Part shown: one piece after another, positions 1 through 64,000 of the stretch | Numbering within the stretch: the first letter of the stretch is position 1 | How the letters are laid out: each line of letters opens with the position of its first letter | Virus record (IMG/VR): IMGVR_UViG_3300031884_000002 | Span: 186,001 to 250,000 of that record | Direction: 5' to 3' (one strand) | Length of the DNA stretch: 64,000 nt | Notes under the pieces: generated by a model | Told to the model about the DNA's origin: nothing | The model's database searches: none | What the model saw: the letters and a program-made list of their open reading frames with translations, nothing else | Translations under genes and position numbers: made by a program

Positions 1-24
1 TAATACATTCATACTTAAAAAAAT

Positions 25-951
25 ATGAAAACAAAACTAACAACAAACATATTTATTAATAGATCTAATATAGTACATAATAAAAAATATGATTATTCCA
101 CTTCAAATTACATAAATTCACATACTAAAATTTTAATTATATGTAATATTCACGGGAAATTTTATCAATTGCCATATCATCATTTAAGAGGAATAGGTTG
201 CCCTAAATGTGGGAAATCTAAAAAATTAACAATTGAAGAGTTTATATTAATATCTAATAAGAAACATAATAATAAATATAATTATTCAAAATCTATATAT
301 GTAAATAACCATACTAAACTAATAATAAGTTGTCCTAAACACGGTGATTTTTTACAAAAGCCAAACGATCATATGAATGGACATGGATGTGATATATGCG
401 GAGGAAAAATAAAAATAACTTCTAAAGAATTTATTATTAAAGCAAATTTAATACATAATAATAAATTCGATTATTCTAACATAGAATATACAAATACAAC
501 CACAAAAACAAATATAAAATGTGTTAAACACGGAGAATTTTATCAATTACCATCAAGTCATTTACAAGGAGTGGGATGCCCCAAATGTAACTATGAAAAA
601 CTTGCGTTAATTAAAGTATCCAAAGCAGAATCTGATTTTTTAGATTATATAAAAATCGACATAAATAATAGATCTAAATTTATAGAAAATTATATAGTTG
701 ATGGATATGACCCATTCACCAATACTATATATGAATTCTTAGGAGATTATTGGCACGGTAATCCTAAAAAATTCAAACCAAATAAAATTAATAAGAGTGT
801 TAATAAAACATATAAAGAATTATATGATTATACATTTCATAGATTTAAAAACATTAAAACTATAGGATATAACATAAACTATATATGGGAAAGTGATTGG
901 AACACTTTTAAAGATGGACTAACAAAAAAACCAAATATATTTAAATTTTAA
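25..951 (+). CDS. Free-standing endonuclease: three CxxHGxF..HxxGxGCxxC repeats plus C-terminal PD-(D/E)xK/Vsr-like domain
   Basis: Three ~58-aa repeats (CNIHGKFYQ..HLRGIGCPKC; CPKHGDFLQ..GHGCDIC; CVKHGEFYQ..GVGCPKC), then VDGYDP..IYEFLGDYWHG..YIWESDW. Confidence 0.75.
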   Translation: MKTKLTTNIFINRSNIVHNKKYDYSTSNYINSHTKILIICNIHGKFYQLPYHHLRGIGCPKCGKSKKLTIEEFILISNKKHNNKYNYSKSIYVNNHTKLIISCPKHGDFLQKPNDHMNGHGCDICGGKIKITSKEFIIKANLIHNNKFDYSNIEYTNTTTKTNIKCVKHGEFYQLPSSHLQGVGCPKCNYEKLALIKVSKAESDFLDYIKIDINNRSKFIENYIVDGYDPFTNTIYEFLGDYWHGNPKKFKPNKINKSVNKTYKELYDYTFHRFKNIKTIGYNINYIWESDWNTFKDGLTKKPNIFKF

Positions 952-1487
952 TATTCCGATTCACTATCTAATATTTCTTGTATCTCTTTTTCTGTCAATC
1001 CAGTAGAACTTAAAATTTGTTCAAGTTCAACACTTCCGTTTGGAATAGTCAAAAGTAGCGATACATATTCATTTGCTTGATACGATGGAACTTGAAATCT
1101 ACCACCAACAAGTTTTAATATTTCTTTATGATGTCTAAGTTTTTTAGATTTTATCCAAGGATAAAACTTATCAGATTTAGGAATAATTGCAATCAATAAT
1201 TTATAAAATTGAGCCGATGGTATTTTATCCAATACTTGGTATAATTGTGCCATTTCTTCTAAAATATTAGCATCCATTGATAATGCTCTCAATATCATAA
1301 AATGATTAAACGATTTTTTATCTTCTTCTGATAATTCTAAATAATAGGTAGGAGACTGGATTTGACGTATGTGTTTAACATGGTCAAATATAGATTTTTT
1401 CTTGGGACCTGTATTTTCAGATTTCTTCTTCATCATCTGCTTTATGTTTTGATTTATAGAGTGATGTTTTCTTATGATTTCGTTCAA
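948..1487 (-). CDS. Putative clamp-loader small subunit (T4 gp62-like); true start probably ~16 codons downstream (MMKKK)
   Basis: FMILRALSM..QFYKLL..IPK..KFYPWIK..QANEY pattern resembles T4-like gp62; replication context. Confidence 0.55.
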   Translation of the reverse strand: MNEIIRKHHSINQNIKQMMKKKSENTGPKKKSIFDHVKHIRQIQSPTYYLELSEEDKKSFNHFMILRALSMDANILEEMAQLYQVLDKIPSAQFYKLLIAIIPKSDKFYPWIKSKKLRHHKEILKLVGGRFQVPSYQANEYVSLLLTIPNGSVELEQILSSTGLTEKEIQEILDSESEY

Positions 1488-1689
1488 CTATTAATATTCG
1501 GTTTAATAAAGACTGATCGTTTTTTTGCAAAATATCATCATTATCTTGAAGAATATCCATTTTCTTAAGTATAAAAGGAACATCTTGAGATGTCAACTTA
1601 ATCATTTTCTTATTAAGAAAATAGAATAATATATACACTGTAACTATACTTATACTAAGTAATATCAGAGAAATAATTAGATATATCAT
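1417..1689 (-). CDS. Small membrane-anchored hypothetical protein
   Basis: N-terminal 25-aa hydrophobic segment, then a charged tail. Confidence 0.55.
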   Translation of the reverse strand: MIYLIISLILLSISIVTVYILFYFLNKKMIKLTSQDVPFILKKMDILQDNDDILQKNDQSLLNRILIVERNHKKTSLYKSKHKADDEEEI

Positions 1690-1829
1690 TGTTTATATTT
1701 CGAAGTATATTTTCCATCCCAATCAACGTCTTCAATATAAAGTTCTTTATATGGATTGGTATGTTTTTTATTTTTTTTATTTTTTACGTTTTTATACTTA
1801 TCACGATTTTCTTTAAATGATTTCCCCAT
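1686..1829 (-). CDS. Small basic protein (47 aa) absent from the ORF track
   Basis: Hand translation MGKSFKENRDKYKNVKNKKNKKHTNPYKELYIEDVDWDGKYTSKYKQ*; TGA overlaps the ATG of the next gene (ATGA). Confidence 0.55.
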   Translation of the reverse strand: MGKSFKENRDKYKNVKNKKNKKHTNPYKELYIEDVDWDGKYTSKYKQ

Positions 1830-1876
1830 ATTTTTAGTAGTTAAATGTTTTCATTGCCATACATATATATTAGATA

Positions 1877-2178
1877 TGATTGTTAAAAACATTATTAACC
1901 CAGAGAAAAAAGACAATGTAATTGGAAATGTCTTTCATATATTCTATCCTGATATAGCCAATTCCATATTATTTGATAGTGATTTATCTTCGTGTATCAT
2001 ATACGGAAGTAAATCAATTGTTATGACTAATTTGAAAAACATTCATAAACTTATGAAGGTTGATAACAAATCAAACGTGATAATTTTTTCATATATTATG
2101 ACTATAGATGGATATCGTAGGATAGATACTTATCAAGGTCCAATCGATACCATTGGTAAATATATTAGACGATATTAA
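1877..2178 (+). CDS. Hypothetical protein (ORF track start 1756; likely start near MIVKNII)
   Basis: Open frame; the upstream part of the track ORF is antisense to the small basic gene; start approximate. Confidence 0.45.
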
Positions 2179-2473
2179 GATATTTGGTTTCAAGTCCATC
2201 GGCCAGATTTACTTTCTGTGTCTTTGCCTTCTGTATCATTATAGATGTAATCGGAAGATATGCGTATAACTTTTCCGGTCTTCCTTTGCCTCCAGTTTTA
2301 GCACCAAACTCTATAATTTTTTGGTCGCTTTTCTGGGCATTAAAGTTCACCCTGCATGTAATTTCCTTTTCAATATGAGGATTTAATTTCCAAACTTCCT
2401 TAACTGTGAAAGTTTGAGTTTTGGGCCAATTAGTAATTTTATTAGAGTTTTTCATAATTTTTTCTTTAAGCAA
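2165..2473 (-). CDS. Hypothetical protein, possibly winged-helix DNA-binding
   Basis: GGKGRPEKLY wing-like motif; own sigma70-type promoter. Confidence 0.45.
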   Translation of the reverse strand: MLKEKIMKNSNKITNWPKTQTFTVKEVWKLNPHIEKEITCRVNFNAQKSDQKIIEFGAKTGGKGRPEKLYAYLPITSIMIQKAKTQKVNLADGLETKYLNIV

Positions 2474-2477
2474 ATTA

Positions 2478-2505
2478 AGTATATCAGATTTTACGATTTT
2501 GTCAA
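2478..2505 (-). promoter_or_regulatory. sigma70-type promoter TTGACA-16-TATACT
   Basis: Read on the minus strand; extended -10 TG present. Confidence 0.7.
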
Positions 2506-2508
2506 TAG

Positions 2509-2973
2509 TTATTTTAAAAGTTCGGGATGTTGATGAATATTCCCAATAATTTGTCGATTATGCATACGATATAATGATAAATTATTTTGTATTTTTATTA
2601 GATTATTTTCTAACTTTCTGTTTATAACATAACCAGCATCTGCTCCATATATATCCTCAGACGGAATACACCATTCTACTACTCCATTTCCAACAAAATC
2701 ATTCATATCACACCGGTAACAATACTTGATAATATCTCCTTCATAAATCTCAATTCCATTATTATCTTTTAATCCAGTAAATTGGTCTATTATAAGACGA
2801 CCATTGAATGTTCTACTTAATATAGAATTAGGATAATCAAATGGCTCCTCCGATTCACAATCACACCGGTCCCAACAATCGCAATCTGGGTCTAACATAT
2901 ATTCTTTATAAGGAATGCCATCTATAATCTTTTTTTCTTTAGTATCCCATATTTTAAACTTTAATTCACGCAT
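2509..2973 (-). CDS. YopX family protein
   Basis: MRELKFKIWD..QFTGLKDNNGIEIYEGDII..IIGNIHQHPELLK. Confidence 0.9.
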   Translation of the reverse strand: MRELKFKIWDTKEKKIIDGIPYKEYMLDPDCDCWDRCDCESEEPFDYPNSILSRTFNGRLIIDQFTGLKDNNGIEIYEGDIIKYCYRCDMNDFVGNGVVEWCIPSEDIYGADAGYVINRKLENNLIKIQNNLSLYRMHNRQIIGNIHQHPELLK

Positions 2974-2979
2974 GACTAA

Positions 2980-3007
2980 ATTATAGCATATTTTAAAGTC
3001 TTGTCAA
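2980..3007 (-). promoter_or_regulatory. sigma70-type promoter TTGACA-16-TATAAT, 6 nt from ATG (leaderless)
   Basis: ttgacaagactttaaaatatgctataatttagtcATG. Confidence 0.8.
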
Positions 3008-3016
3008 TAAAATAAA

Positions 3017-3042
3017 AAGTCCTCGACCAATGCCGAGGACTT
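3017..3042 (-). terminator. Intrinsic terminator
   Basis: aagtcctcg/cgaggactt inverted repeat with T-tract on the minus strand, after 3061..3783. Confidence 0.75.
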
Positions 3043-3060
3043 AATATAAAATATTTAAAC

Positions 3061-3783
3061 TTATTTCTTCCAATCAACTGATAATTTATTATTTTTTTGT
3101 TTAGGAAACTTATATGGAGCTTTTTCACCTTTAACTGAATAATCACGTTGTAATTTAATGTCTTTTGTATTTACTTCTCTCATTGGTTTATTAGGTAAAT
3201 CATCTTCTTTTTTAACTGCTTTTTCATTAAAGTTTTTTTCTTTATTAGATTTATCTCCAACTGTTTTTGCAGTTGGTTTATTTTGCTGTGGAAGTCCCTT
3301 ATCGGGAGCATCTATAGGTTTAACTTTGTTATTATCAAGTGATTTTTTATAATTTTTTTCAACATGAGTTTCTTGATTTTTTAAATTATCTTTAATAAAG
3401 GCTTTAACTTGAACTAAGTTTTGATTTGTAATATACACTCTATCTTCATTTCGGGTATAGGCTTCAATGTTATAACAATCTTCCCATCTTGGAATTATTC
3501 TAATTTTATATAAATCTTCGGCTTCAACTCTAATATCGTCGTGGTCATCCCATTTAACTGTATAATTCTTGTTAATTGCAGACACGGTTTTCTCAATATC
3601 ATCTAAAATCTCTTGTTTGCATTTCTTTTCTGCTTTATGCGGAACTTCTTTTTTATATTCATCGGCATGTTCGACTTCAGGCAATCGTTGATTTATATCT
3701 TTACCAGTTACTGATTTCTCAACTTCTTCTTTAAGAATACGCTTTACGACCTGTTTAAATTGAATTGGAGATATTTTTATCAT
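3061..3783 (-). CDS. Hypothetical highly charged protein, possibly virion-internal
   Basis: TATTTATA motif 4 nt upstream; N-terminal helix ending ILKEE. Confidence 0.5.
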   Translation of the reverse strand: MIKISPIQFKQVVKRILKEEVEKSVTGKDINQRLPEVEHADEYKKEVPHKAEKKCKQEILDDIEKTVSAINKNYTVKWDDHDDIRVEAEDLYKIRIIPRWEDCYNIEAYTRNEDRVYITNQNLVQVKAFIKDNLKNQETHVEKNYKKSLDNNKVKPIDAPDKGLPQQNKPTAKTVGDKSNKEKNFNEKAVKKEDDLPNKPMREVNTKDIKLQRDYSVKGEKAPYKFPKQKNNKLSVDWKK

Positions 3784-3803
3784 ATAGTATAAATATAATA
3801 TAA

Positions 3804-4121
3804 TTAAGCAAAAGCTCGGTTATCAACACTTTTTTTAATATCTTCTTTACAATACGTGAATATTTTCAAACTTGGAACTGTCTGTTTTAATATAAGTTTT
3901 TCTGCAAAATTATTAGTCTCGTCTAAATATGCCATATCAAATGGTTTATTTGTACTTTTACTTAGGTTTATAGCTTCAAATAAATCTTTACTATTATTAT
4001 AAATCTCAATTACTATATTATTTTGATATAACGATGTAAGCATGGTGATAATATTGGTTACACTGCCGCCAGTTCCTAATATAGCAGCATGATATTTTCT
4101 GTTTAAAAAATAACCAGTCAT
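3804..4121 (-). CDS. Degenerate receiver (CheY-like) domain protein
   Basis: IEIYNNSKDLFEAI..PFDMAYLD..LKIFTY; N-terminal acidic pair missing. Confidence 0.4.
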   Translation of the reverse strand: MTGYFLNRKYHAAILGTGGSVTNIITMLTSLYQNNIVIEIYNNSKDLFEAINLSKSTNKPFDMAYLDETNNFAEKLILKQTVPSLKIFTYCKEDIKKSVDNRAFA

Positions 4122-4129
4122 ATAGTCAT

Positions 4130-4519
4130 TTATTGATTCTTTAACTTATCATTTTCTTCTTTATATGCCATTAAACTGCGTTGTAAAGAAGTGATTTCCT
4201 CCTGTAAAGTTGCCGATAATTTTCCACTTGTTACTAATTGAGCATCCAAATCTGCCATGCTTTTCTTTAATTTTACGTTTTCACTTATTAATTCATCTAT
4301 TCTAGCATTAAGCCCCTCAATTTCTCTTAAAAACTCAGCTTTCATAGTGTCAATGACCCCCTTGACGATATTCAATGCTTGAAGTTGAACTTCGGCATCG
4401 GATTTTGCTTTTTGTTTCTTCTCGGAAGAATTGGTTTTTTTAACGGCAATTAAATATGCGGCAACGCCGGTTATTATGGCGGGAATACCGGTTTTTAAAA
4501 TTGGAGTATATTCAATCAT
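4130..4519 (-). CDS. Membrane-anchored coiled-coil protein
   Basis: One N-terminal hydrophobic helix, then a long heptad coiled coil. Confidence 0.55.
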   Translation of the reverse strand: MIEYTPILKTGIPAIITGVAAYLIAVKKTNSSEKKQKAKSDAEVQLQALNIVKGVIDTMKAEFLREIEGLNARIDELISENVKLKKSMADLDAQLVTSGKLSATLQEEITSLQRSLMAYKEENDKLKNQ

Positions 4520-4567
4520 ATACTATATAAATATATGATTGAATGTCAAACCTTTAACTTTTATATA

Positions 4568-5275
4568 TTAAATTATACATTTTCCATTAGCACAGCTTGC
4601 TTCGGCAGTATGTTGTGTCTCGTCGTCGTCTTCTTCTAGTTTTTTATAATCGACCATAGACCAATTTTTTAACAACTCGTCAAACTTTGCATTTTCTTCA
4701 TCTGTTATAACGGCTTCCATAGGAGGCTGTTTGTAAATTTTATCACCCGTAAAAGGCAATAGAGAAACTGCGGTAAAATCCTTTTGATTATCAAATAAAA
4801 ACTTGGTAACATCATCCCACTCTTCATCTTTTACCATAACCGTACAACTAACACTGTGGTTTAATGGCTTAGTATTTACACTTGTAGTTCCAGAATTAAC
4901 CCAATTTTCTTGGGTTAATTTAATAAGTCTTAAATGTTCTATTGCCGATAAATCAGCTTTAATTTTTACATTTTCCGGAACTTCTATTGGAAATGTAATA
5001 ACATCATCCGTTTTATTTTCGCTCCAAACACTTTCTTCACAAGCATGTTCATTAAATAATTTAAAATATTTATATACATTATCTTCTTTATTAACTTGTA
5101 TTCTTCTAAGATAGCGCCTAGAATGATGTGGATGTATTCCGGATGCGGCTGATAAAACAATGCTATTAGTATTATGTGTTACTGTTCCATTTTTTAATTG
5201 ATAAGTATGCGTTTTATCAACTTCTATATCTACTGTTAATTTACGCATTCCAGTTTTTATTGATTTTATTTTCAT
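4568..5275 (-). CDS. nrdJ: Class II RNR fragment 3: 35-aa IntC plus 200-aa C-extein
   Basis: ..TVDIEVDKTHTYQLKNGTVTHN|TNSIVLSAASGIHP..YLRRIQ..HSVSCTV; terminal redox pair CANGKC. Confidence 0.9.
   Translation of the reverse strand: MKIKSIKTGMRKLTVDIEVDKTHTYQLKNGTVTHNTNSIVLSAASGIHPHHSRRYLRRIQVNKEDNVYKYFKLFNEHACEESVWSENKTDDVITFPIEVPENVKIKADLSAIEHLRLIKLTQENWVNSGTTSVNTKPLNHSVSCTVMVKDEEWDDVTKFLFDNQKDFTAVSLLPFTGDKIYKQPPMEAVITDEENAKFDELLKNWSMVDYKKLEEDDDETQHTAEASCANGKCII
5171..5275 (-). mobile_element. Split intein RNR-2, C-fragment (35 aa, +1 Thr)
   Basis: Block F (VDIEV) and block G (THN|T). Confidence 0.9.
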
Positions 5276-6270
5276 AATTTTATATTTGTATTTATCTGAT
5301 CTATAACTTGTTCTATCGTTTCGGTTATATTCTTTTTAAATTGTTTTTCTTTTACTCGTAATATGACATATTTTTTCGACTGTAGTAAAAACTCTTTGAC
5401 AATATCACGCTCTTTTATATGTTCCATGTTATGCCAATATTCCCCATCAAATTCTATTATGATATTGGATATTACAACATCTGGCACACAATATTTTAAA
5501 TTATATGGATTGTCCTCAAATACAATAACTTCCGAATTAGTAATTGGACATCCTCTAAACAAATACTTCAAATCATCCGATAACGACATATATAATAATT
5601 TTGAAAATTGTAATTGTGACTTCGACTCTCCAAAAAAACAATTCATTTTACTATCTATATATTCACGCCATTTTATTTTTCCATCCGTATCTCCATATTT
5701 ACAAATAAAAAAATTCAAATCTCTACTTTGATATTTTTTAACTAATTCCGTTGCCTCAATCAATGACTTTCCTTTTTTTAAAACCCAATCATCGACTTTC
5801 CTAACACATACTCGATTTCGCTTCCATTCTTCAATTTTAAATTTTGCATCGGCTCCATATATACGAACACAATTTTCCATATTTAAAGATGATTTTTTAG
5901 AATGTATATTCTTTATATTTTTTATATCATCTTCAGAATATCCATTCAACCTTAAAGATTCTTCCGACACCGATAATTTTCTATTTTTTTCTTTATATTT
6001 TTTAGTTCCATCGACTTCTCCGTATTTTTTAATATAATATGGCAACGTTCCTCTTGGTTTTAACTTTTCAGTATATTCTTTATATTTTTTAATACCGTCA
6101 CATTTTCCAAATTTAAATATATACATTCGTTCAGAATGAGTGCATGAATATGTCTTAAATCGCTTAGTTCCAATAATCAGTCCATATTTATGAATTAAAA
6201 ACCTCTTTAATCTTAATAATTTTGTGTTTTTAGTTTTCATTAAACGTGTATTAAACCATATATTACACAT
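5272..6270 (-). CDS. Free-standing Vsr-like/PD-(D/E)xK homing endonuclease between the halves of split intein RNR-2
   Basis: KYGxxxG repeats; VPDVV..IIIEFDGEYWH..ILRVKE; ATGA overlap with the IntC ORF. Confidence 0.85.
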   Translation of the reverse strand: MCNIWFNTRLMKTKNTKLLRLKRFLIHKYGLIIGTKRFKTYSCTHSERMYIFKFGKCDGIKKYKEYTEKLKPRGTLPYYIKKYGEVDGTKKYKEKNRKLSVSEESLRLNGYSEDDIKNIKNIHSKKSSLNMENCVRIYGADAKFKIEEWKRNRVCVRKVDDWVLKKGKSLIEATELVKKYQSRDLNFFICKYGDTDGKIKWREYIDSKMNCFFGESKSQLQFSKLLYMSLSDDLKYLFRGCPITNSEVIVFEDNPYNLKYCVPDVVISNIIIEFDGEYWHNMEHIKERDIVKEFLLQSKKYVILRVKEKQFKKNITETIEQVIDQINTNIKL

Positions 6271-6289
6271 GACTTAATACATATAAATA

Positions 6290-7138
6290 TCAGTCAAATG
6301 ATAAAATATCATCGTTTTTTTCTAGATTTCTCGCTTCTACATATCCCCGACCTTTAACTAAAAATTTATGATTTGGAGTAGTTGTAACAATAGTTCCATC
6401 ATCCATTTCCACATCTATAGTATCGGATACTCCATTTATATATAACTTTGTAATATATTGCCAATCATTATTCTCATCTTTAACCATAATCTTAGAAGTT
6501 ACAGGTAAAAATTGTTTTTCATTTAAATTTTCATAATCTTCTAATTTATATCCATTTATCTCAAACAATTCCGATAAAGTTTTATCTCCGATAGAAGTTT
6601 TTATAATAGTCTCGGGAACAACACAACCTTCAGGTTTTATACATGTAATTCTTGCCGCTTGATTTATGCCTATTTTCTTAGCCCATATTTTATTAGTTTC
6701 GACTGCTACTTTGGCAGATTGTTTCTGAAACTCTGGATTGAATAATATATCAGGATTATCCATCATTCCAGTTATAGAAACTCCTAATAATGCTTCGTTA
6801 TTTGACAATTCCTCGGAAGTATGTCCTAAATATGGAAATGAAGTATATCCAGCTTGTAAAGTTCCTATTAAAGTAGCCGCCCAAGTAGCGTCTTTAAACT
6901 TATCACTGGAAGTTATTTTTGCTCCATTTATGGAAGTTAAATTACACATTTGGAATCCACAACGCCCATCATCGGTTACTGGAATAAATGAAATTTCGAA
7001 GCAGTTATGTATTAAAATATTATTAGCAAAAAAATTATGATTATTCTTTACAGATATATCATATACATCTTCATTTGGACGAACCGTTATTTTTTTTATT
7101 TTAATTCTGGTAATTTTTTTATTCTGTTTTGTTTCCAT
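6290..7138 (-). CDS. nrdJ: Class II RNR fragment 2: IntC (45 aa) - extein (126 aa) - IntN (111 aa)
   Basis: VYDISVKNNHNFFANNILIHN|CFEISF..FQMCNLTSIN..LLGVSITG..TCIKPEG|CVVPET..TTPNHKF. Confidence 0.92.
   Translation of the reverse strand: METKQNKKITRIKIKKITVRPNEDVYDISVKNNHNFFANNILIHNCFEISFIPVTDDGRCGFQMCNLTSINGAKITSSDKFKDATWAATLIGTLQAGYTSFPYLGHTSEELSNNEALLGVSITGMMDNPDILFNPEFQKQSAKVAVETNKIWAKKIGINQAARITCIKPEGCVVPETIIKTSIGDKTLSELFEINGYKLEDYENLNEKQFLPVTSKIMVKDENNDWQYITKLYINGVSDTIDVEMDDGTIVTTTPNHKFLVKGRGYVEARNLEKNDDILSFD
6293..6625 (-). mobile_element. Split intein RNR-2, N-fragment (111 aa)
   Basis: Block A CVVPETII and block B TTTPNHKF, then stop. Confidence 0.9.
7004..7138 (-). mobile_element. 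Split intein RNR-1, C-fragment (45 aa, +1 Cys)
   Basis: VYDISV..HNFFANNILIHN|C. Confidence 0.92.
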
Positions 7139-7260
7139 AATTTTAATTCTTTTCTTAAACTACTTCCTGTTGTTAAATAATCTTTTATATTTCTAATTGT
7201 AATTATAGGATATTCCGTAAATATATCCTGTTTTCCTCTATCGTAAATATTATATGGGAT
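7096..7260 (-). pseudogene. Probable 3' remnant of a deleted endonuclease gene
   Basis: 54 stop-free codons with no ATG, filling the spacer between intein halves and overlapping the IntC start, as the intact nucleases do at the other three loci. Confidence 0.5.
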
Positions 7261-7268
7261 TTATAAAA

Positions 7269-8552
7269 TCAATTTATTTTTAATAAAATATCAGTCTCTG
7301 TCAAATCCTTTGCCTCTATCCATCCACGTCCCTCCACAAATACCTTATGGTCCGGAGTTAATTTCAGAACTTCTCCATTTTCTCCTTGGATTTCTAATAT
7401 TTCTGCATTTTCACGGGTTTTCATAGCCATTGTTATTTCATTATTTTCTAAAGAACGAGTTTCTATATTATATGATATTGCATCAAACTTTTCCCCGTTG
7501 TTGTATCGTTCTACCAATTCGTCTATTCTAATATCTCCTTTAGTAGTAGATACCAATGTATCTCCTGTTACACAAGGGTTTAATAATTGACGTTCATCGA
7601 CGACATAGAGAAATCCAGGTTCTCCAAATTGTTTTGTTTTTTCTATTAACAATTTAAATTCTTTGAATGTAGTTCTTCCACGGACAATGATGGCTGAATT
7701 ATTACTTCTGGCTCTCTGTGGATTTTTATCAAACCAGTTACCAGTTTTGGCATTCATCATTTCATCATCGTCTGCATCGAATATCACGCTACATGCACTT
7801 CTTCTAATTCCTCCACTTAAAACAGCATCGGCACAATGCATAAGTATATCATATGCATTTATAGGCTTAAGTCGTACTTGGTGGTCCTTTTCAATAATTT
7901 CATCTAATAATTCTTTTACTTTTTTATGACAATTTTTAAGTCCTTTATAACCGGGGGCTTTACCACCACCCGTTTTAAGTTTTGCTCCTTTTGGTCTTAT
8001 TTTACTATAATCAAATACAATTTTTCTTCCGGAATATGCTGTATTTTTAAAATAACAATTTAACAATGCTTCGATACTATCGGACCATCCTTCAATCGAA
8101 TCTTGTACTACATATGTAATAATAGTTCCAGTTTTATCGTTGGCATTTACCAATGCAGGAAGACGATTTAGAAATCGTTTAGTTAATCCAAATCCAATAC
8201 CAGTCCCACATAATAATGCATAAAAAGACTCCGCAAAAGCACGAATAGAATCTATATGTCTTACTCCGCAATTAAACATTCTACAGTTATGAGCTTCTAT
8301 AGCCTTTCCTCCAAATTGCATAGAACGCATAGAGGGAGTAACTTTCCGTTCACGTACAAAATCAAATGCTCTTACAATTTCCAATTTATCTTTTTCATTT
8401 AAAAAACTGTATTTTTTTAAATGCATTTTTTCTACTCTGGATACAGTTTCTTCCCATGTTTCTCTTCTCTTTTTCTTTTCTTCATATTTTGCATATTTTG
8501 TAGTAAAGGTGAAGTTTCCCATCTCATCTAACATATTTGGTATCTTATTCAT
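7269..8552 (-). CDS. nrdJ: Class II (B12-dependent, monomeric-type) RNR fragment 1: 326-aa N-extein plus 101-aa IntN
   Basis: RRETWEETV, PSMRSMQFGG, RMFNC, FDYSKIRPKG, VLSGGIRRSA, GEPG..NP|CVTGDT. Confidence 0.92.
   Translation of the reverse strand: MNKIPNMLDEMGNFTFTTKYAKYEEKKKRRETWEETVSRVEKMHLKKYSFLNEKDKLEIVRAFDFVRERKVTPSMRSMQFGGKAIEAHNCRMFNCGVRHIDSIRAFAESFYALLCGTGIGFGLTKRFLNRLPALVNANDKTGTIITYVVQDSIEGWSDSIEALLNCYFKNTAYSGRKIVFDYSKIRPKGAKLKTGGGKAPGYKGLKNCHKKVKELLDEIIEKDHQVRLKPINAYDILMHCADAVLSGGIRRSACSVIFDADDDEMMNAKTGNWFDKNPQRARSNNSAIIVRGRTTFKEFKLLIEKTKQFGEPGFLYVVDERQLLNPCVTGDTLVSTTKGDIRIDELVERYNNGEKFDAISYNIETRSLENNEITMAMKTRENAEILEIQGENGEVLKLTPDHKVFVEGRGWIEAKDLTETDILLKIN
7272..7574 (-). mobile_element. 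Split intein RNR-1, N-fragment (101 aa)
   Basis: Block A CVTGDTLV and block B LTPDHKVF, then stop. Confidence 0.92.
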
Positions 8553-8611
8553 AAATTATTTTTAAAAACTATTGTAGTAATAACTATATCTATATTTTTA
8601 TAATAAATAAA

Positions 8612-9073
8612 TTATTCTCCTTTGGATTTATTCCATTTTTTACGGATTATATCTTTTTGAGCTTCTTCTTGACCTTTGAGTTTATTAATAAGTTCCATAC
8701 CTTCGATAGAAGCCATCTCATACATTCCAAGTCTCCCAGTAGCTGCATCCAAATCACAAATATAACTACTACCATCGGGACCAAATCGATTTTTAATAAT
8801 ATGGAACTTAGCAGTATTAGTAAGTTTATTATCCATTGTTCTTGCTTGAGAAGCTACAAAATCAGAAGTCATTAACTTCTTATATGATTCCGCCATGTCA
8901 TCTCCTTCAATAATATCATTCTGAGCGGCACTATTATGCGTATAAATATCATTAGCAAAAAACATATGAGTATCATCTACTGTAATATCAATAGTTTCTT
9001 GATCTCCTATACACTCAATACTAACAATTTCATCAAGGTTAAATTCTTCTGTGTTTAATTTATGTTCTTTCAT
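8612..9073 (-). CDS. Replicative helicase C-fragment: 47-aa IntC plus 106-aa C-extein
   Basis: TIDITVDDTHMFFANDIYTHN|SAAQ..MAESYKK..IIKNRFGPDG (DnaB-family KNRxG motif). Confidence 0.9.
   Translation of the reverse strand: MKEHKLNTEEFNLDEIVSIECIGDQETIDITVDDTHMFFANDIYTHNSAAQNDIIEGDDMAESYKKLMTSDFVASQARTMDNKLTNTAKFHIIKNRFGPDGSSYICDLDAATGRLGMYEMASIEGMELINKLKGQEEAQKDIIRKKWNKSKGE
8933..9073 (-). mobile_element. Split intein helicase, C-fragment (+1 Ser)
   Basis: Blocks F and G ending THN|S. Confidence 0.9.
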
Positions 9074-10118
9074 AATATTTATTTACAAATCTAATACATT
9101 TTTTAATTACTTTTTCTTTATTTTTAAGATATTCTTCTTCTGGAATTCTTAATATTTTATATCCTAATGATATTAAAAATAAATCTCTTCGCTTATCTTT
9201 TTCTATGATGGATGGGAAGGAATGCCAATAACTACCATCAAACTCTATTATAGCATTCCCACATTTAAAATCAACATAAATTAAGTTTAATCCATATTTT
9301 CCATTGGCAAAAAATGATTGTTCTTTATTATAGGTAAAATACTTTACCAATTCTTTTTGTTTAGATACTAATTTAGATGTTATATTATTAAACAACTCTT
9401 GTGATATTTTGCTGTATGGATTACTTTTACCTCTACAATTAGAAACCATTTTTTCTATATGGTTATAATATTTCTCAACCCCTTCAATCGAACCAAACCT
9501 TTCAATAAATCCTATTAGTGACAATGTATGATTTCTTTTATCATATGATGCCCTCCAACGTTTATATCCATCTTCTACTCCCCATTTACTTTGAAATTCC
9601 GGCAGCGTCCTTCCATTTTTCCATTTTCCTTTTTGCTTTCGTTTCTCAATTCCAAGTTTCCAATTTTTTAAATATTTCTCCCATTTTATTTTACCCTCTT
9701 CTTTTCCATATTTTTTAATATATCCATCCAATCCTAAATTAGATATTTTTCTTTTAGATATTATTTCTTTTTGTTCCACTGTATAATTTTGATTTCGTGC
9801 TGTAATTTTTTTATTTTGCTCCTCAAATATTTGTTTGCCGATTAAATCACCATATCTATGTTGTAATGATGCTAATGAAAATCCATCTTTTCCGAATTTT
9901 TTCGATTCGGTCAACCTCTTTACCCAACTTCCATCAACATTATATTTTAATAATTTAACTATCATTTCTTTTTTTATATTTCTAATATAATTTTTATTAA
10001 ATATTTTTATTATACTATCAATTTCCAATAAAGAGTGATTAGTTAAAATTGCCTTAAATGGAGCCGCAAATTTTTGTGATAAAAAATGTTCTCTATTTTT
10101 GTAATATAATTCTTTCAT
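9060..10118 (-). CDS. Free-standing Vsr-like homing endonuclease between the helicase intein halves
   Basis: KYG/KWG/RFG repeats; YVDFKC..IIEFDGSYWH..GYKILRIPE; same family as 5272..6270. Confidence 0.85.
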   Translation of the reverse strand: MKELYYKNREHFLSQKFAAPFKAILTNHSLLEIDSIIKIFNKNYIRNIKKEMIVKLLKYNVDGSWVKRLTESKKFGKDGFSLASLQHRYGDLIGKQIFEEQNKKITARNQNYTVEQKEIISKRKISNLGLDGYIKKYGKEEGKIKWEKYLKNWKLGIEKRKQKGKWKNGRTLPEFQSKWGVEDGYKRWRASYDKRNHTLSLIGFIERFGSIEGVEKYYNHIEKMVSNCRGKSNPYSKISQELFNNITSKLVSKQKELVKYFTYNKEQSFFANGKYGLNLIYVDFKCGNAIIEFDGSYWHSFPSIIEKDKRRDLFLISLGYKILRIPEEEYLKNKEKVIKKCIRFVNKYYERT

Positions 10119-10151
10119 ATTATATAAATATGGACCGTAACCACAAAAACA

Positions 10152-11501
10152 TCATTTTTTAGTAAATAATTTATCTCCTATAGATAAGCCACTTATAATA
10201 CTTTTTAGTTTTTCATATTGTGTTGGAAACCTATGATTTTCAGAACATTCTATAATTTTACCACTTTTCAATGTAATTCTATACACTGGTTGTTTTTTAA
10301 CAGGATATATATAAGATACTTTTCTATATCCGTTATGTGTTAATATCTTATCTCCAACTATTATATTTTTGATTTTAATATTACCTTTAAGTTCTTCGTT
10401 CACAATAGTTTGTAAAGACAAACACCGATTAGCCTGAGAGACCGACCAACCGGCTATTTGGAGTGACCCTAATACAGACCTGACCTCTTCGCTTTTTGCC
10501 CCGGCATCTTCATATGATTTAGAACCTTTGGGTGCAGTCGAAGATAATAACAAATCCACATAGTCAACTACCCACATATCAATATGAATACCGGTGACAA
10601 TTTGAAGATGTTCGGTAAATGCTTTTAAAGTATCAGCCGTAGCTGTTTTTAATGGAAAATATTTAATGTATAAAGTGCCAGCCCCATTAGCCTTCGTAGC
10701 ATCCAACGCTACTTTTATTTTAGCCTTATTTGCTTGACGTTCTTGAAATGGAATGCCAGATAAATAAGAATCATATCTGTGACCAGTATAATCAGCACTT
10801 AATTCCATGGTAAAATGAAGAACATTTTTTCCTTGTTTAAGTGCTTCCGCTCCAAAATTAACCAATGTCCAGCTTTTACATCCACCGGGATTTCCACATA
10901 TAATACCCAATTCTCCCTTTCCCAATCCGCCATCCATCAATTTATCTAAAATTGGTTGATTTGTTTTTATTGTGTATCGAGTATCTTTAGACGACCTAGT
11001 TTCAAAACTCTCAAAATAATTTTCCCCAATATCTCTATCCATTCCAGCTTTAAGAGCTTCATCTAACTTTAATTTAATAGTATCAAACTTTTGATTTTTA
11101 AGAAGTTCTAATGAATCTGCAATTGCCGATTTTAATTTTTGATGCTTACAAAACTCTAAAAACTTATCCTTAACATACGTTAAATCGGTAGCAGATGCAT
11201 TTTTAAAAGCGGATAATAACTGGGATTTTACCGCCATTTGAAGGGTACTATCAGAAATTAAATTACATTCTTGTCCCAAAATCATCATAGTAGGAGTATC
11301 TTTATACTGTTTCCAGTGGTCTATGATTTTGGAAACTATCCATTTTTGTTGGTCGGTATCAAAAAAATCAGGAGTTAATATATCATATATTCTCTCCAAA
11401 AAAGCCCTATCTGAAATTAGAACTGAAATTACTTTTGCTTGAAACTCTTTTTCATATTGTCGGGATGCTAACGTATCTACTTTATTATATTCTTCATTCA
11501 T
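10152..11501 (-). CDS. Replicative helicase (T4 gp41/DnaB-like) N-fragment: 359-aa extein plus 90-aa IntN
   Basis: GGLGKGEL..GNPGGCKS, HFTMEL, VVDYVDLL, SQANR|CLSLQT..CSENHRFPT. Confidence 0.9.
   Translation of the reverse strand: MNEEYNKVDTLASRQYEKEFQAKVISVLISDRAFLERIYDILTPDFFDTDQQKWIVSKIIDHWKQYKDTPTMMILGQECNLISDSTLQMAVKSQLLSAFKNASATDLTYVKDKFLEFCKHQKLKSAIADSLELLKNQKFDTIKLKLDEALKAGMDRDIGENYFESFETRSSKDTRYTIKTNQPILDKLMDGGLGKGELGIICGNPGGCKSWTLVNFGAEALKQGKNVLHFTMELSADYTGHRYDSYLSGIPFQERQANKAKIKVALDATKANGAGTLYIKYFPLKTATADTLKAFTEHLQIVTGIHIDMWVVDYVDLLLSSTAPKGSKSYEDAGAKSEEVRSVLGSLQIAGWSVSQANRCLSLQTIVNEELKGNIKIKNIIVGDKILTHNGYRKVSYIYPVKKQPVYRITLKSGKIIECSENHRFPTQYEKLKSIISGLSIGDKLFTKK
10155..10424 (-). 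mobile_element. Split intein helicase, N-fragment (90 aa)
   Basis: Block A CLSLQT and block B CSENHRF; resembles gp41-type split inteins as I recall them. Confidence 0.9.
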
Positions 11502-11585
11502 AGTTTAACAGTCTATAGTAAAAATAAGTATCTTTCAACTTTTTTTAAAACCGGATTTTATTAAACTTTTTTATATTAAAATAAT

Positions 11586-11613
11586 TTGACATTTTTCATT
11601 TTTAATATATACT
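11586..11613 (+). promoter_or_regulatory. sigma70-type promoter TTGACA-16-TATACT
   Basis: Upstream of 11686; the leader has SD-like AGAAAAGG. Confidence 0.7.
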
Positions 11614-11685
11614 TATAGGTAAGATACGAAATCGGATGTAGGTCCGCCAAGTTCTTAAATATTAACAATAAAAGAAAAGGTATAT

Positions 11686-12516
11686 ATGTCAAACTACGAA
11701 ATAAATGTTCTCGTCAATGGTTCACGTTGTAAAATCTATTCCCACAATGGAAAACGATTTATAGAAGCAAAATCAGGTTCTAATTATGTATTAGAAATTA
11801 AAAATAATTCATATAATAGAGTTCTATCAGTATCCAGTGTCGATTCGTTAAATACGATTACTGGAAAAAATGAAGATGCATTAACTGGGGCTGGTTATGT
11901 TATAAATGGATATACATCCGTAAAAATAGATGGATTTAGAATTAGCGATAATGAGGTATCACAATTTAAGTTCGATGTAAAATCAAAAGGATATGCCGCA
12001 TCTAAAAAAGATGGAAGTGAACGTAATGTTGGAGTTATTGGTGTTCGTATTTTTAATGAAAAAATAAAACCGACAGTAAGTTATACTAAATATAATAACG
12101 ATTATCTAAGTTGTGATAATACAAACCCATCGAAATATTATAATGATATAACATGGGGAAGTTCGATACACTCCCAAACAATGTGTAATGCATCAAATTG
12201 CACGTCTAATTCTTCTATTGGTGGATTATATGGAGATGGTAAATATGGATACAACATAAATAACGTGGTGCAAAACTATCCAATAGAACCCAGAGGATTT
12301 GATATGTCAACTTCATTTGGAGAAGCGAAGGAAAGTAAAGTTATCGAAGTAGAGTTTGAAAGGCAAAATATAATAGATTCAATTGATATTTATTACGCTA
12401 CAAGGGAATCTTTAATTGAGATGGGAGTTCCTATAACAAGTGAAAAACAAGTAGCATTTCCCGAACCTTTCAAAGAATCAAGATACTGTGAGCCTCCTAA
12501 AAATTGGAAACCATAA
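11686..12516 (+). CDS. Hypothetical beta-rich protein
   Basis: 276-aa ORF with promoter, SD-like sequence and terminator. Confidence 0.7.
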   Translation: MSNYEINVLVNGSRCKIYSHNGKRFIEAKSGSNYVLEIKNNSYNRVLSVSSVDSLNTITGKNEDALTGAGYVINGYTSVKIDGFRISDNEVSQFKFDVKSKGYAASKKDGSERNVGVIGVRIFNEKIKPTVSYTKYNNDYLSCDNTNPSKYYNDITWGSSIHSQTMCNASNCTSNSSIGGLYGDGKYGYNINNVVQNYPIEPRGFDMSTSFGEAKESKVIEVEFERQNIIDSIDIYYATRESLIEMGVPITSEKQVAFPEPFKESRYCEPPKNWKP

Positions 12517-12522
12517 ATAATA

Positions 12523-12543
12523 AAGCCCTTTTTATAAGGGCTT
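12523..12543. terminator. Probable bidirectional terminator between convergent genes
   Basis: aagccctt..aagggctt inverted repeat with A/T flanks. Confidence 0.7.
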
Positions 12544-12545
12544 AT

Positions 12546-13097
12546 TTATTGAGGATAAATGTCTTTTAGAAATTGAGGAGTTTCAAATACACTACCTTCT
12601 TTACAAATATTTCTATATAAATCTTTATAATATGTATTAGTATGAATATATTTAGGATTATATTCATCAAGTTTATGTAATAATGAAGTTGTCGTGGTTG
12701 GCATTTTTAAACACCATCCTACCATTGGTTTAGTATAAAAATCATCTTGGTCTGTTGGACTATCGAATACCACTTCTCCATATTCAATATCAACCTTATA
12801 TTCTCCATATACTGGTTCTTTTCGATACATATCATTATTATCATATGTAATAGGAATATAATTACGAGACATTTTAAGTATATCTCCTTCATATAAATCT
12901 TTTAAATAGTTGTCCTGAAGCCCAGTATATCTTTGTATAACACATTCTGATAAAGGTATTAACACAGTTGGTCCTGCATTTCCTAATACTACAATACAAT
13001 TAGATTCCAGTTCTTCAAATATAAAGTAATACATGTTATTTAACTTTTGATTCCATGCTCTAAATTTAAGAGTATTTATATCCATATTATTTTCCAT
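12546..13097 (-). CDS. YopX family protein (second copy)
   Basis: LKFRAWN..QRYTGLQDNYLKDLYEGDIL..GSVFETPQFL. Confidence 0.85.
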   Translation of the reverse strand: MENNMDINTLKFRAWNQKLNNMYYFIFEELESNCIVVLGNAGPTVLIPLSECVIQRYTGLQDNYLKDLYEGDILKMSRNYIPITYDNNDMYRKEPVYGEYKVDIEYGEVVFDSPTDQDDFYTKPMVGWCLKMPTTTTSLLHKLDEYNPKYIHTNTYYKDLYRNICKEGSVFETPQFLKDIYPQ

Positions 13098-14169
13098 CTC
13101 TTACTTGATTATCCAAGAATGAAAATACGTCAGATACCCAATTATTATAATCTGGCATATTTACATCTAATCTATCATTTCTTACTAATTTAAAAAATGC
13201 ATTTCTATCTAATTTTGGTATTTTATTTTCAGTTAATATTTCTTGAAGATGTAATTGGGAAGTAGTTCCTAACATAGTATCTTTTAATTGCATCAATGCA
13301 TAATTACGTTCTATTATAGATTTATTAGTAACAATATTCTCACATACTACAAACTTATTTCGCATATCAGTCGCATGATTCACAATCTCATCAATAGTAT
13401 GAATTGTTTCTTCTTTTAAATATGGAAAATGCTTACATACAGTTTTTAAACCGGCTCTTTCAATTCCATTTATATTATCACTTTTATCTCCGTCCATACT
13501 TCTAAATAACACAAAATTATTAGGATGAATATTATATTCCGAAATAACTTCATTCACTCCATATATTCGTTTTTTAGTAGGAGAATATATTTGAACTTTA
13601 GAACTTGCCAACTGTAAAAAATCCTTATCAGTTGACATTATAGTTACTTTTTTGGAGTTTTTAAATTGCTCCAATGCCAGATAAGATATTACGTCATCGG
13701 CTTCAACCATATTTTCGCTTACTATATTTACTGGTAATACTTGAAGATAATTTATAAATTGAAGATATTCTTTTTGTTTCTGTTGGTCTTCATTATCAGG
13801 AGTAGAATCATCATCATATACTCTATTCAATCTAATTTTATTTGTGCTATATGCTTTATAGGCAGGGAAGATTGCTTTTCTTTTTTGAGACCCCCCAACT
13901 CCGTCAAATACTACTATACAACGAGAAGGAGTTAATAATTTAATTGCCGCACCTAAAGATTTTAGAGAAGCCACAACTCCACCACTATGTTCGCCATTGG
14001 CATTCATTGAGACGGTGGCACAAAATGCTCGGATGAATAGATTATTACCATCAACTATTAAGATATGATTATTAGTTTTATCTCTCCAGTTTAAATGGGA
14101 ATCCTTCATTTCGGACTTTATGTTTTTAAAAAAAGAAAATAACTTGGCTTTATCTAAATCATCACTCAT
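13087..14169 (-). CDS. 5'-3' exonuclease/flap endonuclease (PolI 5' nuclease, T4 RNase H-like)
   Basis: ILIVDGNNLFIRAF, VVFDG, EADDVI, STDKDFLQL, GDKSDNINGI. Confidence 0.92.
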   Translation of the reverse strand: MSDDLDKAKLFSFFKNIKSEMKDSHLNWRDKTNNHILIVDGNNLFIRAFCATVSMNANGEHSGGVVASLKSLGAAIKLLTPSRCIVVFDGVGGSQKRKAIFPAYKAYSTNKIRLNRVYDDDSTPDNEDQQKQKEYLQFINYLQVLPVNIVSENMVEADDVISYLALEQFKNSKKVTIMSTDKDFLQLASSKVQIYSPTKKRIYGVNEVISEYNIHPNNFVLFRSMDGDKSDNINGIERAGLKTVCKHFPYLKEETIHTIDEIVNHATDMRNKFVVCENIVTNKSIIERNYALMQLKDTMLGTTSQLHLQEILTENKIPKLDRNAFFKLVRNDRLDVNMPDYNNWVSDVFSFLDNQVRDGK

Positions 14170-14483
14170 AAGTTTTTAATCCAATTCCATAATTTATTAT
14201 ACCATTTTATAATATATTTTCGTTTATGTTCTTTAATTGCGGTTTTCAATACTTTAGTAGGATATAATCTATTATTTAAGTTTGGTTCATCCAAATAAAA
14301 AACCAATCCAGTTGCTTTAGATAAAGGCTGTATTTCTAAAAACTCTTTGATATCAAATGCCGGAAACTTTTTATTTATAGTAGGTAATGTTATTCCCTTA
14401 AAAGAATCAATAGTATTTGATTCAATTGGAATGTTGAATGGTTTACGTTGTTCGTTTAATATTTTTTCTTTACGATGTCCCAT
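14166..14483 (-). CDS. Small chimeric protein: major-capsid-like segment plus prohead-protease-like segment
   Basis: aa 28-65 FKGITLPTINKKFP..EIQPLSKATGLVFYLD resembles the gp23 QPxxxPTGxxF region; aa 68-91 match ORF 17310..17717. Confidence 0.55.
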   Translation of the reverse strand: MGHRKEKILNEQRKPFNIPIESNTIDSFKGITLPTINKKFPAFDIKEFLEIQPLSKATGLVFYLDEPNLNNRLYPTKVLKTAIKEHKRKYIIKWYNKLWNWIKNL

Positions 14484-14489
14484 ATAAAA

Positions 14490-14517
14490 AGTATATACTA
14501 AATTGAAACATAATCAA
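14490..14517 (-). promoter_or_regulatory. sigma70-type promoter TTGATT-16-TATACT, 6 nt from ATG
   Basis: Read on the minus strand. Confidence 0.65.
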
Positions 14518-14534
14518 CTTATTTTAGAAAATAA

Positions 14535-14561
14535 AAAAGAGTGGACTTTCACCACTCTTTT
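14535..14561 (-). terminator. Intrinsic terminator after the recA C-fragment
   Basis: aaaagagtgg..ccactctttt inverted repeat with T-tract. Confidence 0.75.
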
Positions 14562-14580
14562 CGGTAACTATTTAGAAGAG

Positions 14581-15858
14581 TTATTCTTCTGATTTTGATT
14601 CAGTAATAGGAGGAACTTCCTCTGATACTTCTTCAATGTCTTCCACAATTTTAGAATTAGGGTCTCTATAATTCATAATATAATCATTACAAATCACTTG
14701 ATAAAACTCTTCTTTAAGATCTTTATCAGAGTTCATAAGTTCTACAAACTTAGAAGTATTAAACTCCAATGATTCTCCATTTGCTCTTTTCCATGTATAT
14801 TTAGCAGCAGTTCCAGTTATAATTCCACGCTCTTTTGAGAAATTAAGCCAACTTGCCAAATCTTGGATACCGGAATCATAATGGATTTCAAATTGTGCTC
14901 CTCGTGCTCCCGGTCCCATTCTACTCTTAATAACTTGACAAGTACATTTTACTCCAATTACTTCATCATTTTTCTTCAATTTTCCAATGGTTCCCATTCT
15001 TACTCTGGTAGAACACGCATAACTTAAAGATTTTCCACCGGGAGTAGTCCATTTGTCTCCGAATGGACCTGCATTCATATTAAATCTTAATTGATTAGTA
15101 AATACAATCAGGATTCTTTGTTTAGCAATAAGACCGGTTATTTTTCGGAATGCCTTTCCTAAGATTAGGGATTTTCCTGTATTATATCCATCAATCCCAT
15201 GTTCTGCTTCAAGTTCTTTTTCGATAGTAGCTTGTGCTACTGAATCAATAAAAATAGTTAATAATTTATCTTTATTTGCTTTTCTAAAAGCACCTATACA
15301 AGTTTCTATATGTGTAAATAAATCTTCCAATGTTGTAAATGGAACATAATTTGTATTTTTAACATTTACTCCAAGCGCAGTCCAAAACTTTCTATCAACT
15401 GCAAACTCAGAATCAAAAAATACACTATATCCACCAAGTTTACTTGTTTCTGCAATAATATGAGCGCACATTAAAGATTTACCGGTGTTATGATTTAGCA
15501 TCCCATTTCCAAAATAACAATGTTCTGGATGTTCGACCGTAATATCTACAATTTTATATTTTCCAATTAAAGCAACTGATAATACTATACTATAAGTTTC
15601 ATCATCACATAAAATACTATGTTTATTAGGGATTATATCTTTACATTCTACCCATCCAGAATTTGTAAAAAACTTATGTTCTCGACTCACTTTTATAGTT
15701 TTTCCATTATCTAATGTTACTAAATATGTATCCAATATACCTTTATTAACAAATCTGGTTATTTTTGTATATTCACCATTCAATGTTTTTACTTTTATGG
15801 TTTTTCCTTCTTTAAGGAGAGAATCTACTTCTCCTACAGTTATTATTTTTTTATTCAT
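14581..15858 (-). CDS. recA: RecA/UvsX C-fragment: 124-aa IntC plus 301-aa C-extein
   Basis: ..VSREHKFF..IVDITVEHPEHCYFGNGMLNHN|TGKSL..FFDSE..IFIDSVA..FTNQLR..TTPGGKSL. Confidence 0.9.
   Translation of the reverse strand: MNKKIITVGEVDSLLKEGKTIKVKTLNGEYTKITRFVNKGILDTYLVTLDNGKTIKVSREHKFFTNSGWVECKDIIPNKHSILCDDETYSIVLSVALIGKYKIVDITVEHPEHCYFGNGMLNHNTGKSLMCAHIIAETSKLGGYSVFFDSEFAVDRKFWTALGVNVKNTNYVPFTTLEDLFTHIETCIGAFRKANKDKLLTIFIDSVAQATIEKELEAEHGIDGYNTGKSLILGKAFRKITGLIAKQRILIVFTNQLRFNMNAGPFGDKWTTPGGKSLSYACSTRVRMGTIGKLKKNDEVIGVKCTCQVIKSRMGPGARGAQFEIHYDSGIQDLASWLNFSKERGIITGTAAKYTWKRANGESLEFNTSKFVELMNSDKDLKEEFYQVICNDYIMNYRDPNSKIVEDIEEVSEEVPPITESKSEE
15487..15858 (-). mobile_element. Atypically split intein RecA, long C-fragment (blocks B, F, G; +1 Thr)
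   Basis: Block B SREH and terminal HN|T in one ORF; block A absent. Confidence 0.9.
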
Positions 15859-16940
15859 ATAATATTTCTTTTTAATTTTTCTAAATTTTTATTGTCTATT
15901 ATTATTTTACCAGAATTTATAAGAGTCGATATAAAATTAATATCATATTTTGATATGTCAATATCATTCTCCGTCAAATACCCTCCATATTTTAAATTAA
16001 ATCTGGAACAATATTCTTTTAATGCCTCTGATTTTAACACATTTAATCTAATTGGCAACATATTATATGGTTTTATTTCATAAATCGAATTTCCTATTAC
16101 TATATCAGGACAGTATGTTCGACCAATTCCCATATCATCTTTATATTTTATTCTATGTTTTGATATTTGGAATGTAATATTGTTAAAAATCAAATGACAC
16201 ATTATTCGCAATTCTAATGAAGATCTACAAAAATATTTTATTCCATCGTTTAATATCCAACACTTAACTCCAATTCCTGCATTTTTTCCGGGCGATTTAC
16301 CATACATCGGATTTAACCGTCCGGTTTGTGGATTATTTTTAGGATATCCGTATTTTTCACATAATTGCTTGCATTTTACACTTCCAAATCCAAATTCATT
16401 CTTCAATGTATTATAAACTTGCTGTTTATATTTTAACTTATGTTTTAATTCCTCAAATCTCTTTATGATTTTTGAGGTAATTGGTTTTAATTCTACTCCC
16501 CGTGTAATTGGTATTGCTTTTCTTCCGTTTATCTTAGACTGTATATTAATATAATTTTTAGAATTCTCTTTTCTCTGTATATCTAAATTTTTATATTTTA
16601 AAAAATATAAAACTTGCTTATGCGAAATATTTTTCATTATGTTTTTAACATCTTGTAATATTCCTCCATTATTAATGGATTCCAATACTAACATTCCATA
16701 TATTTTATCTAATTCTATAAGTTTTATATTTCTTTTAGCAAGCGCATATTCACTAAGTTGATTTGATTTATATTTAATGTTATTATATTTTAATTTATCA
16801 ACTAAATTAAATTCATTTGCAATTCTCCTAATAGGCTTTCTTCCAATTTTTAATTGGAAGATTTCCGTTTCGCTTAAACCATCGTGTATAGATGATATAA
16901 TCGTGTCTATTGTCTGTGCATCTGTTACTTTTTTAGCCAT
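15855..16940 (-). CDS. Free-standing endonuclease, TnsA-like PD-(D/E)xK, between the RecA intein halves
   Basis: NPMYGK motif; CRSSLE..IKYKD..RTYCPDIVI..YEIKP; ATGA overlap with the IntC ORF. Confidence 0.75.
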   Translation of the reverse strand: MAKKVTDAQTIDTIISSIHDGLSETEIFQLKIGRKPIRRIANEFNLVDKLKYNNIKYKSNQLSEYALAKRNIKLIELDKIYGMLVLESINNGGILQDVKNIMKNISHKQVLYFLKYKNLDIQRKENSKNYINIQSKINGRKAIPITRGVELKPITSKIIKRFEELKHKLKYKQQVYNTLKNEFGFGSVKCKQLCEKYGYPKNNPQTGRLNPMYGKSPGKNAGIGVKCWILNDGIKYFCRSSLELRIMCHLIFNNITFQISKHRIKYKDDMGIGRTYCPDIVIGNSIYEIKPYNMLPIRLNVLKSEALKEYCSRFNLKYGGYLTENDIDISKYDINFISTLINSGKIIIDNKNLEKLKRNII

Positions 16941-16987
16941 AATATTTAATATTGGTAATATAATATAAATATCAGGCTACATAAAAA

Positions 16988-17305
16988 TTATTCAATAATA
17001 ACTTCAATTAAAGTATCTTCCGTAACACAGCCTTCTAATCCTGATAATTCGGTCACTCTACCTACAGGTAGACCTCCGTGTGCTCTATTAGAAATTGCCA
17101 AATCTAATAAAGTTGAACCGGTTGATACCCATTCTTTTATTTCGGATGGATTATCATCTTCATCTACGAAATATGCTACTTTGGTTCCATCTTTAGATGC
17201 CTTATTCATTGCGGTTTGTAGCAACAACGCTAAATCATCTCTATTAACATTAGACTCTACTTCTACATGTTTTGATTTTGTATTTATATTTTTTTCTTTT
17301 GCCAT
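16988..17305 (-). CDS. recA: RecA/UvsX N-fragment: 92-aa extein plus 13-aa IntN
   Basis: VSTGSTLLDLAIS..GGLPVGRVTELSGLEG|CVTEDTLIEVIIE*. Confidence 0.9.
   Translation of the reverse strand: MAKEKNINTKSKHVEVESNVNRDDLALLLQTAMNKASKDGTKVAYFVDEDDNPSEIKEWVSTGSTLLDLAISNRAHGGLPVGRVTELSGLEGCVTEDTLIEVIIE
16991..17029 (-). mobile_element. Atypically split intein RecA, 13-aa N-fragment
   Basis: Block A only (CVTEDTLI), then TAA. Confidence 0.85.
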
Positions 17306-17309
17306 AATT

Positions 17310-17717
17310 TTATTTTTTAATTTGTTCTAAAGGTTCATTTGAAATAAGTGCTATATATTCAATTTCATAATTAGAAACTAAATATGAACCATTTTCTTGT
17401 TTATCAGATAAGTTTCCAATACCAACTGGGGTTAATGTAAAGGTTCCGCTTTCTAAGAATTCTTTAATTGGAATTTGTTTAGGATTTACAGTTGTATCTA
17501 AACAAAGAGATACTTTTCCATCTGGACTTAAGTTAATATCCGAAATTTGAGAACAAATATTTGTAATATCCTGATTCATACCACTATATAAAAATGCATG
17601 TTTAGTTTCAACATATTGTTTTTTATATTTAATAATAGCTTCATTTAAGACATCATTAGGATATATTCTATTATTTAGAGATAATTTATTTGCCATAAAT
17701 GGAAATTCTACATCCAT
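17310..17717 (-). CDS. Catalytically degenerate prohead protease (T4 gp21-like) paralog
   Basis: NNRIYPNDVL..ICSQI..TPVGIGNL..NYEIEYIALISNEP follows the gp21 motif order without the His/Ser/Asp motif residues. Confidence 0.6.
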   Translation of the reverse strand: MDVEFPFMANKLSLNNRIYPNDVLNEAIIKYKKQYVETKHAFLYSGMNQDITNICSQISDINLSPDGKVSLCLDTTVNPKQIPIKEFLESGTFTLTPVGIGNLSDKQENGSYLVSNYEIEYIALISNEPLEQIKK

Positions 17718-17723
17718 AGAAAT

Positions 17724-17751
17724 ATTATATCAACTTTTTTAGTTTTATCAA
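17724..17751 (-). promoter_or_regulatory. sigma70-type promoter TTGATA-16-TATAAT, 6 nt from ATG
   Basis: Read on the minus strand; extended -10 TG present. Confidence 0.7.
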
Positions 17752-17767
17752 CTTTTTTTAAATAAAT

Positions 17768-17808
17768 AAAAAGACCGTATAATACTAAAAATATTATACG
17801 GTCTTTTT
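17768..17808 (-). terminator. Intrinsic terminator after the SSB gene
   Basis: aaaaagaccgtataata..tattatacggtcttttt long inverted repeat. Confidence 0.8.
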
Positions 17809-17820
17809 TGTAATTATATT

Positions 17821-18651
17821 TTAAGATGATTTTGCAAAAAACTTGTCAAAATCTTCTTCTTCTGCCGCAGTTGGAACCGGCGTTGCAGTTTCAGCAACGT
17901 CTTTTTTATCAACTGTAGCCGATGCTTTTTCGACTTCGGCTGTCGAAGGCTCTTGACCTTCTGGAGCCAAATAATCTTCGATAATTGCGTCCAATTCCTC
18001 ATACGTCTTCAATGGGAATACTTGAGTAATATCCAATTGTTTTCGGATGCTTTCCATAGCCTCTTTATTGGTAGGAGATACCGCTAAAGTTTTCTTCGGA
18101 CTTGGAATAATAGTTGTCTCAGGAAAAGGTTTTCCAGTTTTCTTATCAATTTTCTGACCTTTTTCAATGAATTTAACGTCAATATCATTGCCTTCACGTA
18201 AATCTGTAATATCGCCCCATTCAGTATTACAATAAGAAAGCAATTGCTTATATACCGTAATTCCAAATCCCCAGAAACGAACCCCTTGTTCCTCTTCACC
18301 ACGAACAATAATAGGAACATAAGTTCTAGCAACCGACTTAAAGTGCTTGTTTGCTAATTCCTTTTCTTCCGTAGTACCGTTTGTAGTAAGAGCCTCAAAT
18401 CTCTCTTGAAATGGATCAGGTTTTCCAAAAGTGGAAGGTGCCAATATAGAAGCAATTCCATTGAACTTGTAATAAAACTTCAATTCAATAAATGGAGAAT
18501 CTTGTTCTTCACCATTTGGGCGATAAGGAACTATTCGGATTCTTTGAGTACCTTCTCTTGGTTTCCAGAGAAGACGATTAAAATCAACGGTTTTTTTACC
18601 AGATTCTAATTGTTTAAGTTTATTTTGTAGTTTTTCTATGTTAAGTGCCAT
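17821..18651 (-). CDS. Single-stranded DNA-binding protein (T4 gp32-like)
   Basis: LWKP..IRIVPY..PFIE..VRGEEEQGVRFWGFG..GDITDLREGND; acidic tail EEEDFDKFF; next to recA. Confidence 0.8.
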   Translation of the reverse strand: MALNIEKLQNKLKQLESGKKTVDFNRLLWKPREGTQRIRIVPYRPNGEEQDSPFIELKFYYKFNGIASILAPSTFGKPDPFQERFEALTTNGTTEEKELANKHFKSVARTYVPIIVRGEEEQGVRFWGFGITVYKQLLSYCNTEWGDITDLREGNDIDVKFIEKGQKIDKKTGKPFPETTIIPSPKKTLAVSPTNKEAMESIRKQLDITQVFPLKTYEELDAIIEDYLAPEGQEPSTAEVEKASATVDKKDVAETATPVPTAAEEEDFDKFFAKSS

Positions 18652-18778
18652 AATTTTTAATTTAGTTAATTGTTTAATTATTTTCGGTCAAAATCAAAAA
18701 CTATAATTATGTTCCATCTTCTAACCTCTAATAACTATAAATGAGTTTAGCAAAAAATCAAAAATATTACAACTTTTT

Positions 18779-19165
18779 TTAAGATCCCATTCGTTCAAAT
18801 TGTAACGGAATAATTTTAACAGAAATATCTCCATTGATAATAAGGGAGTTTTTATACAATTCCCATTGTACCATATAAGTTTTATCAAACACTCCTCCAT
18901 TTTCATCTCGTATCAATTGATTTAAACTATTTATGGTATATAAAATATTAAACTCTTTTTTTCGATGTATTAAAATTGTGCTTGGAAGTTTTTTAATATT
19001 GTTAATCACGTTGTACGTTAAATAACATTCTTGTTTGTTATTTACATTTGAAAATATAAATATTCTATTACATTGAGTGTAAGTATTATATATTAAATCT
19101 AAAGTTTTATTTATATTATCGTAGTTACAAAACGTACATAGGAGTTGTCGATTTATCGAGTACAT
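18779..19165 (-). CDS. Hypothetical phage protein
   Basis: 128-aa ORF, co-directional with neighbours. Confidence 0.65.
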   Translation of the reverse strand: MYSINRQLLCTFCNYDNINKTLDLIYNTYTQCNRIFIFSNVNNKQECYLTYNVINNIKKLPSTILIHRKKEFNILYTINSLNQLIRDENGGVFDKTYMVQWELYKNSLIINGDISVKIIPLQFERMGS

Positions 19166-19190
19166 GGGGTATATTGTGTTCTACTCATGC

Positions 19191-19859
19191 TTAAAGGTGG
19201 TCTATTAAAAAAGTAACTGCTTCTTTTAAATTTAAACGATTCGCTTCTTTTAAAAGAATTGATAATTCTTCTTTTAAATTAAGAGGAGGAACTAGATTTG
19301 AAAGTGTAGTGTTATCTCCACCAATTATTTGTTTAACTACTTGTTTAGTTGCCGCAACTTGATTCGGAGTCTGTGGTTGATTAGGCGTTACCGATGGCTT
19401 ATCAACATCTATATCTTGTGATTTTCCTCCGATTGGCTCTACTGCTAATTGATGCCCGTTTTGAAATATATTCGGCTCATGTTTTGGTTGTTGAGGCTCT
19501 TCGTCATTAGGTTCATTTTTAGAAGGTATTGATAATGGTTTTTCAGATGGTTCAGTTACCTTTGGTTTCGCTGGTTCTTTTAATGTATGAGTTCCAGATT
19601 TAATTGCGGCATCCCGTTTTTCCTTTGATGAAAATGTCGTAGTTCTTCCACTGTTTATACTAAACGCTTGTCTATCGGGAAACTTTCCCTCTACCATTCC
19701 ATTTGTAATTTTTAATGATTCTATTTCAGACAATCCATGGTTAACAAAATACTCATATAAAACATCCATATGATTGTTATTTTCCATATTAAATATTCCA
19801 TCCGTAACCCTTTGGTCGATAGATACTTCTGATAAAATGTAATCAAATAAACTTTCCAT
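19191..19859 (-). CDS. Hypothetical protein with Pro-rich linker
   Basis: TATTTATA just upstream; N-terminus ends ILSE. Confidence 0.6.
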   Translation of the reverse strand: MESLFDYILSEVSIDQRVTDGIFNMENNNHMDVLYEYFVNHGLSEIESLKITNGMVEGKFPDRQAFSINSGRTTTFSSKEKRDAAIKSGTHTLKEPAKPKVTEPSEKPLSIPSKNEPNDEEPQQPKHEPNIFQNGHQLAVEPIGGKSQDIDVDKPSVTPNQPQTPNQVAATKQVVKQIIGGDNTTLSNLVPPLNLKEELSILLKEANRLNLKEAVTFLIDHL

Positions 19860-19902
19860 ATATTATAAATATATACCAGTTTTTATGAAATACATTTTAT
19901 AT

Positions 19903-21252
19903 TTAAAATTGCAATTGAAGACTTCCATATGAATCTCCAATATAGCTTTTAACTGGAAATATGGAATTAAACGACATAATTTTTACAACTTCATCCAATA
20001 CTTCTTCCCCATCTGGGATATAAAAATCATATAGAATTGAATCATATGTATATAATATTGGCATCGTTTTTTTATTCTTCAAATATTCTTCCACTAAATT
20101 AAGTCGGGAAATTGCAAGTTCTCCTTCAAATGCTTGTAAAATATAATTAAATAATTTATATGGATTTGGGTCTAATATATGCTTGGTTGTTATTTTTCGA
20201 TTAAATATAGGGGTTAGAATATATCCATTAGATTTGAAAAACTCCCATTTATCAAACACATAAGTTTTTAAGTTTGATAAATATTTTATATGAGAATATT
20301 TATCTTCGATACCGCCATAAAGTTGTCTAAATGTGATTCGTTTGGCTTCTTTTATTTCGTCTACGGATATATTTTGTTTTTGAAAATATAATTTTGCCAA
20401 ATATTCATAAATATCGATTGAAGTATCCAATGTATAATTAGTCAGATAACATATTATACGAGGATGAAATGCACTGTAATCCACCAATGCCATTTTACCA
20501 TCTTTTCCATATCTGGAAATAAACTTATCTCTGGTTCCATCGAAATTATTCAGTGCTGCAAAATTGATATTGTTAAACTTATTAGATGGTCTTCCAGTTG
20601 AAGTGTATAAATTATATTCACTATATATAATATTATTGACTGGATATTGTGAATATTGTTTATAATATAACTCTCTATCTACATATATTCCATTTTTTTC
20701 AATTCTGGATAATGCCGGAATAATATTATTATTTATACTATTAAAAGCAATATCTAAGTTAGAAGAGTTAATCAACGGGTTAATATCAATCCATATATCT
20801 TCAAACATTTCCAAATGTTTTAATATCGGTATTGTTTGATTTAACTTCCCAATATTATCGTATGTTCGATAAATAAAATCATGCGCCGATGTTGAATAAT
20901 CGGTTAATTTTAAAATTTCATTATCGTTTAAATAAGAGGATAAATTTATATCATATACATTCTTACAATTCAATAGTTGGATAAATGATTTTTTATCAAT
21001 TACCCATTTTATGTTTTCCGATGACAATATAAATTGTAAAAACTGTATTTTTAATTCGGTTGATAAAGAAGAATCTGGATGATTTATAGATATATAATAA
21101 GTCATCTCTGATTTTATATGTTTAATAAAAATTACACTTATTTTATTTTCAGCCGAATGTAATTTATAGTCGATTGGAATAATATGAATTGCCAATGCAT
21201 CCGTTCCTATAGAACTGATGAACCGTTCAAAATCTAATTTATTTTCAATCAT
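19903..21252 (-). CDS. Compact family A DNA polymerase-like protein
   Basis: TSTGRPS, motif A VDYSAFHPR, motif B EAKRITFRQLYG, NYILQ, motif C LYTYDS. Confidence 0.75.
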   Translation of the reverse strand: MIENKLDFERFISSIGTDALAIHIIPIDYKLHSAENKISVIFIKHIKSEMTYYISINHPDSSLSTELKIQFLQFILSSENIKWVIDKKSFIQLLNCKNVYDINLSSYLNDNEILKLTDYSTSAHDFIYRTYDNIGKLNQTIPILKHLEMFEDIWIDINPLINSSNLDIAFNSINNNIIPALSRIEKNGIYVDRELYYKQYSQYPVNNIIYSEYNLYTSTGRPSNKFNNINFAALNNFDGTRDKFISRYGKDGKMALVDYSAFHPRIICYLTNYTLDTSIDIYEYLAKLYFQKQNISVDEIKEAKRITFRQLYGGIEDKYSHIKYLSNLKTYVFDKWEFFKSNGYILTPIFNRKITTKHILDPNPYKLFNYILQAFEGELAISRLNLVEEYLKNKKTMPILYTYDSILYDFYIPDGEEVLDEVVKIMSFNSIFPVKSYIGDSYGSLQLQF

Positions 21253-21295
21253 TGAACGGACATAGTATCAGAACTGATTAAAAACTCAAGTATTT

Positions 21296-23758
21296 TTAAA
21301 CGGGAAGAAGACCAATTTTTGTTCGAACTCCGTTTCGGAGTGGAATTACTCCAGCCGTGATTGTAGTCGTCCATTTTCCGGCTTCTATATTTTCAGTAAT
21401 ATTTGTTATTCTAAATATAATATTTGTTTCACTATATGGTTCAGGAAGACCTCGAACTAAAAACATCATAAATGTTCGTAACCCACCTATACCTTGAATA
21501 GTAAAAGTAGCTTGTATACCGGGCATTATTCCAACATACGTTGGATTATTATCATAATCTCCATCGTCCATTAACATATTAACAACATCAGATGCGGGAA
21601 GTACTAGTCGTCGTATAATAGTTTTATCATCGGAAACCGTAGTTAATTGAAACATTTCAGGAGTTGCCGATAAAGTTTGTAAATCCTTCATCAATGTAAT
21701 TCCATCGTTTTTTGGTTTATCATTTTTTACATCGTTGGAGTTTTTGATGGAATCATCTAAAAATAATCGGTCTCTAAACATATAGTCTAATAATTCATTA
21801 GTTCCATTATTTGATTTTGTATCGGCGTTTTTTCGTATATTAGTAGCCGCATATAATGAACGTATCGCTTGACCCGAACTAATAGTAGGCTTAAACTCCA
21901 TTCCTGTCAAGATTGAATTATCTGTCATATATTCAAATATAAATGGAGTCCCTACATTATCAGGAATATATTTAGTATCGATTATTTTCATAGTCGATTG
22001 ATTTCCATCTGGAACGGGATTTCCGGTTGAAGATACTAATCTAAAATCCCAGAAATTTCCACATGCTGAACTTATAGAAGACATCATTTTATCTATTAAA
22101 TCAGTATAAGTAATAATTCCATCATCATGCACTAATTTTTTAAGAAAATTAACATTTACATATAAATTTTTTAAATATCCATTTTCAAAAGTTCCAGTTC
22201 TTACCGTTGGAAACTCACATATGGAATCCACCGGAGAAACTCCATTGTTATATCTTCCACTGTTAATAAGTTCATCTAAATTATCTCGATATGTCCCTCC
22301 CAATTGAATACATACATGATATAACCTTTTGTCGGCGGCATCTTCATTTTGAGGTTTAATAAAATTAGAACATATTGATAATTGTGTTATATCATCATTT
22401 GATATATTATTTGTAGCTTGTGCATCCTGTCCATAAAAATATTTAGGTGCAAATGTATTGGGAATCAATAATATTCCACCATCGCTCGATATCATGTTTT
22501 TATGCCCAGTTATTAAAATGTCATCTATGTCAATTCTAAAAAACTCTCCTCCACTAATAGTCGAATAATCCACATTACAATAATTAAATATTTCAATGAT
22601 AAGTCCTAAGTTAATCCACGTATTTGCCAAGGGAGAAGTTATATCAAAATCATCTTCCCTATGTACGAACGTATTTATGAGATTGTTTTCAGAGTTAATA
22701 TCTCTTCCATAAAATATACCATAAAGATATTCTTTCCAATTATCTTCATGTTTCTGTTTTAAATATTTTATGAACTTATTCAAAAATACTTCATCCGATG
22801 TTTCAGGAGTTCCTTTATGAAGATTGCTGTTTTTGTCAATTACGGATTTTAATAAATCTATTCTCTCATCTACGAAATCAATTAAACTTCCGAATGGCAA
22901 TTTTGCATTGGATGTATTTGAAGTCGTATCTTTCCCATCGCTATCAACCGGAACATCTTCAGTAGTGGAATTAATTATCAATCCCGAATACATTCTATCT
23001 CTGGAAGAAATTTCAGTCATACACTTAATGGTAGTTCCTTCGACTGACCAATTAAAATTACTAACTGTTCCAAGCATTACGTCGTAATTTCCATTTGAAC
23101 CTAAAATATTCTGTGTATATAGTGGATATGGGTCTCGGAATAATGTATTTAAATTTGGAACACTGGTTACATCTATCAAATTCATAGGATTAAAATTATT
23201 CCATCCCCATTCCAATACAAATGTTATAGAAGGAACTAAAAAATAAGGAGTCATATATTCCAATTGTGCTCTGGAAAAACAAACCCAATTTATAGTTGCC
23301 TTTCTATATAATTCATGTTGAATAATTATATTTATACTTTCAATTTGAGGGCTGGGAACTTGAATTGGATATGTAGAAGTTCTATTATTATTTATTAGAG
23401 TATGTGGAGTAAATGAGGAATTAGGCTGAAATCCTATAATACTTTCATTGTATCCGCTAGTTCTGGAAAATCCATAAGTGCTAAAAAAATCAGAAGGAGA
23501 TGCTAATATAAATCCGGGTTTATTTGCGTTTACACCGGTTTCCATACCTTGTCCGTTACTTGTAACTCTAATCCACGGAGTTTGTGGTCCTCTATATTTA
23601 GACCAATTTCCAGTAGTATTACCCCAATCCCCATTATTAGCATTTACATAATTCAATCCTCTATTATCACCTTCTCTTCTTGTTAATTCTGATTGTATTT
23701 GAATTGGGATGTTACATGGATACCATGGAATCAAATTTGGAATCGAAGTTATTGACAT
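21296..23758 (-). CDS. Putative baseplate hub/tail-associated protein
   Basis: 820 aa; LEWGW and FRITNITENIEAGKWTTTI hub-like ending; downstream of tape measure and LysM-like genes. Confidence 0.55.
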   Translation of the reverse strand: MSITSIPNLIPWYPCNIPIQIQSELTRREGDNRGLNYVNANNGDWGNTTGNWSKYRGPQTPWIRVTSNGQGMETGVNANKPGFILASPSDFFSTYGFSRTSGYNESIIGFQPNSSFTPHTLINNNRTSTYPIQVPSPQIESINIIIQHELYRKATINWVCFSRAQLEYMTPYFLVPSITFVLEWGWNNFNPMNLIDVTSVPNLNTLFRDPYPLYTQNILGSNGNYDVMLGTVSNFNWSVEGTTIKCMTEISSRDRMYSGLIINSTTEDVPVDSDGKDTTSNTSNAKLPFGSLIDFVDERIDLLKSVIDKNSNLHKGTPETSDEVFLNKFIKYLKQKHEDNWKEYLYGIFYGRDINSENNLINTFVHREDDFDITSPLANTWINLGLIIEIFNYCNVDYSTISGGEFFRIDIDDILITGHKNMISSDGGILLIPNTFAPKYFYGQDAQATNNISNDDITQLSICSNFIKPQNEDAADKRLYHVCIQLGGTYRDNLDELINSGRYNNGVSPVDSICEFPTVRTGTFENGYLKNLYVNVNFLKKLVHDDGIITYTDLIDKMMSSISSACGNFWDFRLVSSTGNPVPDGNQSTMKIIDTKYIPDNVGTPFIFEYMTDNSILTGMEFKPTISSGQAIRSLYAATNIRKNADTKSNNGTNELLDYMFRDRLFLDDSIKNSNDVKNDKPKNDGITLMKDLQTLSATPEMFQLTTVSDDKTIIRRLVLPASDVVNMLMDDGDYDNNPTYVGIMPGIQATFTIQGIGGLRTFMMFLVRGLPEPYSETNIIFRITNITENIEAGKWTTTITAGVIPLRNGVRTKIGLLPV

Positions 23759-24624
23759 AAAATAATCTCATCATTGGTTAAAGCATCATATAATAATTGT
23801 TTTCTCTCATTGAATCTCCAAAAATTACAATCTCTTAACTCTTTAATTATATTGTTCTGTCTATCAACATCAGATTTATGTAATATTCCATTTATATCAT
23901 AATGATGAGATTCATCATATTCAAATACAATATTTTTATCTTTATCATAACCATCCAAAAAATATCCAGCAATTTTATATTCTCCTCCGTTTTCTGCATG
24001 TTGGAAATTATAATTTCCAATTTTATTTATTTTATCTATAAACTCACATGCAATTTTATTATAATTGAAAAGTTTTCCATCTTTATATTTTATATTTAAT
24101 ATATTTTGTGTAATAATTCTTCTTTTTTTTCTATATTCTTCTGAATTATGAATATTTTTCATATTATCTATATGAGATTCATTCGACCACATTTTTTTAC
24201 TATTGATTTGATGTTTTTTACGATATTCGTGAGATTCCATTATAGGCTTTATTTTTTTTCTAAAATCTGGATTTTTCCATTGTAAAATTGCTTGTTCTTT
24301 CAATTTTAATTTAGTTTCCAAAGATACCGGATGTTCTTTTAACCTTCTTGACGTGACATTACTCATTTTTTCTTTATATTCATTAGTATAGAAAAATAAT
24401 TTATTTTTTGTTTTTCCGCTCTCTTTAGTAGCACAGTTTCTACAGTTAGAATTATTTCTTGTATTTAATATTAATGATTTTTTACAAGAATATATTTGTT
24501 CTTTACCACATTTAGGACATTTTTTCGTCCATTTTTTCTCTCCAGTATTTTCGCATACGTTCTTGTCTAATTCGGTCTGAGTTTCTTTCATACCACTCTC
24601 GTTTCCATTTAAGTTCGGCTTCAT
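23749..24624 (-). CDS. Free-standing endonuclease (Zn-ribbon plus PD-(D/E)xK/EDxHD-like)
   Basis: CPKC..CRNC; FQHAENGGE..YFLDGYDKDKNIVFEYDESHHY. Confidence 0.75.
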   Translation of the reverse strand: MKPNLNGNESGMKETQTELDKNVCENTGEKKWTKKCPKCGKEQIYSCKKSLILNTRNNSNCRNCATKESGKTKNKLFFYTNEYKEKMSNVTSRRLKEHPVSLETKLKLKEQAILQWKNPDFRKKIKPIMESHEYRKKHQINSKKMWSNESHIDNMKNIHNSEEYRKKRRIITQNILNIKYKDGKLFNYNKIACEFIDKINKIGNYNFQHAENGGEYKIAGYFLDGYDKDKNIVFEYDESHHYDINGILHKSDVDRQNNIIKELRDCNFWRFNERKQLLYDALTNDEIILCQ

Positions 24625-24664
24625 ATTTTTCTTCTTTAGTTTTATATATTTTATGTCTTCCCAT
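24512..24664 (-). CDS. 50-aa basic mini-ORF overlapping the endonuclease 5' end out of frame (copy 1)
   Basis: MGRHKIYKTKEEKYEAELKWKREWYERNSDRIRQERMRKYWREKMDEKMS*; 29/44 identical to 49374..49511. Confidence 0.65.
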   Translation of the reverse strand: MGRHKIYKTKEEKYEAELKWKREWYERNSDRIRQERMRKYWREKMDEKMS

Positions 24665-24716
24665 AACTTTTTATTTTTTGTTCTACATATAAATATATAA
24701 CTCTATACAAAAAACT

Positions 24717-25031
24717 CTAACTATTTAGATTGTTGAATTGGGTTATTATAGAATTGACATTTATAGGTATTCTAAGTTGAATACCAGCCGGAACCGATAA
24801 TCGACCATTTCCCAATCCGTTATTTGCCAATGATATAATCCAATAAAGAGAATAATCATTATAATACTTATATGCCAATACATCTAAATACATAGTGTCA
24901 TTTGTGATTATTACTATATCACTATCTTGAGGAGTAACTAATGGGTATGTAACCGATGAGTATATTTGTTTTCCGTCCCATCTTATAGAAGATGAAATGT
25001 TAGAATATCGTGATGAATAATTATTTACCAT
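24717..25031 (-). CDS. LysM-like/tail-X-like baseplate protein
   Basis: LDVLAYKYYNDYSLYWIISLAN..VPAGIQLRIP. Confidence 0.75.
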   Translation of the reverse strand: MVNNYSSRYSNISSSIRWDGKQIYSSVTYPLVTPQDSDIVIITNDTMYLDVLAYKYYNDYSLYWIISLANNGLGNGRLSVPAGIQLRIPINVNSIITQFNNLNS

Positions 25032-25043
25032 ATATTATATGTA

Positions 25044-27233
25044 TTATGAAGATACCGATACAACTAAACTTTGATCCATTGGGGTTGGAGATTTTCCAAG
25101 TGGAATTGCAGTATTCCAAGCATTAGAAGTAAATACATTAGTGCGAGGAGCGTTTCCAAAATTAGCACCGCCCGCAATAGGTTGTTCTTTTTCCAATAAG
25201 TTCATAGATACTGCAATATCAACTTCTCTTGGTAATTGACCATAATTAGTCGTACTCGGAGACGTAATATAGTTTGCCAAATGAGACCACGAAACTCCGC
25301 TTTCTTGACTGGTTGTTTCCCAACTTGCATCTTCAGGAACTGTAAGATTCACCGATTTTATAATACATGGTTGATTTTTATACATATCCCCGATTGTTAT
25401 ATAATACATCGGAGGAATTATATATCTATTTGTAATGTTGTTTACTCCTTGAGTTCCTCCTGATGTATAATTTGAAGGTTTAACTGCGGTTGTTAAATAA
25501 TTAATTCTTTGCCAAGTAGGTGCCAGTTCAACTATACTATTTATTATAATTTTAAAATTAAATGATAAATCTCTGGAAAATCCGGAATAATTAAATATTT
25601 TATCGGCTCTTCCTATAAAAGAAAACTCATCATATGTAGCACTATCGTTTGCCGCCAATCCCTTTATAGTTGCTCTAAAAGGAATATATTTTTGATTTAC
25701 GATATCATAAAAGTAAAATGCTAATTGGTCATGAGTATATGGTTTCCAAGTTACATTGCTCCATCCAACCATTGGTCCAGTTCCTTTTTTATTTACATCT
25801 AATACTGTTAATGTATTGATAGCATCAAATGCCAATGAAGAAGGTAGTCGTAGGGAATTTTCTAATTGAGTTGCAATATCATCGGATACTAATTTAGTAG
25901 AGGAGTCTCTATATTCTTTTAATACCCCATATTGATAGGTTAATCCACGATTACTATCAGTTTTATTTTTTGTATTAAATAATTTATTATATCCATTTAT
26001 GGTGGTATTATTATTTTGTAATATGCTGGAATTTTGTTTAGGATTTGTATTGTATGTAGATTTCCCCGAATTTGATACAAATCCGGTATTTGTTATATCA
26101 ATCAATACAGATTGCATTAAAGTATTATACGAACTAACCGATAATGAGTCTGTTTTTTTACTTGGATAATTTTTTGATGAATCTGCATAATCGTAAAATT
26201 GATACATTATATCCGAATTTGTAAATGGACCAGAATTGGCAATATTAGAACCTACATTGTCGCCATACCTATAGCCGGATTTTAATGTATTCGTACTTTG
26301 ATTTGTATTATATCCAACCTTTCCAACTCCGCTAATACTACCATTTACTAAAGTAGATGTTAATACAATATTATTCGTAATATTTCCATTCGTATCAACC
26401 GTTACAAATAATCGAGACGCATCCACCGGATATTCTCCGTTTTTCCTAATTATAGTTGACCCAGCTACCCATTGTTGCTGAATGTCTTGTTTTATACCAT
26501 TTTTATCATTATATGACAATCTATATGTCTCATCATCTATCATCATTCCGTAGGCACCCTCACTGCTATTAAATGATATTCCTTTTTGGGATGCTGGTTT
26601 TATATTAGCTATCAATGCTGATATAAAACTTGGACCGTTTGACGAATTGTTAGTCCATTTTGATTTTAATTTATTTAATCCCGAGTTTGCAGTCTGTGCT
26701 CGCAATAATCCATGTCCATCGGTAGTTGAATTTATATTAGGAAGAGCATCTGCAATCGTTCCATTGGGTGGTTTTACATTACCCGTAGAAATACCTATTA
26801 ACGAGGTCAATGCTCCTAATAATCCACCGGATAAATCTAAATGTCTAGTTACTCTTGGAACAATATATAACGTAGCTCCACGTCCTGCCGATACTAATAC
26901 TTCAGTTGGAGAATATAATCTAGTTTCATTAAATGCATTTCCGGTTTGCATTAAAAATTGTTTTCCGAGCCATATCAATCCTTTACCCGACGTTAAAAAT
27001 TGAGCCATTCTATCAACATCTAGAAGAGATCCACCAACTGGGAATATGAACGAATCTAATTTAGTATTTGGGTATTTGTTAGATTTATCTATATAGGTAT
27101 AAACATAAGGTTCTCCATCGGATGTATGAGGATTTAATTTATGATATAATTGTATATTTACACTATCCCATACAGATTCTAATCTGCCGGGTGCGGATGG
27201 TTTAATAGTGGTTAATTGTTGAATATTTGCCAT
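25044..27233 (-). CDS. Putative baseplate/tail-tube initiator protein
   Basis: C-terminal tube-like domain (IPFRATI..FIGRAD..YSGFSRDLSFNF..PP..TIGDMY); follows tape measure. Confidence 0.6.
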   Translation of the reverse strand: MANIQQLTTIKPSAPGRLESVWDSVNIQLYHKLNPHTSDGEPYVYTYIDKSNKYPNTKLDSFIFPVGGSLLDVDRMAQFLTSGKGLIWLGKQFLMQTGNAFNETRLYSPTEVLVSAGRGATLYIVPRVTRHLDLSGGLLGALTSLIGISTGNVKPPNGTIADALPNINSTTDGHGLLRAQTANSGLNKLKSKWTNNSSNGPSFISALIANIKPASQKGISFNSSEGAYGMMIDDETYRLSYNDKNGIKQDIQQQWVAGSTIIRKNGEYPVDASRLFVTVDTNGNITNNIVLTSTLVNGSISGVGKVGYNTNQSTNTLKSGYRYGDNVGSNIANSGPFTNSDIMYQFYDYADSSKNYPSKKTDSLSVSSYNTLMQSVLIDITNTGFVSNSGKSTYNTNPKQNSSILQNNNTTINGYNKLFNTKNKTDSNRGLTYQYGVLKEYRDSSTKLVSDDIATQLENSLRLPSSLAFDAINTLTVLDVNKKGTGPMVGWSNVTWKPYTHDQLAFYFYDIVNQKYIPFRATIKGLAANDSATYDEFSFIGRADKIFNYSGFSRDLSFNFKIIINSIVELAPTWQRINYLTTAVKPSNYTSGGTQGVNNITNRYIIPPMYYITIGDMYKNQPCIIKSVNLTVPEDASWETTSQESGVSWSHLANYITSPSTTNYGQLPREVDIAVSMNLLEKEQPIAGGANFGNAPRTNVFTSNAWNTAIPLGKSPTPMDQSLVVSVSS

Positions 27234-27239
27234 ATAATT

Positions 27240-29561
27240 TTAATGATTAGTTCCATAATTTCCACTAAACTGTAGATTCCTAGACATAATACTGGATAAA
27301 CGTTGACTATCAATATTAACTCCGATTTTTCCATCATTCAAATCTTTTCGTAAATCATTGATTGCTCCTATTACTTGTTGTAATAATTTATTGGAATCTT
27401 CATTTTGATTTACTTGTTCTTTAGAATTATCAGTTTGTTGTTTAACCTCGGTAATAGCCTGTTCTTGTGTTTTCTGAGGCGCAGATGTTAATGTATCTAT
27501 ACTATGATTTATTGTAGTTGCTATTCCACCGGTTCCTGCTCGTAATCCTGCCGCAAATTTTGACATGCCCGGAATGTGATCCAATATCCAAGCAAATACA
27601 TGTCTAAACGGATAAGTTAAAGCATCATATAACATAGAGCCAACTGATACTATTCCTTTAACTATTGATAATCCTAATTGAGATGGTGATTTTCCACATA
27701 ACTTATCCCATATCCATTTAGCCGCTTTTACAAATGGATCAATTAACACATGATATAATGATTCTCCTATTGCTAATAGACCCATTAAAATCTTAGTTCC
27801 AAAGTTCATATTAGGGTCATTCCATATAGTTTTCCATCTTCCAAATAAATCAATTATAAATTGAATTGCAGTTATTACAAGTCCAATCGGACCTAATATT
27901 TTTGAGAATGCTCCAAAAAAAGTAGCAAACTTAGAACTTCCTGTAAATAATGTAAATAAAGGTTTCATATATTCTACTAACTTAGAAATCCAACCTCCTA
28001 TTTTTGAAATTATAGATAGCTTTTTGAACCATCCGACTACGTTTGATATTGTGATTTCTATTCTGGAAATGTATTTCCACATAATAGACAATTCCTTTCC
28101 GGTTTCAATAGTAGCCCATCTTGCATTTTCCAATCCAGATGATATTCGTGATATTAAAGACACCGTAGCTAAAAACATAGGTATCATCGGAATTATTGCA
28201 GGAACTATTGATAACACTCCATCTATAAAAGGTAAAAAAACAAGACCCAGTTGAGCAACTAATTGATTCCATTTTTGTTGAATTGCCACTATTCTTTCTT
28301 GGTTACTTTTAGTTTGTAAATCCAATTCAAATTGTTTAGTTTTATCTTTTAATACATTATCATTTGCTTCTTTCAACTGAGTATATGCTTTAATTTGGTT
28401 TTTGACTTCATTAGTTCCATTAAGTCGTGCATTATTCCATTCTTTATCGGCTTGCACCATATTCATCAATTCACTTACACTTCTTCCAGTTGCCTTGGCA
28501 AATGCCTCTTGTTGAAATACATCTAATTGATTAAATCTATTTTGTTTTGTTAATCTCAATATTTCTCTATTAGACTCTTCTAAGTTTCTATGATATGCCA
28601 ATTCACGGGCCTTTTGTAGATTTATAGAATGTCCCAATAAAACAGAAGCTTCCATTTCTTCTTGAACGCTTTCTGTAAAATTAAGAATATGACGAGAAGC
28701 ATCTGATACCGAGTCCATTGAAGTTCCTAATCGTCTAAACTCAATTGCCGATTTAATTGCTATAGAAGGTATTCTGGACATCAAAGATAAGGTATTACTT
28801 GATTTCGATGCTATATCTCCCATTACTTGTGATAAATTAGTTCCGGCTGCATTACTTAATGCTCCAGCCATATATGCCATACTCTTCTGGCTTTCCATTG
28901 TAGTTCCGGATAAAACTGCCATATTCTTAAAAAATCCAGCAGATATTTCTTCGGCTACTCCTAACTGAGCACTTAGTAGTGCGGTTGTTTTGACTAAATC
29001 TTCCGATGTTATGTATATACTTCCATATGCGTGTGATAATTCAATGGCAGATTTATAAACACCTTCGATGGTTACTCCCATATCCATCAATGAAATTGTG
29101 ATTGCCTGTGCGTCCCATTGAATAGTTTTAGTATTCTGCCTCAACATTCCCATCGTTTTATTAAATACAGTAACCGCTTTATCCATATCTAAAAATAATT
29201 TCCACGTCTGCTGGGCGATGTATAAAAATGGAGCGAATATGGATTCATTCATGTATTTAAGAAGAGCCATTTCTTGTTCTTCTGCTTTGATTCGTTGTTT
29301 TATGGAAGACACAATATTTTTTTGTTCTACTTCTCGTATTCCGAAATATTTTCCAAGTCCGTTTTGGGCTTCAAACTCTTCAGTTCTACTTTTATTTAAA
29401 CTTGCCGATAATTGTCCTTGTCTTTGTAACCTATTATTCCAACTCATATTGAGTTTTTCAGAAATCCCAAGCATGTCGGTAAGAGTATCGTTGCTATTTT
29501 TTAACAATTCATTATACTCCGCAAGAACTTTTGGATCTACATCTTTATTTTGGTCTGCCAT
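27240..29561 (-). CDS. Tape measure protein
   Basis: Long helical Ala/Leu-rich protein with hydrophobic segments and periodic aromatics; position in tail module. Confidence 0.75.
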   Translation of the reverse strand: MADQNKDVDPKVLAEYNELLKNSNDTLTDMLGISEKLNMSWNNRLQRQGQLSASLNKSRTEEFEAQNGLGKYFGIREVEQKNIVSSIKQRIKAEEQEMALLKYMNESIFAPFLYIAQQTWKLFLDMDKAVTVFNKTMGMLRQNTKTIQWDAQAITISLMDMGVTIEGVYKSAIELSHAYGSIYITSEDLVKTTALLSAQLGVAEEISAGFFKNMAVLSGTTMESQKSMAYMAGALSNAAGTNLSQVMGDIASKSSNTLSLMSRIPSIAIKSAIEFRRLGTSMDSVSDASRHILNFTESVQEEMEASVLLGHSINLQKARELAYHRNLEESNREILRLTKQNRFNQLDVFQQEAFAKATGRSVSELMNMVQADKEWNNARLNGTNEVKNQIKAYTQLKEANDNVLKDKTKQFELDLQTKSNQERIVAIQQKWNQLVAQLGLVFLPFIDGVLSIVPAIIPMIPMFLATVSLISRISSGLENARWATIETGKELSIMWKYISRIEITISNVVGWFKKLSIISKIGGWISKLVEYMKPLFTLFTGSSKFATFFGAFSKILGPIGLVITAIQFIIDLFGRWKTIWNDPNMNFGTKILMGLLAIGESLYHVLIDPFVKAAKWIWDKLCGKSPSQLGLSIVKGIVSVGSMLYDALTYPFRHVFAWILDHIPGMSKFAAGLRAGTGGIATTINHSIDTLTSAPQKTQEQAITEVKQQTDNSKEQVNQNEDSNKLLQQVIGAINDLRKDLNDGKIGVNIDSQRLSSIMSRNLQFSGNYGTNH

Positions 29562-29607
29562 ATAATATAAATATAGAATTATTGAGTTTTAACCGTTAAA
29601 ATAACCC

Positions 29608-29635
29608 TTGACTTTTTATATTTCTCTGATATACT
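29608..29635 (+). promoter_or_regulatory. sigma70-type promoter TTGACT-16-TATACT, 6 nt from ATG
   Basis: ttgactttttatatttctctgatatactgtaaacATG. Confidence 0.75.
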
Positions 29636-29641
29636 GTAAAC

Positions 29642-29944
29642 ATGATTGAAAAACGAGAAAATGTAATCTTCGGGTTTATCGGAGATTTGATTAAGTTTAT
29701 TGCTGAAATTATAATTCTAGCAGCCGTTACCTTTGTAGTTATATTTGCATTATTTGCACCTGCTTTTGCGCCATATTTTCGAGGACGATATATGGGTGAG
29801 TTTGGATGTGGGAATGACGATAAGCGAGTAAAATCAAAAATGGTAATGGTAAACTTTGTATTGTGGATGATTTGCATTTTCTCTTGGATTGTTTTACTTG
29901 GATATGGATTAACTCCTCCTGATGGATGTGGATTAGCTAAGTAA
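29642..29944 (+). CDS. Small two-helix membrane protein
   Basis: Two hydrophobic segments; leaderless promoter. Confidence 0.65.
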   Translation: MIEKRENVIFGFIGDLIKFIAEIIILAAVTFVVIFALFAPAFAPYFRGRYMGEFGCGNDDKRVKSKMVMVNFVLWMICIFSWIVLLGYGLTPPDGCGLAK

Positions 29945-30012
29945 AATATAATTAATTAAAAAAGTTTGGCTGGCATATATGTATATTTGTAGATTAAAAC
30001 CAGATTACATAT

Positions 30013-30834
30013 ATGCCAGATAATAATACAATATCAATAACCAGACCATCAGTGACAACTCCTATCCCCATAAAGGCGGAAGTTCCTAAGTATCCAACCG
30101 AAATTATATCATTACCAAGTCAAGGATTTCCCTATGATGAATCCAATCCATTAAGTTCAGGAACGTTAGAATTAAAAAACTTAACGGCAAAAGAGGAAAA
30201 TCTATTGACTAATCAAACATTGATGAAAAATGGAACTCTGCTTGATAAACTATTGGAATCGGTAATAGTTGATAAAACAGTAAAGACAAATGAAATGTTA
30301 ATGTGTGATTTTGATGCGGCAATATTTGCGTTAAGAAGAATGGCATATGGAGATTCTTATGAAGTTACTATTACTTGTGGAAAATGTGGAAAAGATACTC
30401 AAGTTGATATAGATTTAAGTCAAATGAAAAACTCGGAGTTAGTCGAAAGCAATTTTATAAAAGGGCAAAATAATTTTATATTTGAATTGCCATATAGTAA
30501 ACGAACTGTTACATTTAAATTATTAACCAGAAAAGATATATTTAACATAGAAAAAGAAATTGAGGCTATGAAAAAGGTTAGTAAACAGAGCACTGAAATG
30601 ACAACTCGTTTAAGTTATATAATTACTTCTATAGACGGTGAAAATGAAGTTTCTAAAATTAGAAAGTTTGTAAATGATGGTGAATTAATTTCAAAAGATA
30701 GTCTCGAATTAAGAAAATATATTAAATCAATATCTCCAACATTGGATACTACATTTGATTTTACTTGTTCCTCATGTGACTCCGAAAGAAAGCAAGAGGT
30801 GCCTATGGGTATCGGGTTTTTTTTCCCTAACTAA
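30013..30834 (+). CDS. Baseplate hub/tail assembly chaperone (T4 gp26-like)
   Basis: ISLPSQG..LTAKEENLL..CGKC..FELPYSK..CSSC..GFFFP. Confidence 0.75.
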   Translation: MPDNNTISITRPSVTTPIPIKAEVPKYPTEIISLPSQGFPYDESNPLSSGTLELKNLTAKEENLLTNQTLMKNGTLLDKLLESVIVDKTVKTNEMLMCDFDAAIFALRRMAYGDSYEVTITCGKCGKDTQVDIDLSQMKNSELVESNFIKGQNNFIFELPYSKRTVTFKLLTRKDIFNIEKEIEAMKKVSKQSTEMTTRLSYIITSIDGENEVSKIRKFVNDGELISKDSLELRKYIKSISPTLDTTFDFTCSSCDSERKQEVPMGIGFFFPN

Positions 30835-31036
30835 AGAATACGTATTATCCATACACAATATAATATTTGATTTGGTTCATGTAGGTCGATTCGACCACGA
30901 TGCATTATATTCTATGCCAATTCCACTTCGTAATTTTTATTATAATCGATTGATTAAAAATAAAGAACACGAAGAACGGGAAATAGAAAAATCCAAAGGA
31001 ATAAGTGAAGCTAAACCTACATCTATTAGGAGATAA
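30815..31036 (+). CDS. Out-of-frame chaperone extension, probably reached by frameshift (track ORF 30755..31036)
   Basis: No convincing start codon; overlaps the GGG TTT TTT TTC CCT AAC TAA end of the upstream gene in the +1 frame. Confidence 0.55.
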   Translation, partial: GFFSLTKEYVLSIHNIIFDLVHVGRFDHDALYSMPIPLRNFYYNRLIKNKEHEEREIEKSKGISEAKPTSIRR

Positions 31037-31423
31037 TTAAAATTGGGTCGTAGATGGATGGCTTAATTGTTGAACTGATTTCTGTAAAGATGGTATTTCT
31101 ATACATTTTATTTGGTCTTGATCACGTTTAGTATAATCTAATTTTTTCTTAGCAGTATCAAGTTCAGTTTTTTGAGCTTTTAAATTAACAGTTCTCTGTT
31201 TATCTTTTAACTGTTTCATTTTCTGCTGATCGGACACAGACATAGCAACCGATGGTGGATTGGTTACTGGTGCTCCTCCTGACATATTAACATCATCTTC
31301 ATCTTCATTTTCCATATCCATTGCATTGTATTCATTTACAATTTCTTTTACAATGTGTTTAACTAATTCTTTTAACTGAGATTCGGTAATCATATTAATC
31401 TTGTCCCGATTCGGAATCATCAA
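31037..31423 (-). CDS. Hypothetical coiled-coil protein
   Basis: ITESQLKELVKHIVKEIVNE leader-like helix. Confidence 0.55.
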   Translation of the reverse strand: MMIPNRDKINMITESQLKELVKHIVKEIVNEYNAMDMENEDEDDVNMSGGAPVTNPPSVAMSVSDQQKMKQLKDKQRTVNLKAQKTELDTAKKKLDYTKRDQDQIKCIEIPSLQKSVQQLSHPSTTQF

Positions 31424-32369
31424 ATCCTATTTCTTTATCTATAGTAGGACGGTCCTCACCAGCTAAATGTTTGGCTAACAACTCATCATCATTAGTAACT
31501 TCTTGGTCACGATTATGTAATTCTTCGGCATCTCCAATAGAATCTTCGGTATGTTCATCTGGTTTAATCGATTCCTCTTTGGCTACGTCTAAATTACGGT
31601 CTGCAAATACGAATAATTCTTCGGCTGATGGGTCATATTTTCCAATGTAAATGTAAGTAGGAGTTTTATCATTTAATCCACTTTTTACTTTTTTCATTGT
31701 CTGAATAGCAATTTTAACTTTACTTCCACCAATAGAAGAACCTACCCGATGAAGTGTTCTTTCAATAGAAGCATCATCTGCCCACATTCTAAATGGAACT
31801 TCTCTAATTTCTCCGGACGGAGTATACAATACTATTCCTTGTAATTTTTTCTTCTTTGCTGTTTTAGGAGTTTCTTCTCCGGATGGTTCATTATCAATAG
31901 GAGTTTCATCTCTTGGAACTTCGGGAAGGTCAACTGCACCTTGTCCTGCTAATGGAGGAGCAGCCGCACCAGATGTAGCATCTTCTTTATTTAAACCTTT
32001 TAGTGTCTTGGCTAAGTTGGCTCTTTTTCCTAATTTTCCACCTTTAGAAGCTGCCGCATTTAATTTTGAAGATGGTATTTTTTCATCTTGAGGAACGTGT
32101 AATTGTTTATGTAATGCACCTGGTTTTTTAATTGCTTTCTGTATCCATTTTTTATCTTTTCCTTCTTCTTCTACTTCTTTTCCTTCTGCCGTATTGCTTT
32201 CCTCAACTTCTTTCAAACATCCAGATTTACATTCTTTACATTTCTTTTCTCCGAATATAACATTCTTACCGCATTTGCATTTCTTGCATTTTCCCTCATT
32301 TAATTGAGTTAAAACTTCCTTGGCGCAGACACGAATAAGGGTTTCTAAAAGTTCTTGTTTTATTTTCAT
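31395..32369 (-). CDS. Modular hypothetical protein (Cys-rich finger, basic KWIQKAIKKPGAL module, acidic tail)
   Basis: Modules separated by LNE/LKE/VEE motifs; TATTTATA upstream. Confidence 0.6.
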   Translation of the reverse strand: MKIKQELLETLIRVCAKEVLTQLNEGKCKKCKCGKNVIFGEKKCKECKSGCLKEVEESNTAEGKEVEEEGKDKKWIQKAIKKPGALHKQLHVPQDEKIPSSKLNAAASKGGKLGKRANLAKTLKGLNKEDATSGAAAPPLAGQGAVDLPEVPRDETPIDNEPSGEETPKTAKKKKLQGIVLYTPSGEIREVPFRMWADDASIERTLHRVGSSIGGSKVKIAIQTMKKVKSGLNDKTPTYIYIGKYDPSAEELFVFADRNLDVAKEESIKPDEHTEDSIGDAEELHNRDQEVTNDDELLAKHLAGEDRPTIDKEIGFDDSESGQD

Positions 32370-32425
32370 ATATTATATTGTAAAGTTATAAATATAAATA
32401 TAACAATTATAATACAAAAACCAAT

Positions 32426-32454
32426 AAAAAAGCACCAGAACAATGCTGGTGCTT
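32426..32454 (-). terminator. Intrinsic terminator after hsp20
   Basis: aagcaccag..ctggtgctt inverted repeat with T-tract. Confidence 0.7.
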
Positions 32455-32477
32455 GGTTGTTAATATTCAATTATTAA

Positions 32478-32975
32478 TCATTTAATTTCTATTTTTTTAA
32501 TCTCTTCTTTCTTAGGAGTAGGTTTAATTTTCTTTAATGTAATCTCAAGAATTCCATTATTAAACTTCGCATCTACGTTTTCTTTATCATAATTAGAACC
32601 AAGAGAAAAACTGCGGCTAAATGAAGATTTCTTCAATTCTTTATGAATGTATTGGGAACCAGTAGAATAATCTTTTTTATCTTGCTTTTCTCCTCTGATA
32701 GACAATATATCATCTTTAATCTCAATTGTTACTTGGTCTTTTGATAAGCCAGGTATTTCCGCCTCGATTAATGTGGATGTTTCGGTATCTTGAATATCTA
32801 CTTTAGGATATGAGTTTTTTCCATAAAAATCAATTCCAAAATCATCAAACAAATCAGGAAATGAGGAGTTAAAAATCTCATTATATATTGATGTATACGG
32901 GGTTAAAAACTCATCTCGGTTAGAAAACAAAGATGGAAACGAAGTATTGTAACGGACTAATTTATTAGTATTCAT
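32478..32975 (-). CDS. Small heat-shock protein (Hsp20)
   Basis: YPKVDI..IEAEIPGL..LSIRGEK..SFSRSFSL..AKFNNGILEI. Confidence 0.95.
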   Translation of the reverse strand: MNTNKLVRYNTSFPSLFSNRDEFLTPYTSIYNEIFNSSFPDLFDDFGIDFYGKNSYPKVDIQDTETSTLIEAEIPGLSKDQVTIEIKDDILSIRGEKQDKKDYSTGSQYIHKELKKSSFSRSFSLGSNYDKENVDAKFNNGILEITLKKIKPTPKKEEIKKIEIK

Positions 32976-33084
32976 ATTTACCTTTCTATAATAGTTGTTT
33001 ATCTATAGTTTATCATCATACCTACACAAGTAGCATATGATACCAATAAATATATTCCGAAATTTGAAAAATGTCAAGTATTTT

Positions 33085-33651
33085 TTACTCTATAATTTCA
33101 TCGATACAACCAAGCTTCAAAGCGTCTTGAGCAGACATAATCCAATCCGTATTACTTTCATACACTTTTTTTAATTTATTTTTTGATATTTTAGTATGTT
33201 TTAATACGTGATTATTCATTATTTCTTGCAATCGTTCAGCTTCTTCTATATTTTTTAGTTGTTCTTTTAAAGTTCCATCAGACATATCGCTTAATTGATG
33301 GTGCATAAAAGTAGAATAACTATATGAATATCTCTTATAACCAGTTATAGATATAATAAATCCAGCACTTGTAGCGCAACCTGTTACAATCGTATTAATT
33401 TTGGTTTTGCACTTTTTCATTATTCCTATCAATCCAAAACAATGATAAACATCGCCGCCATGACTATCAATGTAAAGTTTAATGGGAGGTGGAGTATATT
33501 CTAAATTATGTAATGAATATAATTTTTTATTATATTCATCATCATCTTCTATTTCTAATATTGATTTTGTTAATTCTCCAATTGTAATTTGTGTAACGTC
33601 TTTATTGAATAATAATATTCTATCTTTGGGAGTGGGTAATATAATAGGCAT
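33085..33651 (-). CDS. clpP: ClpP-like serine protease
   Basis: IKLYIDSHGG, GCATSAG (Ser), FMHHQ (His), TDWIMSAQDALKLGCIDEI (Asp). Confidence 0.88.
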   Translation of the reverse strand: MPIILPTPKDRILLFNKDVTQITIGELTKSILEIEDDDEYNKKLYSLHNLEYTPPPIKLYIDSHGGDVYHCFGLIGIMKKCKTKINTIVTGCATSAGFIISITGYKRYSYSYSTFMHHQLSDMSDGTLKEQLKNIEEAERLQEIMNNHVLKHTKISKNKLKKVYESNTDWIMSAQDALKLGCIDEIIE

Positions 33652-33653
33652 GT

Positions 33654-34463
33654 TTATTTAAAATTTAATGATGGATGTAGTTCATTATGACATTTGTGAC
33701 ATAGAGTTATACCTGATACTTTATTGTTTATGTGATAATCTACAACTGTATCCGATATCAATTTTTTAATTTCAAAATCTTTTAACATTTCTTCTGTAAT
33801 TTCTACCATATGTTTTTTAATAATTTCGGTCATGTATTCTTTATCGTGATGTATATGTAATTTATCATCACTTCCACATTTTACACATTTAAATCCATCT
33901 CTTACTAAAATTGGATATTTCCATTCCTTATATAAACGTCTATCAGCATAAACTATTGGATATATATTACTTATTCCGCCTTTCCATTGAGAATGATTAC
34001 TTCTGTTTAATGTTGGAATAGTTCCGTTTAATCTATTTTCTTTCATTGTTCTGGAGTATTTATTTTTTCTATCCTGAGTAAATGCAATAGATGTTGCTAA
34101 TCCATTATTTTTAACTCTTTCATCTGTTTCTTTTGAAAGACCACTATTCCAAGTAGTAAGTTCTCCAGAATTAAATCTTTTTATTCTGGTCTCTAATGAT
34201 TTTTCCAAACATTTTTTATTATGTCCCCAATTGTTATGTATTCTACTGTAATGTCCTTTACACAATTCACAGAATGATTTTAAACCATATGACCATTTGA
34301 CTTTTCCTCCACATCCACATTTGCATAAGGGCCACATTCCATTAAGATAAAAATCAACATAGAATGCGTCAGATTTTATTCCATGTGCAATACTATTATG
34401 ACGACTTAATGATTTATAGTTATCAAACTCAATTTCACATAATTTACATTTATATTCAGACAT
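33654..34463 (-). CDS. HNH endonuclease with N-terminal C2H2 finger (likely start 34463 rather than 34511)
   Basis: CKLC..HNSIAH; CKCGCG; RDGFKCVKCG..LHIHH..GITLCHKCHNELH. Confidence 0.8.
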   Translation of the reverse strand: MSEYKCKLCEIEFDNYKSLSRHNSIAHGIKSDAFYVDFYLNGMWPLCKCGCGGKVKWSYGLKSFCELCKGHYSRIHNNWGHNKKCLEKSLETRIKRFNSGELTTWNSGLSKETDERVKNNGLATSIAFTQDRKNKYSRTMKENRLNGTIPTLNRSNHSQWKGGISNIYPIVYADRRLYKEWKYPILVRDGFKCVKCGSDDKLHIHHDKEYMTEIIKKHMVEITEEMLKDFEIKKLISDTVVDYHINNKVSGITLCHKCHNELHPSLNFK

Positions 34464-34466
34464 AAA

Positions 34467-34501
34467 AAATCCTTCCAAATATAAGTATATAGGAAGGATT
34501 T
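34467..34501 (-). promoter_or_regulatory. Hairpin with SD-like 3' arm and a promoter-like motif in its loop
   Basis: AAATCCTTCC-tatatacttatattt-GGAAGGATTT, then TTT ATG. Confidence 0.6.
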
Positions 34502-34573
34502 CAAACCGCAATATATTTTATTTATAATTACGCAATCTTATCTTTGATTATGTTAATATTGCGTAATCGTAAG

Positions 34574-35065
34574 TCAATACTGAAGTATGGCAAAATCGTA
34601 GCTCAACGCTAACGTTATATTCAACGGTTCACCAGTATCAGTCCAATCTAATGTTCCGCCATCAAATGATACAGGAAATGCACCTTTTAACGTCCATTCT
34701 TCTACTTTGTCGCCAATTGGACCAGTCATGTTTAATGTAATATCTTTCTTATAAAAGTCAGCATATCCATCACGCCCAGTTACAGATTCATGAGATAATC
34801 TAAACCATTCAAATGCGGCTTGAGCAGAAGAAGGAACTACTGGGTCATACAATTCAATAGTAATCTGTTCCCATGTGGTTTTTCCTTTATAAAAATATTG
34901 TAAATTGATATAATCAATAGTTTTACGATCCTGTTTCCACTTTGGTCTATCGGTTTTCTTAATAGTATATGTAGGAATGCCGTCAATATACATTATAAAA
35001 CGGTTCTTTGTCTTTGGCTCAAATTGAGTGTAAAATATTTCTTGGTTGGTGAGAAGATCCGGCAT
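34574..35065 (-). CDS. Tail tube protein (T4 gp19-like)
   Basis: FEPKTKNRF..YKGKTTWEQITIELYDP..YKKDITL..EEWTLKGAFP..LSYD. Confidence 0.88.
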   Translation of the reverse strand: MPDLLTNQEIFYTQFEPKTKNRFIMYIDGIPTYTIKKTDRPKWKQDRKTIDYINLQYFYKGKTTWEQITIELYDPVVPSSAQAAFEWFRLSHESVTGRDGYADFYKKDITLNMTGPIGDKVEEWTLKGAFPVSFDGGTLDWTDTGEPLNITLALSYDFAILQY

Positions 35066-35121
35066 TTTTTTATCTTTCAGTTATTCAACCACCGTTGAAT
35101 TGTGTTGTTTAATATGTTTCA

Positions 35122-35829
35122 TTATATATAAATATACTGAAAAAATGTTTTATTCGAAAAATTATATCTCCAAAATTTTTTAGGTTTTAACGTATCAATT
35201 ATTTTTTGTTGTCTAATTTTATCTTTTTTACGTTGTGCTTCTTTATTATGATATTTACTATCATATTCCAATACCACATTATGAATTGGATCATATCCAT
35301 CTATATAAAACATATTGTTTCCTGTTTTTAATTGATAATTTAATACGAAATTAAATCCCAATTTATTCCATTTATCTATAAGTTCCTTATGTCCTTTATC
35401 CATTGCTATATTATTCCACTTACATCTATCAATCATATGTTCCCGTTTAAGTGGATTTTTCCATGCTTTTTTAACAGATTCTGATACTTTTTTCTTTGTT
35501 TCTTCACTTAATGTTGTTCCTAAATATCTATTTCTTTGTTTTAACTTCATTTCAGCCGTATGTTTTCGTCCAAACATTGGATGTTTATCCCCGCTTACCA
35601 TTTTTCCAAATTTCTCTTTATTTAGAGAAGACCAAGTTGGTTTACCTATCTCAATACAAGAATGACATAATTGACCTTTAGAGATAGAACATGACATTTC
35701 ATACATTGTGTTTGGATTCCCCGTTTTTCCTATAACTTCAGAACCACACGAAGGACACCGTTTACACCATTTTCCTTCAATGTTTTTCCAAATTTTTCCA
35801 GTCTTAATATGTTCTTGGACTTTACTCAT
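35122..35829 (-). CDS. Free-standing endonuclease (Zn-ribbon, NUMOD3-like, PD-(D/E)xK)
   Basis: CPSC..CHSC; HPMFGRKHTAE; FYIDGYDPIHNVVLEYDSKYH. Confidence 0.75.
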   Translation of the reverse strand: MSKVQEHIKTGKIWKNIEGKWCKRCPSCGSEVIGKTGNPNTMYEMSCSISKGQLCHSCIEIGKPTWSSLNKEKFGKMVSGDKHPMFGRKHTAEMKLKQRNRYLGTTLSEETKKKVSESVKKAWKNPLKREHMIDRCKWNNIAMDKGHKELIDKWNKLGFNFVLNYQLKTGNNMFYIDGYDPIHNVVLEYDSKYHNKEAQRKKDKIRQQKIIDTLKPKKFWRYNFSNKTFFQYIYI

Positions 35830-35830
35830 T

Positions 35831-37969
35831 TTATGAAACAGTTATATCTTTATAGCCATTATTTAACGCCCATTCTGCTACTCTAAAAATTTCAACTAAT
35901 CTAACATTTATATCCTCATCATTCAATCCCATACTAATCATATGTGTTCCTCCTAATTGATTGCCGATATTACCAGCCATTTGGTCATGGGGATTGTCAC
36001 TCTTATCAAATGGATTTTCCGGTTCCGGTTCATCCGTTTGTTTCCATTCATCCCCTTCTTCTGGCTTAGGTTTAGGCTTAAATTCTTTACGTTGAATTTG
36101 ATTTTGTTTAACCCAGTCTTTATCGGATTGAATTGATAATATTCGATCTTTCAACTCTTGTGCCGACATTCTAAATACGTTTCCATTATCAATCGGATCA
36201 AATTGTAAGACTTCCTTAAACATATGATAAGCATTACGATTTGACATATTCAATTCAGGAGGTCCATTGTATTTGGTTTTATTGTCGGTGATAATTACTC
36301 TAATCACTTCACTATTAAGCATTCGGCTCTTTTCCCGTTTGAATTTCCCCAGTGTGATATTCAATTTTTTCAATTCATTAAATATCCCGAGTAATACCTG
36401 CTTAATAGTTTTTGAGGTGAATCCAGCAATGTAAAAATTTATTATTCCAGTGTTTCCTTCTCCTTTTTCCCAGTAAGAACCATCCGTGGTTAAGATGTCA
36501 TAAGTAGTGCCGACTTTATTTTTATTAAAATAATCTAATTGATCTTTTGGTAGATTCCGAAGTATGGGAGACAATACCGTGTCACATAGATAATAAGTCA
36601 AATCATGAACGCTATCCAGTCTATGTTTATAGGAGGCTCCATCAATATAAACATTCATTGATTCCGATAACATTTTAGGAGTCTTTCTTTTGGTAATGTC
36701 TATCTGCCATCGATGTCCTTTAATATGTAATGGATCATTTTCAGGAACGCCGGCTCCAACACCTTCTCCCATAGATTTATTTATATATTTAAGTCGTTTT
36801 TTAATTTCGTCATTATACGTTTGATAATCAATCATGGATTGTAATATTATAGAATCATCTTGTTTATTTTTTATTCCATACTGATATGCCCGTTTTGATT
36901 TTTCTCTTAATGCGTTAAGATTATCAAGTGTCAATCCATTTAATGATTGGAATGTTTTATCATAAAACGGTTTAGGATGACGTTGTTTTAAATCTTTTTG
37001 TTTAATCTCCATTACAATATTATTACTATACCATTCTTCTAAATAATTTAATAACTCTTGTAATGATGGAAATGATATAGCCGGACTTTTAAACTTTAAT
37101 CGGAATGCTCCAGTGTGTGCATTAATCACCCATTCTCCATCTCTCATGTTATTATAACCAAATCCTTCTTGTAGCCTAAATGAATTACAAAACCATTCAT
37201 CATGTAAAAATATTTTTACGGATGTTCCATTTGGTTCTATATGAAAATTAGAAGTTTTTGAATTAATATCTGCGTTTTCATCAATACTTAATTCTTTGTC
37301 ATATTGATTGGTGATTGAAGTTTTCAATTTTCCAATAATTCCTTTTTTACGAAGTAATTTATATACAATATTTTCAACACTTAATTCTCCATCGGTATCA
37401 AGTCCATATTGTCTAAATGCGTCCAAATAATCCTTGGCACGTTTCATGGTTTCTTGATTTCCAGATGATATAGAATTATCAATATATTTTTTAACACCAG
37501 TATATTTTATTTGAATCAATGATTTATCTATGCCTTCTATATTCTGTCTTGATGGTTTTTTAATCCATTGATTTTTAATAATAGAATATATTCCATTGAC
37601 ATATGGTTTTTCTGCCGCCATATCTTGGATATTCATTTCTACTTTATGTCCTTTAATTTCTATATTATGTTCTCCATTCCATTGAGAACTAACCAATTTA
37701 ACCATTTTAATAGCGGTTTCTTCTGGCATCTGTAACGCTTTTAAATCAACTATAACATGAATATCGATATCACTTTCAACATTCCAATTAAAAGAAGCCA
37801 ATGAACCCATAAAATATACATCTATAACTGGAGCCTCAAATTTTGATTTCCTATAAAAATCATCGGATATTTTTAGTAAATCAAGTCTTATTTCAGGATT
37901 TAAATTATAGGCCGCATCCCATATTTCAGGATTTAAACTATTATGAATAATGACAGGAGAATTACGCAT
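35831..37969 (-). CDS. Multidomain protein with N-terminal Pol-beta-fold nucleotidyltransferase
   Basis: MGSLASFNWNVESDIDIHV (GS..DxD), third acidic residue in VEMNIQD; further unrecognised modules. Confidence 0.7.
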   Translation of the reverse strand: MRNSPVIIHNSLNPEIWDAAYNLNPEIRLDLLKISDDFYRKSKFEAPVIDVYFMGSLASFNWNVESDIDIHVIVDLKALQMPEETAIKMVKLVSSQWNGEHNIEIKGHKVEMNIQDMAAEKPYVNGIYSIIKNQWIKKPSRQNIEGIDKSLIQIKYTGVKKYIDNSISSGNQETMKRAKDYLDAFRQYGLDTDGELSVENIVYKLLRKKGIIGKLKTSITNQYDKELSIDENADINSKTSNFHIEPNGTSVKIFLHDEWFCNSFRLQEGFGYNNMRDGEWVINAHTGAFRLKFKSPAISFPSLQELLNYLEEWYSNNIVMEIKQKDLKQRHPKPFYDKTFQSLNGLTLDNLNALREKSKRAYQYGIKNKQDDSIILQSMIDYQTYNDEIKKRLKYINKSMGEGVGAGVPENDPLHIKGHRWQIDITKRKTPKMLSESMNVYIDGASYKHRLDSVHDLTYYLCDTVLSPILRNLPKDQLDYFNKNKVGTTYDILTTDGSYWEKGEGNTGIINFYIAGFTSKTIKQVLLGIFNELKKLNITLGKFKREKSRMLNSEVIRVIITDNKTKYNGPPELNMSNRNAYHMFKEVLQFDPIDNGNVFRMSAQELKDRILSIQSDKDWVKQNQIQRKEFKPKPKPEEGDEWKQTDEPEPENPFDKSDNPHDQMAGNIGNQLGGTHMISMGLNDEDINVRLVEIFRVAEWALNNGYKDITVS

Positions 37970-38537
37970 TGGAAATATTGATTATAAATGCATCGGCAGT
38001 ATCACGAGTAATTCTTGTGATTTTAAACTTAAGAGGAAGATTAGACATATTTACAGGTCTAATTTGACCTTCAAACATTTTTGAATAATCTCCTGAATCA
38101 ATGACTATTTCTTCTACCTTTTCTCCACCTTCATTTTCTATAAGACCCATTGCTTGCATTTGCCCTCCGGGTTGTTCTTTAGAATATTTAGCCTCTCCGC
38201 TAAGATTCATCATTTCTTTATCTTGGGGATATGCATCAGTAGCAGATTCTTGTTTTAATTTTCTACGTCTTTCTTGTTCTTCTGCTACATAGGGACGAAG
38301 CCATGGAATCACTTCATCTAAATTTATTTCTGGATATTCTATAATAGCACCGCAATCACTGTGCCGCATTGTATCTCCACCATCATCCGAGTATGTATGT
38401 TTTTCAAATATTTCTTTGTTACAATGAGGACATATATCATATTCCTGTGGACGAGAACCTTTTTTAATCAGATTCTCAGTAGTAAATCTGGCTATGGTTT
38501 CGGAAATGAGTTTTTGAGTGTCAATATCTACGTTCAT
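37962..38537 (-). CDS. Hypothetical protein with CxxC..HxxC finger (likely start 38537)
   Basis: TATTTATA 4 nt before ATG at 38537; CPHC..HSDC. Confidence 0.55.
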   Translation of the reverse strand: MNVDIDTQKLISETIARFTTENLIKKGSRPQEYDICPHCNKEIFEKHTYSDDGGDTMRHSDCGAIIEYPEINLDEVIPWLRPYVAEEQERRRKLKQESATDAYPQDKEMMNLSGEAKYSKEQPGGQMQAMGLIENEGGEKVEEIVIDSGDYSKMFEGQIRPVNMSNLPLKFKITRITRDTADAFIINISNA

Positions 38538-38573
38538 ATTATATAAATATAATATAAAATGTAGATATGTCAA

Positions 38574-39095
38574 TCAAGTTTTAGATAATCGAATTATTTT
38601 ATCTATGGAAGTTTCATAGGAATTAGAATTATGTAATATACCTACTCCTCCTTCTTTATTCCAGTCTTGAATTGTATCTTCCATATCATCTATAAGTATT
38701 CCAATATTAGTGGCATAGCACTTCTTCCATCTTCTACCCCGAACTATGTATATTTTCTCGTATATTATCTCTGGGATGTGTTTTTTAAGCCACATCTTCT
38801 TCCCTTGTTCTACGACCATAGAATAACCTTCATCGGATGTTCCAGTGGAAGATAGAATACGAATATCAGAATAATGAGTTATGGCGGCATTGTATAATTC
38901 TTTACCTCCCTTAATCCAATCCATATCAGCCCAAAAATCAATTCCGGCATCTAAAAATATTTGTCTGGCTTTCTTATCTCCATGTTTTTGGTTATATTGT
39001 TTTATAGTTAATCCTCCCGATAAATTGGAATATGATTTATCAAAGTCACATAACACCCCATCCAAATCTAAAAATAATTTGTAATTTCTATTCAT
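38574..39095 (-). CDS. HAD-family 5'(3')-deoxyribonucleotidase-like protein
   Basis: LFLDLDGVLCDF, ILSS, GKKMWL, ILIDD..W..GG.GILH. Confidence 0.85.
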   Translation of the reverse strand: MNRNYKLFLDLDGVLCDFDKSYSNLSGGLTIKQYNQKHGDKKARQIFLDAGIDFWADMDWIKGGKELYNAAITHYSDIRILSSTGTSDEGYSMVVEQGKKMWLKKHIPEIIYEKIYIVRGRRWKKCYATNIGILIDDMEDTIQDWNKEGGVGILHNSNSYETSIDKIIRLSKT

Positions 39096-39102
39096 TGTAT
39101 AG

Positions 39103-39130
39103 ATTATACCGAATATTTGGAAAATGTCAA
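39103..39130 (-). promoter_or_regulatory. sigma70-type promoter TTGACA-16-TATAAT, 7 nt from ATG
   Basis: Consensus hexamers read on the minus strand. Confidence 0.8.
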
Positions 39131-39344
39131 TAAAATATCGGTAAAATTGAAAATTGGAAGATTTTATTTCTACGTAACTTGTTTATATTCAGGCATTTAT
39201 AAGAAATACATTACTATCTTTTATACATTTGAAATTTCAAAATACGTCAAATCCTCAATGTTTTCATTATAATAAGTTGACGAGTAAAATAAAATCTGAT
39301 ATACTCTTAATAGATAAAGAAAAGTAACAAAAGAAAATAATAAA

Positions 39345-40988
39345 TTATTTCAATAAATTTATTAATTTATAATGTTCTGTTAATTTATCTAAATCACTTG
39401 CATATTTAGTAATATCTGCTTTGCTATTTAAATTAGCTATTTTTGATAATACAGTATCAAGTGTTCCTTTATCAATTCCATCTTTTAACTTTCTATCAAT
39501 TATAGTTTTTATTTCTGGAAACTTAGATATTGCTTTCTCTGCAAATGTTGAATAACTTACATTTGATGGTTTACTGGGAGACGTAGGTTTATTTTTAATT
39601 TCTGGTTCACGTATATTTGATGGGGGAGGATTTACCGGAGTTCCTGTATCTACAGGAGTAGGTTCTTTTAATGCTTTACGAACATATTCTTCAGTCGATA
39701 ACCCAGTTCCGTTGGCATCAACTACTAATTTTATATATTCTCTAGCTTCCTTTTCATTTTTACACTTGTTTAAAGTTAGTAATGCTTTAACTGCATTTTG
39801 TATGTTAGGTATTTCAAAAATATCAACTTCCGCAGGTTTAATGTCAACGTTTCCATTTGCCTTTACTGCTTCATTATAATTCTCTTTAGCATCTTCTCTT
39901 TTTAAAATATTAGGGTCAAATCCTGCATTTTTAAGAGCCATTACAAATTGACCGAAATCTTTTCCAGTTTCTATTAAATTAATATCTTCTGGATTTTTTC
40001 CACTTAAAATCGAACTTATCACATCCAACTTAAACACTTGTGGTTTACCATCTCTATTATTAAACTTAATACTTTTTTCATTTGGGTCAAATATAAACTT
40101 GATTTTTTCTGGATCTTCTTTAATTCCTTTATATTCAGTCCATTTTTGTTCTACTCCTCCTAATAACGATTTAAATAATGGAACTGAATATTTGGATTCT
40201 ATAGCATTCAATTCATTTGAATCTTTAATTTTTTTAATTAAGTTACTATTTTTATTGGCAGATTCCAATAAAAACTTAACGGAAGGGTTTACATATGATG
40301 GACTATTAGGATTTATCTGGTCGTCCCAAAACTCAAACATTACTATTTCTCCAGTTTTATTTTCATTCGGAATATTTACTGCTTCTTCTATTGCAACTGT
40401 ATCTCCCGATTTTTCATCATTTTCTTTTTCTTCGTTTTCCCATAATACCAATATTCTATTTCTATGTATTTTATTGGACCATTTTAAACTTATTTTTTTA
40501 AACTTATCATTTGATAATTTAACCGTTTTAGTTACATTTAACGGCAATCCAAAGTTTCTATATTTTCTAAAATGTCCTCGGAACCAATTCATCCATCCTC
40601 CAGCCTCTTCTTCTGTATTTCCTACTTCCTTTTCAGTCGTTCTTCCACCCTCAGAATCATCCCCTATGTCTATTCCATGTGATTCTTCCTCTATAGCTAC
40701 AACTCCATCATCACTACTTCTATTTCCAGCAATAGCATCTACATCTAAATCATTACCCTCTACATCTGTGTTTGGATCGGGTTCTCCTAATTTAGAAATA
40801 ATCATTTTACAAACTGAATCTACAATTTTTAAAAAATCAAGTTCCGCTTGATTTAATTGATTTTTATTCGAAGTTTGATTGGTAGAATTAACAGGTTTAG
40901 AAAATCTATTTTTTAATTTATCAATCCATCCAGCCTCATTTATATAAGGGGAACCTTGTAAATTGTATAAATATTTATTCGCTATCAT
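39345..40988 (-). CDS. Large hypothetical protein, possibly virion-internal, with a RuvA domain III-like helical module
   Basis: INE/IEE motifs; NAVKALLTL..EKEAREYI..LSTEEYVRKALK. Confidence 0.55.
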   Translation of the reverse strand: MIANKYLYNLQGSPYINEAGWIDKLKNRFSKPVNSTNQTSNKNQLNQAELDFLKIVDSVCKMIISKLGEPDPNTDVEGNDLDVDAIAGNRSSDDGVVAIEEESHGIDIGDDSEGGRTTEKEVGNTEEEAGGWMNWFRGHFRKYRNFGLPLNVTKTVKLSNDKFKKISLKWSNKIHRNRILVLWENEEKENDEKSGDTVAIEEAVNIPNENKTGEIVMFEFWDDQINPNSPSYVNPSVKFLLESANKNSNLIKKIKDSNELNAIESKYSVPLFKSLLGGVEQKWTEYKGIKEDPEKIKFIFDPNEKSIKFNNRDGKPQVFKLDVISSILSGKNPEDINLIETGKDFGQFVMALKNAGFDPNILKREDAKENYNEAVKANGNVDIKPAEVDIFEIPNIQNAVKALLTLNKCKNEKEAREYIKLVVDANGTGLSTEEYVRKALKEPTPVDTGTPVNPPPSNIREPEIKNKPTSPSKPSNVSYSTFAEKAISKFPEIKTIIDRKLKDGIDKGTLDTVLSKIANLNSKADITKYASDLDKLTEHYKLINLLK

Positions 40989-41030
40989 ATGTAATATAAA
41001 TATATTATAATATATTGTTTAACTAAAAAA

Positions 41031-41055
41031 TAAACCTCCCATTAGAGGAGGTTTA
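41031..41055 (-). terminator. Intrinsic terminator after the sheath gene
   Basis: taaacctcc..ggaggttta inverted repeat with T-tract. Confidence 0.75.
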
Positions 41056-41075
41056 TATGTTTTTTAATTGCTCAC

Positions 41076-44000
41076 TTAAGAGATTGTCGGAAATGACGCA
41101 CCAGTAGTCGTAATGGTAATTGGAATCTTCAAAAACTCAGCAGTCTTGGTTGGTTTAATCCAAAGTTGACATACCATTATATTCTGGTCTTCCAATGCAG
41201 GAGTATTATTAGATGCATCCATTACTAATTGGAACGCATATAATCCGCTTCTTTGTTGAACTCCTTCTAAGTATGGATTTGCAATCGCAAGAAGTTTATT
41301 CCAAGTTGCCGCATTACTCTGTTCGAATAATACGTATTTTCCAACTGATGCAAAAAACTTTTTGATATTGATTAATAATCTACGAACACTAATTCTATTA
41401 GTAGCATTAGATGCATTTTGAAGTGTTTTTTGACCCCATACCACAAATCCTTCATCTGGAAATGATACGATAGGATTAACCTTTCCTTCGTATAATGTAT
41501 CACGCTCACTATTGATTACACGATCAGTAACTCCTACTGCTCCGGGAATACCACCACGATTTAAACCAGCAACCGCAAACCATTCTGCTGATACATTATC
41601 ACTTGCGGCATAAACGGCTGGTAATACTACAGATGGAGGAACAGTTACAATTTGATTTATATTTGTATCAAGTATTCTTACCCATGGATAATAAGTTCCG
41701 GCATAACTTGTATCAAATTCAGCAGCCAAATCAACAGTTTCGGTTATTTGACCCGTAGCCGGATTTCCACCATCTTCATAGATATCAAGAATATAAAACA
41801 CATCGCCACGAGTTTCACACATGTCAACTACTAAATTAGTAACATATGAATGTAATGAATAAATAATACCAGGAGTGGTGATTAAATTAATATCCCATTC
41901 ATCAGCATTACTAAGAGCACCTATACATTGAGCATAAGCAACTGAACCTGCGGCAGTACTGTTAGCACAATTTAATCCTTGGGTATTTCCAGCTACAATA
42001 TTATCACCAACATTGACTGGGATAGAAGGAGCCTGACCATCGAATCCACCTTGGAACCCAAGAATAAAGTTTCTCATTTTAACATAAGTACTTTCATTCA
42101 CTGGATCAACACTGGCAGAAATAACAGTACTTCCATTTATAAATGACCCAGTACTAACTCCGAAATCAGTATATTCAACATCCAATGCGAATAGTTTTCC
42201 AGCCGATACAGAATTAGCTGGAACCGGAGCAAAATAAGGTAAGTTATCAGGATATGCATCGACCCCCATTGAACAAGTTGGGTATAATCCAATTAACTCA
42301 GCGTCGGCGCTATTAGGAGGACCAGCAAAATCAACACCGGATGGATATTTTCCGGGATATAATCCATATACAGATGCCTTGGTATATGCCATGTGAGTAA
42401 CAAACATTCCAATTCCTCCGGCTAACGGTGAAGAATATGCAGCAAATCCATAAGGAACAGCAGTTACGGGATAATTCGTATCTGCCATTTGTATTCTTAT
42501 ATATTGGCTTACATTTGCATAAATACCATATGTTACAATTTTACCATTAAAATTGATATATGAATATTGATCTCCGATTACACGAGCAATATAATTAGGA
42601 GATGTAGGATCTAAAGTTAAATTATTATATTGCTCCAATATAACTGGCTGTCTATCAGTATCATCAAATGCTCTTACTGTAAGAGTGAATGATCCCCAAT
42701 CACTACCGGCAACCTGAGTTGCTAATTTTACATTGGAGATTTGTATTTTGCATAGTTGATTTGCATAAGTACCATCTGCTAACGTAGCAACTTGAAACAA
42801 ATTAAAACGAGTTGGAGTTCCACCGTTCCACGATGCAATTTGTTGAGATAATATCCAAGGAGTATACGCATTAGTCAATGAATAAACAGAATCTCCTTTA
42901 GTTGGCTGGAATGAGTTTGCATCGGTAAAGTTTAAAGGTTCTCCTGCATATGCAGTTGATCCAGAAGGCATTGCCGACCCAAATATTTTCCAATTATTAG
43001 GTTGAGATACAACTTCTGCTATTTTTGAAGGATATAAGTTATAAAGATATGCAGATTCAATCTTGGTTCCCGCCGCATAGGTTGCTTGATTACCAGCCGT
43101 TGGATTATTTCCGAATACATTTGTAATATAATGTGGATCGCTTTCGACCAATGAAAAATTATATATTCCATATCCACTACCCAATGAAGAACTTAGAACA
43201 ATTGCAAAATTATCAGCAGGTAAATTAGCCAATTGTGATGCAGTTGTAAATCCATAAGAACTACTTAATGTAGAACCATAAAATCCCGGAACTTGCAAGG
43301 TAGAAGTATTTAAGTTTTCCCATTGTGTATTTCCCAATACCGCTAATACTTTTTGAACGGGAGCACCAGTCCATTGGAACGAACAAGTATTATATACACC
43401 GGAACTTGCATAAAATCCACCATCTAAATATCCAAATGAACCACTCAAACATCCATTAACTATTAAACTTACATTTCCACAATGGTCAGTTGAGGTAATA
43501 ACTCCACCATTCATTATATAGATATCAGGAGCACCAACCGCAGGATTTCCTAAATCTTGAGAATCGGAAATTACAGAACTATTAGCCGATATAATTTGAG
43601 AAGTATAGAAGGTAGGTGGATATTGTTCGAGTGGAACATTTCCTTGAGTATAATCAAAACTTGCACTTAATCCGGCACTAAATAAAATACTGCTTAATAT
43701 AGAAGCAGATGCGGCAGATCCAGTCAATGCAAAAAATGATGCTGATGAAACTTGAAATGCTCCTGTATAAAGTAAAGTTCCATTAATATTACCAGCCGCA
43801 GTTTGACCATAATAAATTAAACTTCCACTTGGTCCCGGAGTCCCTGCAATCGCAGTTCCTTGTGCCGGTTGTAAAGTTAATGATGATGCAACTCCATTAA
43901 GTTCAATTGAACCACTTACATATACCGTATTAACATAAAATCCAGTAAAACTTCCAGTACCTGAAAAACTTCCTGTACCAGTTAAGCTTCCAGTAATCGT

Positions 44001-44585
44001 AGAAGTTCCAGAAACGGATAACCCGCTTCCGCTTTGAGCAACTCCTCCATTTATACTTCCCGTACCTGATAAAAATCCAGTTCCGGAAAAATATCCACTT
44101 CCACTAAAAATACCATCAACATTAGAAATACTACCGGGAGATGAAAAAGAAGCAGTATAAGGATAAGTTACGCCCGCTGTATTAAATGACATTCCAATTG
44201 GAATCTGGCCATATGCTGGAAGTGTAATATTTGAAGATTGAGATACTAAATATCCACAATCCATAGCACGAGTCCATTCTCCACTTTGAGCATAAATAAC
44301 AAATGGATATTTTTGAGTATATCCGGTTAATGCTCCAACACGACAAACAGTGACAAATCCTTTAGCCTGTAAATATTGAGTGGCAGTATAAGGACCATAA
44401 TAGGTTCCATCAGGAGTTCCAAATTGTGCCTGTAAGGTTGGAATATCGGTAAATGTAGTTGGATAAAACCCAACTCCTTGAGGAAATGGTGCCACGACAA
44501 CTGCGCCAATATCAGCAACGCCTTGAGCGATACCAGATTGGTTTATTTCGTTTATAAAAACACCGGGAGAAATCATGTTTGACAT
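41076..44585 (-). CDS. Contractile tail sheath protein (T4 gp18-like) with large insertion
   Basis: ISPGVFINE; YAGTYYPWV..WFAVAGLNRG..LYEGKVNPI..VWGQKTLQ..RISVRRLL..LFE..KPTKTAEF. Confidence 0.95.
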   Translation of the reverse strand: MSNMISPGVFINEINQSGIAQGVADIGAVVVAPFPQGVGFYPTTFTDIPTLQAQFGTPDGTYYGPYTATQYLQAKGFVTVCRVGALTGYTQKYPFVIYAQSGEWTRAMDCGYLVSQSSNITLPAYGQIPIGMSFNTAGVTYPYTASFSSPGSISNVDGIFSGSGYFSGTGFLSGTGSINGGVAQSGSGLSVSGTSTITGSLTGTGSFSGTGSFTGFYVNTVYVSGSIELNGVASSLTLQPAQGTAIAGTPGPSGSLIYYGQTAAGNINGTLLYTGAFQVSSASFFALTGSAASASILSSILFSAGLSASFDYTQGNVPLEQYPPTFYTSQIISANSSVISDSQDLGNPAVGAPDIYIMNGGVITSTDHCGNVSLIVNGCLSGSFGYLDGGFYASSGVYNTCSFQWTGAPVQKVLAVLGNTQWENLNTSTLQVPGFYGSTLSSSYGFTTASQLANLPADNFAIVLSSSLGSGYGIYNFSLVESDPHYITNVFGNNPTAGNQATYAAGTKIESAYLYNLYPSKIAEVVSQPNNWKIFGSAMPSGSTAYAGEPLNFTDANSFQPTKGDSVYSLTNAYTPWILSQQIASWNGGTPTRFNLFQVATLADGTYANQLCKIQISNVKLATQVAGSDWGSFTLTVRAFDDTDRQPVILEQYNNLTLDPTSPNYIARVIGDQYSYINFNGKIVTYGIYANVSQYIRIQMADTNYPVTAVPYGFAAYSSPLAGGIGMFVTHMAYTKASVYGLYPGKYPSGVDFAGPPNSADAELIGLYPTCSMGVDAYPDNLPYFAPVPANSVSAGKLFALDVEYTDFGVSTGSFINGSTVISASVDPVNESTYVKMRNFILGFQGGFDGQAPSIPVNVGDNIVAGNTQGLNCANSTAAGSVAYAQCIGALSNADEWDINLITTPGIIYSLHSYVTNLVVDMCETRGDVFYILDIYEDGGNPATGQITETVDLAAEFDTSYAGTYYPWVRILDTNINQIVTVPPSVVLPAVYAASDNVSAEWFAVAGLNRGGIPGAVGVTDRVINSERDTLYEGKVNPIVSFPDEGFVVWGQKTLQNASNATNRISVRRLLINIKKFFASVGKYVLFEQSNAATWNKLLAIANPYLEGVQQRSGLYAFQLVMDASNNTPALEDQNIMVCQLWIKPTKTAEFLKIPITITTTGASFPTIS

Positions 44586-44701
44586 ACGTTTATATTTTAT
44601 TTTTTAATAAAAATCTCAATATCCAACTACCAATTAAATATTGAAACTATTAAATATAAATATAACTCGTTTTCTCAAAGATATAAAAAAATATTATATT
44701 T

Positions 44702-44968
44702 TTATACTGTGGAAGATGGTGTAAAAGTTCCATCGGTTAAACTTAGATTTCCTTCGCCATAACTACTAAGAATCTTATTTAACAGGTCTTTTTCTGTTTT
44801 TTGAAGGTTAATCCATGCCGCTTCTGTTTCTTTTTCTGCGTTCTCAAGATTTAATCTCTCTACTTTAAGAGTTCCAAATCGCAATAATGTTTGCTGAATA
44901 TTAGATTGTAACTGTTTAATATCGGACATTTCCGATTCTTTTAATTTTACTGGAGTAACTTTATTCAT
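44702..44968 (-). CDS. Small coiled-coil hypothetical protein
   Basis: 88 aa; ends YGEGNLSLTDGTF. Confidence 0.6.
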   Translation of the reverse strand: MNKVTPVKLKESEMSDIKQLQSNIQQTLLRFGTLKVERLNLENAEKETEAAWINLQKTEKDLLNKILSSYGEGNLSLTDGTFTPSSTV

Positions 44969-45003
44969 GTTTATATATATTTGATTATTTTATTTTTTAT
45001 TTA

Positions 45004-45432
45004 TTATATTTTGATTTTTTCCAATGCCGACGTATCGGCATAAGTATAATATTCATCTTCAGATGTTTGTATTGTATTCCATATGGTTTCGGCTCTACCT
45101 ATTCTATGGTCCTTACCCGATACAATTCCCTTATAACGATTAGATAAACAATATTTCAATGCTGCTTGATATAATAATAGTCCAAATCCTTCTTTTTTTT
45201 GAACTGCTGATATGAAATCCACATATAAATAACCACTTTTTGGTTTTATATCCCCCAAATCATCAAAATTAGAAGTTAAAGTTATGTATCCCAATGCTTC
45301 ATTATTATCCGACAACATATCTATACTGATTGAATATTCATTATTTTTAATAGTAGAAAATTTTATTTTTCCTTCTTTATATAAAATAAATGCTAATTTT
45401 TCTTCAGTTAATAATGATTTTAACTTAATCAT
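45004..45432 (-). CDS. GNAT-like acetyltransferase with MIKLK leader
   Basis: LGYITL..YVDFISAVQKKEGFGLLLYQAAL..AETIW. Confidence 0.6.
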   Translation of the reverse strand: MIKLKSLLTEEKLAFILYKEGKIKFSTIKNNEYSISIDMLSDNNEALGYITLTSNFDDLGDIKPKSGYLYVDFISAVQKKEGFGLLLYQAALKYCLSNRYKGIVSGKDHRIGRAETIWNTIQTSEDEYYTYADTSALEKIKI

Positions 45433-46208
45433 ATAAAATATGTTTTATAGTTTATATTTTCATTTAGAGGATTGTAATTATTCCAACCTGATAGTTCATA
45501 CTGATATTTTTGCAATTTAATATTTAATTCTCGTATTTCATTTTCCATTCCTCCCATAGAGTCCAATCTTTCAATTTCACGTTCTATTTTAGGTATTTCA
45601 TATGTTAAAAATAAAAATCTTTTTTCTTTTATACTTGATAATTTAGCCTCATCTAATTTTTCTTTGGGTAAGTCGAAATGCATCTTTTCACCTTTAATTG
45701 GAGAATATACTATTTTATCAATAGTTACTTCCATGTCTACCACTGTATCTTTTTCATCGAATGAATTAGATTTAACATATGCCAATGTAAGATGGGGATG
45801 ATATATTGGATGAGAATCTTCATTGGGAAACTCACATGCTGCTTTATTTAATTTTTTAATAACATCGGATTCTACATCATATTTAACAACATCAAATCCT
45901 TTTTCTTTATTTTTGAATTGACTTATACTTTTAAGCGTAGCTTTAAATTGAATTACATCTTTGATTAAATTTTCAATTTCTTTTTTAGTAAGATCAGGAA
46001 AAAAACCATACTTTATAGTAATATGAATTTCTTCTAATTCTCTTCCCATTCCTTCTTCTTTTGTATATAAAACATCGTCTGATATTATATCTTTTCCAAT
46101 TTTAATTATTTTTTTAGAATCTTTATCACTGATGAAGCACATTAAACATCCATAATCAACGGATTTTTTTCCACGGTCTTCATTTAACATATTTTTTAAT
46201 TTAATCAT
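45429..46208 (-). CDS. 2H phosphoesterase (T4 57B/Acb1-like) with MIKLK leader and C-terminal coiled coil
   Basis: Two HxT motifs (HITIKYG, YHPHLTLAYVK); YGCLM near the N-terminus. Confidence 0.75.
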   Translation of the reverse strand: MIKLKNMLNEDRGKKSVDYGCLMCFISDKDSKKIIKIGKDIISDDVLYTKEEGMGRELEEIHITIKYGFFPDLTKKEIENLIKDVIQFKATLKSISQFKNKEKGFDVVKYDVESDVIKKLNKAACEFPNEDSHPIYHPHLTLAYVKSNSFDEKDTVVDMEVTIDKIVYSPIKGEKMHFDLPKEKLDEAKLSSIKEKRFLFLTYEIPKIEREIERLDSMGGMENEIRELNIKLQKYQYELSGWNNYNPLNENINYKTYFI

Positions 46209-46211
46209 ATA

Positions 46212-46973
46212 TCAAGAAGGGTCATATCCCCATTCAAAAATAGAATTACCATCCGTATATAAATCTTTAACAGGAACAACTTTAGATAATATTCTATATC
46301 TATCAAACTCAGTTTTACCATGTGTAACTGCATAATCTCGTATTGGAGTAACCCAATCACCTGGATTTATTTTAACTTCTGATTCTTCGGATGTCATTTT
46401 CTTTTTTATTCTTTCTTCTTCATTGCATAAATAATCATAATATTTACTTTTATCTGTAAAATATTTGACATGGGCTGGTATTTTTCCAGTTTTTAATATA
46501 TATTTCTTTTGTTTTTCAATATCTTCCAATTTTTCTTGGGAAGTCAATACCATTGGAACCGCTCGATAAACTCTTATTTTCAAGTTCGGCTTGTCTTTTA
46601 TACTCCTATAAATAGAAACTGCTAATCTATCTAATGTTTCATTGGAGCCATATCCATAAAATCTATATGCTTCAGGAGAAGTGTAAATATCGGGATATGT
46701 AGTGGTGAGATTATATACTGGGTCATCTGTTCTATCTGGAGCAGAATGATTTCCTCTATAATTTTCATCTTCGGTTAATACCGTTAATTTTCCAATCTTT
46801 TTTAAGAAATTGAGTATGGTTTCCCATGCTTTTTCAACATGACCGTTTTCCAACATCATATCAACTTCAAGTTTTAATTCGGGGTCGGCAGAATCATAGA
46901 ATAAAGTTAATTCATGAATACCAACCATTCCAGTATATATGGCTTCTTTTATTAAGTCAGTTAATTTAATCAT
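46212..46973 (-). CDS. Two-module protein with ADP-ribosyltransferase-like domain and MIKL leader
   Basis: RVYRAVP..INPGDWVT..YA..HG..EWGY resembles the ART strand pattern. Confidence 0.5.
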   Translation of the reverse strand: MIKLTDLIKEAIYTGMVGIHELTLFYDSADPELKLEVDMMLENGHVEKAWETILNFLKKIGKLTVLTEDENYRGNHSAPDRTDDPVYNLTTTYPDIYTSPEAYRFYGYGSNETLDRLAVSIYRSIKDKPNLKIRVYRAVPMVLTSQEKLEDIEKQKKYILKTGKIPAHVKYFTDKSKYYDYLCNEEERIKKKMTSEESEVKINPGDWVTPIRDYAVTHGKTEFDRYRILSKVVPVKDLYTDGNSIFEWGYDPS

Positions 46974-48418
46974 ATTTGTTTAATAAATTTCAATGGCATT
47001 TTATATCCTACGATAATAGTATAAGGAGATATACCTTCTGAATGATAATCAGACGGAATTTCTCCTAATTCTAACTCATATGATATATATTCTCTAACCA
47101 AGTGTTCGGCAACTTGAGGTTCATATTCTAAGTTTAATTCTGGTATTTTTAATTCCGATTTAAATGCCGGAAGATTTATTTCTAAACATATGTTTCCATA
47201 AGTTCCGTTTTGATATTCTTCTGGATTTACGCTTGTAAATATACCATGTGCGCTTCTATTATTTATTCCCGTTCCACCACTACCCACTAACTCTCCGTCT
47301 TGTTTAATCAATTCCCAGTTTTCTTCAGTTGTATAATGATACACTGGACTTGGATTCGATTTAAACTCTTTTAATGTGGTTTCAAGATGACCGTTATAAA
47401 TATCATCGGCACTTATATTTACTACTTGTTCTGCATCATTTGAATAAGTCCAATCTATTATATTCTTAATAACGTCGAATGATTCGTTTTCTTTGTTATA
47501 TTCTAACCAAATTATATTATTTTTTAAGTCATATAATTTTATTATTTTCTGATTAAAATATGAACTATATTCTAAATCAAATCTATTTTTTAATTTGGAA
47601 ATTTCCGATTTAGGACATTCATAATCAAAATGGTCCAGATACTCCTGCCAATCATCCCATTTATCAGAATCTTCCGGATACATCTCATCTCTTTCTAAAT
47701 CCGTTATTTCTGATAAAGATTTAGGTTTAAATTCGTCTTTTTCAATTCCTACTATTTTAATTTGTGTATTGAAAAATACAAAGCAATCAAAACTTCCATC
47801 GGAACCACCATCTGGAAGAATGGCACCATCATACCCATCTCGTTTTAATTCTCCTAAACTCATTTTTTCATATTCATCCCATCCAGCCGGATTATTTAAT
47901 GTAACTATTGCAGTTATAATATAACCCTTACTATTAGCACCTGATTCTCCTTTTACTATTTTTTCTTTGTTTGAAGTAAACCACACTATTCCGTGAGTTG
48001 ACTTTTTAATATTAAAAGTTTTAAACGGTTCTTTAGTTCCATGATAAACTGTTAATTTTCCTTTTATATTTTCTGATAATCCATGTGCTTTCATTTGTAA
48101 TTTTTGATAATTTAATTTATCATTTGAACTGATACTATTAGTTTTAGTTACATGGTAATACGGGAATCTTTTTTTAATCAATGCTTTAACTTCTTCTCTA
48201 ATATCCTCGGATGGTTGATTATACCAATAAATGGTTTGATTACTAGCATTATATCTAAAATTATATTTATCTCTATTGTAACTCCATCCATATTTATCCA
48301 ATAAATCCGAGTGACTTTCTATATTACTATCCATTATTATATTGAAATCATCATCCACACATCCCACAATGATATAAGGAGATTTAATTTCATTTAATAA
48401 TATTTTCAATTTAATCAT
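46970..48418 (-). CDS. Multidomain protein with ART-PolyVal-like domain, a second ART-like domain and MIKLK leader
   Basis: VYHGT..F..F..GIVWFT..LNNP..GYDG..VF..QIK; later VYHYT..GIFTS..YG..LEI. Confidence 0.65.
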   Translation of the reverse strand: MIKLKILLNEIKSPYIIVGCVDDDFNIIMDSNIESHSDLLDKYGWSYNRDKYNFRYNASNQTIYWYNQPSEDIREEVKALIKKRFPYYHVTKTNSISSNDKLNYQKLQMKAHGLSENIKGKLTVYHGTKEPFKTFNIKKSTHGIVWFTSNKEKIVKGESGANSKGYIITAIVTLNNPAGWDEYEKMSLGELKRDGYDGAILPDGGSDGSFDCFVFFNTQIKIVGIEKDEFKPKSLSEITDLERDEMYPEDSDKWDDWQEYLDHFDYECPKSEISKLKNRFDLEYSSYFNQKIIKLYDLKNNIIWLEYNKENESFDVIKNIIDWTYSNDAEQVVNISADDIYNGHLETTLKEFKSNPSPVYHYTTEENWELIKQDGELVGSGGTGINNRSAHGIFTSVNPEEYQNGTYGNICLEINLPAFKSELKIPELNLEYEPQVAEHLVREYISYELELGEIPSDYHSEGISPYTIIVGYKMPLKFIKQI

Positions 48419-48480
48419 AATCCCTTTGATTTTAAATATTGTTTAATCATATCCAAATATTCTGATTTAATACTATTCAT
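48415..48480 (-). CDS. 21-aa mini-ORF coupled to the next gene
   Basis: MNSIKSEYLDMIKQYLKSKGL*; TATTTATA 5 nt upstream; ATGA overlap. Confidence 0.4.
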   Translation of the reverse strand: MNSIKSEYLDMIKQYLKSKGL

Positions 48481-48496
48481 ATTTATATAAATATAT

Positions 48497-49471
48497 TTAT
48501 TTAGATATAGAATTTACTATTTGTCTAACCTTCTCAAATGATATTTTAATATTGCATAATTGTAATTTTTTAACGATTGTTCGTATGGATGCTCCCGTAT
48601 TTCTTAAAGTTATTATAGATGTTTTTTCGTAATCTGTAATAGGTCTATACTTATGATGATTTTCTTTACTTCTATAATATTTATATTTTCTGAATATATT
48701 ATTATCAATTAATATTCTTTTTATAACATCGTATCCATAATTTTTATATTTTAATTTTTTAATAGTGTTCATTAACCCATATTGCTTATAGTTTTGTATA
48801 ATTTCCATCTCATCTTTGCGTGTTACGAATTTCCATTGATGGTGTTTATCTTTACTTAATAATCCTATATGAGATATGCTTATTTTTTGTTTTGATTTTT
48901 CGGTGTGATGCTTTCCATACCAATGAGATTTTTTTCCGTTTAAAATTGGAGTGTTTGATTTTATTTTAGCAATTGTTTCTTGTGTATGATGTTTTCCATA
49001 AAATGGATTTCCTGTACCACTAAATAGTTTTTTCATTTTAAGTTTATATTCTTCAGTTGGAATGTATCCACTCGCTCCTTCTCCACCATTTGTTAAATTA
49101 CATAGTTTTATATTATTCTTTTTGGCCTTTTTTATTTCGTTTATTTCTAGTTCAAATGCTTCTTTTTCAGTAATATTCTTTTTTATAAACAATACCTTTA
49201 CATCGTGTCCTAAGTTTATTATTTTTTTTATTTTATTAAATAAATGTAAATTATTATTTGGAATTTCGTTTTTTTTAACTTTTCGGATATGTTCGTAATA
49301 TCTATATTTACACCCCTTCCCAATGTAAAATACAATATTATTTACTGGATCTATTAAATTATATACATAAAATCTATTTTCTTTCTTTCCAATACTTTTG
49401 CATACGTTTTCGTTTAATTTGCTCTGAATTTTTTCTATACCAATTTCGTTTCCATCTTCGTTCGGCTTCAT
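48497..49471 (-). CDS. GIY-YIG homing endonuclease with NUMOD3-like repeats
   Basis: FYVYNLID..FYIGKG..R..H..E..LCNLTNGGEG; NPFYGKHHT, HWYGKHHT. Confidence 0.88.
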   Translation of the reverse strand: MKPNEDGNEIGIEKIQSKLNENVCKSIGKKENRFYVYNLIDPVNNIVFYIGKGCKYRYYEHIRKVKKNEIPNNNLHLFNKIKKIINLGHDVKVLFIKKNITEKEAFELEINEIKKAKKNNIKLCNLTNGGEGASGYIPTEEYKLKMKKLFSGTGNPFYGKHHTQETIAKIKSNTPILNGKKSHWYGKHHTEKSKQKISISHIGLLSKDKHHQWKFVTRKDEMEIIQNYKQYGLMNTIKKLKYKNYGYDVIKRILIDNNIFRKYKYYRSKENHHKYRPITDYEKTSIITLRNTGASIRTIVKKLQLCNIKISFEKVRQIVNSISK

Positions 49472-49511
49472 ATTTTTCTTCTTTTGTATTGTATATTTTA
49501 TTTCTTCCCAT
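49374..49511 (-). CDS. 45-aa basic mini-ORF overlapping the GIY-YIG 5' end out of frame (copy 2)
   Basis: MGRNKIYNTKEEKYEAERRWKRNWYRKNSEQIKRKRMQKYWKERK*. Confidence 0.65.
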   Translation of the reverse strand: MGRNKIYNTKEEKYEAERRWKRNWYRKNSEQIKRKRMQKYWKERK

Positions 49512-49573
49512 AACTTTTATTAACCTTTCTACATTATAAATATATAACTACAAACATAAAACTACAAATATTT

Positions 49574-51127
49574 TCATTTATTTTTAATTATATTTCTAAC
49601 TATATTAAATGCTTCGTCTCTTGTTAAATTTGGATTTTCATATATAGCATCTCGTATAGCGTCTAATATTTCTTTATAAATTGGACCCCTTGGTATTTTT
49701 AACGATATTAAATCATCACCAGTTACCGGTAATTTATCGGTTTTCTTTGGAATTGAGTTTTTTAATGCGTCAATTCGTCTTATAATATTTGGTATTTGTT
49801 CTGGATTTGTATGACTTCCTTCATGAGACGCATTATCCGCCGACATAACATCCAAGGTTGCTTCCAAATGGTCTCCCAAATCAACTACAAACTTTCTAAG
49901 TGCTTTATCAGTCACTAATTCTCCTTTTTCACCGGACCTTTTAAGTCGCATATGATTTTTAATTCCGGCAACTACTGGATTTATAATTTCCGATGGATAT
50001 TTCAGATTAGTTAATATTTCTCGTGCCATGTCAGCACCTATATGCTCGTGCTCATAAAAATGGATTTCTCCATCAACTATAGTTTTGGTTTTTACTTTAC
50101 CAACATCGTGAAACAATGCCATTAATCTATTTATTAGATTAGGTTTAGTTTTCTTTAATACTTCGAGTGAATGCATCCATACGTCGTGTTTATGATATTT
50201 ATTTTGACCCATTCCTATTGCCTGTTCCAATTCCGGTGAAATATATTTCATTGCCCCAATATCTTTTAACATATCCAATGCTTCGGCTGGATGGTCGGTT
50301 AATAACATTTTATTCATTTCATCTCGGATACGTTCTTTCGAAATGTGTTGTAATTCATTTATATTACGTTTCATTCCTTCTAACGTTTCTTCGTCTAAAG
50401 TGAATCCATATTTTATAGCGAATCTGACTCCTCTCAAAATCCGCAAACTGTCTTGTTGATATATTTCATCGGCAGGAGAAGTAGTTTTTAATATTCCATT
50501 GTGAATATCTGATATTCCTCTTCCGGTTATATCCAATACTTTACTAGTAGTTAAATCAAACACCAAGCTATTGATAGTGTAATCTCTTCTATAGATATCA
50601 TCTTCTATGGTTCCTGCTCTTACAATTGGCTTCCTACTTCCATGTATATATTCTTCTTTTCGTGCGGCAACACATTCTATATCCATATTAGATAAGTCAA
50701 TTCCATTATATTCTACCCCTTTCAAAACAAACTTAGCAGTTCCAAATGTAGGAAATAATACAGGATTTGACATATTCTTAGTGTATTCTGCTAATTTTTG
50801 TAAAGTGGCTTCATCTTTATTACAAATTAAATCCCAATTTGTTTTTATAAATTGTATAAACTCTTTAAATACAACTTCCGTTGGACCTTTATAATTTTTC
50901 ATAAATAAGGTAGCCCAACGAGCAAACTCCATTCCTCCAGTTATATCGTGATTTGTTACAACCACATCCAAATCTTTTGGTGAGCCACCCATTTCCATAT
51001 CCCTCACTGCGCCACCAGCAAGATATACTTGTCCTCTATACGGTCCTTCTTGTACCAATTTCTTTAGGTATTCTATGGCTGTGGTTTCTACAACACCTTC
51101 GTTTAATAACATTTTCAATTTAATCAT
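49574..51127 (-). CDS. cca: tRNA nucleotidyltransferase (CCA-adding/poly(A) polymerase family) with HD domain and MIKLK leader
   Basis: LAGGAVRD..DLDV, RRDYTIN, QDSLRILRGVRF, ISKERIRDE, ALFHDVGK. Confidence 0.88.
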   Translation of the reverse strand: MIKLKMLLNEGVVETTAIEYLKKLVQEGPYRGQVYLAGGAVRDMEMGGSPKDLDVVVTNHDITGGMEFARWATLFMKNYKGPTEVVFKEFIQFIKTNWDLICNKDEATLQKLAEYTKNMSNPVLFPTFGTAKFVLKGVEYNGIDLSNMDIECVAARKEEYIHGSRKPIVRAGTIEDDIYRRDYTINSLVFDLTTSKVLDITGRGISDIHNGILKTTSPADEIYQQDSLRILRGVRFAIKYGFTLDEETLEGMKRNINELQHISKERIRDEMNKMLLTDHPAEALDMLKDIGAMKYISPELEQAIGMGQNKYHKHDVWMHSLEVLKKTKPNLINRLMALFHDVGKVKTKTIVDGEIHFYEHEHIGADMAREILTNLKYPSEIINPVVAGIKNHMRLKRSGEKGELVTDKALRKFVVDLGDHLEATLDVMSADNASHEGSHTNPEQIPNIIRRIDALKNSIPKKTDKLPVTGDDLISLKIPRGPIYKEILDAIRDAIYENPNLTRDEAFNIVRNIIKNK

Positions 51128-51129
51128 AT

Positions 51130-51744
51130 TTAATAAGTATATGGTTCATAAATCTCATGTGGCAATCTCAATGCTAACAATGCAATTTCAACTTCTTTCA
51201 AACATTCGTTGACTCCACCACCAGTTAAAACAATATTTCTATAATTTTTCAAAAAATCCATTAAATCAGGTATATTTACACAATCTCTACTATCTCTTAA
51301 CAATTCGTATACTTCTTTTCTGTCTGTTCTTCTATACTCTCTTAAATATTTAGCCCACATTTCACGAGTCATATCTCTAGAATCTCGTATGTCATTTTCA
51401 TACATGAATCTTACAAAATTAGCAATTGTATCATCTGCTAAATTATTGTCAATACAATATCTAAAAAACGCATATCCTTTATCATACCAGATAGAACTAT
51501 TAATCACATCTTCGTTCAATCCTTGTTCCATGAACCAATATTTATATTCTGATTCATCAGGAAATCCTAAATCCGGACCATTAAATAAAAATATTAATTT
51601 ATAACAATCTAAATTGTTTAGAAATTCACAATATCTATCCATCCTAAAACCAAATGATTTTCGATATTCCGGTTGAATATCTACCGATATAAAAGTTTTA
51701 CCATTGAATGATTCTTCAGTTAAAATGGATTTTAGGTTTATCAT
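51130..51744 (-). CDS. Isochorismatase/cysteine-hydrolase-like protein with MINLK leader
   Basis: FISVDIQPEY..DKGYAF..IVLTGGGVNECL. Confidence 0.5.
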   Translation of the reverse strand: MINLKSILTEESFNGKTFISVDIQPEYRKSFGFRMDRYCEFLNNLDCYKLIFLFNGPDLGFPDESEYKYWFMEQGLNEDVINSSIWYDKGYAFFRYCIDNNLADDTIANFVRFMYENDIRDSRDMTREMWAKYLREYRRTDRKEVYELLRDSRDCVNIPDLMDFLKNYRNIVLTGGGVNECLKEVEIALLALRLPHEIYEPYTY

Positions 51745-52559
51745 AAAAATATAAGTTTATATAATTCTTTTATAAACTGTCTCCATCGAACCGGCTCTTT
51801 CTTTTTCATATCATCTATATTTTCCAGTATTTCATTCAATCTTTCATCTCTGTAAAATGCATTATTTGAATAATTATTAGATATTAGTTCTTTAAATGCG
51901 GTTTCCCATTTATTCTTAGGGAAGTTTTTATTTAGATATCGTTTAATATGAAACGCATATGTATGAAGATTAGTTTTAAACTCTATATCTCGCATATGGT
52001 GAGCAGTTCTACCCGAACTTGATGAGTTATATCCTAATAAATCAGTTGTTCGATTTAACACTTTTTCCTTTGGTAATCCGGTTTTTGATATCATTTGAAC
52101 CAAATGACGAAGTTCATGTTTTACCGTATCAATCAATTCGTCTGTTGATTTTTTAAAACTATGTATAAACGAATACGTATCAATTATAATATATAATTCG
52201 GTTGGATTTTCTTCCACTTTAACATATCCTGTATTAGAAGAATTAAACCCGTTTGTAATTCTAACTACAATATCCGGAAACTCTCTTTGTTTTGATAATA
52301 TTCTAAAATCGGATAGTCCCCAAGCTGTATCTACTTTATATGATTCAATTTTAAATAATAATCGTCCTTCTTTTTTGTATTGGGTTGCTAATCTATAATA
52401 TTCGTTATATTTTATTATCGAATGATTCGATTTAGTTTTAGAATGTTCCGCTCTTGTTTTGAAATAAGGTAAAAATAATGCCGCAATATATTTTGCGGCT
52501 GCTGTTGCCAATGCATCAGCCTCAACCTGTAATTCAAAGTTTTCTGTTAACTCTATCAT
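51741..52559 (-). CDS. Zincin-like metallopeptidase
   Basis: TVKHELRHLVQ (HExxH) with downstream Glu (DIEF). Confidence 0.6.
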   Translation of the reverse strand: MIELTENFELQVEADALATAAAKYIAALFLPYFKTRAEHSKTKSNHSIIKYNEYYRLATQYKKEGRLLFKIESYKVDTAWGLSDFRILSKQREFPDIVVRITNGFNSSNTGYVKVEENPTELYIIIDTYSFIHSFKKSTDELIDTVKHELRHLVQMISKTGLPKEKVLNRTTDLLGYNSSSSGRTAHHMRDIEFKTNLHTYAFHIKRYLNKNFPKNKWETAFKELISNNYSNNAFYRDERLNEILENIDDMKKKEPVRWRQFIKELYKLIFL

Positions 52560-53131
52560 ATATTCTTAAGAAACGTATCAAAATATTTATTATTTCTTCC
52601 CAGTTCTATTTTTTTACCATTTTTATCAATGGCACTTCTTTTATATTCGGCAGTTGCTGTTTTCCAATCACCCAATAAAACAGCTCTTACAAACTTTGGA
52701 AAGTGTCGTATTGTACCTAAATTATAAGCAAAGTCAATCAACATTTCTTCTTTGTGCTGGTCCAATGTCGGAATATTAACTTTAAACATGTGTTTAATAT
52801 CGGAATATACTTTTCCTTTGGCAATTGTCAAATCTCTGATAAGCAATTCATTTGCTTGTTTATCAGTTATTCCGTTTTTAAATAGATGCATTTCATTATT
52901 TTCTATTTTATGCCCAAATCCTATATGTGGACCGGTTGGGTCTTGATACATGTGCCATATTCCATTTTTATATCCTTTATTTATTCCATTCTCCACATTT
53001 TTAATGTATTTTATTAAAGTGGGTGAAAACTCATGGTGCGTATTCGATTGAATATGACCGGAAGGAATGTCAATATTTTCAAACACAAAAAAATTTTTGT
53101 ATTTCGGAGTTTGGGTTTTTGCGTAGCACAT
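52556..53131 (-). CDS. Phage lysozyme (GH24, T4 lysozyme-like)
   Basis: VENG..YQDPTG.HIGFGH..GIT..ANELL..DL..IDFAYNLG..FPKF. Confidence 0.8.
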   Translation of the reverse strand: MCYAKTQTPKYKNFFVFENIDIPSGHIQSNTHHEFSPTLIKYIKNVENGINKGYKNGIWHMYQDPTGPHIGFGHKIENNEMHLFKNGITDKQANELLIRDLTIAKGKVYSDIKHMFKVNIPTLDQHKEEMLIDFAYNLGTIRHFPKFVRAVLLGDWKTATAEYKRSAIDKNGKKIELGRNNKYFDTFLKNI

Positions 53132-53189
53132 AAATATAAATATAATTTTAATTAGTTAAACAAGAAATCCACTCATATTTATTATTTAT

Positions 53190-54380
53190 ATGAATAATGA
53201 AGAATATCAAGAATATAATAATGCGTTGATTCGCTGGCCGGGGAGCGGTAGTTTGGATGTTGCTTCGTTAACTATATTTGGAAATTATAATAATGACGCT
53301 CAATTTATACGAGATTGTATAGGAGCATCGAAATGGGCATGTTTAAGATTAGGATATCCAACGGTTGATGTAGAATTAGTAGATAAGATAATATATCCTG
53401 CTTTTGAAGAGTCTGTTAATGAATATAATGCAAAAGTAAATGAGTTTAATGCTATTAACAATATGATAGCATTACAAGGACAGACCATTTCATCTACGAA
53501 TGGAGGAGTAACTGGAAAAGTAGTAAACTCAACGGGTCTTGAAAGGATGACTATAATCGCTCGTGATTATGGAAGTGAAGCAGGTAGCGGTGGTAATTAT
53601 GATTGGAAAATGGCATCATTTCAAGTTTATCCAAATCGGCAAACCTATGATTTACAAGAACTTATAGGATTTGGAGAGGATTGTAATAGAATTGAAATCA
53701 AAAGAATATTCCACGATAGACCACCCGCATTTCAAAGAATATATGATCCATTTTCCATGACTGGAATGAGTTATTCTAATATTTTAACCGAATTAGGATT
53801 TGGAGCATATAGTCCTGCAACTCAATTTTTAATGTGTCCTATATTCGAAGACATGTTAAGAGGTCAAGCCATTCAATTTAATGATTTAGTTAGAAAGTCG
53901 GCATTTTCATTCCACGTTGCCAATAATAAAGTAACTTTATTTCCAGTTCCTGAATGTGGATATAAATGTCATATTCAATATACCACTGATAATATCAAAT
54001 TAGAAAACAATTCTTTATATGGAGATGGAACTAATGTTATTAGTGATTTAGCCGACATTCCATATTCGGTTCATCCATATTCCAGTATAAATGATGCTGG
54101 AAGACAATGGATTAGAAAATATTTCTTAGCAAATTGTAAAGAAATATTAGGATGTATTCGTCAAAAAGTTCAAACTTTACCAATTCCCGGTGGAGAAACG
54201 ACTTTAGATGGTGCAGAGTTAAGAAGCGAGGCACAGCAAGAAAAGCAACTATTACAAGATAATTTGAAAGAAATATTAGAAAACACAAGTAAATATAATC
54301 AGATGGAAAAACAATCTGCTTACAATTCGCAGTTAATGGATAATTTAAAAGCGGTTCCTCTTGGATTATATATATTTTAA
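53190..54380 (+). CDS. Neck/head-tail adaptor protein (T4 gp13-like)
   Basis: RLGYPTVDVEL..QWIRKYFLA..LG.IR.K..IPGGETTLDG.EL..EA. Confidence 0.8.
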   Translation: MNNEEYQEYNNALIRWPGSGSLDVASLTIFGNYNNDAQFIRDCIGASKWACLRLGYPTVDVELVDKIIYPAFEESVNEYNAKVNEFNAINNMIALQGQTISSTNGGVTGKVVNSTGLERMTIIARDYGSEAGSGGNYDWKMASFQVYPNRQTYDLQELIGFGEDCNRIEIKRIFHDRPPAFQRIYDPFSMTGMSYSNILTELGFGAYSPATQFLMCPIFEDMLRGQAIQFNDLVRKSAFSFHVANNKVTLFPVPECGYKCHIQYTTDNIKLENNSLYGDGTNVISDLADIPYSVHPYSSINDAGRQWIRKYFLANCKEILGCIRQKVQTLPIPGGETTLDGAELRSEAQQEKQLLQDNLKEILENTSKYNQMEKQSAYNSQLMDNLKAVPLGLYIF

Positions 54381-54417
54381 CCAACTCAACAATATGAAAT
54401 GTACTAAAGTTTTAGGG

Positions 54418-54445
54418 TTGACAAATAGAAAATAATCTATAAACT
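54418..54445 (+). promoter_or_regulatory. sigma70-type promoter TTGACA-16-TAAACT
   Basis: 8 nt from ATG at 54454. Confidence 0.6.
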
Positions 54446-54453
54446 GTGGCAAT

Positions 54454-54696
54454 ATGAAAAACAAAAAACTATTCGTAAAAACTAACACCGGCACATTTAT
54501 CTTAAATGAAGGATATGGCGAAACCGACATGAATAATCCCGAAGAAAAACGAGAAGTTCAAATTGGAAAAGAAATATATTCTATTTTAGAATATTCTGTT
54601 AAAAACTTAAAAAATCAAGAATCAGTATATGAAAACTTAGTAAAAATTGCCAAATTAGCAGAAGAATTGGTAAATATGCATGGAAGTCAACTCTAA
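54454..54696 (+). CDS. Small hypothetical protein
   Basis: 80 aa; ILNE motif near the N-terminus. Confidence 0.55.
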   Translation: MKNKKLFVKTNTGTFILNEGYGETDMNNPEEKREVQIGKEIYSILEYSVKNLKNQESVYENLVKIAKLAEELVNMHGSQL

Positions 54697-54698
54697 TT

Positions 54699-55169
54699 AT
54701 GAGAGGTCGATATTTTAGTCCCAGAGATATATCTTTCATTCGAGGGGTCAATGAAGAATTGCTTAATCGAGTAATTCAAACTGGCGTAGTTATATATAAA
54801 ATTGCGGCAGATATAACTCAGACAAATATTTATGGAGAAGTATCCAATAAAAGTATTAAAAAATATCATCGAGGATTATACATAAACGCATATGTTGATA
54901 GAGGAGAATTAACAACTGAACCCAATGATTTTATTGATAAGAAACAAAATACCGTGTTTAAGTTTTTATATCACGAATTAAAAAAATTAGAGTTTTATCC
55001 TCAAGAGGGAGATATTATACAATTCAATGACCGTTTATATCAAACCGAAAATGTAGTAGGACAAGACCAATTATTAGGAGGACAACCAGATAAATCGTTC
55101 AGTATAATTGTAAACACACATTATAGTCGTCTTTCGGTAAATGATTTGAAGTTTGTAGACCAGCATTGA
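54699..55169 (+). CDS. Head closure/neck protein (T4 gp14-like)
   Basis: TNIYGE..YPQEGDIIQF; between gp13-like and gp15-like genes. Confidence 0.6.
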   Translation: MRGRYFSPRDISFIRGVNEELLNRVIQTGVVIYKIAADITQTNIYGEVSNKSIKKYHRGLYINAYVDRGELTTEPNDFIDKKQNTVFKFLYHELKKLEFYPQEGDIIQFNDRLYQTENVVGQDQLLGGQPDKSFSIIVNTHYSRLSVNDLKFVDQH

Positions 55170-55216
55170 TTTATATAAATGCGGGTTATTGACATTGTAA
55201 TTATATTTATATTTAT

Positions 55217-56350
55217 ATGTCAAATAATGAACTTTCATCCACTCCTGTATTAAATAGAGCAGAACAGGTGCGTAGAGATAATGATACTCAAAAGAGTTTA
55301 TCTATTAGTTTATATGATATAGATAATACAATTTTAAATCATTTACAAAATAATTTAAAACTTCAAGTGGAACATGAAGGAGTTATAAAAAAACCGGTTT
55401 GTATGTTTGGGTCTCCTGAATTATGGAAGGCAATGCAAAAAGATTCATTTATTAGGGATTACCAAGGAAAAATAACACTTCCAGCTATTATTTTAAAAAG
55501 AACCACTTCAAATACCGATGAAACATTTATTCATTTTAATAGATATTTAAATGAAGCAGTTATAAAAACATATTCCGAAAAAAATCAATATACTAGGTTT
55601 TCTATTTTAAATGGAAGTAATGCTCCCGTAAATGAAGTTTATAATATAACATTTCCAAGTCATATGAAATTAACTTATAAGTTTATAATATGGACGGAAT
55701 ATATTTCTCAAATGAATCAATTAGTGGAAGCATTTCAATTTAATACTAAAGATTATTGGGGAACTGAACATGGATACAAATTCAGAGTTGATAGCGTATC
55801 ATTCGGACATACGGTGGAATTACAAGCGGGGGATGATAGATTGGTAAAAACTGAGTTTGATTTAAACGTTCATGGATATATTTTGCCCGAGACGATGACT
55901 AAATTAGATTCTCAAAAACAAACGTTTAAAAAACTTTTAACCGCTAAAAAAATAGTAATGGGAGTTGATTTATCATCGGATACTCAACCTTTATATCCAT
56001 ATGGAAATAATAATTCAAAATGGAAAAGTCAGCAATATCCAAATAAGGATGCCGATGAAATTATTACTCCTGCTCCAATTTCAGTATCGGATGGAGTAGT
56101 AAACCCTGAAACTGGAATAATATCCAATTCTAATCCAGTGTATTCTACACTTTCTTATGTTTCGTCAGTTGGAAATACAAACATAAATAATATATATCCG
56201 TCCGTATCTGGTCCATATTTAACATTAGTCGAAACTCCCGCTTCTATAACATCGGCAGGACAAGAAGGACAAGCATCATTTGACGACCAATATTTTTATG
56301 TGTATACTAAAAATCAATGGAGACGAGTAGCAATATCAAGTTTTTCCTAA
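55217..56350 (+). CDS. Tail terminator/sheath stabiliser (T4 gp15-like)
   Basis: FGSPELW..TLPAIILKR..FPSHMKLTY.FIIWTEY..QMNQLVE; synteny. Confidence 0.65.
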   Translation: MSNNELSSTPVLNRAEQVRRDNDTQKSLSISLYDIDNTILNHLQNNLKLQVEHEGVIKKPVCMFGSPELWKAMQKDSFIRDYQGKITLPAIILKRTTSNTDETFIHFNRYLNEAVIKTYSEKNQYTRFSILNGSNAPVNEVYNITFPSHMKLTYKFIIWTEYISQMNQLVEAFQFNTKDYWGTEHGYKFRVDSVSFGHTVELQAGDDRLVKTEFDLNVHGYILPETMTKLDSQKQTFKKLLTAKKIVMGVDLSSDTQPLYPYGNNNSKWKSQQYPNKDADEIITPAPISVSDGVVNPETGIISNSNPVYSTLSYVSSVGNTNINNIYPSVSGPYLTLVETPASITSAGQEGQASFDDQYFYVYTKNQWRRVAISSFS

Positions 56351-56353
56351 ATT

Positions 56354-57325
56354 ATGATACTTTATAATGCAAAAGATATTTTTATTCAGAGAAAACCGAC
56401 TATAGGTAATGGGTTTGAAGAATATGTTTTCAGGTCAACTCCCAATGAAGTTATCGTTTTTGATTCCAATAGTAATTTAATAAGTATTGATTATTTAACA
56501 TTAGCCGATACATTATCGCCATTATTAGCATCTACTTCTCAATCGATATCTTCAAGTTATTCGAGTTATTCCCTATTATCCAATATATCAAATACTTCTT
56601 CATTTATGGCGTTTAATGGAAATAGACCTATAAAACGAAGTGGATATTCCGGATTAAATGTTGGAGGTCAAGATGTTGATGATTTTCTAAATAATTTCTT
56701 TTTTCCATTTGTATCGGCTACAGTATCAGATTCGGGTGGCGGATTATATCAGACTGGAAGTTTGCAAACCGTATCGGTATATTCAAACATAACTGTAAAT
56801 GACGAGACTGGATTCGGGTCTGGTTCTATATTTAAAGATGGTGCGGTATGGAATAATCAAGCATCAATTCCTCCATATTCATTTACATTTAATGATATAA
56901 ATACATATTCTAATCATACGTATCAAACTTTTGTATCGGTTAATAATAATGGGTCTCCCACCGTGATAAGTTCAAATGCAATCTCAATTTCATTTGTATA
57001 TCCATATTTATGGGGAATGAGTGTCACTTCGGGGTTATCGGGAATCTCATTATACAACGCATTTACTCCTCAAATAGTGACACAAACTTCCAAGACTATC
57101 AATTTAAATGGAAGTGCGGTATATATTTATTTTGCATATCCGGCAATTTATCCCGATTTAACATCGATATTAGACCCTAATTCATTTCAAGTAATTGGAA
57201 GTTTTAATAAGTCAACCGTATCCGTAACCAGTACAGGATTAACTAACAACTGGACTACTAATTATAAAGTGTATCAAACTCAATTAGTATCGAGTCCAGC
57301 CGGAAATTTTCAATTTATATATTAA
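56354..57325 (+). CDS. Structural fibre-associated protein
   Basis: Ser/Thr-rich beta protein; YIYFAYP motif; fibre cluster. Confidence 0.55.
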   Translation: MILYNAKDIFIQRKPTIGNGFEEYVFRSTPNEVIVFDSNSNLISIDYLTLADTLSPLLASTSQSISSSYSSYSLLSNISNTSSFMAFNGNRPIKRSGYSGLNVGGQDVDDFLNNFFFPFVSATVSDSGGGLYQTGSLQTVSVYSNITVNDETGFGSGSIFKDGAVWNNQASIPPYSFTFNDINTYSNHTYQTFVSVNNNGSPTVISSNAISISFVYPYLWGMSVTSGLSGISLYNAFTPQIVTQTSKTINLNGSAVYIYFAYPAIYPDLTSILDPNSFQVIGSFNKSTVSVTSTGLTNNWTTNYKVYQTQLVSSPAGNFQFIY

Positions 57326-57328
57326 TTT

Positions 57329-60300
57329 ATGATATCGATAATAGATGGATTTAGTGTGACATCTGCTCTTCCAGCGGATTTGAAGACTATTATATCAACC
57401 TCCTCAAGTTTAACCTCTATAAGTTCTTCTTGGAGATATAATGGAATGTTGGTTTATACTCAAGCAGAAGGTCAAGAATGGAGATTAGTCGGAGGAGTGT
57501 CCGATTCAAATTGGAAATTAATATCAACGAGTGGAAGTTCGGCATCGTCATCATACAGTAACACTTCATCGGTAAGTTTTAACTCAACTACATCAAGTTA
57601 TTCGTATTCATCATCATATTTGATTGGATATTCTAATATTACAATAAGTCAATCTATAAGTTCAAGTTTTGCATCCCAATCGTTGAGTTCTAGTTATGCT
57701 AATACCGCATCGTATCTAATAGGATACACCACTCCATTTCTTGTCAGTAGTTCGATTTCATCATCATTTGCATCACAATCGTTGAGTTCATCGTATCTAA
57801 TAGGATATGTTACTCCTACATTTGTATCATCGTCCATATCAAGTTCATTTGCGTCTAGTTCTATTACTGCATCATATTTAATAGGATACGTTCCTCCGTT
57901 TTTAGTAAGCAGTTCCATTTCTGCATCATTTGCATCAGGTTCGATTACCAGTTCATATTCTTTAACTGCATCATACGCTTTAAATGCAGGTTCCGGTACA
58001 ACTTTAATTACTGGTTCAACATACCCAATCACATCGAGTTGGGCTAATAATGCTGGAACAGCATCTATATTACTTGGTAGTATAATTTCAAGTTCATATT
58101 CTTTAACTTCATCATATGCATTGAATGCGGGAGGTGGAGGGACCATTTTAATTACTGGATCGACATATCCAATCACGTCAAGTTGGGCATTAACTTCTTC
58201 TATTACCACCAATGCAATTACGTCTAGTTATTCATTAACAAGTAATTCTTCATCATATTCTTCCCATGCTCTATCATCCAGTTATGCGGGAACCGCTGTA
58301 TTCGGAGATGAAGTTTTGTATATAACATTACCGGGGTCTGGGTCGTCTGTTGATATCGGAAATTTCGTATCTAATAGTAAAGGACATAATTTAATTATAA
58401 CTATAAATCCTATCGATAATCTTTGGTGGGTTGGGGCTAAAACATATATTTTAACCGGTGTTTATAACAATGGATGGGCGGGTTCTGATTTCCAACTTGT
58501 TGCACCTATTTCCGCAACCGGACCATATGAGATAACGTATAATTCAGGATTGAGTTATGCATTTAGTGATTTTGAATTAGAAGCATATATGGATATTTAT
58601 TCTAAATTGTTTATTAGAATACGTGTAACCGAAGCATATGTTCCAAACCGAACTGTAGCTGTTAGGATAACAAATATTGGAGATCCAACCGATGCATTTA
58701 CACAAACAACCGGTTCAGCAACCGGTTCAACTGACACCACATATTGGCCAACTGCAACCATCGAACAGAATGCTAATAATGGAACTATAGTACATAGTAA
58801 TTTAAATGTAACTGGAAATGTAACTTCCAATTTTACCGGAAGTTTATTTGGAACTTCTTCTTATTCATTGTATAGTAATAATGTTTCGGCATCCTATCTA
58901 TCTGGTTCAAATGCAATTGTAACAACTGCTAACATTTCTCAGTTATCTGCATCCGTTGGTTATTTTGCAGGAGGACAGGCAACCATTGATTCTACGGGTT
59001 CATTGAATTTATTTAATGGTGCAATAACAATGAATCATTTTTTTAACAATACCGCTTTTAATTTATATGGTATTCCGGCTACAGATCAAGGATCACAGAT
59101 TAATTTGTACGGAAATAATGCAAATAATCAATGGCAATTACAAGGTGGAGGTGCTGGATCTGGAGCAACTGGATTTACCATATATAAATGGATTGGTGGT
59201 AATATTTTAACTGGAAGTATTCCATTTAGAATATTTGACAATGGAAATGTTAGAATTGGGGCAATGTCACAATCCGCTGGTTTTCCGGGACCAAATGCGA
59301 TGGATGATGGAAATTCTGTTCAAATTGTAGGAAGTTTATCTATTTTATCAGGAAGTATAACATCATCTATAATTTCAGCCAGTTCTATTATTTCACATTT
59401 CACTGGAAGTTTATCTGGAACTTCAAGTTACGCAGTGACATCATCATATTTTAGCGGCTCAATTTCCAATTCAAACACATCCATAACTTCAAGTTATTCA
59501 ACCACTGCTTCGTATGCGTTAAACGGAGGAACTGGTGGTATATTAACAACTGGTAGCACATATCCAATTACCAGTAGTTGGTCTACCAACTCCATAACTG
59601 CATCTTATTTTAGTGGATCGATTTCTAATGCTACAACCGCAAATACTGCTAGTTATGTTTCTTCCAGTAATGTAATAGGAACTGTTTTAAGTTCAAGTTA
59701 TGCTGTTACTGCATCATATGCATTAACTTCTAGTTTATTGACCGGAAATATATTAAACTCTCAATTACCATCCCAAATAAATGTGTATGGAATAACTGCA
59801 AGTTACATTGATATAATAAATAATATTTTACTCGGTGGCACAATTGCAAATGCAACTAATTTACCAAATACTTCTATTGTTATAGGTGCCGGAACTGGTA
59901 ATAATGCTACTAATGCAAATCAAAGTAACTTTTTAGGAACTAATGCAGCATATAATGCAACTAATGCAAATAATAGTAATTTCTTCGGACAATCTGCCGG
60001 TCAAAGTGCGGTCAATGCAAATAACAGTACTTTCATAGGAGGATTTGCTGGATCGGGAGCAACCAATTCAAGTCAGAGTGTATTTATTGGTCCAATTGCT
60101 GGTGCAAACGCAAACAACGCAGGACTTAGTACGTTCATAGGTCAATCTGCTGGATATTATTCGACCAATGCAAATAACTCTATATTCATAGGTTTTAATG
60201 CTGGTTCTAGTATAGGGACAAGTACAAGTAATGCGAATAACGCTATATTCATTGGTAATTATGCAGGATTAAATGATACTGTAAATAATAGTGCCGGTCA

Positions 60301-60922
60301 TTCATCTATTTTAATTGGTGATTATACATCGACAGGTGGTAATCAGGATAGCATAGCAATTGGAAAAGGAACAAAAAATAGTATAAATAACCAAGTAAAC
60401 ATTGGAAATAGTTTATTTATCAATGGAATATATTCCGGTTCCAGTTCAGTTTCAACTCCTCAGTTAAATGTTAAGATGGGAATTGGATTAAATAATCCAG
60501 TAAACACGTTGGATGTTATTGGAAATATTAGTGCATCAGTAATCACGGCATCATTATTTTTAGGTACTGCATCCTATGCTGGAACTGCTTCTATATTACT
60601 CGGAAGCGTAGTTTCAAGTTCTTATTCTTCGTTTGCATTAACCGCATCTTATGCATTGAACGGTGGGTCAGGAAGTTCGGGAACATCATTAGTTACCGGT
60701 TCAACTTATCCAATTACGTCAAGCTGGGCTATATCAGCATCTTGGGCACCAATAAATGGAAGCTCTAGTTATTCACAAACTAGTGATTTTGCAGTTATTG
60801 CTGGAAATTGTTTATATACATCTAGTTATGCATTAACCGCATCTTATGCATTGAACGGTGGAGGAAGTGGATCTGTTGGTCCTTCGACTCCTGATATTAT
60901 ACAAATCCAAGTATTTATGTAA
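57329..60922 (+). CDS. Long tail fibre/adhesin with Ser-rich repeats and beta-roll repeats
   Basis: SSSYA/TASYA repeats; four TGSTYPITSSW units; ~14-aa NSxFxGxxAG repeats. Confidence 0.75.
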   Translation: MISIIDGFSVTSALPADLKTIISTSSSLTSISSSWRYNGMLVYTQAEGQEWRLVGGVSDSNWKLISTSGSSASSSYSNTSSVSFNSTTSSYSYSSSYLIGYSNITISQSISSSFASQSLSSSYANTASYLIGYTTPFLVSSSISSSFASQSLSSSYLIGYVTPTFVSSSISSSFASSSITASYLIGYVPPFLVSSSISASFASGSITSSYSLTASYALNAGSGTTLITGSTYPITSSWANNAGTASILLGSIISSSYSLTSSYALNAGGGGTILITGSTYPITSSWALTSSITTNAITSSYSLTSNSSSYSSHALSSSYAGTAVFGDEVLYITLPGSGSSVDIGNFVSNSKGHNLIITINPIDNLWWVGAKTYILTGVYNNGWAGSDFQLVAPISATGPYEITYNSGLSYAFSDFELEAYMDIYSKLFIRIRVTEAYVPNRTVAVRITNIGDPTDAFTQTTGSATGSTDTTYWPTATIEQNANNGTIVHSNLNVTGNVTSNFTGSLFGTSSYSLYSNNVSASYLSGSNAIVTTANISQLSASVGYFAGGQATIDSTGSLNLFNGAITMNHFFNNTAFNLYGIPATDQGSQINLYGNNANNQWQLQGGGAGSGATGFTIYKWIGGNILTGSIPFRIFDNGNVRIGAMSQSAGFPGPNAMDDGNSVQIVGSLSILSGSITSSIISASSIISHFTGSLSGTSSYAVTSSYFSGSISNSNTSITSSYSTTASYALNGGTGGILTTGSTYPITSSWSTNSITASYFSGSISNATTANTASYVSSSNVIGTVLSSSYAVTASYALTSSLLTGNILNSQLPSQINVYGITASYIDIINNILLGGTIANATNLPNTSIVIGAGTGNNATNANQSNFLGTNAAYNATNANNSNFFGQSAGQSAVNANNSTFIGGFAGSGATNSSQSVFIGPIAGANANNAGLSTFIGQSAGYYSTNANNSIFIGFNAGSSIGTSTSNANNAIFIGNYAGLNDTVNNSAGHSSILIGDYTSTGGNQDSIAIGKGTKNSINNQVNIGNSLFINGIYSGSSSVSTPQLNVKMGIGLNNPVNTLDVIGNISASVITASLFLGTASYAGTASILLGSVVSSSYSSFALTASYALNGGSGSSGTSLVTGSTYPITSSWAISASWAPINGSSSYSQTSDFAVIAGNCLYTSSYALTASYALNGGGSGSVGPSTPDIIQIQVFM

Positions 60923-60943
60923 AAATAAACGATATATAACATT

Positions 60944-61291
60944 ATGACATATTCTAAATTATTATTAAGCGGATCGATTTCGGGACAACCTATTCTTATA
61001 AACTCGGTAACAAGTGGTTCATCAACTCCTATTCATACTGCGGTGGCTGGGTCGGCGGCATTTGATGAAATATATATTTACGCCACCAACAATTCTTTAT
61101 ATACCGTTATGTTAACAATGTGTTGGGGAAGTATAAGTTCATCAAATCAATTACCGATTGGTATTTCATCAGGAGTTGGACGAGTTTGCGTATGCGATGG
61201 AGTTTTATTAAATAATAGTTTAACCGCATACGGTTATGCATCTGTATCTGGTTCAATTTTAATTGATGGATTTGTAAATAGAATACAATAA
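60944..61291 (+). CDS. Small fibre-associated structural protein
   Basis: DEIYIYATN..GFVNRI; directly after the fibre gene. Confidence 0.55.
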   Translation: MTYSKLLLSGSISGQPILINSVTSGSSTPIHTAVAGSAAFDEIYIYATNNSLYTVMLTMCWGSISSSNQLPIGISSGVGRVCVCDGVLLNNSLTAYGYASVSGSILIDGFVNRIQ

Positions 61292-61294
61292 ATT

Positions 61295-62029
61295 ATGTCA
61301 TTACATACATTGAGAAGAAACAATAGAAGATTCTCGGCTGGAGAATATATGGGAGTTCCTACCGTACCTGATTTTTTAACAAATCTTATAAGTGCATGGC
61401 CGGGTAATGGAAATACTAACGATGTCTATGGAACAAACAATGGGACAGGAGAAGGAAGCCTTAGTTATGGCAGCGGATTGAATGGTTATCAAGCATTTAG
61501 TGGAAATGGGTCAAGCTGTTATGTTGTTTCGGCAAATACTGTAAATCCAGTTCTGTTTGCTGGTTATTCATTCTCTGCTTGGTTCAATACTACTACGAGT
61601 GGATTTCCTATTGTATATATGGACCAAAACCCATTAGCAGCAGGAACTATATATGATAAAGTATTCGGTATAAATACATCTGGTAATATTTATTTTGCTA
61701 TATTTAATGGGTCTGCATATGCTATACTTTCAACTGGAAAAAATTATTTGGATGGAGTTTGGCATCACGCAGTAGTAACCAGCAATAATACAAATGTATC
61801 ACAAATTTATGTTGATGGAACGATAGTAGCGTCGGGTCTTGGTAATGGTTCTAATTATGCAGGTTATTGGAAACTTGGTATGAATCATTATACCAGTTAT
61901 CCAATTGGCACTGCTCCAGCATCTCCTTTTTATTTTTCCGGATTATTACAAGATTTGAGATATTATGGAGCAGTTTTAACGGGACCACAAGTTACAACAT
62001 TATATCAAAACGGACCTAGAATAGCATAA
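61295..62029 (+). CDS. LamG/concanavalin A-like domain protein
   Basis: YSFSAWFNT..DGVWHHAVVT..IYVDG..FSGLLQDLRYY..LT..QV..LY. Confidence 0.85.
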   Translation: MSLHTLRRNNRRFSAGEYMGVPTVPDFLTNLISAWPGNGNTNDVYGTNNGTGEGSLSYGSGLNGYQAFSGNGSSCYVVSANTVNPVLFAGYSFSAWFNTTTSGFPIVYMDQNPLAAGTIYDKVFGINTSGNIYFAIFNGSAYAILSTGKNYLDGVWHHAVVTSNNTNVSQIYVDGTIVASGLGNGSNYAGYWKLGMNHYTSYPIGTAPASPFYFSGLLQDLRYYGAVLTGPQVTTLYQNGPRIA

Positions 62030-62032
62030 TTT

Positions 62033-63334
62033 ATGACAATATTTTATCCAGTTGGTTCATTCATATATAGTAGAAATACTGCTAGTTCAAGTTATGTCGA
62101 ACTAGCACTATCTACAAATCCAAATACAATTTTGTATATGGATACATCATCAAACATGAGTTTGATATCGTCGTCTGTGTTAGATTTAACATCGTCGGCA
62201 GCAGTAAGTTCAAGTTGGGCTTTATCAGCATCATATGCGCCCGGAAGTCCATCGGTATCTGCTTCTTATTCCAACACTGCATCATATGCTAATCAAGCAT
62301 CTAGTATGTCAATTAGTTCAAATGACGCATTAGGAACTTTATATTATGTGATGATGGCAACTGGATCATCAGGACAATCTCCTGTATATATAGATACAAT
62401 TGATTTAGTATATAATCAAGCTACTTCTGTATTGACTACTACAAATCTATCGTCGTCGGCAACAGTTATTAGTGGAAGTGCAACTCAAAATCCATTATCT
62501 GTAATTGGAAATAATAATTCATTTTGTGAAATTACTAATCAAAATTATTCTAGTGGAAATATAGCGTCATCAGATATTGTTGCTACGGCTGATATTGGAA
62601 ATGATAATATTTATTATATTGATTTAGGAATCAATTCATCTGGATATAATGCATCTCAAATTGGAAATGCACTGGATTCATATATTTATGCAACCGGAAG
62701 TAATAGTAGTAGTTTATATATAGGACACACTGATATTAGTGGTTCTGTTCATATTTTTGCCGGTAGCATTATAAACACTGGCTCTGGAATAGTTGTAACT
62801 GGACAATCAATTACAACTACTCTTCCATTAATTGCATCTGTTTTTATAGTATCCTCCAGTAATACTTTACAGCCTATCTTTGTAAGTTCCAATTTAAATA
62901 ACGAACTTGAAGCAATAGTTCAGAATCTAAATACAGGTGCTACTGCATCGGCAGATTTTGTATGTGTTAATGCATCGGGAAGTTATTTGACAAATAATTA
63001 CGTTGATTTAGGTATAAATGGACCGGGTTATGCAATTTCTCAATTTATTGGAGGACCAAACGATGCTTATTTATTTTCAACGGCAAGTAATTTTTATATA
63101 GGAAACATAACTCCAAATTATAATTTGTCATTATTTGCTGGAGGAACTATGTCAACTGCATCTATTACGGTAAACGGAACTACAAATAATATAGGAATTG
63201 GAATTGTCAATCCAGTTAATAAATTAGATGTGACTGGTAATATTTCATGTTCGGTAATAACTGCATCTATGGTATACGGCTCAAATCTAATTACTCCCGC
63301 ATTATCCATTGCATATGCAGTCGCATTGGGATAA
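62033..63334 (+). CDS. Tail fibre-like protein with duplicated beta module
   Basis: Two QN..G..AS.D..Y.DLGIN..Y..DxY modules; Ser-rich. Confidence 0.65.
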   Translation: MTIFYPVGSFIYSRNTASSSYVELALSTNPNTILYMDTSSNMSLISSSVLDLTSSAAVSSSWALSASYAPGSPSVSASYSNTASYANQASSMSISSNDALGTLYYVMMATGSSGQSPVYIDTIDLVYNQATSVLTTTNLSSSATVISGSATQNPLSVIGNNNSFCEITNQNYSSGNIASSDIVATADIGNDNIYYIDLGINSSGYNASQIGNALDSYIYATGSNSSSLYIGHTDISGSVHIFAGSIINTGSGIVVTGQSITTTLPLIASVFIVSSSNTLQPIFVSSNLNNELEAIVQNLNTGATASADFVCVNASGSYLTNNYVDLGINGPGYAISQFIGGPNDAYLFSTASNFYIGNITPNYNLSLFAGGTMSTASITVNGTTNNIGIGIVNPVNKLDVTGNISCSVITASMVYGSNLITPALSIAYAVALG

Positions 63335-63379
63335 AATAACGAAAATTACAAAATAGATTACTATTTATATGGAGAAACA

Positions 63380-63997
63380 ATGAAGATTCTAATACCAAAT
63401 TATATATTTAATGCATCGGCAAAACAAATCACTTTTCCGACATACACTGCTTTATCATTATCTTCATTTTTAATTATTACAGATACTACAGTAAACAAAA
63501 TAATTTATAATTTTGCTGACCCAACTGCGGGCGGAACTGTATCGGGAAATATATTAACATTAACCTATAATACGGTTGGACTGAGTAATTCTGACCAATT
63601 ATTGATATATTATGATGATGGAACGGTTCAAGCGAGAGACACTACACTTCAGTTAATGGAAAATCAAAATGATTTATTAAGAAGAATGGTGAAATTGTTA
63701 GAATCGCAAGGAACCGTGGATTTAAGTAATAGACAACGAGTTTCTTTGGATGCGGCCCCCGCAGCATTAACTATAGGTGTTATTAATACAGGTATAGGAA
63801 CTTTTAATTCGACTCTTTCAACTGCCACTACATCTAATGGGTGGCAAGTAGCAAACGGCGGTGCTGGATTCACTCCATACGCATTGACTAATTTATTTCC
63901 AATGCCTGTTGCGGAAGGACCTGTTGGGCAAGAGTGGAGAATCGCCGATAACGCTAGGAACACTTTCGCAAATGCAATTAGACCAAATATAAAATAA
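63380..63997 (+). CDS. Structural/tail-associated hypothetical protein
   Basis: TATTTATA upstream; beta-rich N-terminal domain; fibre cluster. Confidence 0.5.
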   Translation: MKILIPNYIFNASAKQITFPTYTALSLSSFLIITDTTVNKIIYNFADPTAGGTVSGNILTLTYNTVGLSNSDQLLIYYDDGTVQARDTTLQLMENQNDLLRRMVKLLESQGTVDLSNRQRVSLDAAPAALTIGVINTGIGTFNSTLSTATTSNGWQVANGGAGFTPYALTNLFPMPVAEGPVGQEWRIADNARNTFANAIRPNIK

Positions 63998-64000
63998 TAA

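Follow-up and report, generated by a model that had tools for sequence, protein, structure and literature searches.

A phage ribonucleotide reductase gene in three pieces and its predicted reassembly by two split inteins

Background

How can a single enzyme be obtained from a gene that is broken twice? This question is raised by a locus in an uncultivated phage of 354 kb, in which a B12-dependent ribonucleotide reductase (RNR) is encoded by three separate open reading frames (ORFs) on the minus strand of the analysed window, a stretch of 64,000 nucleotides. On the basis of sequence comparisons, we assign a probability of roughly 80% to the reading that this nrdJ gene is made as three polypeptides, which are joined by two split inteins into one NrdJ protein of 652 amino acids.

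Results and discussion

Genetic organisation of the nrdJ locus

The anatomy of three ORFs and two inteins described in the initial annotation was recovered at the same positions by ORF translation and by Pfam matches to intein and class II RNR domains (Table 1), and it is far beyond what can be expected by chance. The intein halves are separate translation units, with own ATG codons at position 7138 for IntC1 and 5275 for IntC2, and stop codons follow IntN1 (7269-7271), IntN2 (6290-6292) and the C-extein (4568-4570). All exteins and intein halves are free of frameshifts and internal stops. Expression signals were not recognised at the locus, as promoter-like sites are no commoner there than in shuffled sequence.

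Table 1. Features of the three-piece nrdJ locus, with positions in the window
Feature	Position	Strand	Length	Sequence characteristics	Supporting matches
Fragment 1	7269-8552	-	427 aa	N-extein 326 aa (..DERQLLNP) + IntN1 101 aa (CVTGDTLV..)	
NrdJ N-extein	7575-8552	-	326 aa	C-terminal end LLNP	phrog_367 31-388; 1L1L 25-379; Pfam RNR_Alpha, RNR-II_ins_dom
IntN1	7272-7574	-	101 aa	CVTGDTLV..., block B LTPDH	Pfam Intein_splicing E 5e-12; NrdJ-1 intein PDB 8UBS E 1e-10
Spacer between fragments 1 and 2 (gap 1)	7139-7268	-	130 nt	no ORF, no homing endonuclease gene	
Fragment 2	6290-7138	-	282 aa	IntC1 45 aa (..NNILIHN) + extein 126 aa (CFEI..CIKPEG) + IntN2 111 aa (CVVPETII..)	
IntC1	7004-7138	-	45 aa	..DVYDISVKNNHNFFANNILIHN	Pfam profile positions 112-155; matches NrdJ-1 IntC
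NrdJ middle extein	6626-7003	-	126 aa	CFEI...CIKPEG; first Cys = predicted thiyl-radical Cys	phrog_367 397-521; middle-piece profile vs 1L1L 408-554
IntN2	6293-6625	-	111 aa	CVVPETII..., block B TTPNH	ORFs and Pfam Intein_splicing
Vsr-like (DUF559) free-standing homing endonuclease gene (gap 2)	5272-6270	-	332 aa		Pfam DUF559
Fragment 3	4568-5275	-	235 aa	IntC2 35 aa (..GTVTHN) + extein 200 aa (TNSIVL..)	
IntC2	5171-5275	-	35 aa	MKIKSIK...LTVDIEVDKTHTYQLKNGTVTHN	close to IntC2 of L089, L002, L010
NrdJ C-extein	4571-5170	-	200 aa	TNSIVL...SCANGKCII	phrog_367 520-696; 1L1L 542-737

The endonuclease ORF in gap 2, to which the initial annotation did not refer, starts 19 nt past the stop codon of fragment 2, and its own stop overlaps the ATG of fragment 3 (ATGA). 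It matched the Pfam family DUF559 with 23.0 bits (cut-off 20.6), MTES_1575 staying under its cut-off, and it is a paralogue of the endonuclease of the dnaB locus (E 1e-17). The presence of this homing endonuclease gene assigns the locus to the known class of fractured genes; the Vsr-like gene is probably the selfish element that broke intein 2 and that spreads it. Gap 1 showed neither a stable RNA fold (z -0.07) nor an Rfam match, and the relatives L001, L002, L010, L022 and L088 contain an endonuclease-like ORF of 245-279 aa in this gap. The gap-1 endonuclease gene was probably lost from the present locus, the alternative being that it was never acquired.

The neighbouring dnaB and recA/uvsX genes in the window, also absent from the initial annotation, are likewise broken by split inteins.

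Features of the two split inteins

Intein 1 displays the motifs C..LTPDH..VYDIS..IHN/C and intein 2 the motifs C..TTPNH..VDIEV..THN/T, the slash marking the junction to the extein. The respective elements are Cys1, the block B TxxH, the block F Asp, the block G HN and the +1 residue, which is Cys in intein 1 and Thr, a weaker nucleophile than Cys or Ser, in intein 2. Judged by these motifs, both are complete canonical class 1 split inteins. The joined halves are mini-inteins of 146 aa each (101+45 and 111+35), and the Pfam profile Intein_splicing (PF14890) matched fragment 1 with an E value of 5e-12 and fragment 2 with 2e-13. Homology of the halves to HINT domains was additionally seen in matches to the NrdJ-1, DnaB, DnaE and gp41-1 inteins of the PDB. 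The residues H44 and N45 of IntC1 and C172, T254 and H257 of IntN2 (fragment 2 numbering) are invariant in 14 homologues of the middle piece.

Both insertion sites are conserved, namely site 1 at the thiyl-radical cysteine (NP/C) and site 2 at KPEG/T. The inteins group by insertion site and not by genome, the identity being 33-56% within a site and 22-38% between sites. Both IntN halves have a net charge of -9 and both IntC halves one of +4/+5; since the two inteins share the same charge polarity, it cannot explain their orthogonality.

Composition of the predicted reassembled NrdJ enzyme

Removal of the intein parts leaves exteins of 326, 126 and 200 aa. In-silico splicing followed by alignment bore out the proposal that their sum is a 652-aa protein with continuous class II motifs: the product is colinear with the contiguous NrdJ of Roseobacter phage CRP-4 (gp24) and with that of KLEP7, and the three pieces consecutively cover the phage RNR profile phrog_367 of 701 positions. 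Homology to class II NrdJ extends over the whole length, including the Pfam domains RNR_Alpha and RNR-II_ins_dom and matches of all three exteins to 1L1L. The junctions LLNP/CFEI and KPEG/TNSI are identical over at least 10 residues to the uninterrupted genes of the nearest intein-free relatives, L007 and L008, whose exteins are 74-82% identical to those of the window phage.

The NPC-x-E loop would be restored solely by splicing, which brings ..LLNP to CFEI and yields the sequence that is uninterrupted in L007 and L008 (NPCFEISFIP). When a profile of middle pieces is aligned to the Lactobacillus leichmannii enzyme RTPR (PDB 1L1L), the +1 Cys of junction 1 falls on residue 408, the established thiyl-radical cysteine. 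This alignment agrees with the earlier suggestion that the first junction rebuilds the active site and that the radical cysteine also serves as the predicted +1 nucleophile. Regarding the redox cysteines, that of FQMCNL (C65) is invariant and SCANGKC aligns with CEGGAC of 1L1L, while an equivalent of Cys119 was not located in the N-extein. The enzyme is, as judged from sequence, a class II, adenosylcobalamin-type, monomeric RTPR-like NrdJ.

The three fragments might instead assemble non-covalently, with the intein halves serving as mere dimerisation handles and no splicing taking place, in analogy to the intein-free split NrdA of Aeromonas phage Aeh1. Split intein halves are generally known to bind one another tightly, and a functional RNR formed from separate unspliced fragments is documented (PMC3045599). 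We consider this reading of low probability, because Cys1, TxxH, HN and the +1 nucleophile are all kept across homologues at 35-50% identity, which would be unexpected if binding alone mattered. Moreover, junction 1 lies inside the NPCxE loop, where an unspliced intein would leave about 146 aa at the radical site, and NrdJ-1, to which both IntN1 and IntC1 are homologous, is proven to splice fast.

Selective constraint on exteins and intein halves

Between two diverged three-piece phages pS is about 0.77, which equals synonymous saturation and prevents a proper dN/dS estimate. For the same pair of phages, pN is 0.21 for IntC1, 0.25 for IntN2 and 0.035 for IntC2, and 0.18 and 0.31 for exteins. 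By this measure of sequence divergence, the intein halves are constrained as strongly as the exteins.

These values bear on the view that nrdJ is in decay, a relic taken over by selfish elements, whose pieces are made without yielding a working reductase, with the phage living on the dNTP supply of the host. The intein- and endonuclease-laden nrdA of Campylobacter phages was judged to be degenerating (Dwivedi 2013, PMC3653736), and intein-ridden RNR genes are accordingly not always functional; further RNR genes suggesting a dependence on nrdJ were not noticed in the window. A relic is nevertheless distinctly improbable in view of the intact reading frames of exteins and intein halves, the extein junctions that equal those of intact orthologues, the retention of the catalytic cysteines located in the alignments and of the C-terminal Cys pair, a non-synonymous divergence far under the saturated synonymous divergence in exteins and inteins alike, and the survival of the architecture across deep divergence.

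Proposed assembly by tandem trans-splicing

According to the tandem trans-splicing reading, two sufficiently unrelated mini-inteins would have entered nrdJ, one at each of two conserved sites, and each is now split into separately translated halves. The three polypeptides would originate from one co-oriented string of genes. We infer that the cognate pairs IntN1+IntC1 and IntN2+IntC2 would each fold into a HINT domain, and that class 1 splicing would then proceed from the Cys1 thioester via transesterification to the +1 Cys or +1 Thr to Asn cyclisation. The predicted product is a single NrdJ of 652 aa with the native junctions LLNP-CFEI and KPEG-TNSI, which would be the active enzyme.

With IntC1 at the N-terminal and IntN2 at the C-terminal end of the middle fragment, a lack of orthogonality between the two inteins would circularise this piece or cause it to be skipped, and the two must therefore be orthogonal. 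Such cross-pairing could itself be part of the biology, with IntC1+IntN2 giving a cyclised middle extein, IntN1+IntC2 giving an N+C product, and the competition setting the amount of active enzyme. The IntC-X-IntN topology of the middle fragment is the design that engineers use for split-intein cyclisation, and the shared charge polarity of the inteins is compatible with mispairing. We nevertheless regard cross-pairing as very unlikely, as the co-resident inteins belong to separate site-specific families of 22-38% identity, a range comparable to that of pairs reported as mutually orthogonal in engineered libraries (PMC7090010), and as selection on a constrained enzyme would act against dead-end products.

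Recurrence of the multi-piece arrangement

The multi-piece arrangement is found beyond this window and recurs in many metagenomic phages. The middle piece was found on 19 contigs, and its IntC-extein-IntN organisation is represented in at least 13 diverged protein clusters at 90% identity, or by about 8-11 representatives at 50% identity. Whole three-piece loci are present in the relatives L001 and L002/L003, and whole four-piece loci with three split inteins each in L010 and L089. In L016 and P0079, a true NrdJ-1-type IntC (HN/SEI) is located at one end and IntN2 at the other. Taken over the related phages, nrdJ occurs in one, two, three or four pieces, and inteins occupy no site, site 1, site 2, both or three sites.

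The source is metagenomic, and assembly errors had been named in the initial annotation as a possible origin of the internal stops. The reading that these stops arose in assembly or sequencing, and that the real gene carries two ordinary cis-splicing inteins or none, is effectively refuted: three independent assemblies of ~353.8 kb with different contig origins agree in every nucleotide of the 3,985-nt region, each IntC piece begins with an ATG of its own, samples and sequence lineages unrelated to these show an identical layout, and neither gap is a single-base error, since gap 1 consists of 130 non-coding nucleotides and gap 2 holds a complete 332-aa gene.

Implications for multi-fragment ligation

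The split inteins of fractured phage genes, such as gp41-1, NrdJ-1 and IMPDH-1, are workhorses of protein engineering, and NrdJ-1 is widely used as an ultrafast trans-splicing tool. Joining three or more fragments calls for inteins free of cross-reaction with one another, and suitable sets are now put together by trial. A gene that natural selection can keep functional only as long as its two (or three) co-expressed split inteins remain orthogonal would provide pre-tested sets. If the proposed reading is true, nature has made ready orthogonal split-intein sets for the ligation of several fragments in one pot, among them partners of NrdJ-1-type inteins. Given that both pairs have the same charge polarity, the system could also be used to ask what sets pairing specificity, and the locus shows the extent to which selfish elements can colonise an essential enzyme without gene loss.

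Comparison with known systems

Two-piece fractured phage genes, to which the initial annotation had already referred, were described by Dassa 2009 (PMC2677866), where every locus is 'fractured in two'; they comprise NrdJ-1/-2, NrdA-1..7, gp41-1..9 and IMPDH-1. In these loci, a split intein breaks a phage gene of DNA metabolism, the two halves flank a free-standing homing endonuclease gene of the GIY-YIG or Vsr-like type, and all parts share one strand. Exactly this layout is seen at site 2 of the present locus, whereas site 1 corresponds to the 'endonuclease lost' stage of gp41-7. In contrast to the two parts of the Dassa loci, nrdJ is found here in three parts and in L010 and L089 in four, and one polypeptide carries an IntC and a non-cognate IntN at opposite ends because the same gene was broken twice. 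The three-piece nrdJ extends the 'fractured gene' arrangement beyond genes broken in two, and with all occupancy states occurring among related phages, the gain and loss of inteins and endonucleases can be viewed directly, as can the 'gene breaking' pathway proposed in 2009.

The NrdJ-1 split intein (PDB 8UBS/9OMB) is homologous to IntN1 (E 1e-10) and IntC1 (E 1e-7; profile E 1e-16) and interrupts the same enzyme in the same active-site loop. Its insertion point NPC/S is situated one residue more C-terminal than NP/C, so that NrdJ-1 follows the radical Cys and has a +1 Ser, whereas intein 1 precedes the radical Cys and uses it as +1 residue.

Phage RNR genes are a hot spot of mobile elements and sometimes consist of three or four ORFs, as in nrdE of Brochothrix phage A9 (Dwivedi 2013, PMC3653736). 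Group I intron splicing brings those pieces back together, whereas two trans-splicing events at the protein level are predicted here. The Aeh1 NrdA fragments associate unligated (PMC3045599), in contrast to the predicted protein-level joining. An assignment to the intein-free split RNRs of the Aeh1 type was rejected, as complete intein halves flank every break. The best solved-structure match, the L. leichmannii ribonucleoside-triphosphate reductase (1L1L), is a single chain of 739 aa with low identity to the exteins (phmmer E 5e-14 to 6e-6); the alignment (Table 1) includes the NPCxE Cys, the CNL Cys and the region of the C-terminal Cys pair.

No natural enzyme trans-spliced from three pieces is named in the initial annotation, and a literature search likewise found none, only engineered tandem trans-splicing. 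We lean, with some reserve, towards regarding these proteins as the first natural enzymes that need three (four in L010 and L089) separate polypeptides joined by tandem trans-splicing, with co-resident split inteins of distinct site-specific families that would be selected in vivo for mutual orthogonality, since the middle fragment bears the IntC of one intein and the IntN of another. The locus looks like a natural, so far undescribed form of the tandem splicing trick of protein engineers. The engineered systems (for example PMC7210297, PMC7090010 and PMC11271493) share its logic of three fragments, two orthogonal split inteins and an IntC-X-IntN middle piece; they mix inteins of different sources in the laboratory, whereas the combination found here is natural, resides in one gene and is maintained by selection.

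Organization of the split nrdJ locus

The nrdJ locus of the window is a genuinely doubly fractured gene that recurs elsewhere and is kept under constraint, and its products most likely (estimated probability about 0.8) yield one 652-aa class II ribonucleotide reductase via two orthogonal trans-splicing reactions. The split anatomy proposed in the initial annotation was confirmed, and its reading as two split inteins is supported by Pfam matches, by junction identity to intact relatives and by sequence constraint. The IntN part of fragment 1 (IntN1) displays the features CVTGDTLV...LTPDHKVF..., and the first intein is completed by the IntC part of fragment 2 (IntC1), which ends in ...DVYDISVKNNHNFFANNILIHN at site 1 (NP^C). 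The extein of fragment 2 spans CFEI...CIKPEG and is followed at site 2 (KPEG^T) by a second IntN (IntN2) that reads CVVPETII...TTPNHKFL..., whereas the matching IntC of fragment 3 (IntC2) ends in ...VDIEVDKTHTYQLKNGTVTHN and precedes the extein TNSIVL...SCANGKCII. A script reproduced the extein sum of 326+126+200 = 652 aa; all numbers of the initial annotation are right. The stop codon of the endonuclease ORF overlaps the start of fragment 3 (ATGA), which suggests that both genes may be translationally coupled; a Shine-Dalgarno-like sequence was not evident 5' of the start codons of the four ORFs.

Features of the nrdJ locus, of other interrupted genes in the window and of nrdJ loci in relatives (carets mark intein-extein junctions)
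Feature	Position	Strand	Description
nrdJ locus	4568-8552	-	four ORFs, all in the same orientation
Fragment 1	7269-8552	-	427 aa: NrdJ N-extein of 326 aa to DERQLLNP, then in-frame IntN of 101 aa, stop
Gap 1 spacer	7139-7268	-	130 nt, without ORF
Fragment 2	6290-7138	-	282 aa, own ATG: IntC 45 aa, extein 126 aa, IntN 111 aa, stop
Endonuclease ORF	5272-6270	-	332 aa; begins 19 nt past fragment 2
Fragment 3	4568-5275	-	235 aa: IntC 35 aa, extein 200 aa
DnaB/gp41-type helicase gene	8612-11501	-	neighbour, also fractured
Helicase N part + IntN	10152-11501	-	end ..SQANR^CLSLQTIV
Second Vsr-like/DUF559 endonuclease gene	9060-10118	-	helicase locus
Helicase IntC + C part	8612-9073	-	..DIYTHN^SAAQ
RecA/UvsX gene	14581-17305	-	P-loop split by atypically split intein
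RecA/UvsX first ORF	16988-17305	-	105 aa; end ..SGLEG^CVTEDTLIEVIIE
RecA/UvsX-locus ORF	15855-16940	-	361 aa; PD-(D/E)xK-like motif
RecA/UvsX last ORF	14581-15858	-	425 aa; first ~125 aa: intein blocks after block A, to GMLNHN^TGKS
L001 (Logan ERR3663020)			complete three-piece locus; endonuclease-like ORF in each gap
L002/L003 (JGI 3300028569 and ENA)			complete three-piece locus; endonuclease-like ORF in each gap
L016			partial three-piece locus; first intein a true NrdJ-1-type allele, HN^SEI
L010 (IMGVR_UViG_3300009451_000004)	2063-6609		nrdJ in four pieces, three split inteins
L089 (Logan SRR12825371)	2585-7179		nrdJ in four pieces, three split inteins
L022, L088			site 1 only
L013			site 2 only
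L044			cis-intein locus
L011	2907-7698		cis-intein locus with additional split site 2b

Authenticity of the breaks and identity of the predicted spliced product

An origin of the internal stops from assembly errors was ruled out: the window belongs to a record of 353,772 bp (IMGVR_UViG_3300031884_000002), and two more assemblies from other samples (353,817 and 353,725 bp), whose contigs begin at different points, contain the 3,985-nt region at 100% identity. The identical middle piece occurs on 19 contigs.

The Pfam Intein_splicing model matched fragment 1 (E 5e-12) and both ends of fragment 2 (E 2e-13), alongside class II reductase domains. That removal of the intein parts leaves a continuous class II enzyme was borne out by three alignments. 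Within the 701 positions of phrog_367, a single phage reductase profile, the pieces cover the consecutive intervals 31-388, 397-521 and 520-696. With respect to the solved structure of L. leichmannii RTPR (1L1L), fragment 1 matches residues 25-379 and fragment 3 residues 542-737, with the C-terminal SCANGKC aligning to the region of the C-terminal cysteine pair, and residues 408-554 are matched by a profile built from 14 middle pieces. Additionally, the in-silico spliced chain, aligned to NrdJ as the initial annotation had proposed, runs colinear to the uninterrupted NrdJ of Roseobacter phage CRP-4 (NPCSEI, KPSGTVS). The residue past the HN of IntC1 falls on position 408 of 1L1L, the established thiyl-radical cysteine; at the sequence level, the claim that the first junction would rebuild the active site with this cysteine as +1 residue holds. 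The nearest IMG/VR relatives (L007, L008 and L009; extein identity 74-82%) carry an uninterrupted nrdJ that reads VVDE.QLLNPCFEISFIP and TCIKPEGTNSIVLSAAS across the two sites, residue for residue the predicted splice product of the window. This agreement with intein-free relatives is the most telling sequence evidence against chance.

Constraint on the intein halves and expected orthogonality

The class 1 splicing residues are complete in the window, and H44, N45, C46, C172, T254 and H257 are (nearly) invariant in the 14 middle pieces. Divergence between two diverged three-piece phages, L001 and L090, was expressed as pN and pS instead of dN/dS owing to saturation at synonymous positions (pS about 0.77). 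The pN values of the intein halves (IntC1 0.21, IntN2 0.25, IntC2 0.035) do not exceed those of the exteins (0.18 and 0.31), indicating maintenance of the halves by selection as opposed to drift. IntN1 and IntC1 share homology with the NrdJ-1 split intein (PDB 8UBS), which is known to trans-splice rapidly in its natural form.

As the middle fragment has the form IntC1-X-IntN2, cross-reaction would cyclise or skip it, and the arrangement accordingly demands orthogonality. IntN1 and IntN2 of the window are 34% identical, and the inteins of five multi-piece genomes cluster by insertion site (33-56% identity within a site, 22-38% between sites), which makes three allelic families, one each for sites 0, 1 and 2. 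Both N halves carry a net charge of -9 and both C halves of +4/+5, so discrimination does not come from charge polarity.

Fractured nrdJ genes in relatives

With fragment 2 as query, at least 13 clusters with the IntC-extein-IntN layout (253-316 aa, 34-50% identity) were obtained from 5.8 billion proteins. About 8-11 such representatives were present among the best 150 matches of a profile search in a library of 50%-identity representatives, along with many longer proteins containing upstream cis-inteins and a terminal IntN2. The window does not hold the most fragmented nrdJ: L010 and L089, unrelated metagenomic phages, have four pieces, with the third split-intein site in the N-extein at LL(G)G^[TC]G(V/T)G. 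The middle piece of L016 (3115-4011) joins a close NrdJ-1-type IntC (..TYDIQTPNQNFFANGVLVHN^SEI) to a site-2 IntN at its end, and in nature relatives of NrdJ-1 would thus act together with a second split intein. In L011, a large cis-intein occupies site 1; it carries a LAGLIDADG-type insert and terminates in ..GITAAR^C and not in HN. Site 2b (KPSGNA^C ... SHN^S) lies two residues downstream of its counterpart in the window; two registers, offset by one or two residues, exist for sites 1/1b as well as for sites 2/2b.

A DNA-level search of GenBank phages revealed no relative, the sole match being 68 nt long and at chance level. Likewise, when 50,697 phage records were searched by tblastn with the middle piece, no isolate reached >=80% coverage, so that these records offer no cultured phage with such a middle piece. 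Matches to nrdA of Campylobacter phages were rejected as a case of two split inteins; they reflect a cis-intein within the C-terminal NrdA piece, beside Hef endonucleases, and gave no clear case.

Interruptions of other kinds were also observed. In the cultured Pseudaeromonas phage KLEP7 (L004, OM654377; 1144-1380), nrdJ is annotated as two CDS with a break exactly at NP^C, filled by ~200 nt that encode no intein. In L030 (2780-6239), a LAGLIDADG-like ORF of 338 aa that lacks intein motifs breaks the N-extein at ..AVISGG; it is either intron-borne or a free-standing endonuclease that splits the gene in the manner of Aeh1. Rfam gave no match in the window, the KLEP7 insert or L030, and no group I intron was recognised.

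Endonucleases and other interrupted genes

The endonuclease families vary between loci: DUF559/Vsr-like in the window, L001, L002 and L013, GIY-YIG-like between the site 2b halves of L011, HNH in L089, and a PD-(D/E)xK-looking family in gap 1 (between fragments 1 and 2) of L001, L010 and L022. Gap 1 lacks an endonuclease gene in the window and in L089 (25 nt). The endonuclease of the nrdJ locus of the window had no PDB sequence match at E<=1, and hence none linking it to I-Bth0305I. An RNA hairpin, as reported upstream of endonucleases in fractured genes, was not apparent in gap 1 of the window, which folds no better than shuffles (z -0.07), and scanning for promoters and terminators was not informative (20 promoter-like sites versus 26 expected).

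The endonucleases of the helicase and nrdJ loci are paralogues (26% identity, E 1e-17). The first RecA/UvsX ORF leaves an IntN of just 13 aa; this split resembles the atypical split site in a terminase described by Dassa et al. (PMC2677866). No further intein was seen in the DNA polymerase ORFs (19903-23758).

Evolution and comparison with known systems

In the extein tree, the window groups as sister of L007 and L008, both intein-free (supports 100/100 and 98/95), and a separate clade (100/100) includes L010 (four pieces), L002 (three pieces), L013 (only site 2) and L022 (only site 1). The three-piece state was thus acquired independently through homing or else lost repeatedly via precise deletion; either route is compatible with mobile inteins that free-standing endonucleases drive. 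The interest of the locus lies in a graded series from one to four pieces and in natural sets of putatively orthogonal inteins.

The dnaE gene of Trichodesmium combines one split intein with cis-inteins. Among phage reductases encoded by several ORFs, nrdE of Brochothrix phage A9 is joined by introns, nrdD of phiAS4 is unexplained and the genes of Campylobacter phages are thought to be decaying (PMC3653736), and the NrdA halves of Aeh1 associate without ligation (PMC3045599). Tandem trans-splicing is needed only where one gene is broken by two or three split inteins. This arrangement is new with respect to the literature searched, which included few subscription journals, and is absent from the text of Dassa et al. 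(PMC2677866), which describes genes fractured in two; an earlier mention is possible. In keeping with the initial annotation, to which no natural three-piece trans-spliced enzyme was known, that literature yielded only engineered tandem trans-splicing with orthogonal inteins, a well-known method (PMC7210297, PMC7090010 and PMC11271493). Measured against Dassa et al. (PMC2677866), the window shows a textbook fractured locus at site 2, and its gap 1, like that of L089, corresponds to the proposed 'endonuclease lost' stage. Site 1 is the classic NP^C site; the NrdJ-1 and NrdJ-2 site of that paper lies one residue further C-terminal.

Follow-up and report, generated by a model that had tools for sequence, protein, structure and literature searches.

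Fractured genes, in which a split intein carries a free-standing homing-endonuclease gene between its two halves, were described in phage-like metagenomic loci by Dassa et al. in 2009 (PMC2677866). Protein engineering relies heavily on split inteins taken from metagenomic phages (gp41-1, gp41-8, NrdJ-1, IMPDH-1 and VidaL). The window analysed here, a 64,000-nucleotide stretch of IMG/VR record IMGVR_UViG_3300031884_000002, belongs to the ~354-kb genome of a freshwater T4-like phage, and positions 4568-17305, read on the minus strand, are probably part of its module for replication, recombination and nucleotide metabolism. Four split inteins interrupt the genes for UvsX, the gp41 helicase and the class II ribonucleotide reductase NrdJ in this span, and the recombinase, helicase and reductase are encoded as seven separate pieces. 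All features below lie on the minus strand.

The resemblance to the fractured genes of 2009 is close. Layout, strand arrangement and short spacers are shared, as are the host genes gp41 and NrdJ, and at three of the gp41 loci described then the ORFs upstream include UvsX. The Vsr-like endonuclease family recurs at two window sites (gp41 and the second NrdJ site, RNR-b), and the first NrdJ site, RNR-a, lacks an endonuclease gene as their gp41-7 locus does. What differs is the density, with four elements in 13 kb and five in this genome, and the presence of two elements in one gene, which gives a middle piece in the order IntC-extein-IntN. The 2009 paper mentions in passing a DnaE fragment with the C-part of an additional intein (PMC2677866). 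We found no description in the literature of a reductase laid out in three pieces and recurring in many related phages.

At every one of the four sites, N-extein-IntN and IntC-C-extein are separate ORFs on the same strand, the arrangement of a class 1 split intein with a HINT fold. Each intein has Cys1, a block B motif of the TxxH type (TPDH, TPNH, SENH and SREH across the four), a terminal HN and a Cys, Ser or Thr nucleophile at +1. In the order UvsX, gp41, RNR-a and RNR-b, the IntN are 13, 90, 101 and 111 aa long, the IntC 124, 47, 45 and 35 aa, and the +1 residues are Thr, Ser, Cys and Thr. The sequence-only reading had given these same lengths and residues, along with a 126-aa middle reductase extein and the span 4568-17305 on the minus strand, all of which we reproduced. 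Its count of four split-intein pairs is right for this span and too low for the genome, in which dUTPase, ~22 kb away from the window, carries a fifth split intein and three more inteins are contiguous. Profile searches gave Pfam Intein_splicing matches among the window halves, and PDB matches included NrdJ-1 (8UBS), gp41-1 (6QAZ), VidaL (6VGV) and DnaX/DnaB mini-inteins; judged by sequence, the pieces are true intein halves, and chance matches can be rejected. Removal of the inteins leaves a colinear, conserved host protein for NrdJ, UvsX and gp41 alike, as uninterrupted homologues abut exactly at the predicted splice sites. A free-standing endonuclease gene stands between the halves at three of the four loci, and a 130-bp spacer takes its place at RNR-a. 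We found no terminator-like sites between pieces of one gene, bar one weak hairpin within RNR_1.

The 92-aa UvsX/RecA N-extein (17030..17305) ends in GLEG within the Walker A loop and matches Pfam RecA profile positions 3-63; the 301-aa C-extein (14584..15486) starts with TGKS and matches positions 62-261 (E 1.6e-30), so the two matches abut at 62/63. L002 and L054 carry uninterrupted homologues in which the exteins are contiguous, with the junction at 92/125; a terminator-like hairpin lies just downstream of the C-extein (14534-14562). The IntN (CVTEDTLIEVIIE, 16991..17029) has 13 aa and is conserved at 13-14 aa in ~30 protein clusters, with the catalytic residues retained across the ~30 N-pieces. 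It ends directly after strand beta-2, and the 124-aa IntC (15487..15858) carries blocks B, F and G, with SREH in block B, NHN at its end and Thr at +1; a short IntN of this kind with an IntC above 100 aa is the form of inteins split atypically at the S1 site. The IntC matches Pfam Intein_splicing (35.8 bits) and PDB mini-inteins, and its alignment to VidaL covers residues 23-141 of the chain. VidaL (16-aa IntN, PDB 6VGV) and PolB16 (15 aa) are likewise split directly after beta-2, with a very short IntN and a long IntC holding blocks B, F and G. The window intein differs from both in its IntN, shorter than the published range of 15-37 aa for natural atypical split inteins, and in its host site in the UvsX Walker A loop, and its relationship to VidaL is distant (E ~1e-4). 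Between the halves lies a gene for a putative 361-aa free-standing homing endonuclease (15855..16940), at a position kept in L050, L052 and L053, with a 4-nt overlap between its stop and the start of the gene that follows. A PD...EIK motif can be read from its sequence; it matched no Pfam or PHROG family, DUF559 included, and in this it differs from the endonucleases of the 2009 loci. Burton et al. reportedly listed, in 2020, UvsX inteins from Lake Vida that are split atypically.

The N-extein of the gp41/DnaB-like helicase (359 aa, 10425..11501; Pfam DnaB_C) ends in SQANR, and its 106-aa C-extein (8615..8932) is colinear by tblastn with the uninterrupted gp41 of L002 and L054, where the junction falls at ~359/48. 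The 90-aa IntN (10155..10424) starts with CLSLQT and has a net charge of +10; the 47-aa IntC (8933..9073) has a net charge of -10 and ends in THN with Ser at +1. A 352-aa Vsr-like (DUF559/MTES_1575) free-standing homing endonuclease (9060..10118) separates them and scores 33.3 bits against a Pfam DUF559 cut-off of 20.6. The insertion point, NR/SA here and LNR/SAY in Pinto 2020 (with its supplement), is that of gp41-8, and both inteins start with CLSL and end with THN. With the same insertion point and with homology assessed by eye on the sequence as printed, the window intein is an allele of gp41-8, slightly longer (90+47 against 88+45 aa) and diverged from it, with ~22/38 aligned IntC positions identical as counted by hand from the printed sequence.

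In NrdJ, the first extein (326 aa, 7575..8552; Pfam RNR_Alpha and RNR-II_ins_dom; PDB 1L1L) ends in LLNP and is followed by the IntN of intein a (101 aa, 7272..7574), which starts with CVTGDT, has a net charge of -9, and matches Pfam Intein_splicing (46.2 bits) and NrdJ-1 (8UBS, E 1e-10). Beyond the AT-rich 130-bp spacer (7139..7268), the second piece opens with the IntC of intein a (45 aa, 7004..7138, net charge +5), which ends in IHN, matches NrdJ-1 8UBS in the PDB search (E 1e-7), and has as its +1 residue the Cys of the NPC motif. The 126-aa second extein (6626..7003, CFEISF to CIKPEG) leads into the IntN of intein b (111 aa, 6293..6625), which starts with CVVPET and has a net charge of -9. 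A free-standing 332-aa Vsr-like endonuclease (5272..6270; Pfam DUF559 at 23.0 bits, cut-off 20.6) overlaps the next start by 4 nt, and the IntC of intein b (35 aa, 5171..5275, net charge +4), ending in THN with Thr at +1, precedes the 200-aa third extein (4571..5170). The exteins are ~80% identical to uninterrupted NrdJ genes and colinear with them, the junctions falling at 326/46 and 171/36 in these homologues (L001-L015). For both halves of intein a, NrdJ-1 (8UBS) is the closest relative in the structural database, and in both inteins the N half is negative and the C half positive. The insertion point of intein a lies one residue upstream, at NP/C (LLNP/CFEI, with Cys at +1) instead of NPC/S (NPC/SEI), so intein a, though homologous to NrdJ-1, is no allele of it. 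A relative, P0079, uses the NrdJ-1 site together with intein b.

The pieces could have been assembly or sequencing artefacts, with unreal stops and inserted genes, which is a reading we regard as having next to no chance of being right. We found no point in its support. The RNR_2 and UvsX_N proteins turn up unchanged on 16 contigs, and the same architecture also appears in many unrelated assemblies. The stretch is present in sixteen lake-water runs, and one run of a different study contains identical contig pieces spanning the piece boundaries, which refutes the artefact reading. At least 13 further protein clusters share the IntC-extein-IntN middle piece of NrdJ, with near-identical architecture around intein b in L054-L057, and one contig carries NrdJ in four pieces. 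Across 14 middle fragments H44, N45, C172, T254 and H257 are invariant and C46 nearly so, and Cys1 and the block B T..H of the intein b IntN are thus kept throughout. The recurrence of a layout with invariant catalytic residues in so many clusters, and in the four-piece gene as well, is an argument for its working in nature. New here are the fifth split intein and three contiguous inteins of this genome, the recurrent middle piece and the conserved 13-14-aa UvsX IntN.

In NrdJ, each N/C pair corresponds to the two termini of one contiguous LAGLIDADG intein found at its own site (L017, L022 and L024 for a; L023 and L031 for b). Intein presence and absence vary among syntenic phages, which points to independent invasions. 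We think it likely that intein/endonuclease elements invaded independently, that cognate halves trans-splice, and that pairing follows from divergence. Selfish elements would have entered conserved active sites at four places: the Walker A loop of UvsX, the SQxNR motif of gp41 (the gp41-8 site), NrdJ NP/C directly before the thiyl-radical Cys, and NrdJ KPxG/T. Each intein is split into halves that are translated separately, with the endonuclease gene between them in three cases and presumably lost at RNR site a. After translation, cognate halves would pair up, adopt the HINT fold and trans-splice, giving UvsX of ~393 aa, gp41 of ~465 aa and NrdJ of ~652 aa, the last by two consecutive reactions on three polypeptides, a natural tandem trans-splicing. 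If instead the pieces did not splice, the intein halves would be non-covalent docking domains, or the genes would be decaying and dispensable. We hold this to be very unlikely, even with the precedent of a fragmented phage NrdA assembled via interaction domains from a mobile element (PMC3045599), with a dUTPase intein that has no block B histidine, and with the apparent loss of the endonuclease at RNR site a, since the nucleophiles and catalytic residues are all kept in the four window inteins, the 14 middle fragments and the ~30 UvsX N-pieces, and the NrdJ exteins have stayed ~80% identical to intact homologues without frameshifts. Threonine is the least common +1 nucleophile. Its presence at two window sites, UvsX and RNR-b, counts against the splicing explanation.

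Productive assembly of three proteins requires, as a matter of logic, that cognate pairing dominates. Orthogonality of the co-resident pairs is probably a by-product of divergence: pairwise identity among the inteins is 25-33% (inteins a and b agree at 49/160 positions overall, 31%), the gp41 intein has its charge polarity reversed, and the UvsX intein has a different split site. Published matrices find orthogonality to be the default among divergent split inteins (15/16, with the relatives gp41-8 and NrdJ-1 included). Taken together, these points make selection superfluous as an explanation, and it would act only as a filter against cross-reacting combinations. We rate it as unlikely that selection actively shaped the co-resident inteins into an orthogonal set beyond what divergence provides, especially a and b in one polypeptide. 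Such shaping could be read from the way the a/b combination persists across at least 13 protein clusters that have diverged, as well as in the four-piece gene, and from the negative IntC-a of the relatives P0038 and P0040, which, like IntN-b in charge, would be repelled by it; cross-association within the middle fragment would also be kinetically favoured, so strong counter-selection might be expected. However, the charge of IntC-a is inconsistent across genomes (-8 to +8), inteins a and b belong to two separate families that diverged long ago and have contiguous alleles at their respective sites, and the published matrices show orthogonality arising by default. A complex prediction scored 0.32 with both IntN fragments and 0.88 in the control, with an unrelated protein replacing the non-cognate IntN, although its outcome was 'no answer' and the tool bars such scores as evidence.

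The RNR-a, RNR-b and dUTPase inteins share charge polarity (IntN -9, -9 and -10; IntC +5, +4 and +3), so charge cannot tell them apart, and the last 21 residues of the RNR-a and dUTPase IntC are identical at 16/21 positions. The C-terminal 16 residues of the Npu DnaE IntC are enough for trans-splicing. By sequence comparison, RNR-a with the dUTPase intein is the riskiest pair for cross-reaction. That some non-cognate halves react, IntC-a with IntN-b to a 126-aa circle or the RNR-a IntN with the dUTPase IntC to a chimera, adding products in place of strict orthogonality, strikes us as highly improbable.

The earlier reading had pointed to a cyclisation topology in the second reductase fragment. 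The order IntC-extein-IntN is indeed that of engineered middle fragments and of cyclisation; the halves, however, come from different inteins. SICLOPPS requires the two halves of one and the same intein. A cassette of that type was therefore rejected, the IntC being from intein a and the IntN from intein b, each homologous to a different contiguous intein. Engineered three-segment ligation and protein 'transposition' use exactly the same construct, IntC(a)-X-IntN(b), except that the NrdJ arrangement is natural and undesigned. For the alternative protein splicing that the same reading had raised, we found nothing in support. It would have non-cognate halves yield a functional 126-aa circle, a NrdJ without its middle, or NrdJ-dUTPase or NrdJ-helicase chimeras, and it appears exceedingly improbable: the topology would permit it, as might the shared polarity of three inteins and the similar C-terminal ends of the RNR-a and dUTPase IntC, but in the closest relatives NrdJ is encoded as one colinear protein, skipping the middle would lose the +1 residue of intein a, the thiyl-radical Cys, no conserved feature points to a function for a circle or chimera, and overall intein identity is low.

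The number of orthogonal pairs with matched kinetics sets the limit on one-pot ligation of multiple fragments. The three-piece NrdJ, and the four-piece gene on one contig, suggest that nature may already perform tandem trans-splicing. Pairs that coexist in a single polypeptide across many lineages are accordingly good candidates for pre-tested orthogonality. The 13-14-aa UvsX IntN, shorter than any characterised natural IntN, could easily be made by peptide synthesis. The genome, with five split inteins and three contiguous ones, also provides, along with polymorphic relatives, a data set on how inteins and endonucleases invade, split and decay. The endonuclease type varies at the same site among the relatives (Vsr-like, GIY-YIG, HNH, NUMOD3 and PD-ExK-like), and an endonuclease remnant persists in L055.

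The recombinase UvsX, the helicase gp41 and the class II ribonucleotide reductase NrdJ are encoded between 4568 and 17305 as seven gene pieces, all on the minus strand, that carry the halves of four split inteins. The UvsX N-piece (16988-17305) has a 92-aa extein and a 13-aa IntN, and the C-piece (14581-15858) has a 124-aa IntC followed by a 301-aa extein with Thr at +1. The gp41 N-piece (10152-11501) consists of a 359-aa extein and a 90-aa IntN, and its C-piece (8612-9073) of a 47-aa IntC and a 106-aa extein with Ser at +1. NrdJ is divided twice: piece 1 (7269-8552) joins a 326-aa extein to the 101-aa IntN-a, piece 2 (6290-7138) holds the 45-aa IntC-a, a 126-aa extein starting with Cys and the 111-aa IntN-b, and piece 3 (4568-5275) has the 35-aa IntC-b and a 200-aa extein starting with Thr. 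The sequence-only reading had reported these intein figures, and they are matched exactly by the ORF listing and our own boundary calculation. In Pfam searches the pieces match Intein_splicing and their exteins match RecA, DnaB_C or class II RNR domains; none of the four inteins has lost Cys1, block B, its terminal His-Asn or the +1 nucleophile. The type of element is already known, and characterised relatives exist for two of the four. In PDB searches intein a matched the NrdJ-1 intein, and the UvsX IntC matched mini-inteins, among them VidaL and gp41-1.

The splice junctions can be read from relatives that lack the interruptions. In the nearest related viral contigs (L001-L015, ~80% identical) the NrdJ exteins are contiguous and abut exactly, residue 326 of piece 1 to residue 46 of piece 2 and residue 171 of piece 2 to residue 36 of piece 3. 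Uninterrupted UvsX and gp41 in contigs L002 and L054 place the other joins at residues 92 and 125 and at residues ~359 and 48, respectively. The RecA profile matches of the two UvsX pieces meet at profile positions 62/63, so the Walker A loop is where that intein is inserted (GLEG↓TGKS; arrow, insertion point). Intein a is inserted at NP↓C; judging by the published description of the site and the NrdJ-1 junction (NPC↓SEI), its +1 Cys is the thiyl-radical cysteine itself. In L017, L022 and L024 the insertion point of intein a is occupied by a single contiguous LAGLIDADG intein whose two ends are homologous to the halves of intein a, and at the insertion point of intein b one in L023 and L031 is related in the same way to the halves of intein b; this fixes the cognate pairing of the halves. 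An assembly artefact is excluded and the split genes are real: proteins identical to piece 2 and the UvsX N-piece are present on 16 contigs, the NrdJ stretch is complete in 16 lake-water metagenome runs, and a freshwater run from a separate study contains identical contig pieces spanning the piece boundaries.

The best-supported reading of these genes is that cognate halves associate and trans-splice to rebuild UvsX, gp41 and NrdJ, the last of which would require two sequential trans-splicing reactions; the anatomy, conservation and recurrence of the pieces are direct observations, and from them we infer splicing as such. That four pairs coexist led to the earlier proposal that they must be mutually orthogonal or else splice alternatively. 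The count of four holds for the window but not for the genome, since a fifth split intein lies in the dUTPase gene (G000:C1:163241-165240, in whole-genome coordinates), ~22 kb before the start of the window. Its IntN has 90 aa and starts CFSGDC, its IntC has 36 aa and ends LIHN with Cys at +1, and an endonuclease ORF of 303 aa occupies 163776-164684; block B has no histidine (ITPGTQ).

Compared pairwise, the five split inteins are 25-33% identical. The gp41 intein has reversed charge polarity (IntN +10, IntC -10) with respect to the RNR-a, RNR-b and dUTPase inteins, which share the other polarity (IntN -9, -9 and -10; IntC +5, +4 and +3). The split position of the UvsX intein differs from that of the others, and pairing its 13-aa IntN with a canonical IntC would leave most of the fold missing. 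Published matrices found mutual orthogonality for 15 of 16 divergent split inteins, gp41-8 and NrdJ-1 among them; closely related alleles, for example the DnaE inteins of cyanobacteria, are known to cross-react. Taken together, this divergence, the gp41 polarity, the UvsX split site and the published matrices make orthogonality of the pairs in this genome likely, and it is probably a by-product of divergence. The charge network of β3 and β6 is reported to be insufficient on its own to determine orthogonality, and IntC-a charges span -8 to +8 in different genomes, showing no consistent repulsive design. RNR-a and dUTPase appear from their sequences to be the least safe pair, because the C-terminal 21 residues of their IntCs are identical at 16 positions and Npu DnaE can splice with a C-terminal IntC fragment of 16 residues. 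The DNA of these two IntCs is identical at 56 of 64 bp; gene conversion is an unnecessary explanation for this match, as the 16 shared residues and the strong AT codon bias (29% GC) account for it.

The other proposal was that RNR fragment 2, with its IntC-extein-IntN order, has the topology used to cyclise proteins. The order is as described, but the fragment is not a cyclisation cassette: unlike in SICLOPPS, its IntC and IntN come from two different inteins, and it is the same construct as the "middle fragment" of engineered tandem trans-splicing. An RNR joined without its middle would lack the radical cysteine, and no data indicate a function for a 126-aa circle or a chimera. We consider alternative splicing or cyclisation very improbable, and tandem trans-splicing remains our preferred reading.

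A homology search with piece 2, restricted to proteins of 250-320 aa, recovered at least 13 more protein clusters with IntC-a, extein 2 and IntN-b, all at the same two sites. An alignment of 14 middle fragments shows no variation at H44, N45, C172, T254 or H257 and almost none at C46. An AlphaFold2 model of the middle fragment from 14 homologues had a mean pLDDT of 72; its output lists no contacts, and sequential structure search is blind to circularly permuted hybrid domains, so the model does not bear on docking of IntC-a with IntN-b. Genomic context confirms that NrdJ is in three pieces in L054, L056 and L057, with differing endonuclease types, and L055 (2585-7179) encodes it in four, divided by three split inteins at LLL↓CGTG, NP↓C and KPEG↓T. 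There, a 202-bp gap 3′ of piece 1 retains coding sequence for a Vsr-like endonuclease tail with a GDYWH motif, only 25 bp separate pieces 2 and 3, and an HNH-type ORF precedes piece 4. L054 has uninterrupted UvsX and gp41 genes, and gp41 of L056 (4663-7534) is split at a different site from that in the window, in the P-loop (GGGK↓C), so these inteins are gained and lost independently. The L056 gp41 intein is unusually divided, into an IntN of ~55 aa and an IntC of ~136 aa that includes block B, with a Vsr-like endonuclease between the halves. Drawing on L031 (5103-10337), L006, L007, L026 and L027, we count at least 5-6 intein sites in this NrdJ family (~residue 94/95, LLL↓C, NP↓C, NPC↓S, ~20 aa further downstream, and KPxG↓T/S); L031 has three contiguous inteins within one 1744-aa NrdJ ORF. 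The middle fragment of protein cluster P0079 combines an NrdJ-1-like IntC and the NrdJ-1 junction (HN↓SEI) with IntN-b, suggesting that the widely used NrdJ-1 locus may have relatives that are three-piece genes themselves.

The ultra-short UvsX IntN also recurs. N-pieces of ~100 aa ending in a 13-14-aa peptide, CVTEDT.I.VII[ED], occur in four viral contigs and ~30 protein clusters, and this IntN is a conserved family. Recent papers give a range of 15-37 aa for natural IntNs and name the 15-aa PolB16 IntN as the shortest characterised, which the UvsX IntN undercuts. Our incomplete literature search found no natural 13-14-aa IntN family, no natural three- or four-piece protein assembly by several split inteins that recurs across lineages, and no single genome with five split inteins; absence from the literature searched does not prove novelty.

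The window covers bases 186001-250000 of a virus record of 353,772 bp that is rated complete (~29% GC). Megablast of the whole region gave no match among GenBank phages, and the gene order gp32, UvsX, 5′-3′ exonuclease, gp41, NrdJ is also found in related contigs. The window contains no tRNA genes, and a sigma-70 promoter scan gave 93 sites versus 92 in shuffled sequence, no excess. Terminator-like hairpins follow the UvsX C-piece and otherwise fall outside the split genes, with none between pieces; the exception is one weak hairpin within NrdJ piece 1 (7825-7839). Three of the four window inteins have a free-standing endonuclease gene between their halves; its overlap with the start of the next piece is 4 nt in two cases and 14 nt in the third. 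At RNR site a the halves are separated by just a 130-bp spacer. The arrangement is the "fractured gene" layout of Dassa et al. 2009 (PMC2677866), including their variant without an endonuclease. Two of the endonucleases are Vsr-like DUF559 proteins. The third, at the UvsX locus (15855-16940, minus strand), matched no family in Pfam or PHROG, is conserved in position (L050:1784-2884, L052:1697-2995, L053:1874-2998) and has a C-terminal PD...E-I-K pattern that suggests a PD-(D/E)xK nuclease; it may represent an undescribed homing-endonuclease family. The RNR site a endonucleases of L054 and L057 have sub-threshold matches to Phage_endo_I and TnsA-like N. Downstream of the sole plus-strand ORF of the module (11686-12516, 276 aa, no family match) lies a perfect bidirectional terminator-like hairpin (12523-12543), and the adjoining minus-strand ORF (12546-13097) is YopX-like.

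Outside the window, a 1424-aa portal-like ORF (G000:C1:295035-299306) has two contiguous inteins with HNH-like inserts, and the P-loop of a 627-aa PhoH-like ATPase ORF (330742-332622) is interrupted by a contiguous LAGLIDADG intein. With five split and three contiguous inteins, the genome total is at least eight. A 442-aa ORF at 332945-334270 resembles in sequence an IS200/IS605-type TnpB, with a putative zinc finger (CxxC...CxxC) near its C-terminus.

What the first reader, a model, noticed from the sequence alone, without database searches (positions are those of the whole stretch)
14166..14483. Mini-protein fusing a major-capsid Gol-like segment to a prohead-protease segment: candidate immune decoy
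Seen: aa 68-91 NLNNRLYPTKVLKTAIKEHKRKYI match SLNNRIYPNDVLNEAIIKYKKQYV of ORF 17310..17717 (13/24 identical). The gene sits in the replication block behind a leaderless sigma70-type promoter. Known, from memory: the T4 gp23 Gol region MVRRAIPNLIAFDICGVQPMNSPTGQVFAL binds EF-Tu and triggers the Lit protease; aa 28-65 here (LPTINKKFPAFDIKEFLEIQPLSKATGLVFYLD) follow that pattern. Inference: head-protein epitopes made before the real head proteins could titrate capsid- or protease-sensing defences, or disturb competing phage assembly.
Basis: partly seen in the sequence, partly recalled or inferred. Interest (0 to 1): 0.75.

Follow-up and report, generated by a model that had tools for sequence, protein, structure and literature searches.

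The report
Early phage mini-protein mimicking head proteins
A 353-kb freshwater T4-like phage carries a small early accessory gene whose product joins a copy of the capsid protein's most conserved N-terminal motif to a piece of the head-protease fold; similar capsid-motif mini-proteins occur in other uncultured phages under purifying selection, and what they do is untested.

Summary
ORF 14166..14483 (-) encodes 105 aa. Residues 26-65 match the N-arm ('Gol-region') motif of T4-type major capsid proteins: a profile built from 117 other sequences gives E 4.6e-11. Residues 49-91 match the N-terminal strand-turn-helix of S77 prohead proteases (E 8e-4). Within that stretch, residues 68-91 match ORF 17310..17717 at 13/24. 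That ORF has an S77 protease fold without the catalytic His and Ser motifs.

The gene is a 333-bp cassette with its own sigma70-type leaderless promoter. It overlaps the RNase H start codon (ATGA) and is missing from the closest relative found.

It is not unique. Small proteins that keep only this capsid motif occur in other uncultured T4-like phages, always outside head modules. Two groups have dN/dS of 0.18-0.45, and two sit at the same RNase H junction with an alignable promoter.

The same genome holds two more capsid-gene fragments.

Best reading: an early-made mimic of head-protein docking motifs that competes for a partner of the nascent capsid protein.

The immune-decoy idea fits the timing but is untested. 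Assembly interference and a recombination relic remain live rivals. The complex prediction gave no answer.

The parts
14166..14483 (-). Mini-protein gene, 105 aa (P0001)
   Evidence: ORF list. The same protein is seen on 16 contigs of lake-water metagenomes. No sequence variants were found in the four runs laid on it.
14289..14408 (-). Residues 26-65: MCP N-arm / Gol-region motif (LP..x..KEF.x.QP.x.G.VFYLD)
   Evidence: N-arm HMM E 4.6e-11. 16/40 identical to the own MCP, z 13.9. 11 of the 16 shared residues use different codons, and third-position identity is 28%, which equals chance. In register with T4 gp23 ~93-128.
14211..14339 (-). Residues 49-91: S77 prohead-protease N-terminal strand-turn-helix (NLNNRLYP + helix). 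It overlaps the last strand of the MCP motif, so the junction is seamless around G-L-V.
   Evidence: S77 HMM E 8e-4. Pfam PF03420 E 0.033 and PHROG 207 E 0.0047. 13/24 identity to ORF 17310..17717 over residues 68-91.
14172..14258 (-). Residues 76-104: long basic amphipathic Lys/Trp-rich C-terminal helix
   Evidence: AF2 with a 12-sequence alignment gives helix 76-104 at pLDDT 87-95; residues 1-75 are low-confidence and extended. Hydrophobic moment is 0.57 for the last 18 aa, and residues 66-105 carry net charge +8.
14490..14517 (-). Early sigma70-type promoter TTGATT-16-TATACT; the -10 element ends 6 nt before the ATG (leaderless)
   Evidence: Scan. The same geometry is 15-fold enriched at gene starts in this genome. 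It aligns with the promoters of the mini-genes P0004 and P0007 in related phages.
14534..14562 (-). Intrinsic terminator after UvsX, immediately upstream of the cassette
   Evidence: Scan. Conserved in relative L007.
14186..14518 (-). 333-bp cassette (promoter + ORF) missing from the closest relative found
   Evidence: blastn of the window against L007 (RNase H 93% identical). In L007 the terminator is followed directly by the RNase H ATG.
13087..14169 (-). RNase H / 5'-3' exonuclease gene. Its ATG overlaps the mini-gene stop (ATGA at 14166-14169).
   Evidence: Pfam 5_3_exonuc_N 6.7e-27; sequence. P0007 shows the same 4-nt overlap with RNase H in locus L049.
17310..17717 (-). ORF135: early, compact S77-protease-fold paralogue without the catalytic motifs. 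It is the partner of the 13/24 match.
   Evidence: S77 HMM 2.7e-5. The ESM Atlas model (pLDDT 0.81) aligns to S77 proteases at TM 0.80 over 131 of 135 residues. The GELDH and GxSSRG motifs are absent in the MSA. It is a ~406-bp indel relative to L007.
17724..17751 (-). Promoter of ORF135: TTGATA-16-TATAAT (TG-extended), 6 nt before the ATG

Best explanation
Shown. This is a real accessory gene of a 353-kb freshwater T4-like phage, and its promoter type points to early expression. Its product is predicted to have two parts. The first is a flexible, mostly unstructured N-terminal ~75 residues that carry a copy of the capsid protein's N-arm motif. In T4 gp23 this stretch contains the Gol peptide and faces the scaffolding core in the prohead; the gp23 N-terminus more broadly is reported to direct fusion proteins to GroEL. 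The second part is a long, strongly basic amphipathic helix. Its first half is homologous to the N-terminal helix of the S77 prohead-protease fold.

Inferred mechanism: molecular mimicry. The protein is made from an early leaderless transcript, before the late head genes are on. It would present the docking motif in trans and occupy the binding site of whatever reads the nascent capsid protein's N-arm. Because of the timing, that partner is most likely a host-side factor: an immune sensor of head proteins, or EF-Tu/GroEL. The helix would supply a second contact, or oligomerisation, or membrane or acidic-protein binding.

Status of each step. Shown: the gene structure, both homologies, cassette and accessory status, the promoter type, and conservation and selection of the motif in sister families. 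Inferred: expression timing, binding, and the identity of the partner.
For: 1. Both homologies are statistically solid and specific within the genome.

2. The motif is kept at the protein level only. Against the own MCP, third codon positions are at chance identity, yet 16/40 residues are kept, many at positions that are invariant or nearly invariant across the family.

3. Other small proteins keep exactly Pfam Gp23 positions ~1-48 and nothing else of the MCP. They are P0004/7/8, P0002/6/9/10/19/37 and P0003/5/11. Several score above the Pfam gathering threshold. The six whose contigs were examined (P0002, P0003, P0004, P0007, P0008, P0037) all lie outside head modules, among replication, nucleotide-metabolism or endonuclease genes.

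4. Two of those groups are under purifying selection: dN/dS 0.18 and 0.29-0.45.

5. P0004 and P0007 occupy the same slot, immediately upstream of RNase H, with an alignable promoter; P0007 also has the same ATGA overlap. The window's gene is therefore a fast-evolving allele of a heritable locus in which only the motif is retained.

6. The promoter is of the early leaderless class (60/490 genes) and lacks the late motif.

7. The same genome has a second early-promoter MCP N-terminal paralogue (G000 11866-12246) and the early, catalytically dead protease ORF135. Head-protein look-alikes made early are thus a theme in this phage.

8. AF2 predicts a disordered motif-bearing arm plus a confident helix, as expected for a docking peptide.

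9. Literature. The gp23 N-terminal region is flexible in the prohead and probably contacts the scaffolding core (PMC9546572). The gp23 N-terminus targets fusion proteins to GroEL (PMC3012670). T4 MCP binds EF-Tu. MCPs and prohead proteases are immune triggers.
Against: No expression data exist: no RNA run could be listed. The host is unknown.

No partner was identified. The one complex prediction (MCP + protease + mini) returned 'no answer'.

The exact two-part form is a singleton with no sequence variation to measure selection on.

Its motif is the most degenerate of the mini-proteins at otherwise conserved positions (SVQPM to EIQPL, PSG to ATG). That could mean relaxed constraint.

The closest relative found does without the gene.

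The genome also contains a decaying MCP fragment broken by stop codons, so head-gene fragments also arise here as debris.

The selection argument against the own MCP partly reflects constraint on the MCP lineage rather than on the mini-gene.
Confidence: 0.4

Rival explanations
1. Head-assembly interference or regulation. The free N-arm peptide and protease strand-helix dock onto the phage's own, or a co-infecting relative's, MCP, scaffold or protease. They act as a dominant-negative 'microprotein'. This could be a weapon in phage-phage competition, which would fit a gene sitting in a slot otherwise filled by homing endonucleases. It could also act as a brake or size modulator of prohead assembly.
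For: In T4 the homologous gp23 stretch probably contacts the scaffolding core and then forms inter-capsomer contacts, and head-length mutations A94V and G97S map there (PMC9546572).

The helix is strongly basic (+8), while the phage's scaffold protein is very acidic.

The UvsX|RNase H slot is hypervariable among relatives and often holds endonuclease or methylase genes, typical of inter-phage conflict loci.

The partner ORF135 is a dead copy of the protease fold.
Against: The promoter is of the early type, long before its supposed targets are made, and there is no late motif.

An inhibitor of this kind would also poison the phage's own heads unless it were specific, and no such specificity is visible.

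The complex prediction with the own MCP and protease gave no answer.
Confidence: 0.2
2. Non-functional mosaic. The ORF is a by-product of illegitimate recombination or homing-endonuclease-associated repair that stitched 5' fragments of conserved head genes into a variable slot. It stays open by chance or because it is young, and it is transcribed only because a promoter came along with it.
For: The genome contains further head-gene fragments. One of them (G000 ~284836-285150) is broken by two TGA stops and lies next to GIY-YIG/NUMOD3-type endonuclease genes.

An endonuclease-like ORF sits directly upstream of the real protease gene, and one precedes the 126-aa MCP fragment.

In L035/L036 the mini-gene follows a DUF723 endonuclease-like gene.

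The gene is absent from the closest relative found.

The two-part form is a singleton.
Against: A 105-codon open frame in an AT-rich genome is unlikely to persist by chance (general reasoning, not computed here). The gene has a well-formed promoter of the phage's own early class and a precise ATGA coupling to RNase H.

The fragment is old. Synonymous sites are saturated against the own MCP, yet the motif residues persist.

Sister mini-genes at the same locus and elsewhere are under purifying selection and are stably inherited; P0037 alone is on 22 contigs in conserved synteny.
Confidence: 0.2
3. Packaged head-internal protein. The MCP N-arm and protease N-terminal motifs serve as prohead-core targeting signals. 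The small basic protein would then be encapsidated and delivered with the DNA, in the manner of T4 internal proteins with their capsid-targeting sequence.
For: In T4, the gp23 N-terminal region faces and probably contacts the scaffolding core; that gp21 is a core component is recalled from textbook knowledge, not checked here. T4 internal proteins are a diverse set of anti-restriction proteins that share only a targeting sequence (PMC3012670). The relative P0003 and the 126-aa paralogue also keep the propeptide motif KW.K.GLLEG of the MCP.
Against: The gene has an early rather than a late promoter. The window's protein lacks the propeptide part. No protease-site analysis was done and no virion proteome is available.
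Confidence: 0.1

Closest known systems
N-arm / Gol region of T4-type major capsid protein gp23 (Pfam PF07068, positions ~1-48)
   Same: Residues 26-65 are homologous to this stretch and carry the family's invariant P, QP, G, F/Y and D positions.
   Different: Nothing else of the HK97 fold is present. Homology stops right after FYLD. The gene is early, accessory and outside the head module. Identity to T4's own Gol peptide is low, and EF-Tu binding or Lit activation is untested.
S77 prohead core protease (T4 gp21, Pfam PF03420) and its catalytically dead ~130-aa paralogues such as ORF135
   Same: Residues 49-91 reproduce the strand-NxNxRxYP-helix element that opens the conserved core of the fold.
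   Different: Only about 40 residues of the fold are present. There are no catalytic residues, and the Pfam score (14.1 bits) is below the gathering threshold (27).
MicroProteins / dominant-negative single-motif proteins (e.g. Id proteins, plant LITTLE ZIPPER), and viral pseudo-substrate decoys such as poxvirus K3L. This comparison is from general knowledge.
   Same: It is a small protein made of an interaction motif copied from a larger protein, and is expected to act by competition.
   Different: No binding partner or competitive effect has been shown here. The donor proteins are the virus's own structural proteins, not host regulators.
Phage morons and early accessory genes in hypervariable slots of T4-like genomes
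   Same: It is a self-contained promoter + ORF cassette, inserted between a terminator and a core gene, and present or absent among close relatives.
   Different: Its coding content is recycled from head genes rather than being an orphan sequence or a host-derived gene.
T4 internal proteins with a capsid-targeting sequence
   Same: It is a small basic protein carrying a short head-related address motif.
   Different: The motif is different, the promoter is early, and there is no evidence of packaging.

Membership tests
T4-type major capsid protein (PF07068 / HK97 fold) | Conserved N-arm motif preceding the E-loop | tested here: met
   Custom HMM E 4.6e-11, positions 2-40. In-genome BLAST to the own MCP gives E 5e-7.
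T4-type major capsid protein (PF07068 / HK97 fold) | E-loop, P-domain spine helix and A-domain (the full ~450-575-aa fold) | tested here: not met
   The protein has 105 aa. Homology ends after FYLD, and Pfam matches only profile positions 2-47 of 376, at 11.2 bits against a cut-off of 24.4.
T4-type major capsid protein (PF07068 / HK97 fold) | Encoded in the head module and expressed late | tested here: not met
   It lies between UvsX and RNase H, has an early-type promoter and has no late motif.
Peptidase S77 prohead protease (PF03420) | N-terminal strand-NxNxRxYP-helix element | tested here: met
   HMM from 5 proteases gives E 8e-4 over residues 49-91, with the next ORF at E 2.1.
Peptidase S77 prohead protease (PF03420) | Catalytic His (GELxH) and Ser (GxSSRG) motifs and the rest of the fold; Pfam gathering score | tested here: not met
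   The ORF ends before these motifs. Pfam score is 14.1 bits against a cut-off of 27.
Gol peptide (activator of the Lit protease through EF-Tu) | Positional homology to gp23 residues 93-122 | tested here: met
   MSA with T4 gp23 from NC_000866.
Gol peptide (activator of the Lit protease through EF-Tu) | Significant similarity to the T4 Gol sequence itself | tested here: not met
   BLASTP against T4 gp23 finds no significant alignment in this region. The 'AFDI' match is out of register.
Gol peptide (activator of the Lit protease through EF-Tu) | Binds EF-Tu domains II/III and makes it a Lit substrate | not testable with these tools
Phage anti-defence decoy or inhibitor | Expressed before the trigger it mimics | tested here: inconclusive
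   The promoter is of the early leaderless class, but no RNA run could be listed.
Phage anti-defence decoy or inhibitor | Binds or blocks a defined immune sensor | not testable with these tools
   No host is known and no sensor candidate exists.
Moron / accessory cassette | Own promoter plus ORF, inserted between core genes, variable among close relatives | tested here: met
   It is a 333-bp indel relative to L007, placed between the UvsX terminator and the RNase H ATG.
Capsid-N-arm mini-proteins (grouping proposed here; no description of it was found in the literature searches run) | Under 200 aa, only Gp23 profile positions ~1-48, encoded outside head modules, followed by an aromatic-rich helix | tested here: met
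   Alignment A5 has invariant P34, Q52, P53 and D65. Sister proteins match Gp23 positions 1-48 only.

The most novel reading that the evidence does not exclude
T4-like phages have repeatedly turned short, highly conserved pieces of their own head proteins into early-expressed 'self-epitope' decoys. The pieces are the MCP N-arm/Gol motif and the S77 protease fold. These decoys would pre-occupy bacterial sensors that detect capsid protein or prohead protease. This would be an anti-defence principle not yet described for phages. The window's gene would be a bivalent version covering both triggers, working alongside the dead protease ORF135.
Probability: 0.15. Interest if true: 0.9.

Novelty: new variant of a known kind. 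Interest (0 to 1): 0.62.

Why it matters
The MCP N-arm motif is the most conserved part of T4-type capsid proteins, and it is the only capsid peptide with a classical immune read-out (Gol/Lit). MCPs and prohead proteases are now recognised as common triggers of bacterial immunity.

The motif has been copied into several groups of small proteins that are encoded away from head genes; two groups are under purifying selection. That gives a concrete, testable handle on three questions:
- What reads this motif in trans: a sensor, EF-Tu, GroEL or the scaffold?
- Do phages use fragments of their own structural proteins as decoys or dominant-negative regulators?
- How are new early genes assembled from pieces of core genes in endonuclease-rich variable slots?

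If the fragments turn out to be inert, the case is still a clean example of gene birth from recycled exapted fragments. It is also a warning that many short 'Gp23' or 'S77' hits in metagenomes are not truncated head genes.

Tried and rejected
- Close relatives of the exact protein. The word-based search and the viral-contig scan found only the protein itself. The exhaustive phmmer search found two distant proteins.
- Recent duplication or gene conversion from the own MCP. Rejected: nucleotide identity is 48% and third positions are at chance.
- MCP exon-1 left by an intron or endonuclease. I suspected this because many database 'proteins' stop just after FYLDFKYGT. Those turned out to be frameshifted MCP genes inside head modules of long-read assemblies, so they are artefacts unrelated to the mini-proteins.
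- ORF135 as a protease + UvsX N-terminus mosaic. The pairwise score is high (z 9.8). A UvsX N-terminal profile does not support it (E 6.1), and the whole ORF aligns structurally to the S77 fold. Treated as spurious.
- T4 Inh (protease inhibitor) as a relative of ORF135. No alignment.
- Phage-encoded chaperonin or co-chaperonin in the genome. None found by Pfam.
- Complex prediction of MCP + protease + mini. No answer.
- AF2 of ORF135 from a single sequence. Unusable, pLDDT 37.
- PDB sequence search and NCBIfam. Nothing found.
- Population variation for selection analysis. No variants in the gene.
- RNA evidence. No run could be listed.
- Literature searches for phage capsid decoys or mimics. 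Nothing relevant found.
Full report
**Setting.** The window is bases 186001-250000 of a 353,772-bp, AT-rich viral contig rated complete. It was recovered repeatedly from lake-water metagenomes. The contig is a T4-like jumbo phage. The region around the finding encodes gp32 (17821..18651), UvsX, RNase H/FEN (13087..14169) and a YopX protein, all on the minus strand. The head module lies about 75 kb away. It holds a 575-aa Gp23-family MCP at G000 274479-276206 and an S77 protease at 291273-291899.

- ORF 14166..14483 (-) encodes the 105 residues quoted.
- In a BLAST against all 2708 ORFs of the genome, its three best non-self hits are the phage's own MCP (residues 26-65 vs 72-111 of the 575-aa MCP, 40% identity, E 5e-7), ORF 17310..17717 (E 3e-4) and the phage's own protease (E 0.2).
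- Shuffle tests give z 13.9, 9.0 and 5.7 for these three.
- A 40-column HMM of the MCP N-arm region, built from 117 other sequences, retrieves only the MCP and this ORF from the genome (E 4.6e-11, full-length match).
- An HMM from five S77 proteases, including T4 gp21, retrieves the protease, ORF 17310..17717 (2.7e-5) and this ORF (8e-4, residues 49-91). Nothing else scores below E 2.
- Pfam and PHROGs give the same two families as top but sub-threshold hits.
- tblastn against cultured phages hits MCP genes of Flavobacterium, Campylobacter, Prochlorococcus and Rhodothermus phages with the N-terminal half.
- With T4 gp23 taken from NC_000866, the segment aligns to gp23 ~93-128, the Gol region.
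- The two homologies overlap at G-L-V-F-Y-L-D. This stretch can be read as the last strand of the MCP motif or as the strand that precedes NxNxRxYP in the protease. The junction is therefore seamless.

**The partner ORF.** ORF135 (17310..17717) is not merely a 'segment'.
- The ESM Atlas holds a confident model of it (pLDDT 0.81). That model superposes on S77 proteases at TM 0.80 over 131 of 135 residues.
- In an MSA with real proteases, the GELxH and GxSSRG catalytic motifs are missing.
- It is therefore a compact protease-fold protein that is probably inactive.
- The Atlas lists many clusters of ~130-aa viral proteins that look alike.
- An apparent similarity of its middle part to the UvsX N-terminus is not supported by a profile. 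I discount it.

**Gene anatomy.**
- Upstream of the ATG, the UvsX terminator (14534-14562) is followed by TTGATT-16-TATACT, and the -10 element ends 6 nt before the ATG.
- This leaderless geometry precedes 60 of 490 genes in the genome, mostly small ones, against 0.8% of all ATGs.
- Head genes and several endonuclease genes instead carry ATATTTATA, which this ORF lacks.
- The stop codon overlaps the RNase H start (ATGA).
- Against the closest relative found (L007, RNase H 93% identical), the promoter plus ORF is a clean 333-bp indel. In L007 the terminator runs straight into the RNase H ATG.
- ORF135 (~406 bp) and the UvsX intein/endonuclease block (1544 bp) are likewise absent from L007.
- Across relatives, the UvsX|RNase H junction is a variable slot. 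It holds an HNH-like gene, a methyltransferase, or unrelated small ORFs.

**Relatives.** The exact protein is a singleton, but the theme is not.
- Exhaustive and profile searches found small proteins that keep only the MCP N-arm motif (Pfam Gp23 positions ~1-48, several above the gathering score) with unrelated flanks.
- P0004 and P0007 (99-101 aa) lie immediately upstream of RNase H, as here, with an alignable promoter. P0007 also has the same ATGA overlap.
- P0008 lies immediately downstream of RNase H.
- A 130-aa group (P0002/6/9/10/19/37) sits in conserved synteny downstream of thymidylate synthase in another T4-like lineage. P0037 alone was read on 22 contigs.
- P0003/5/11 have a tail that aligns with the window protein's tail. 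P0003 also carries the MCP propeptide and lies among HNH and methylase genes.
- In every one of these proteins, MCP homology stops right after FY(L/M)D and is followed by an aromatic-rich helix.
- dN/dS is 0.18 for P0004/P0007 and 0.29-0.45 within the 130-aa group.
- Many other short 'Gp23' proteins in the databases are frameshifted MCP genes in head modules of long-read assemblies and are irrelevant.

**Age and constraint.** Against the own MCP, 16 of 40 residues are identical, but 11 of those use different codons. Third-position identity (28%) equals the compositional expectation (27%). The similarity is therefore not a recent duplication or gene conversion; it is kept at the protein level. 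One caveat: part of that constraint belongs to the MCP lineage. The window's motif is also the most degenerate of the set.

**More head-gene pieces in the same genome.**
- G000 11866-12246 encodes a 126-aa paralogue of MCP residues 27-138. It keeps the propeptide motif KWEKTGLLEG and sits behind an early leaderless promoter.
- G000 284944-285150 is a 68-aa ORF matching the MCP spine-helix region (Pfam 42.6 bits). It lies within a wider match broken by two TGA codons, next to GIY-YIG/NUMOD3-type genes.
- Fragments of head genes therefore arise here both as apparently maintained early genes and as debris.

**Structure.**
- AF2 with a 12-sequence alignment predicts residues 1-75 as extended and low-confidence. 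Residues 76-104 form a helix with pLDDT 87-95.
- The tail is amphipathic (hydrophobic moment 0.57), and residues 66-105 carry net charge +8.
- The complex prediction with MCP and protease returned no answer and is not used as evidence.

**Interpretation.** Three things are known about the homologous gp23 stretch in T4.
- It is disordered and inward-facing in the prohead, probably contacts the scaffolding core, and later forms inter-capsomer contacts. Head-length mutations map there (PMC9546572).
- The gp23 N-terminus directs fusion proteins to GroEL (PMC3012670).
- T4 MCP binds EF-Tu, and this region contains the Gol peptide that activates Lit (and textbook knowledge).

MCPs and prohead proteases are also triggers of Avs, CapRel, TIR and type I CBASS systems.

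A flexible copy of this motif tethered to a basic helix, made from an early promoter, is most simply a competitive mimic of the nascent MCP's N-arm. Timing favours a host-side partner, either a sensor or a chaperone/EF-Tu (confidence 0.4). The rivals are assembly interference, possibly in phage-phage conflict (0.2), a recombination relic (0.2), and a packaged internal protein (0.1).

It is compatible with all the data but has no direct support. A literal Lit decoy seems unlikely, because the Gol peptide itself activates Lit and EF-Tu cannot be titrated.

**Novelty.** The literature searches found no description of phage capsid decoys or mimics, or of capsid-motif mini-proteins. Curated libraries only give partial Gp23/S77 hits. 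I rate it a new variant of a known kind: an accessory early gene, or microprotein-type mimic, built from recycled head-gene motifs. There is a modest chance that it represents a new anti-defence principle.

Noticed in passing
window 14581-17305 (-): UvsX is a 'fractured gene'. A 105-aa N-terminal piece ends in a very short intein start (C-V-T-E-D...). It is followed by a free-standing 361-aa ORF with a late-type promoter (endonuclease-like at best: PHROG 945, E 0.011). Then comes a 425-aa piece that begins with most of a Hint domain (Pfam Intein_splicing) and continues as RecA/UvsX. The whole 1544-bp block is absent from relative L007 and present in L035/L036. It resembles the split-intein plus endonuclease arrangements described for metagenomic phage genes (recalled from memory).
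   Followed up: partly
window 17310-17717 (-): ORF135 is a compact S77 prohead-protease fold (Atlas TM 0.80) without the catalytic His and Ser motifs. It sits behind an early leaderless promoter and is absent from L007. The Atlas lists many ~130-aa viral clusters that look alike, some labelled YonD_N.
   Followed up: partly
G000:C1:11866-12246 (-) (locus L055 1867-2247): A second early-promoter paralogue of the MCP N-terminus, 126 aa. It covers MCP residues 27-138, including the propeptide motif, but has a degenerate QPM motif. It is flanked by endonuclease-like ORFs.
   Followed up: partly
G000:C1:284836-285150 (-) (locus L003 1609-1815): A 68-aa ORF matches the MCP spine-helix region (Pfam Gp23 42.6 bits, profile 148-195). 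It lies inside a longer match interrupted by two TGA codons, next to a GIY-YIG/NUMOD3-type gene. It is probably a decaying MCP or vertex-protein fragment.
   Followed up: partly
whole genome G000; examples at window 14490-14517 and 17724-17751: There are two clear promoter classes. About 60 genes have TTGACA-like -35 and TATACT/TATAAT -10 elements ending 5-7 nt before the ATG (leaderless early genes, many in a 20-80 kb block with near-identical promoters). About 60 genes have the motif ATATTTATA, including head genes and several endonuclease genes.
   Followed up: partly
loci L007-L013, junction between UvsX and RNase H: This junction is a hypervariable insertion slot among related phages. Its contents range from nothing to a 250-aa Cys-rich ORF (possibly HNH-like; not scanned against any family), a DUF723 gene plus a mini-gene, a 326-aa ORF resembling a DNA methyltransferase by eye (not scanned against any family), or unrelated small ORFs of 57-129 aa.
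   Followed up: partly
loci L053, L054 and many database proteins (P0012-P0120): Numerous 70-220-aa 'Gp23' proteins in public protein sets are pieces of frameshifted MCP genes in long-read or short contigs. They could be mistaken for capsid-motif mini-proteins.
   Followed up: yes
locus L044 (LR756511.1 ~242.6 kb): A 595-kb uncultured phage has a second, 297-aa S77-like protein far from its head module. It has a hydrophobic N-terminus, and the catalytic His position reads GELGM.
   Followed up: no
locus L004 2025-2744 (-), G000 291896-292615: A 239-aa zinc-finger, endonuclease-like ORF with a late promoter sits directly upstream of the real protease gene and overlaps it by 4 nt. This arrangement could export the 5' end of the protease gene when the element moves.
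   Followed up: no
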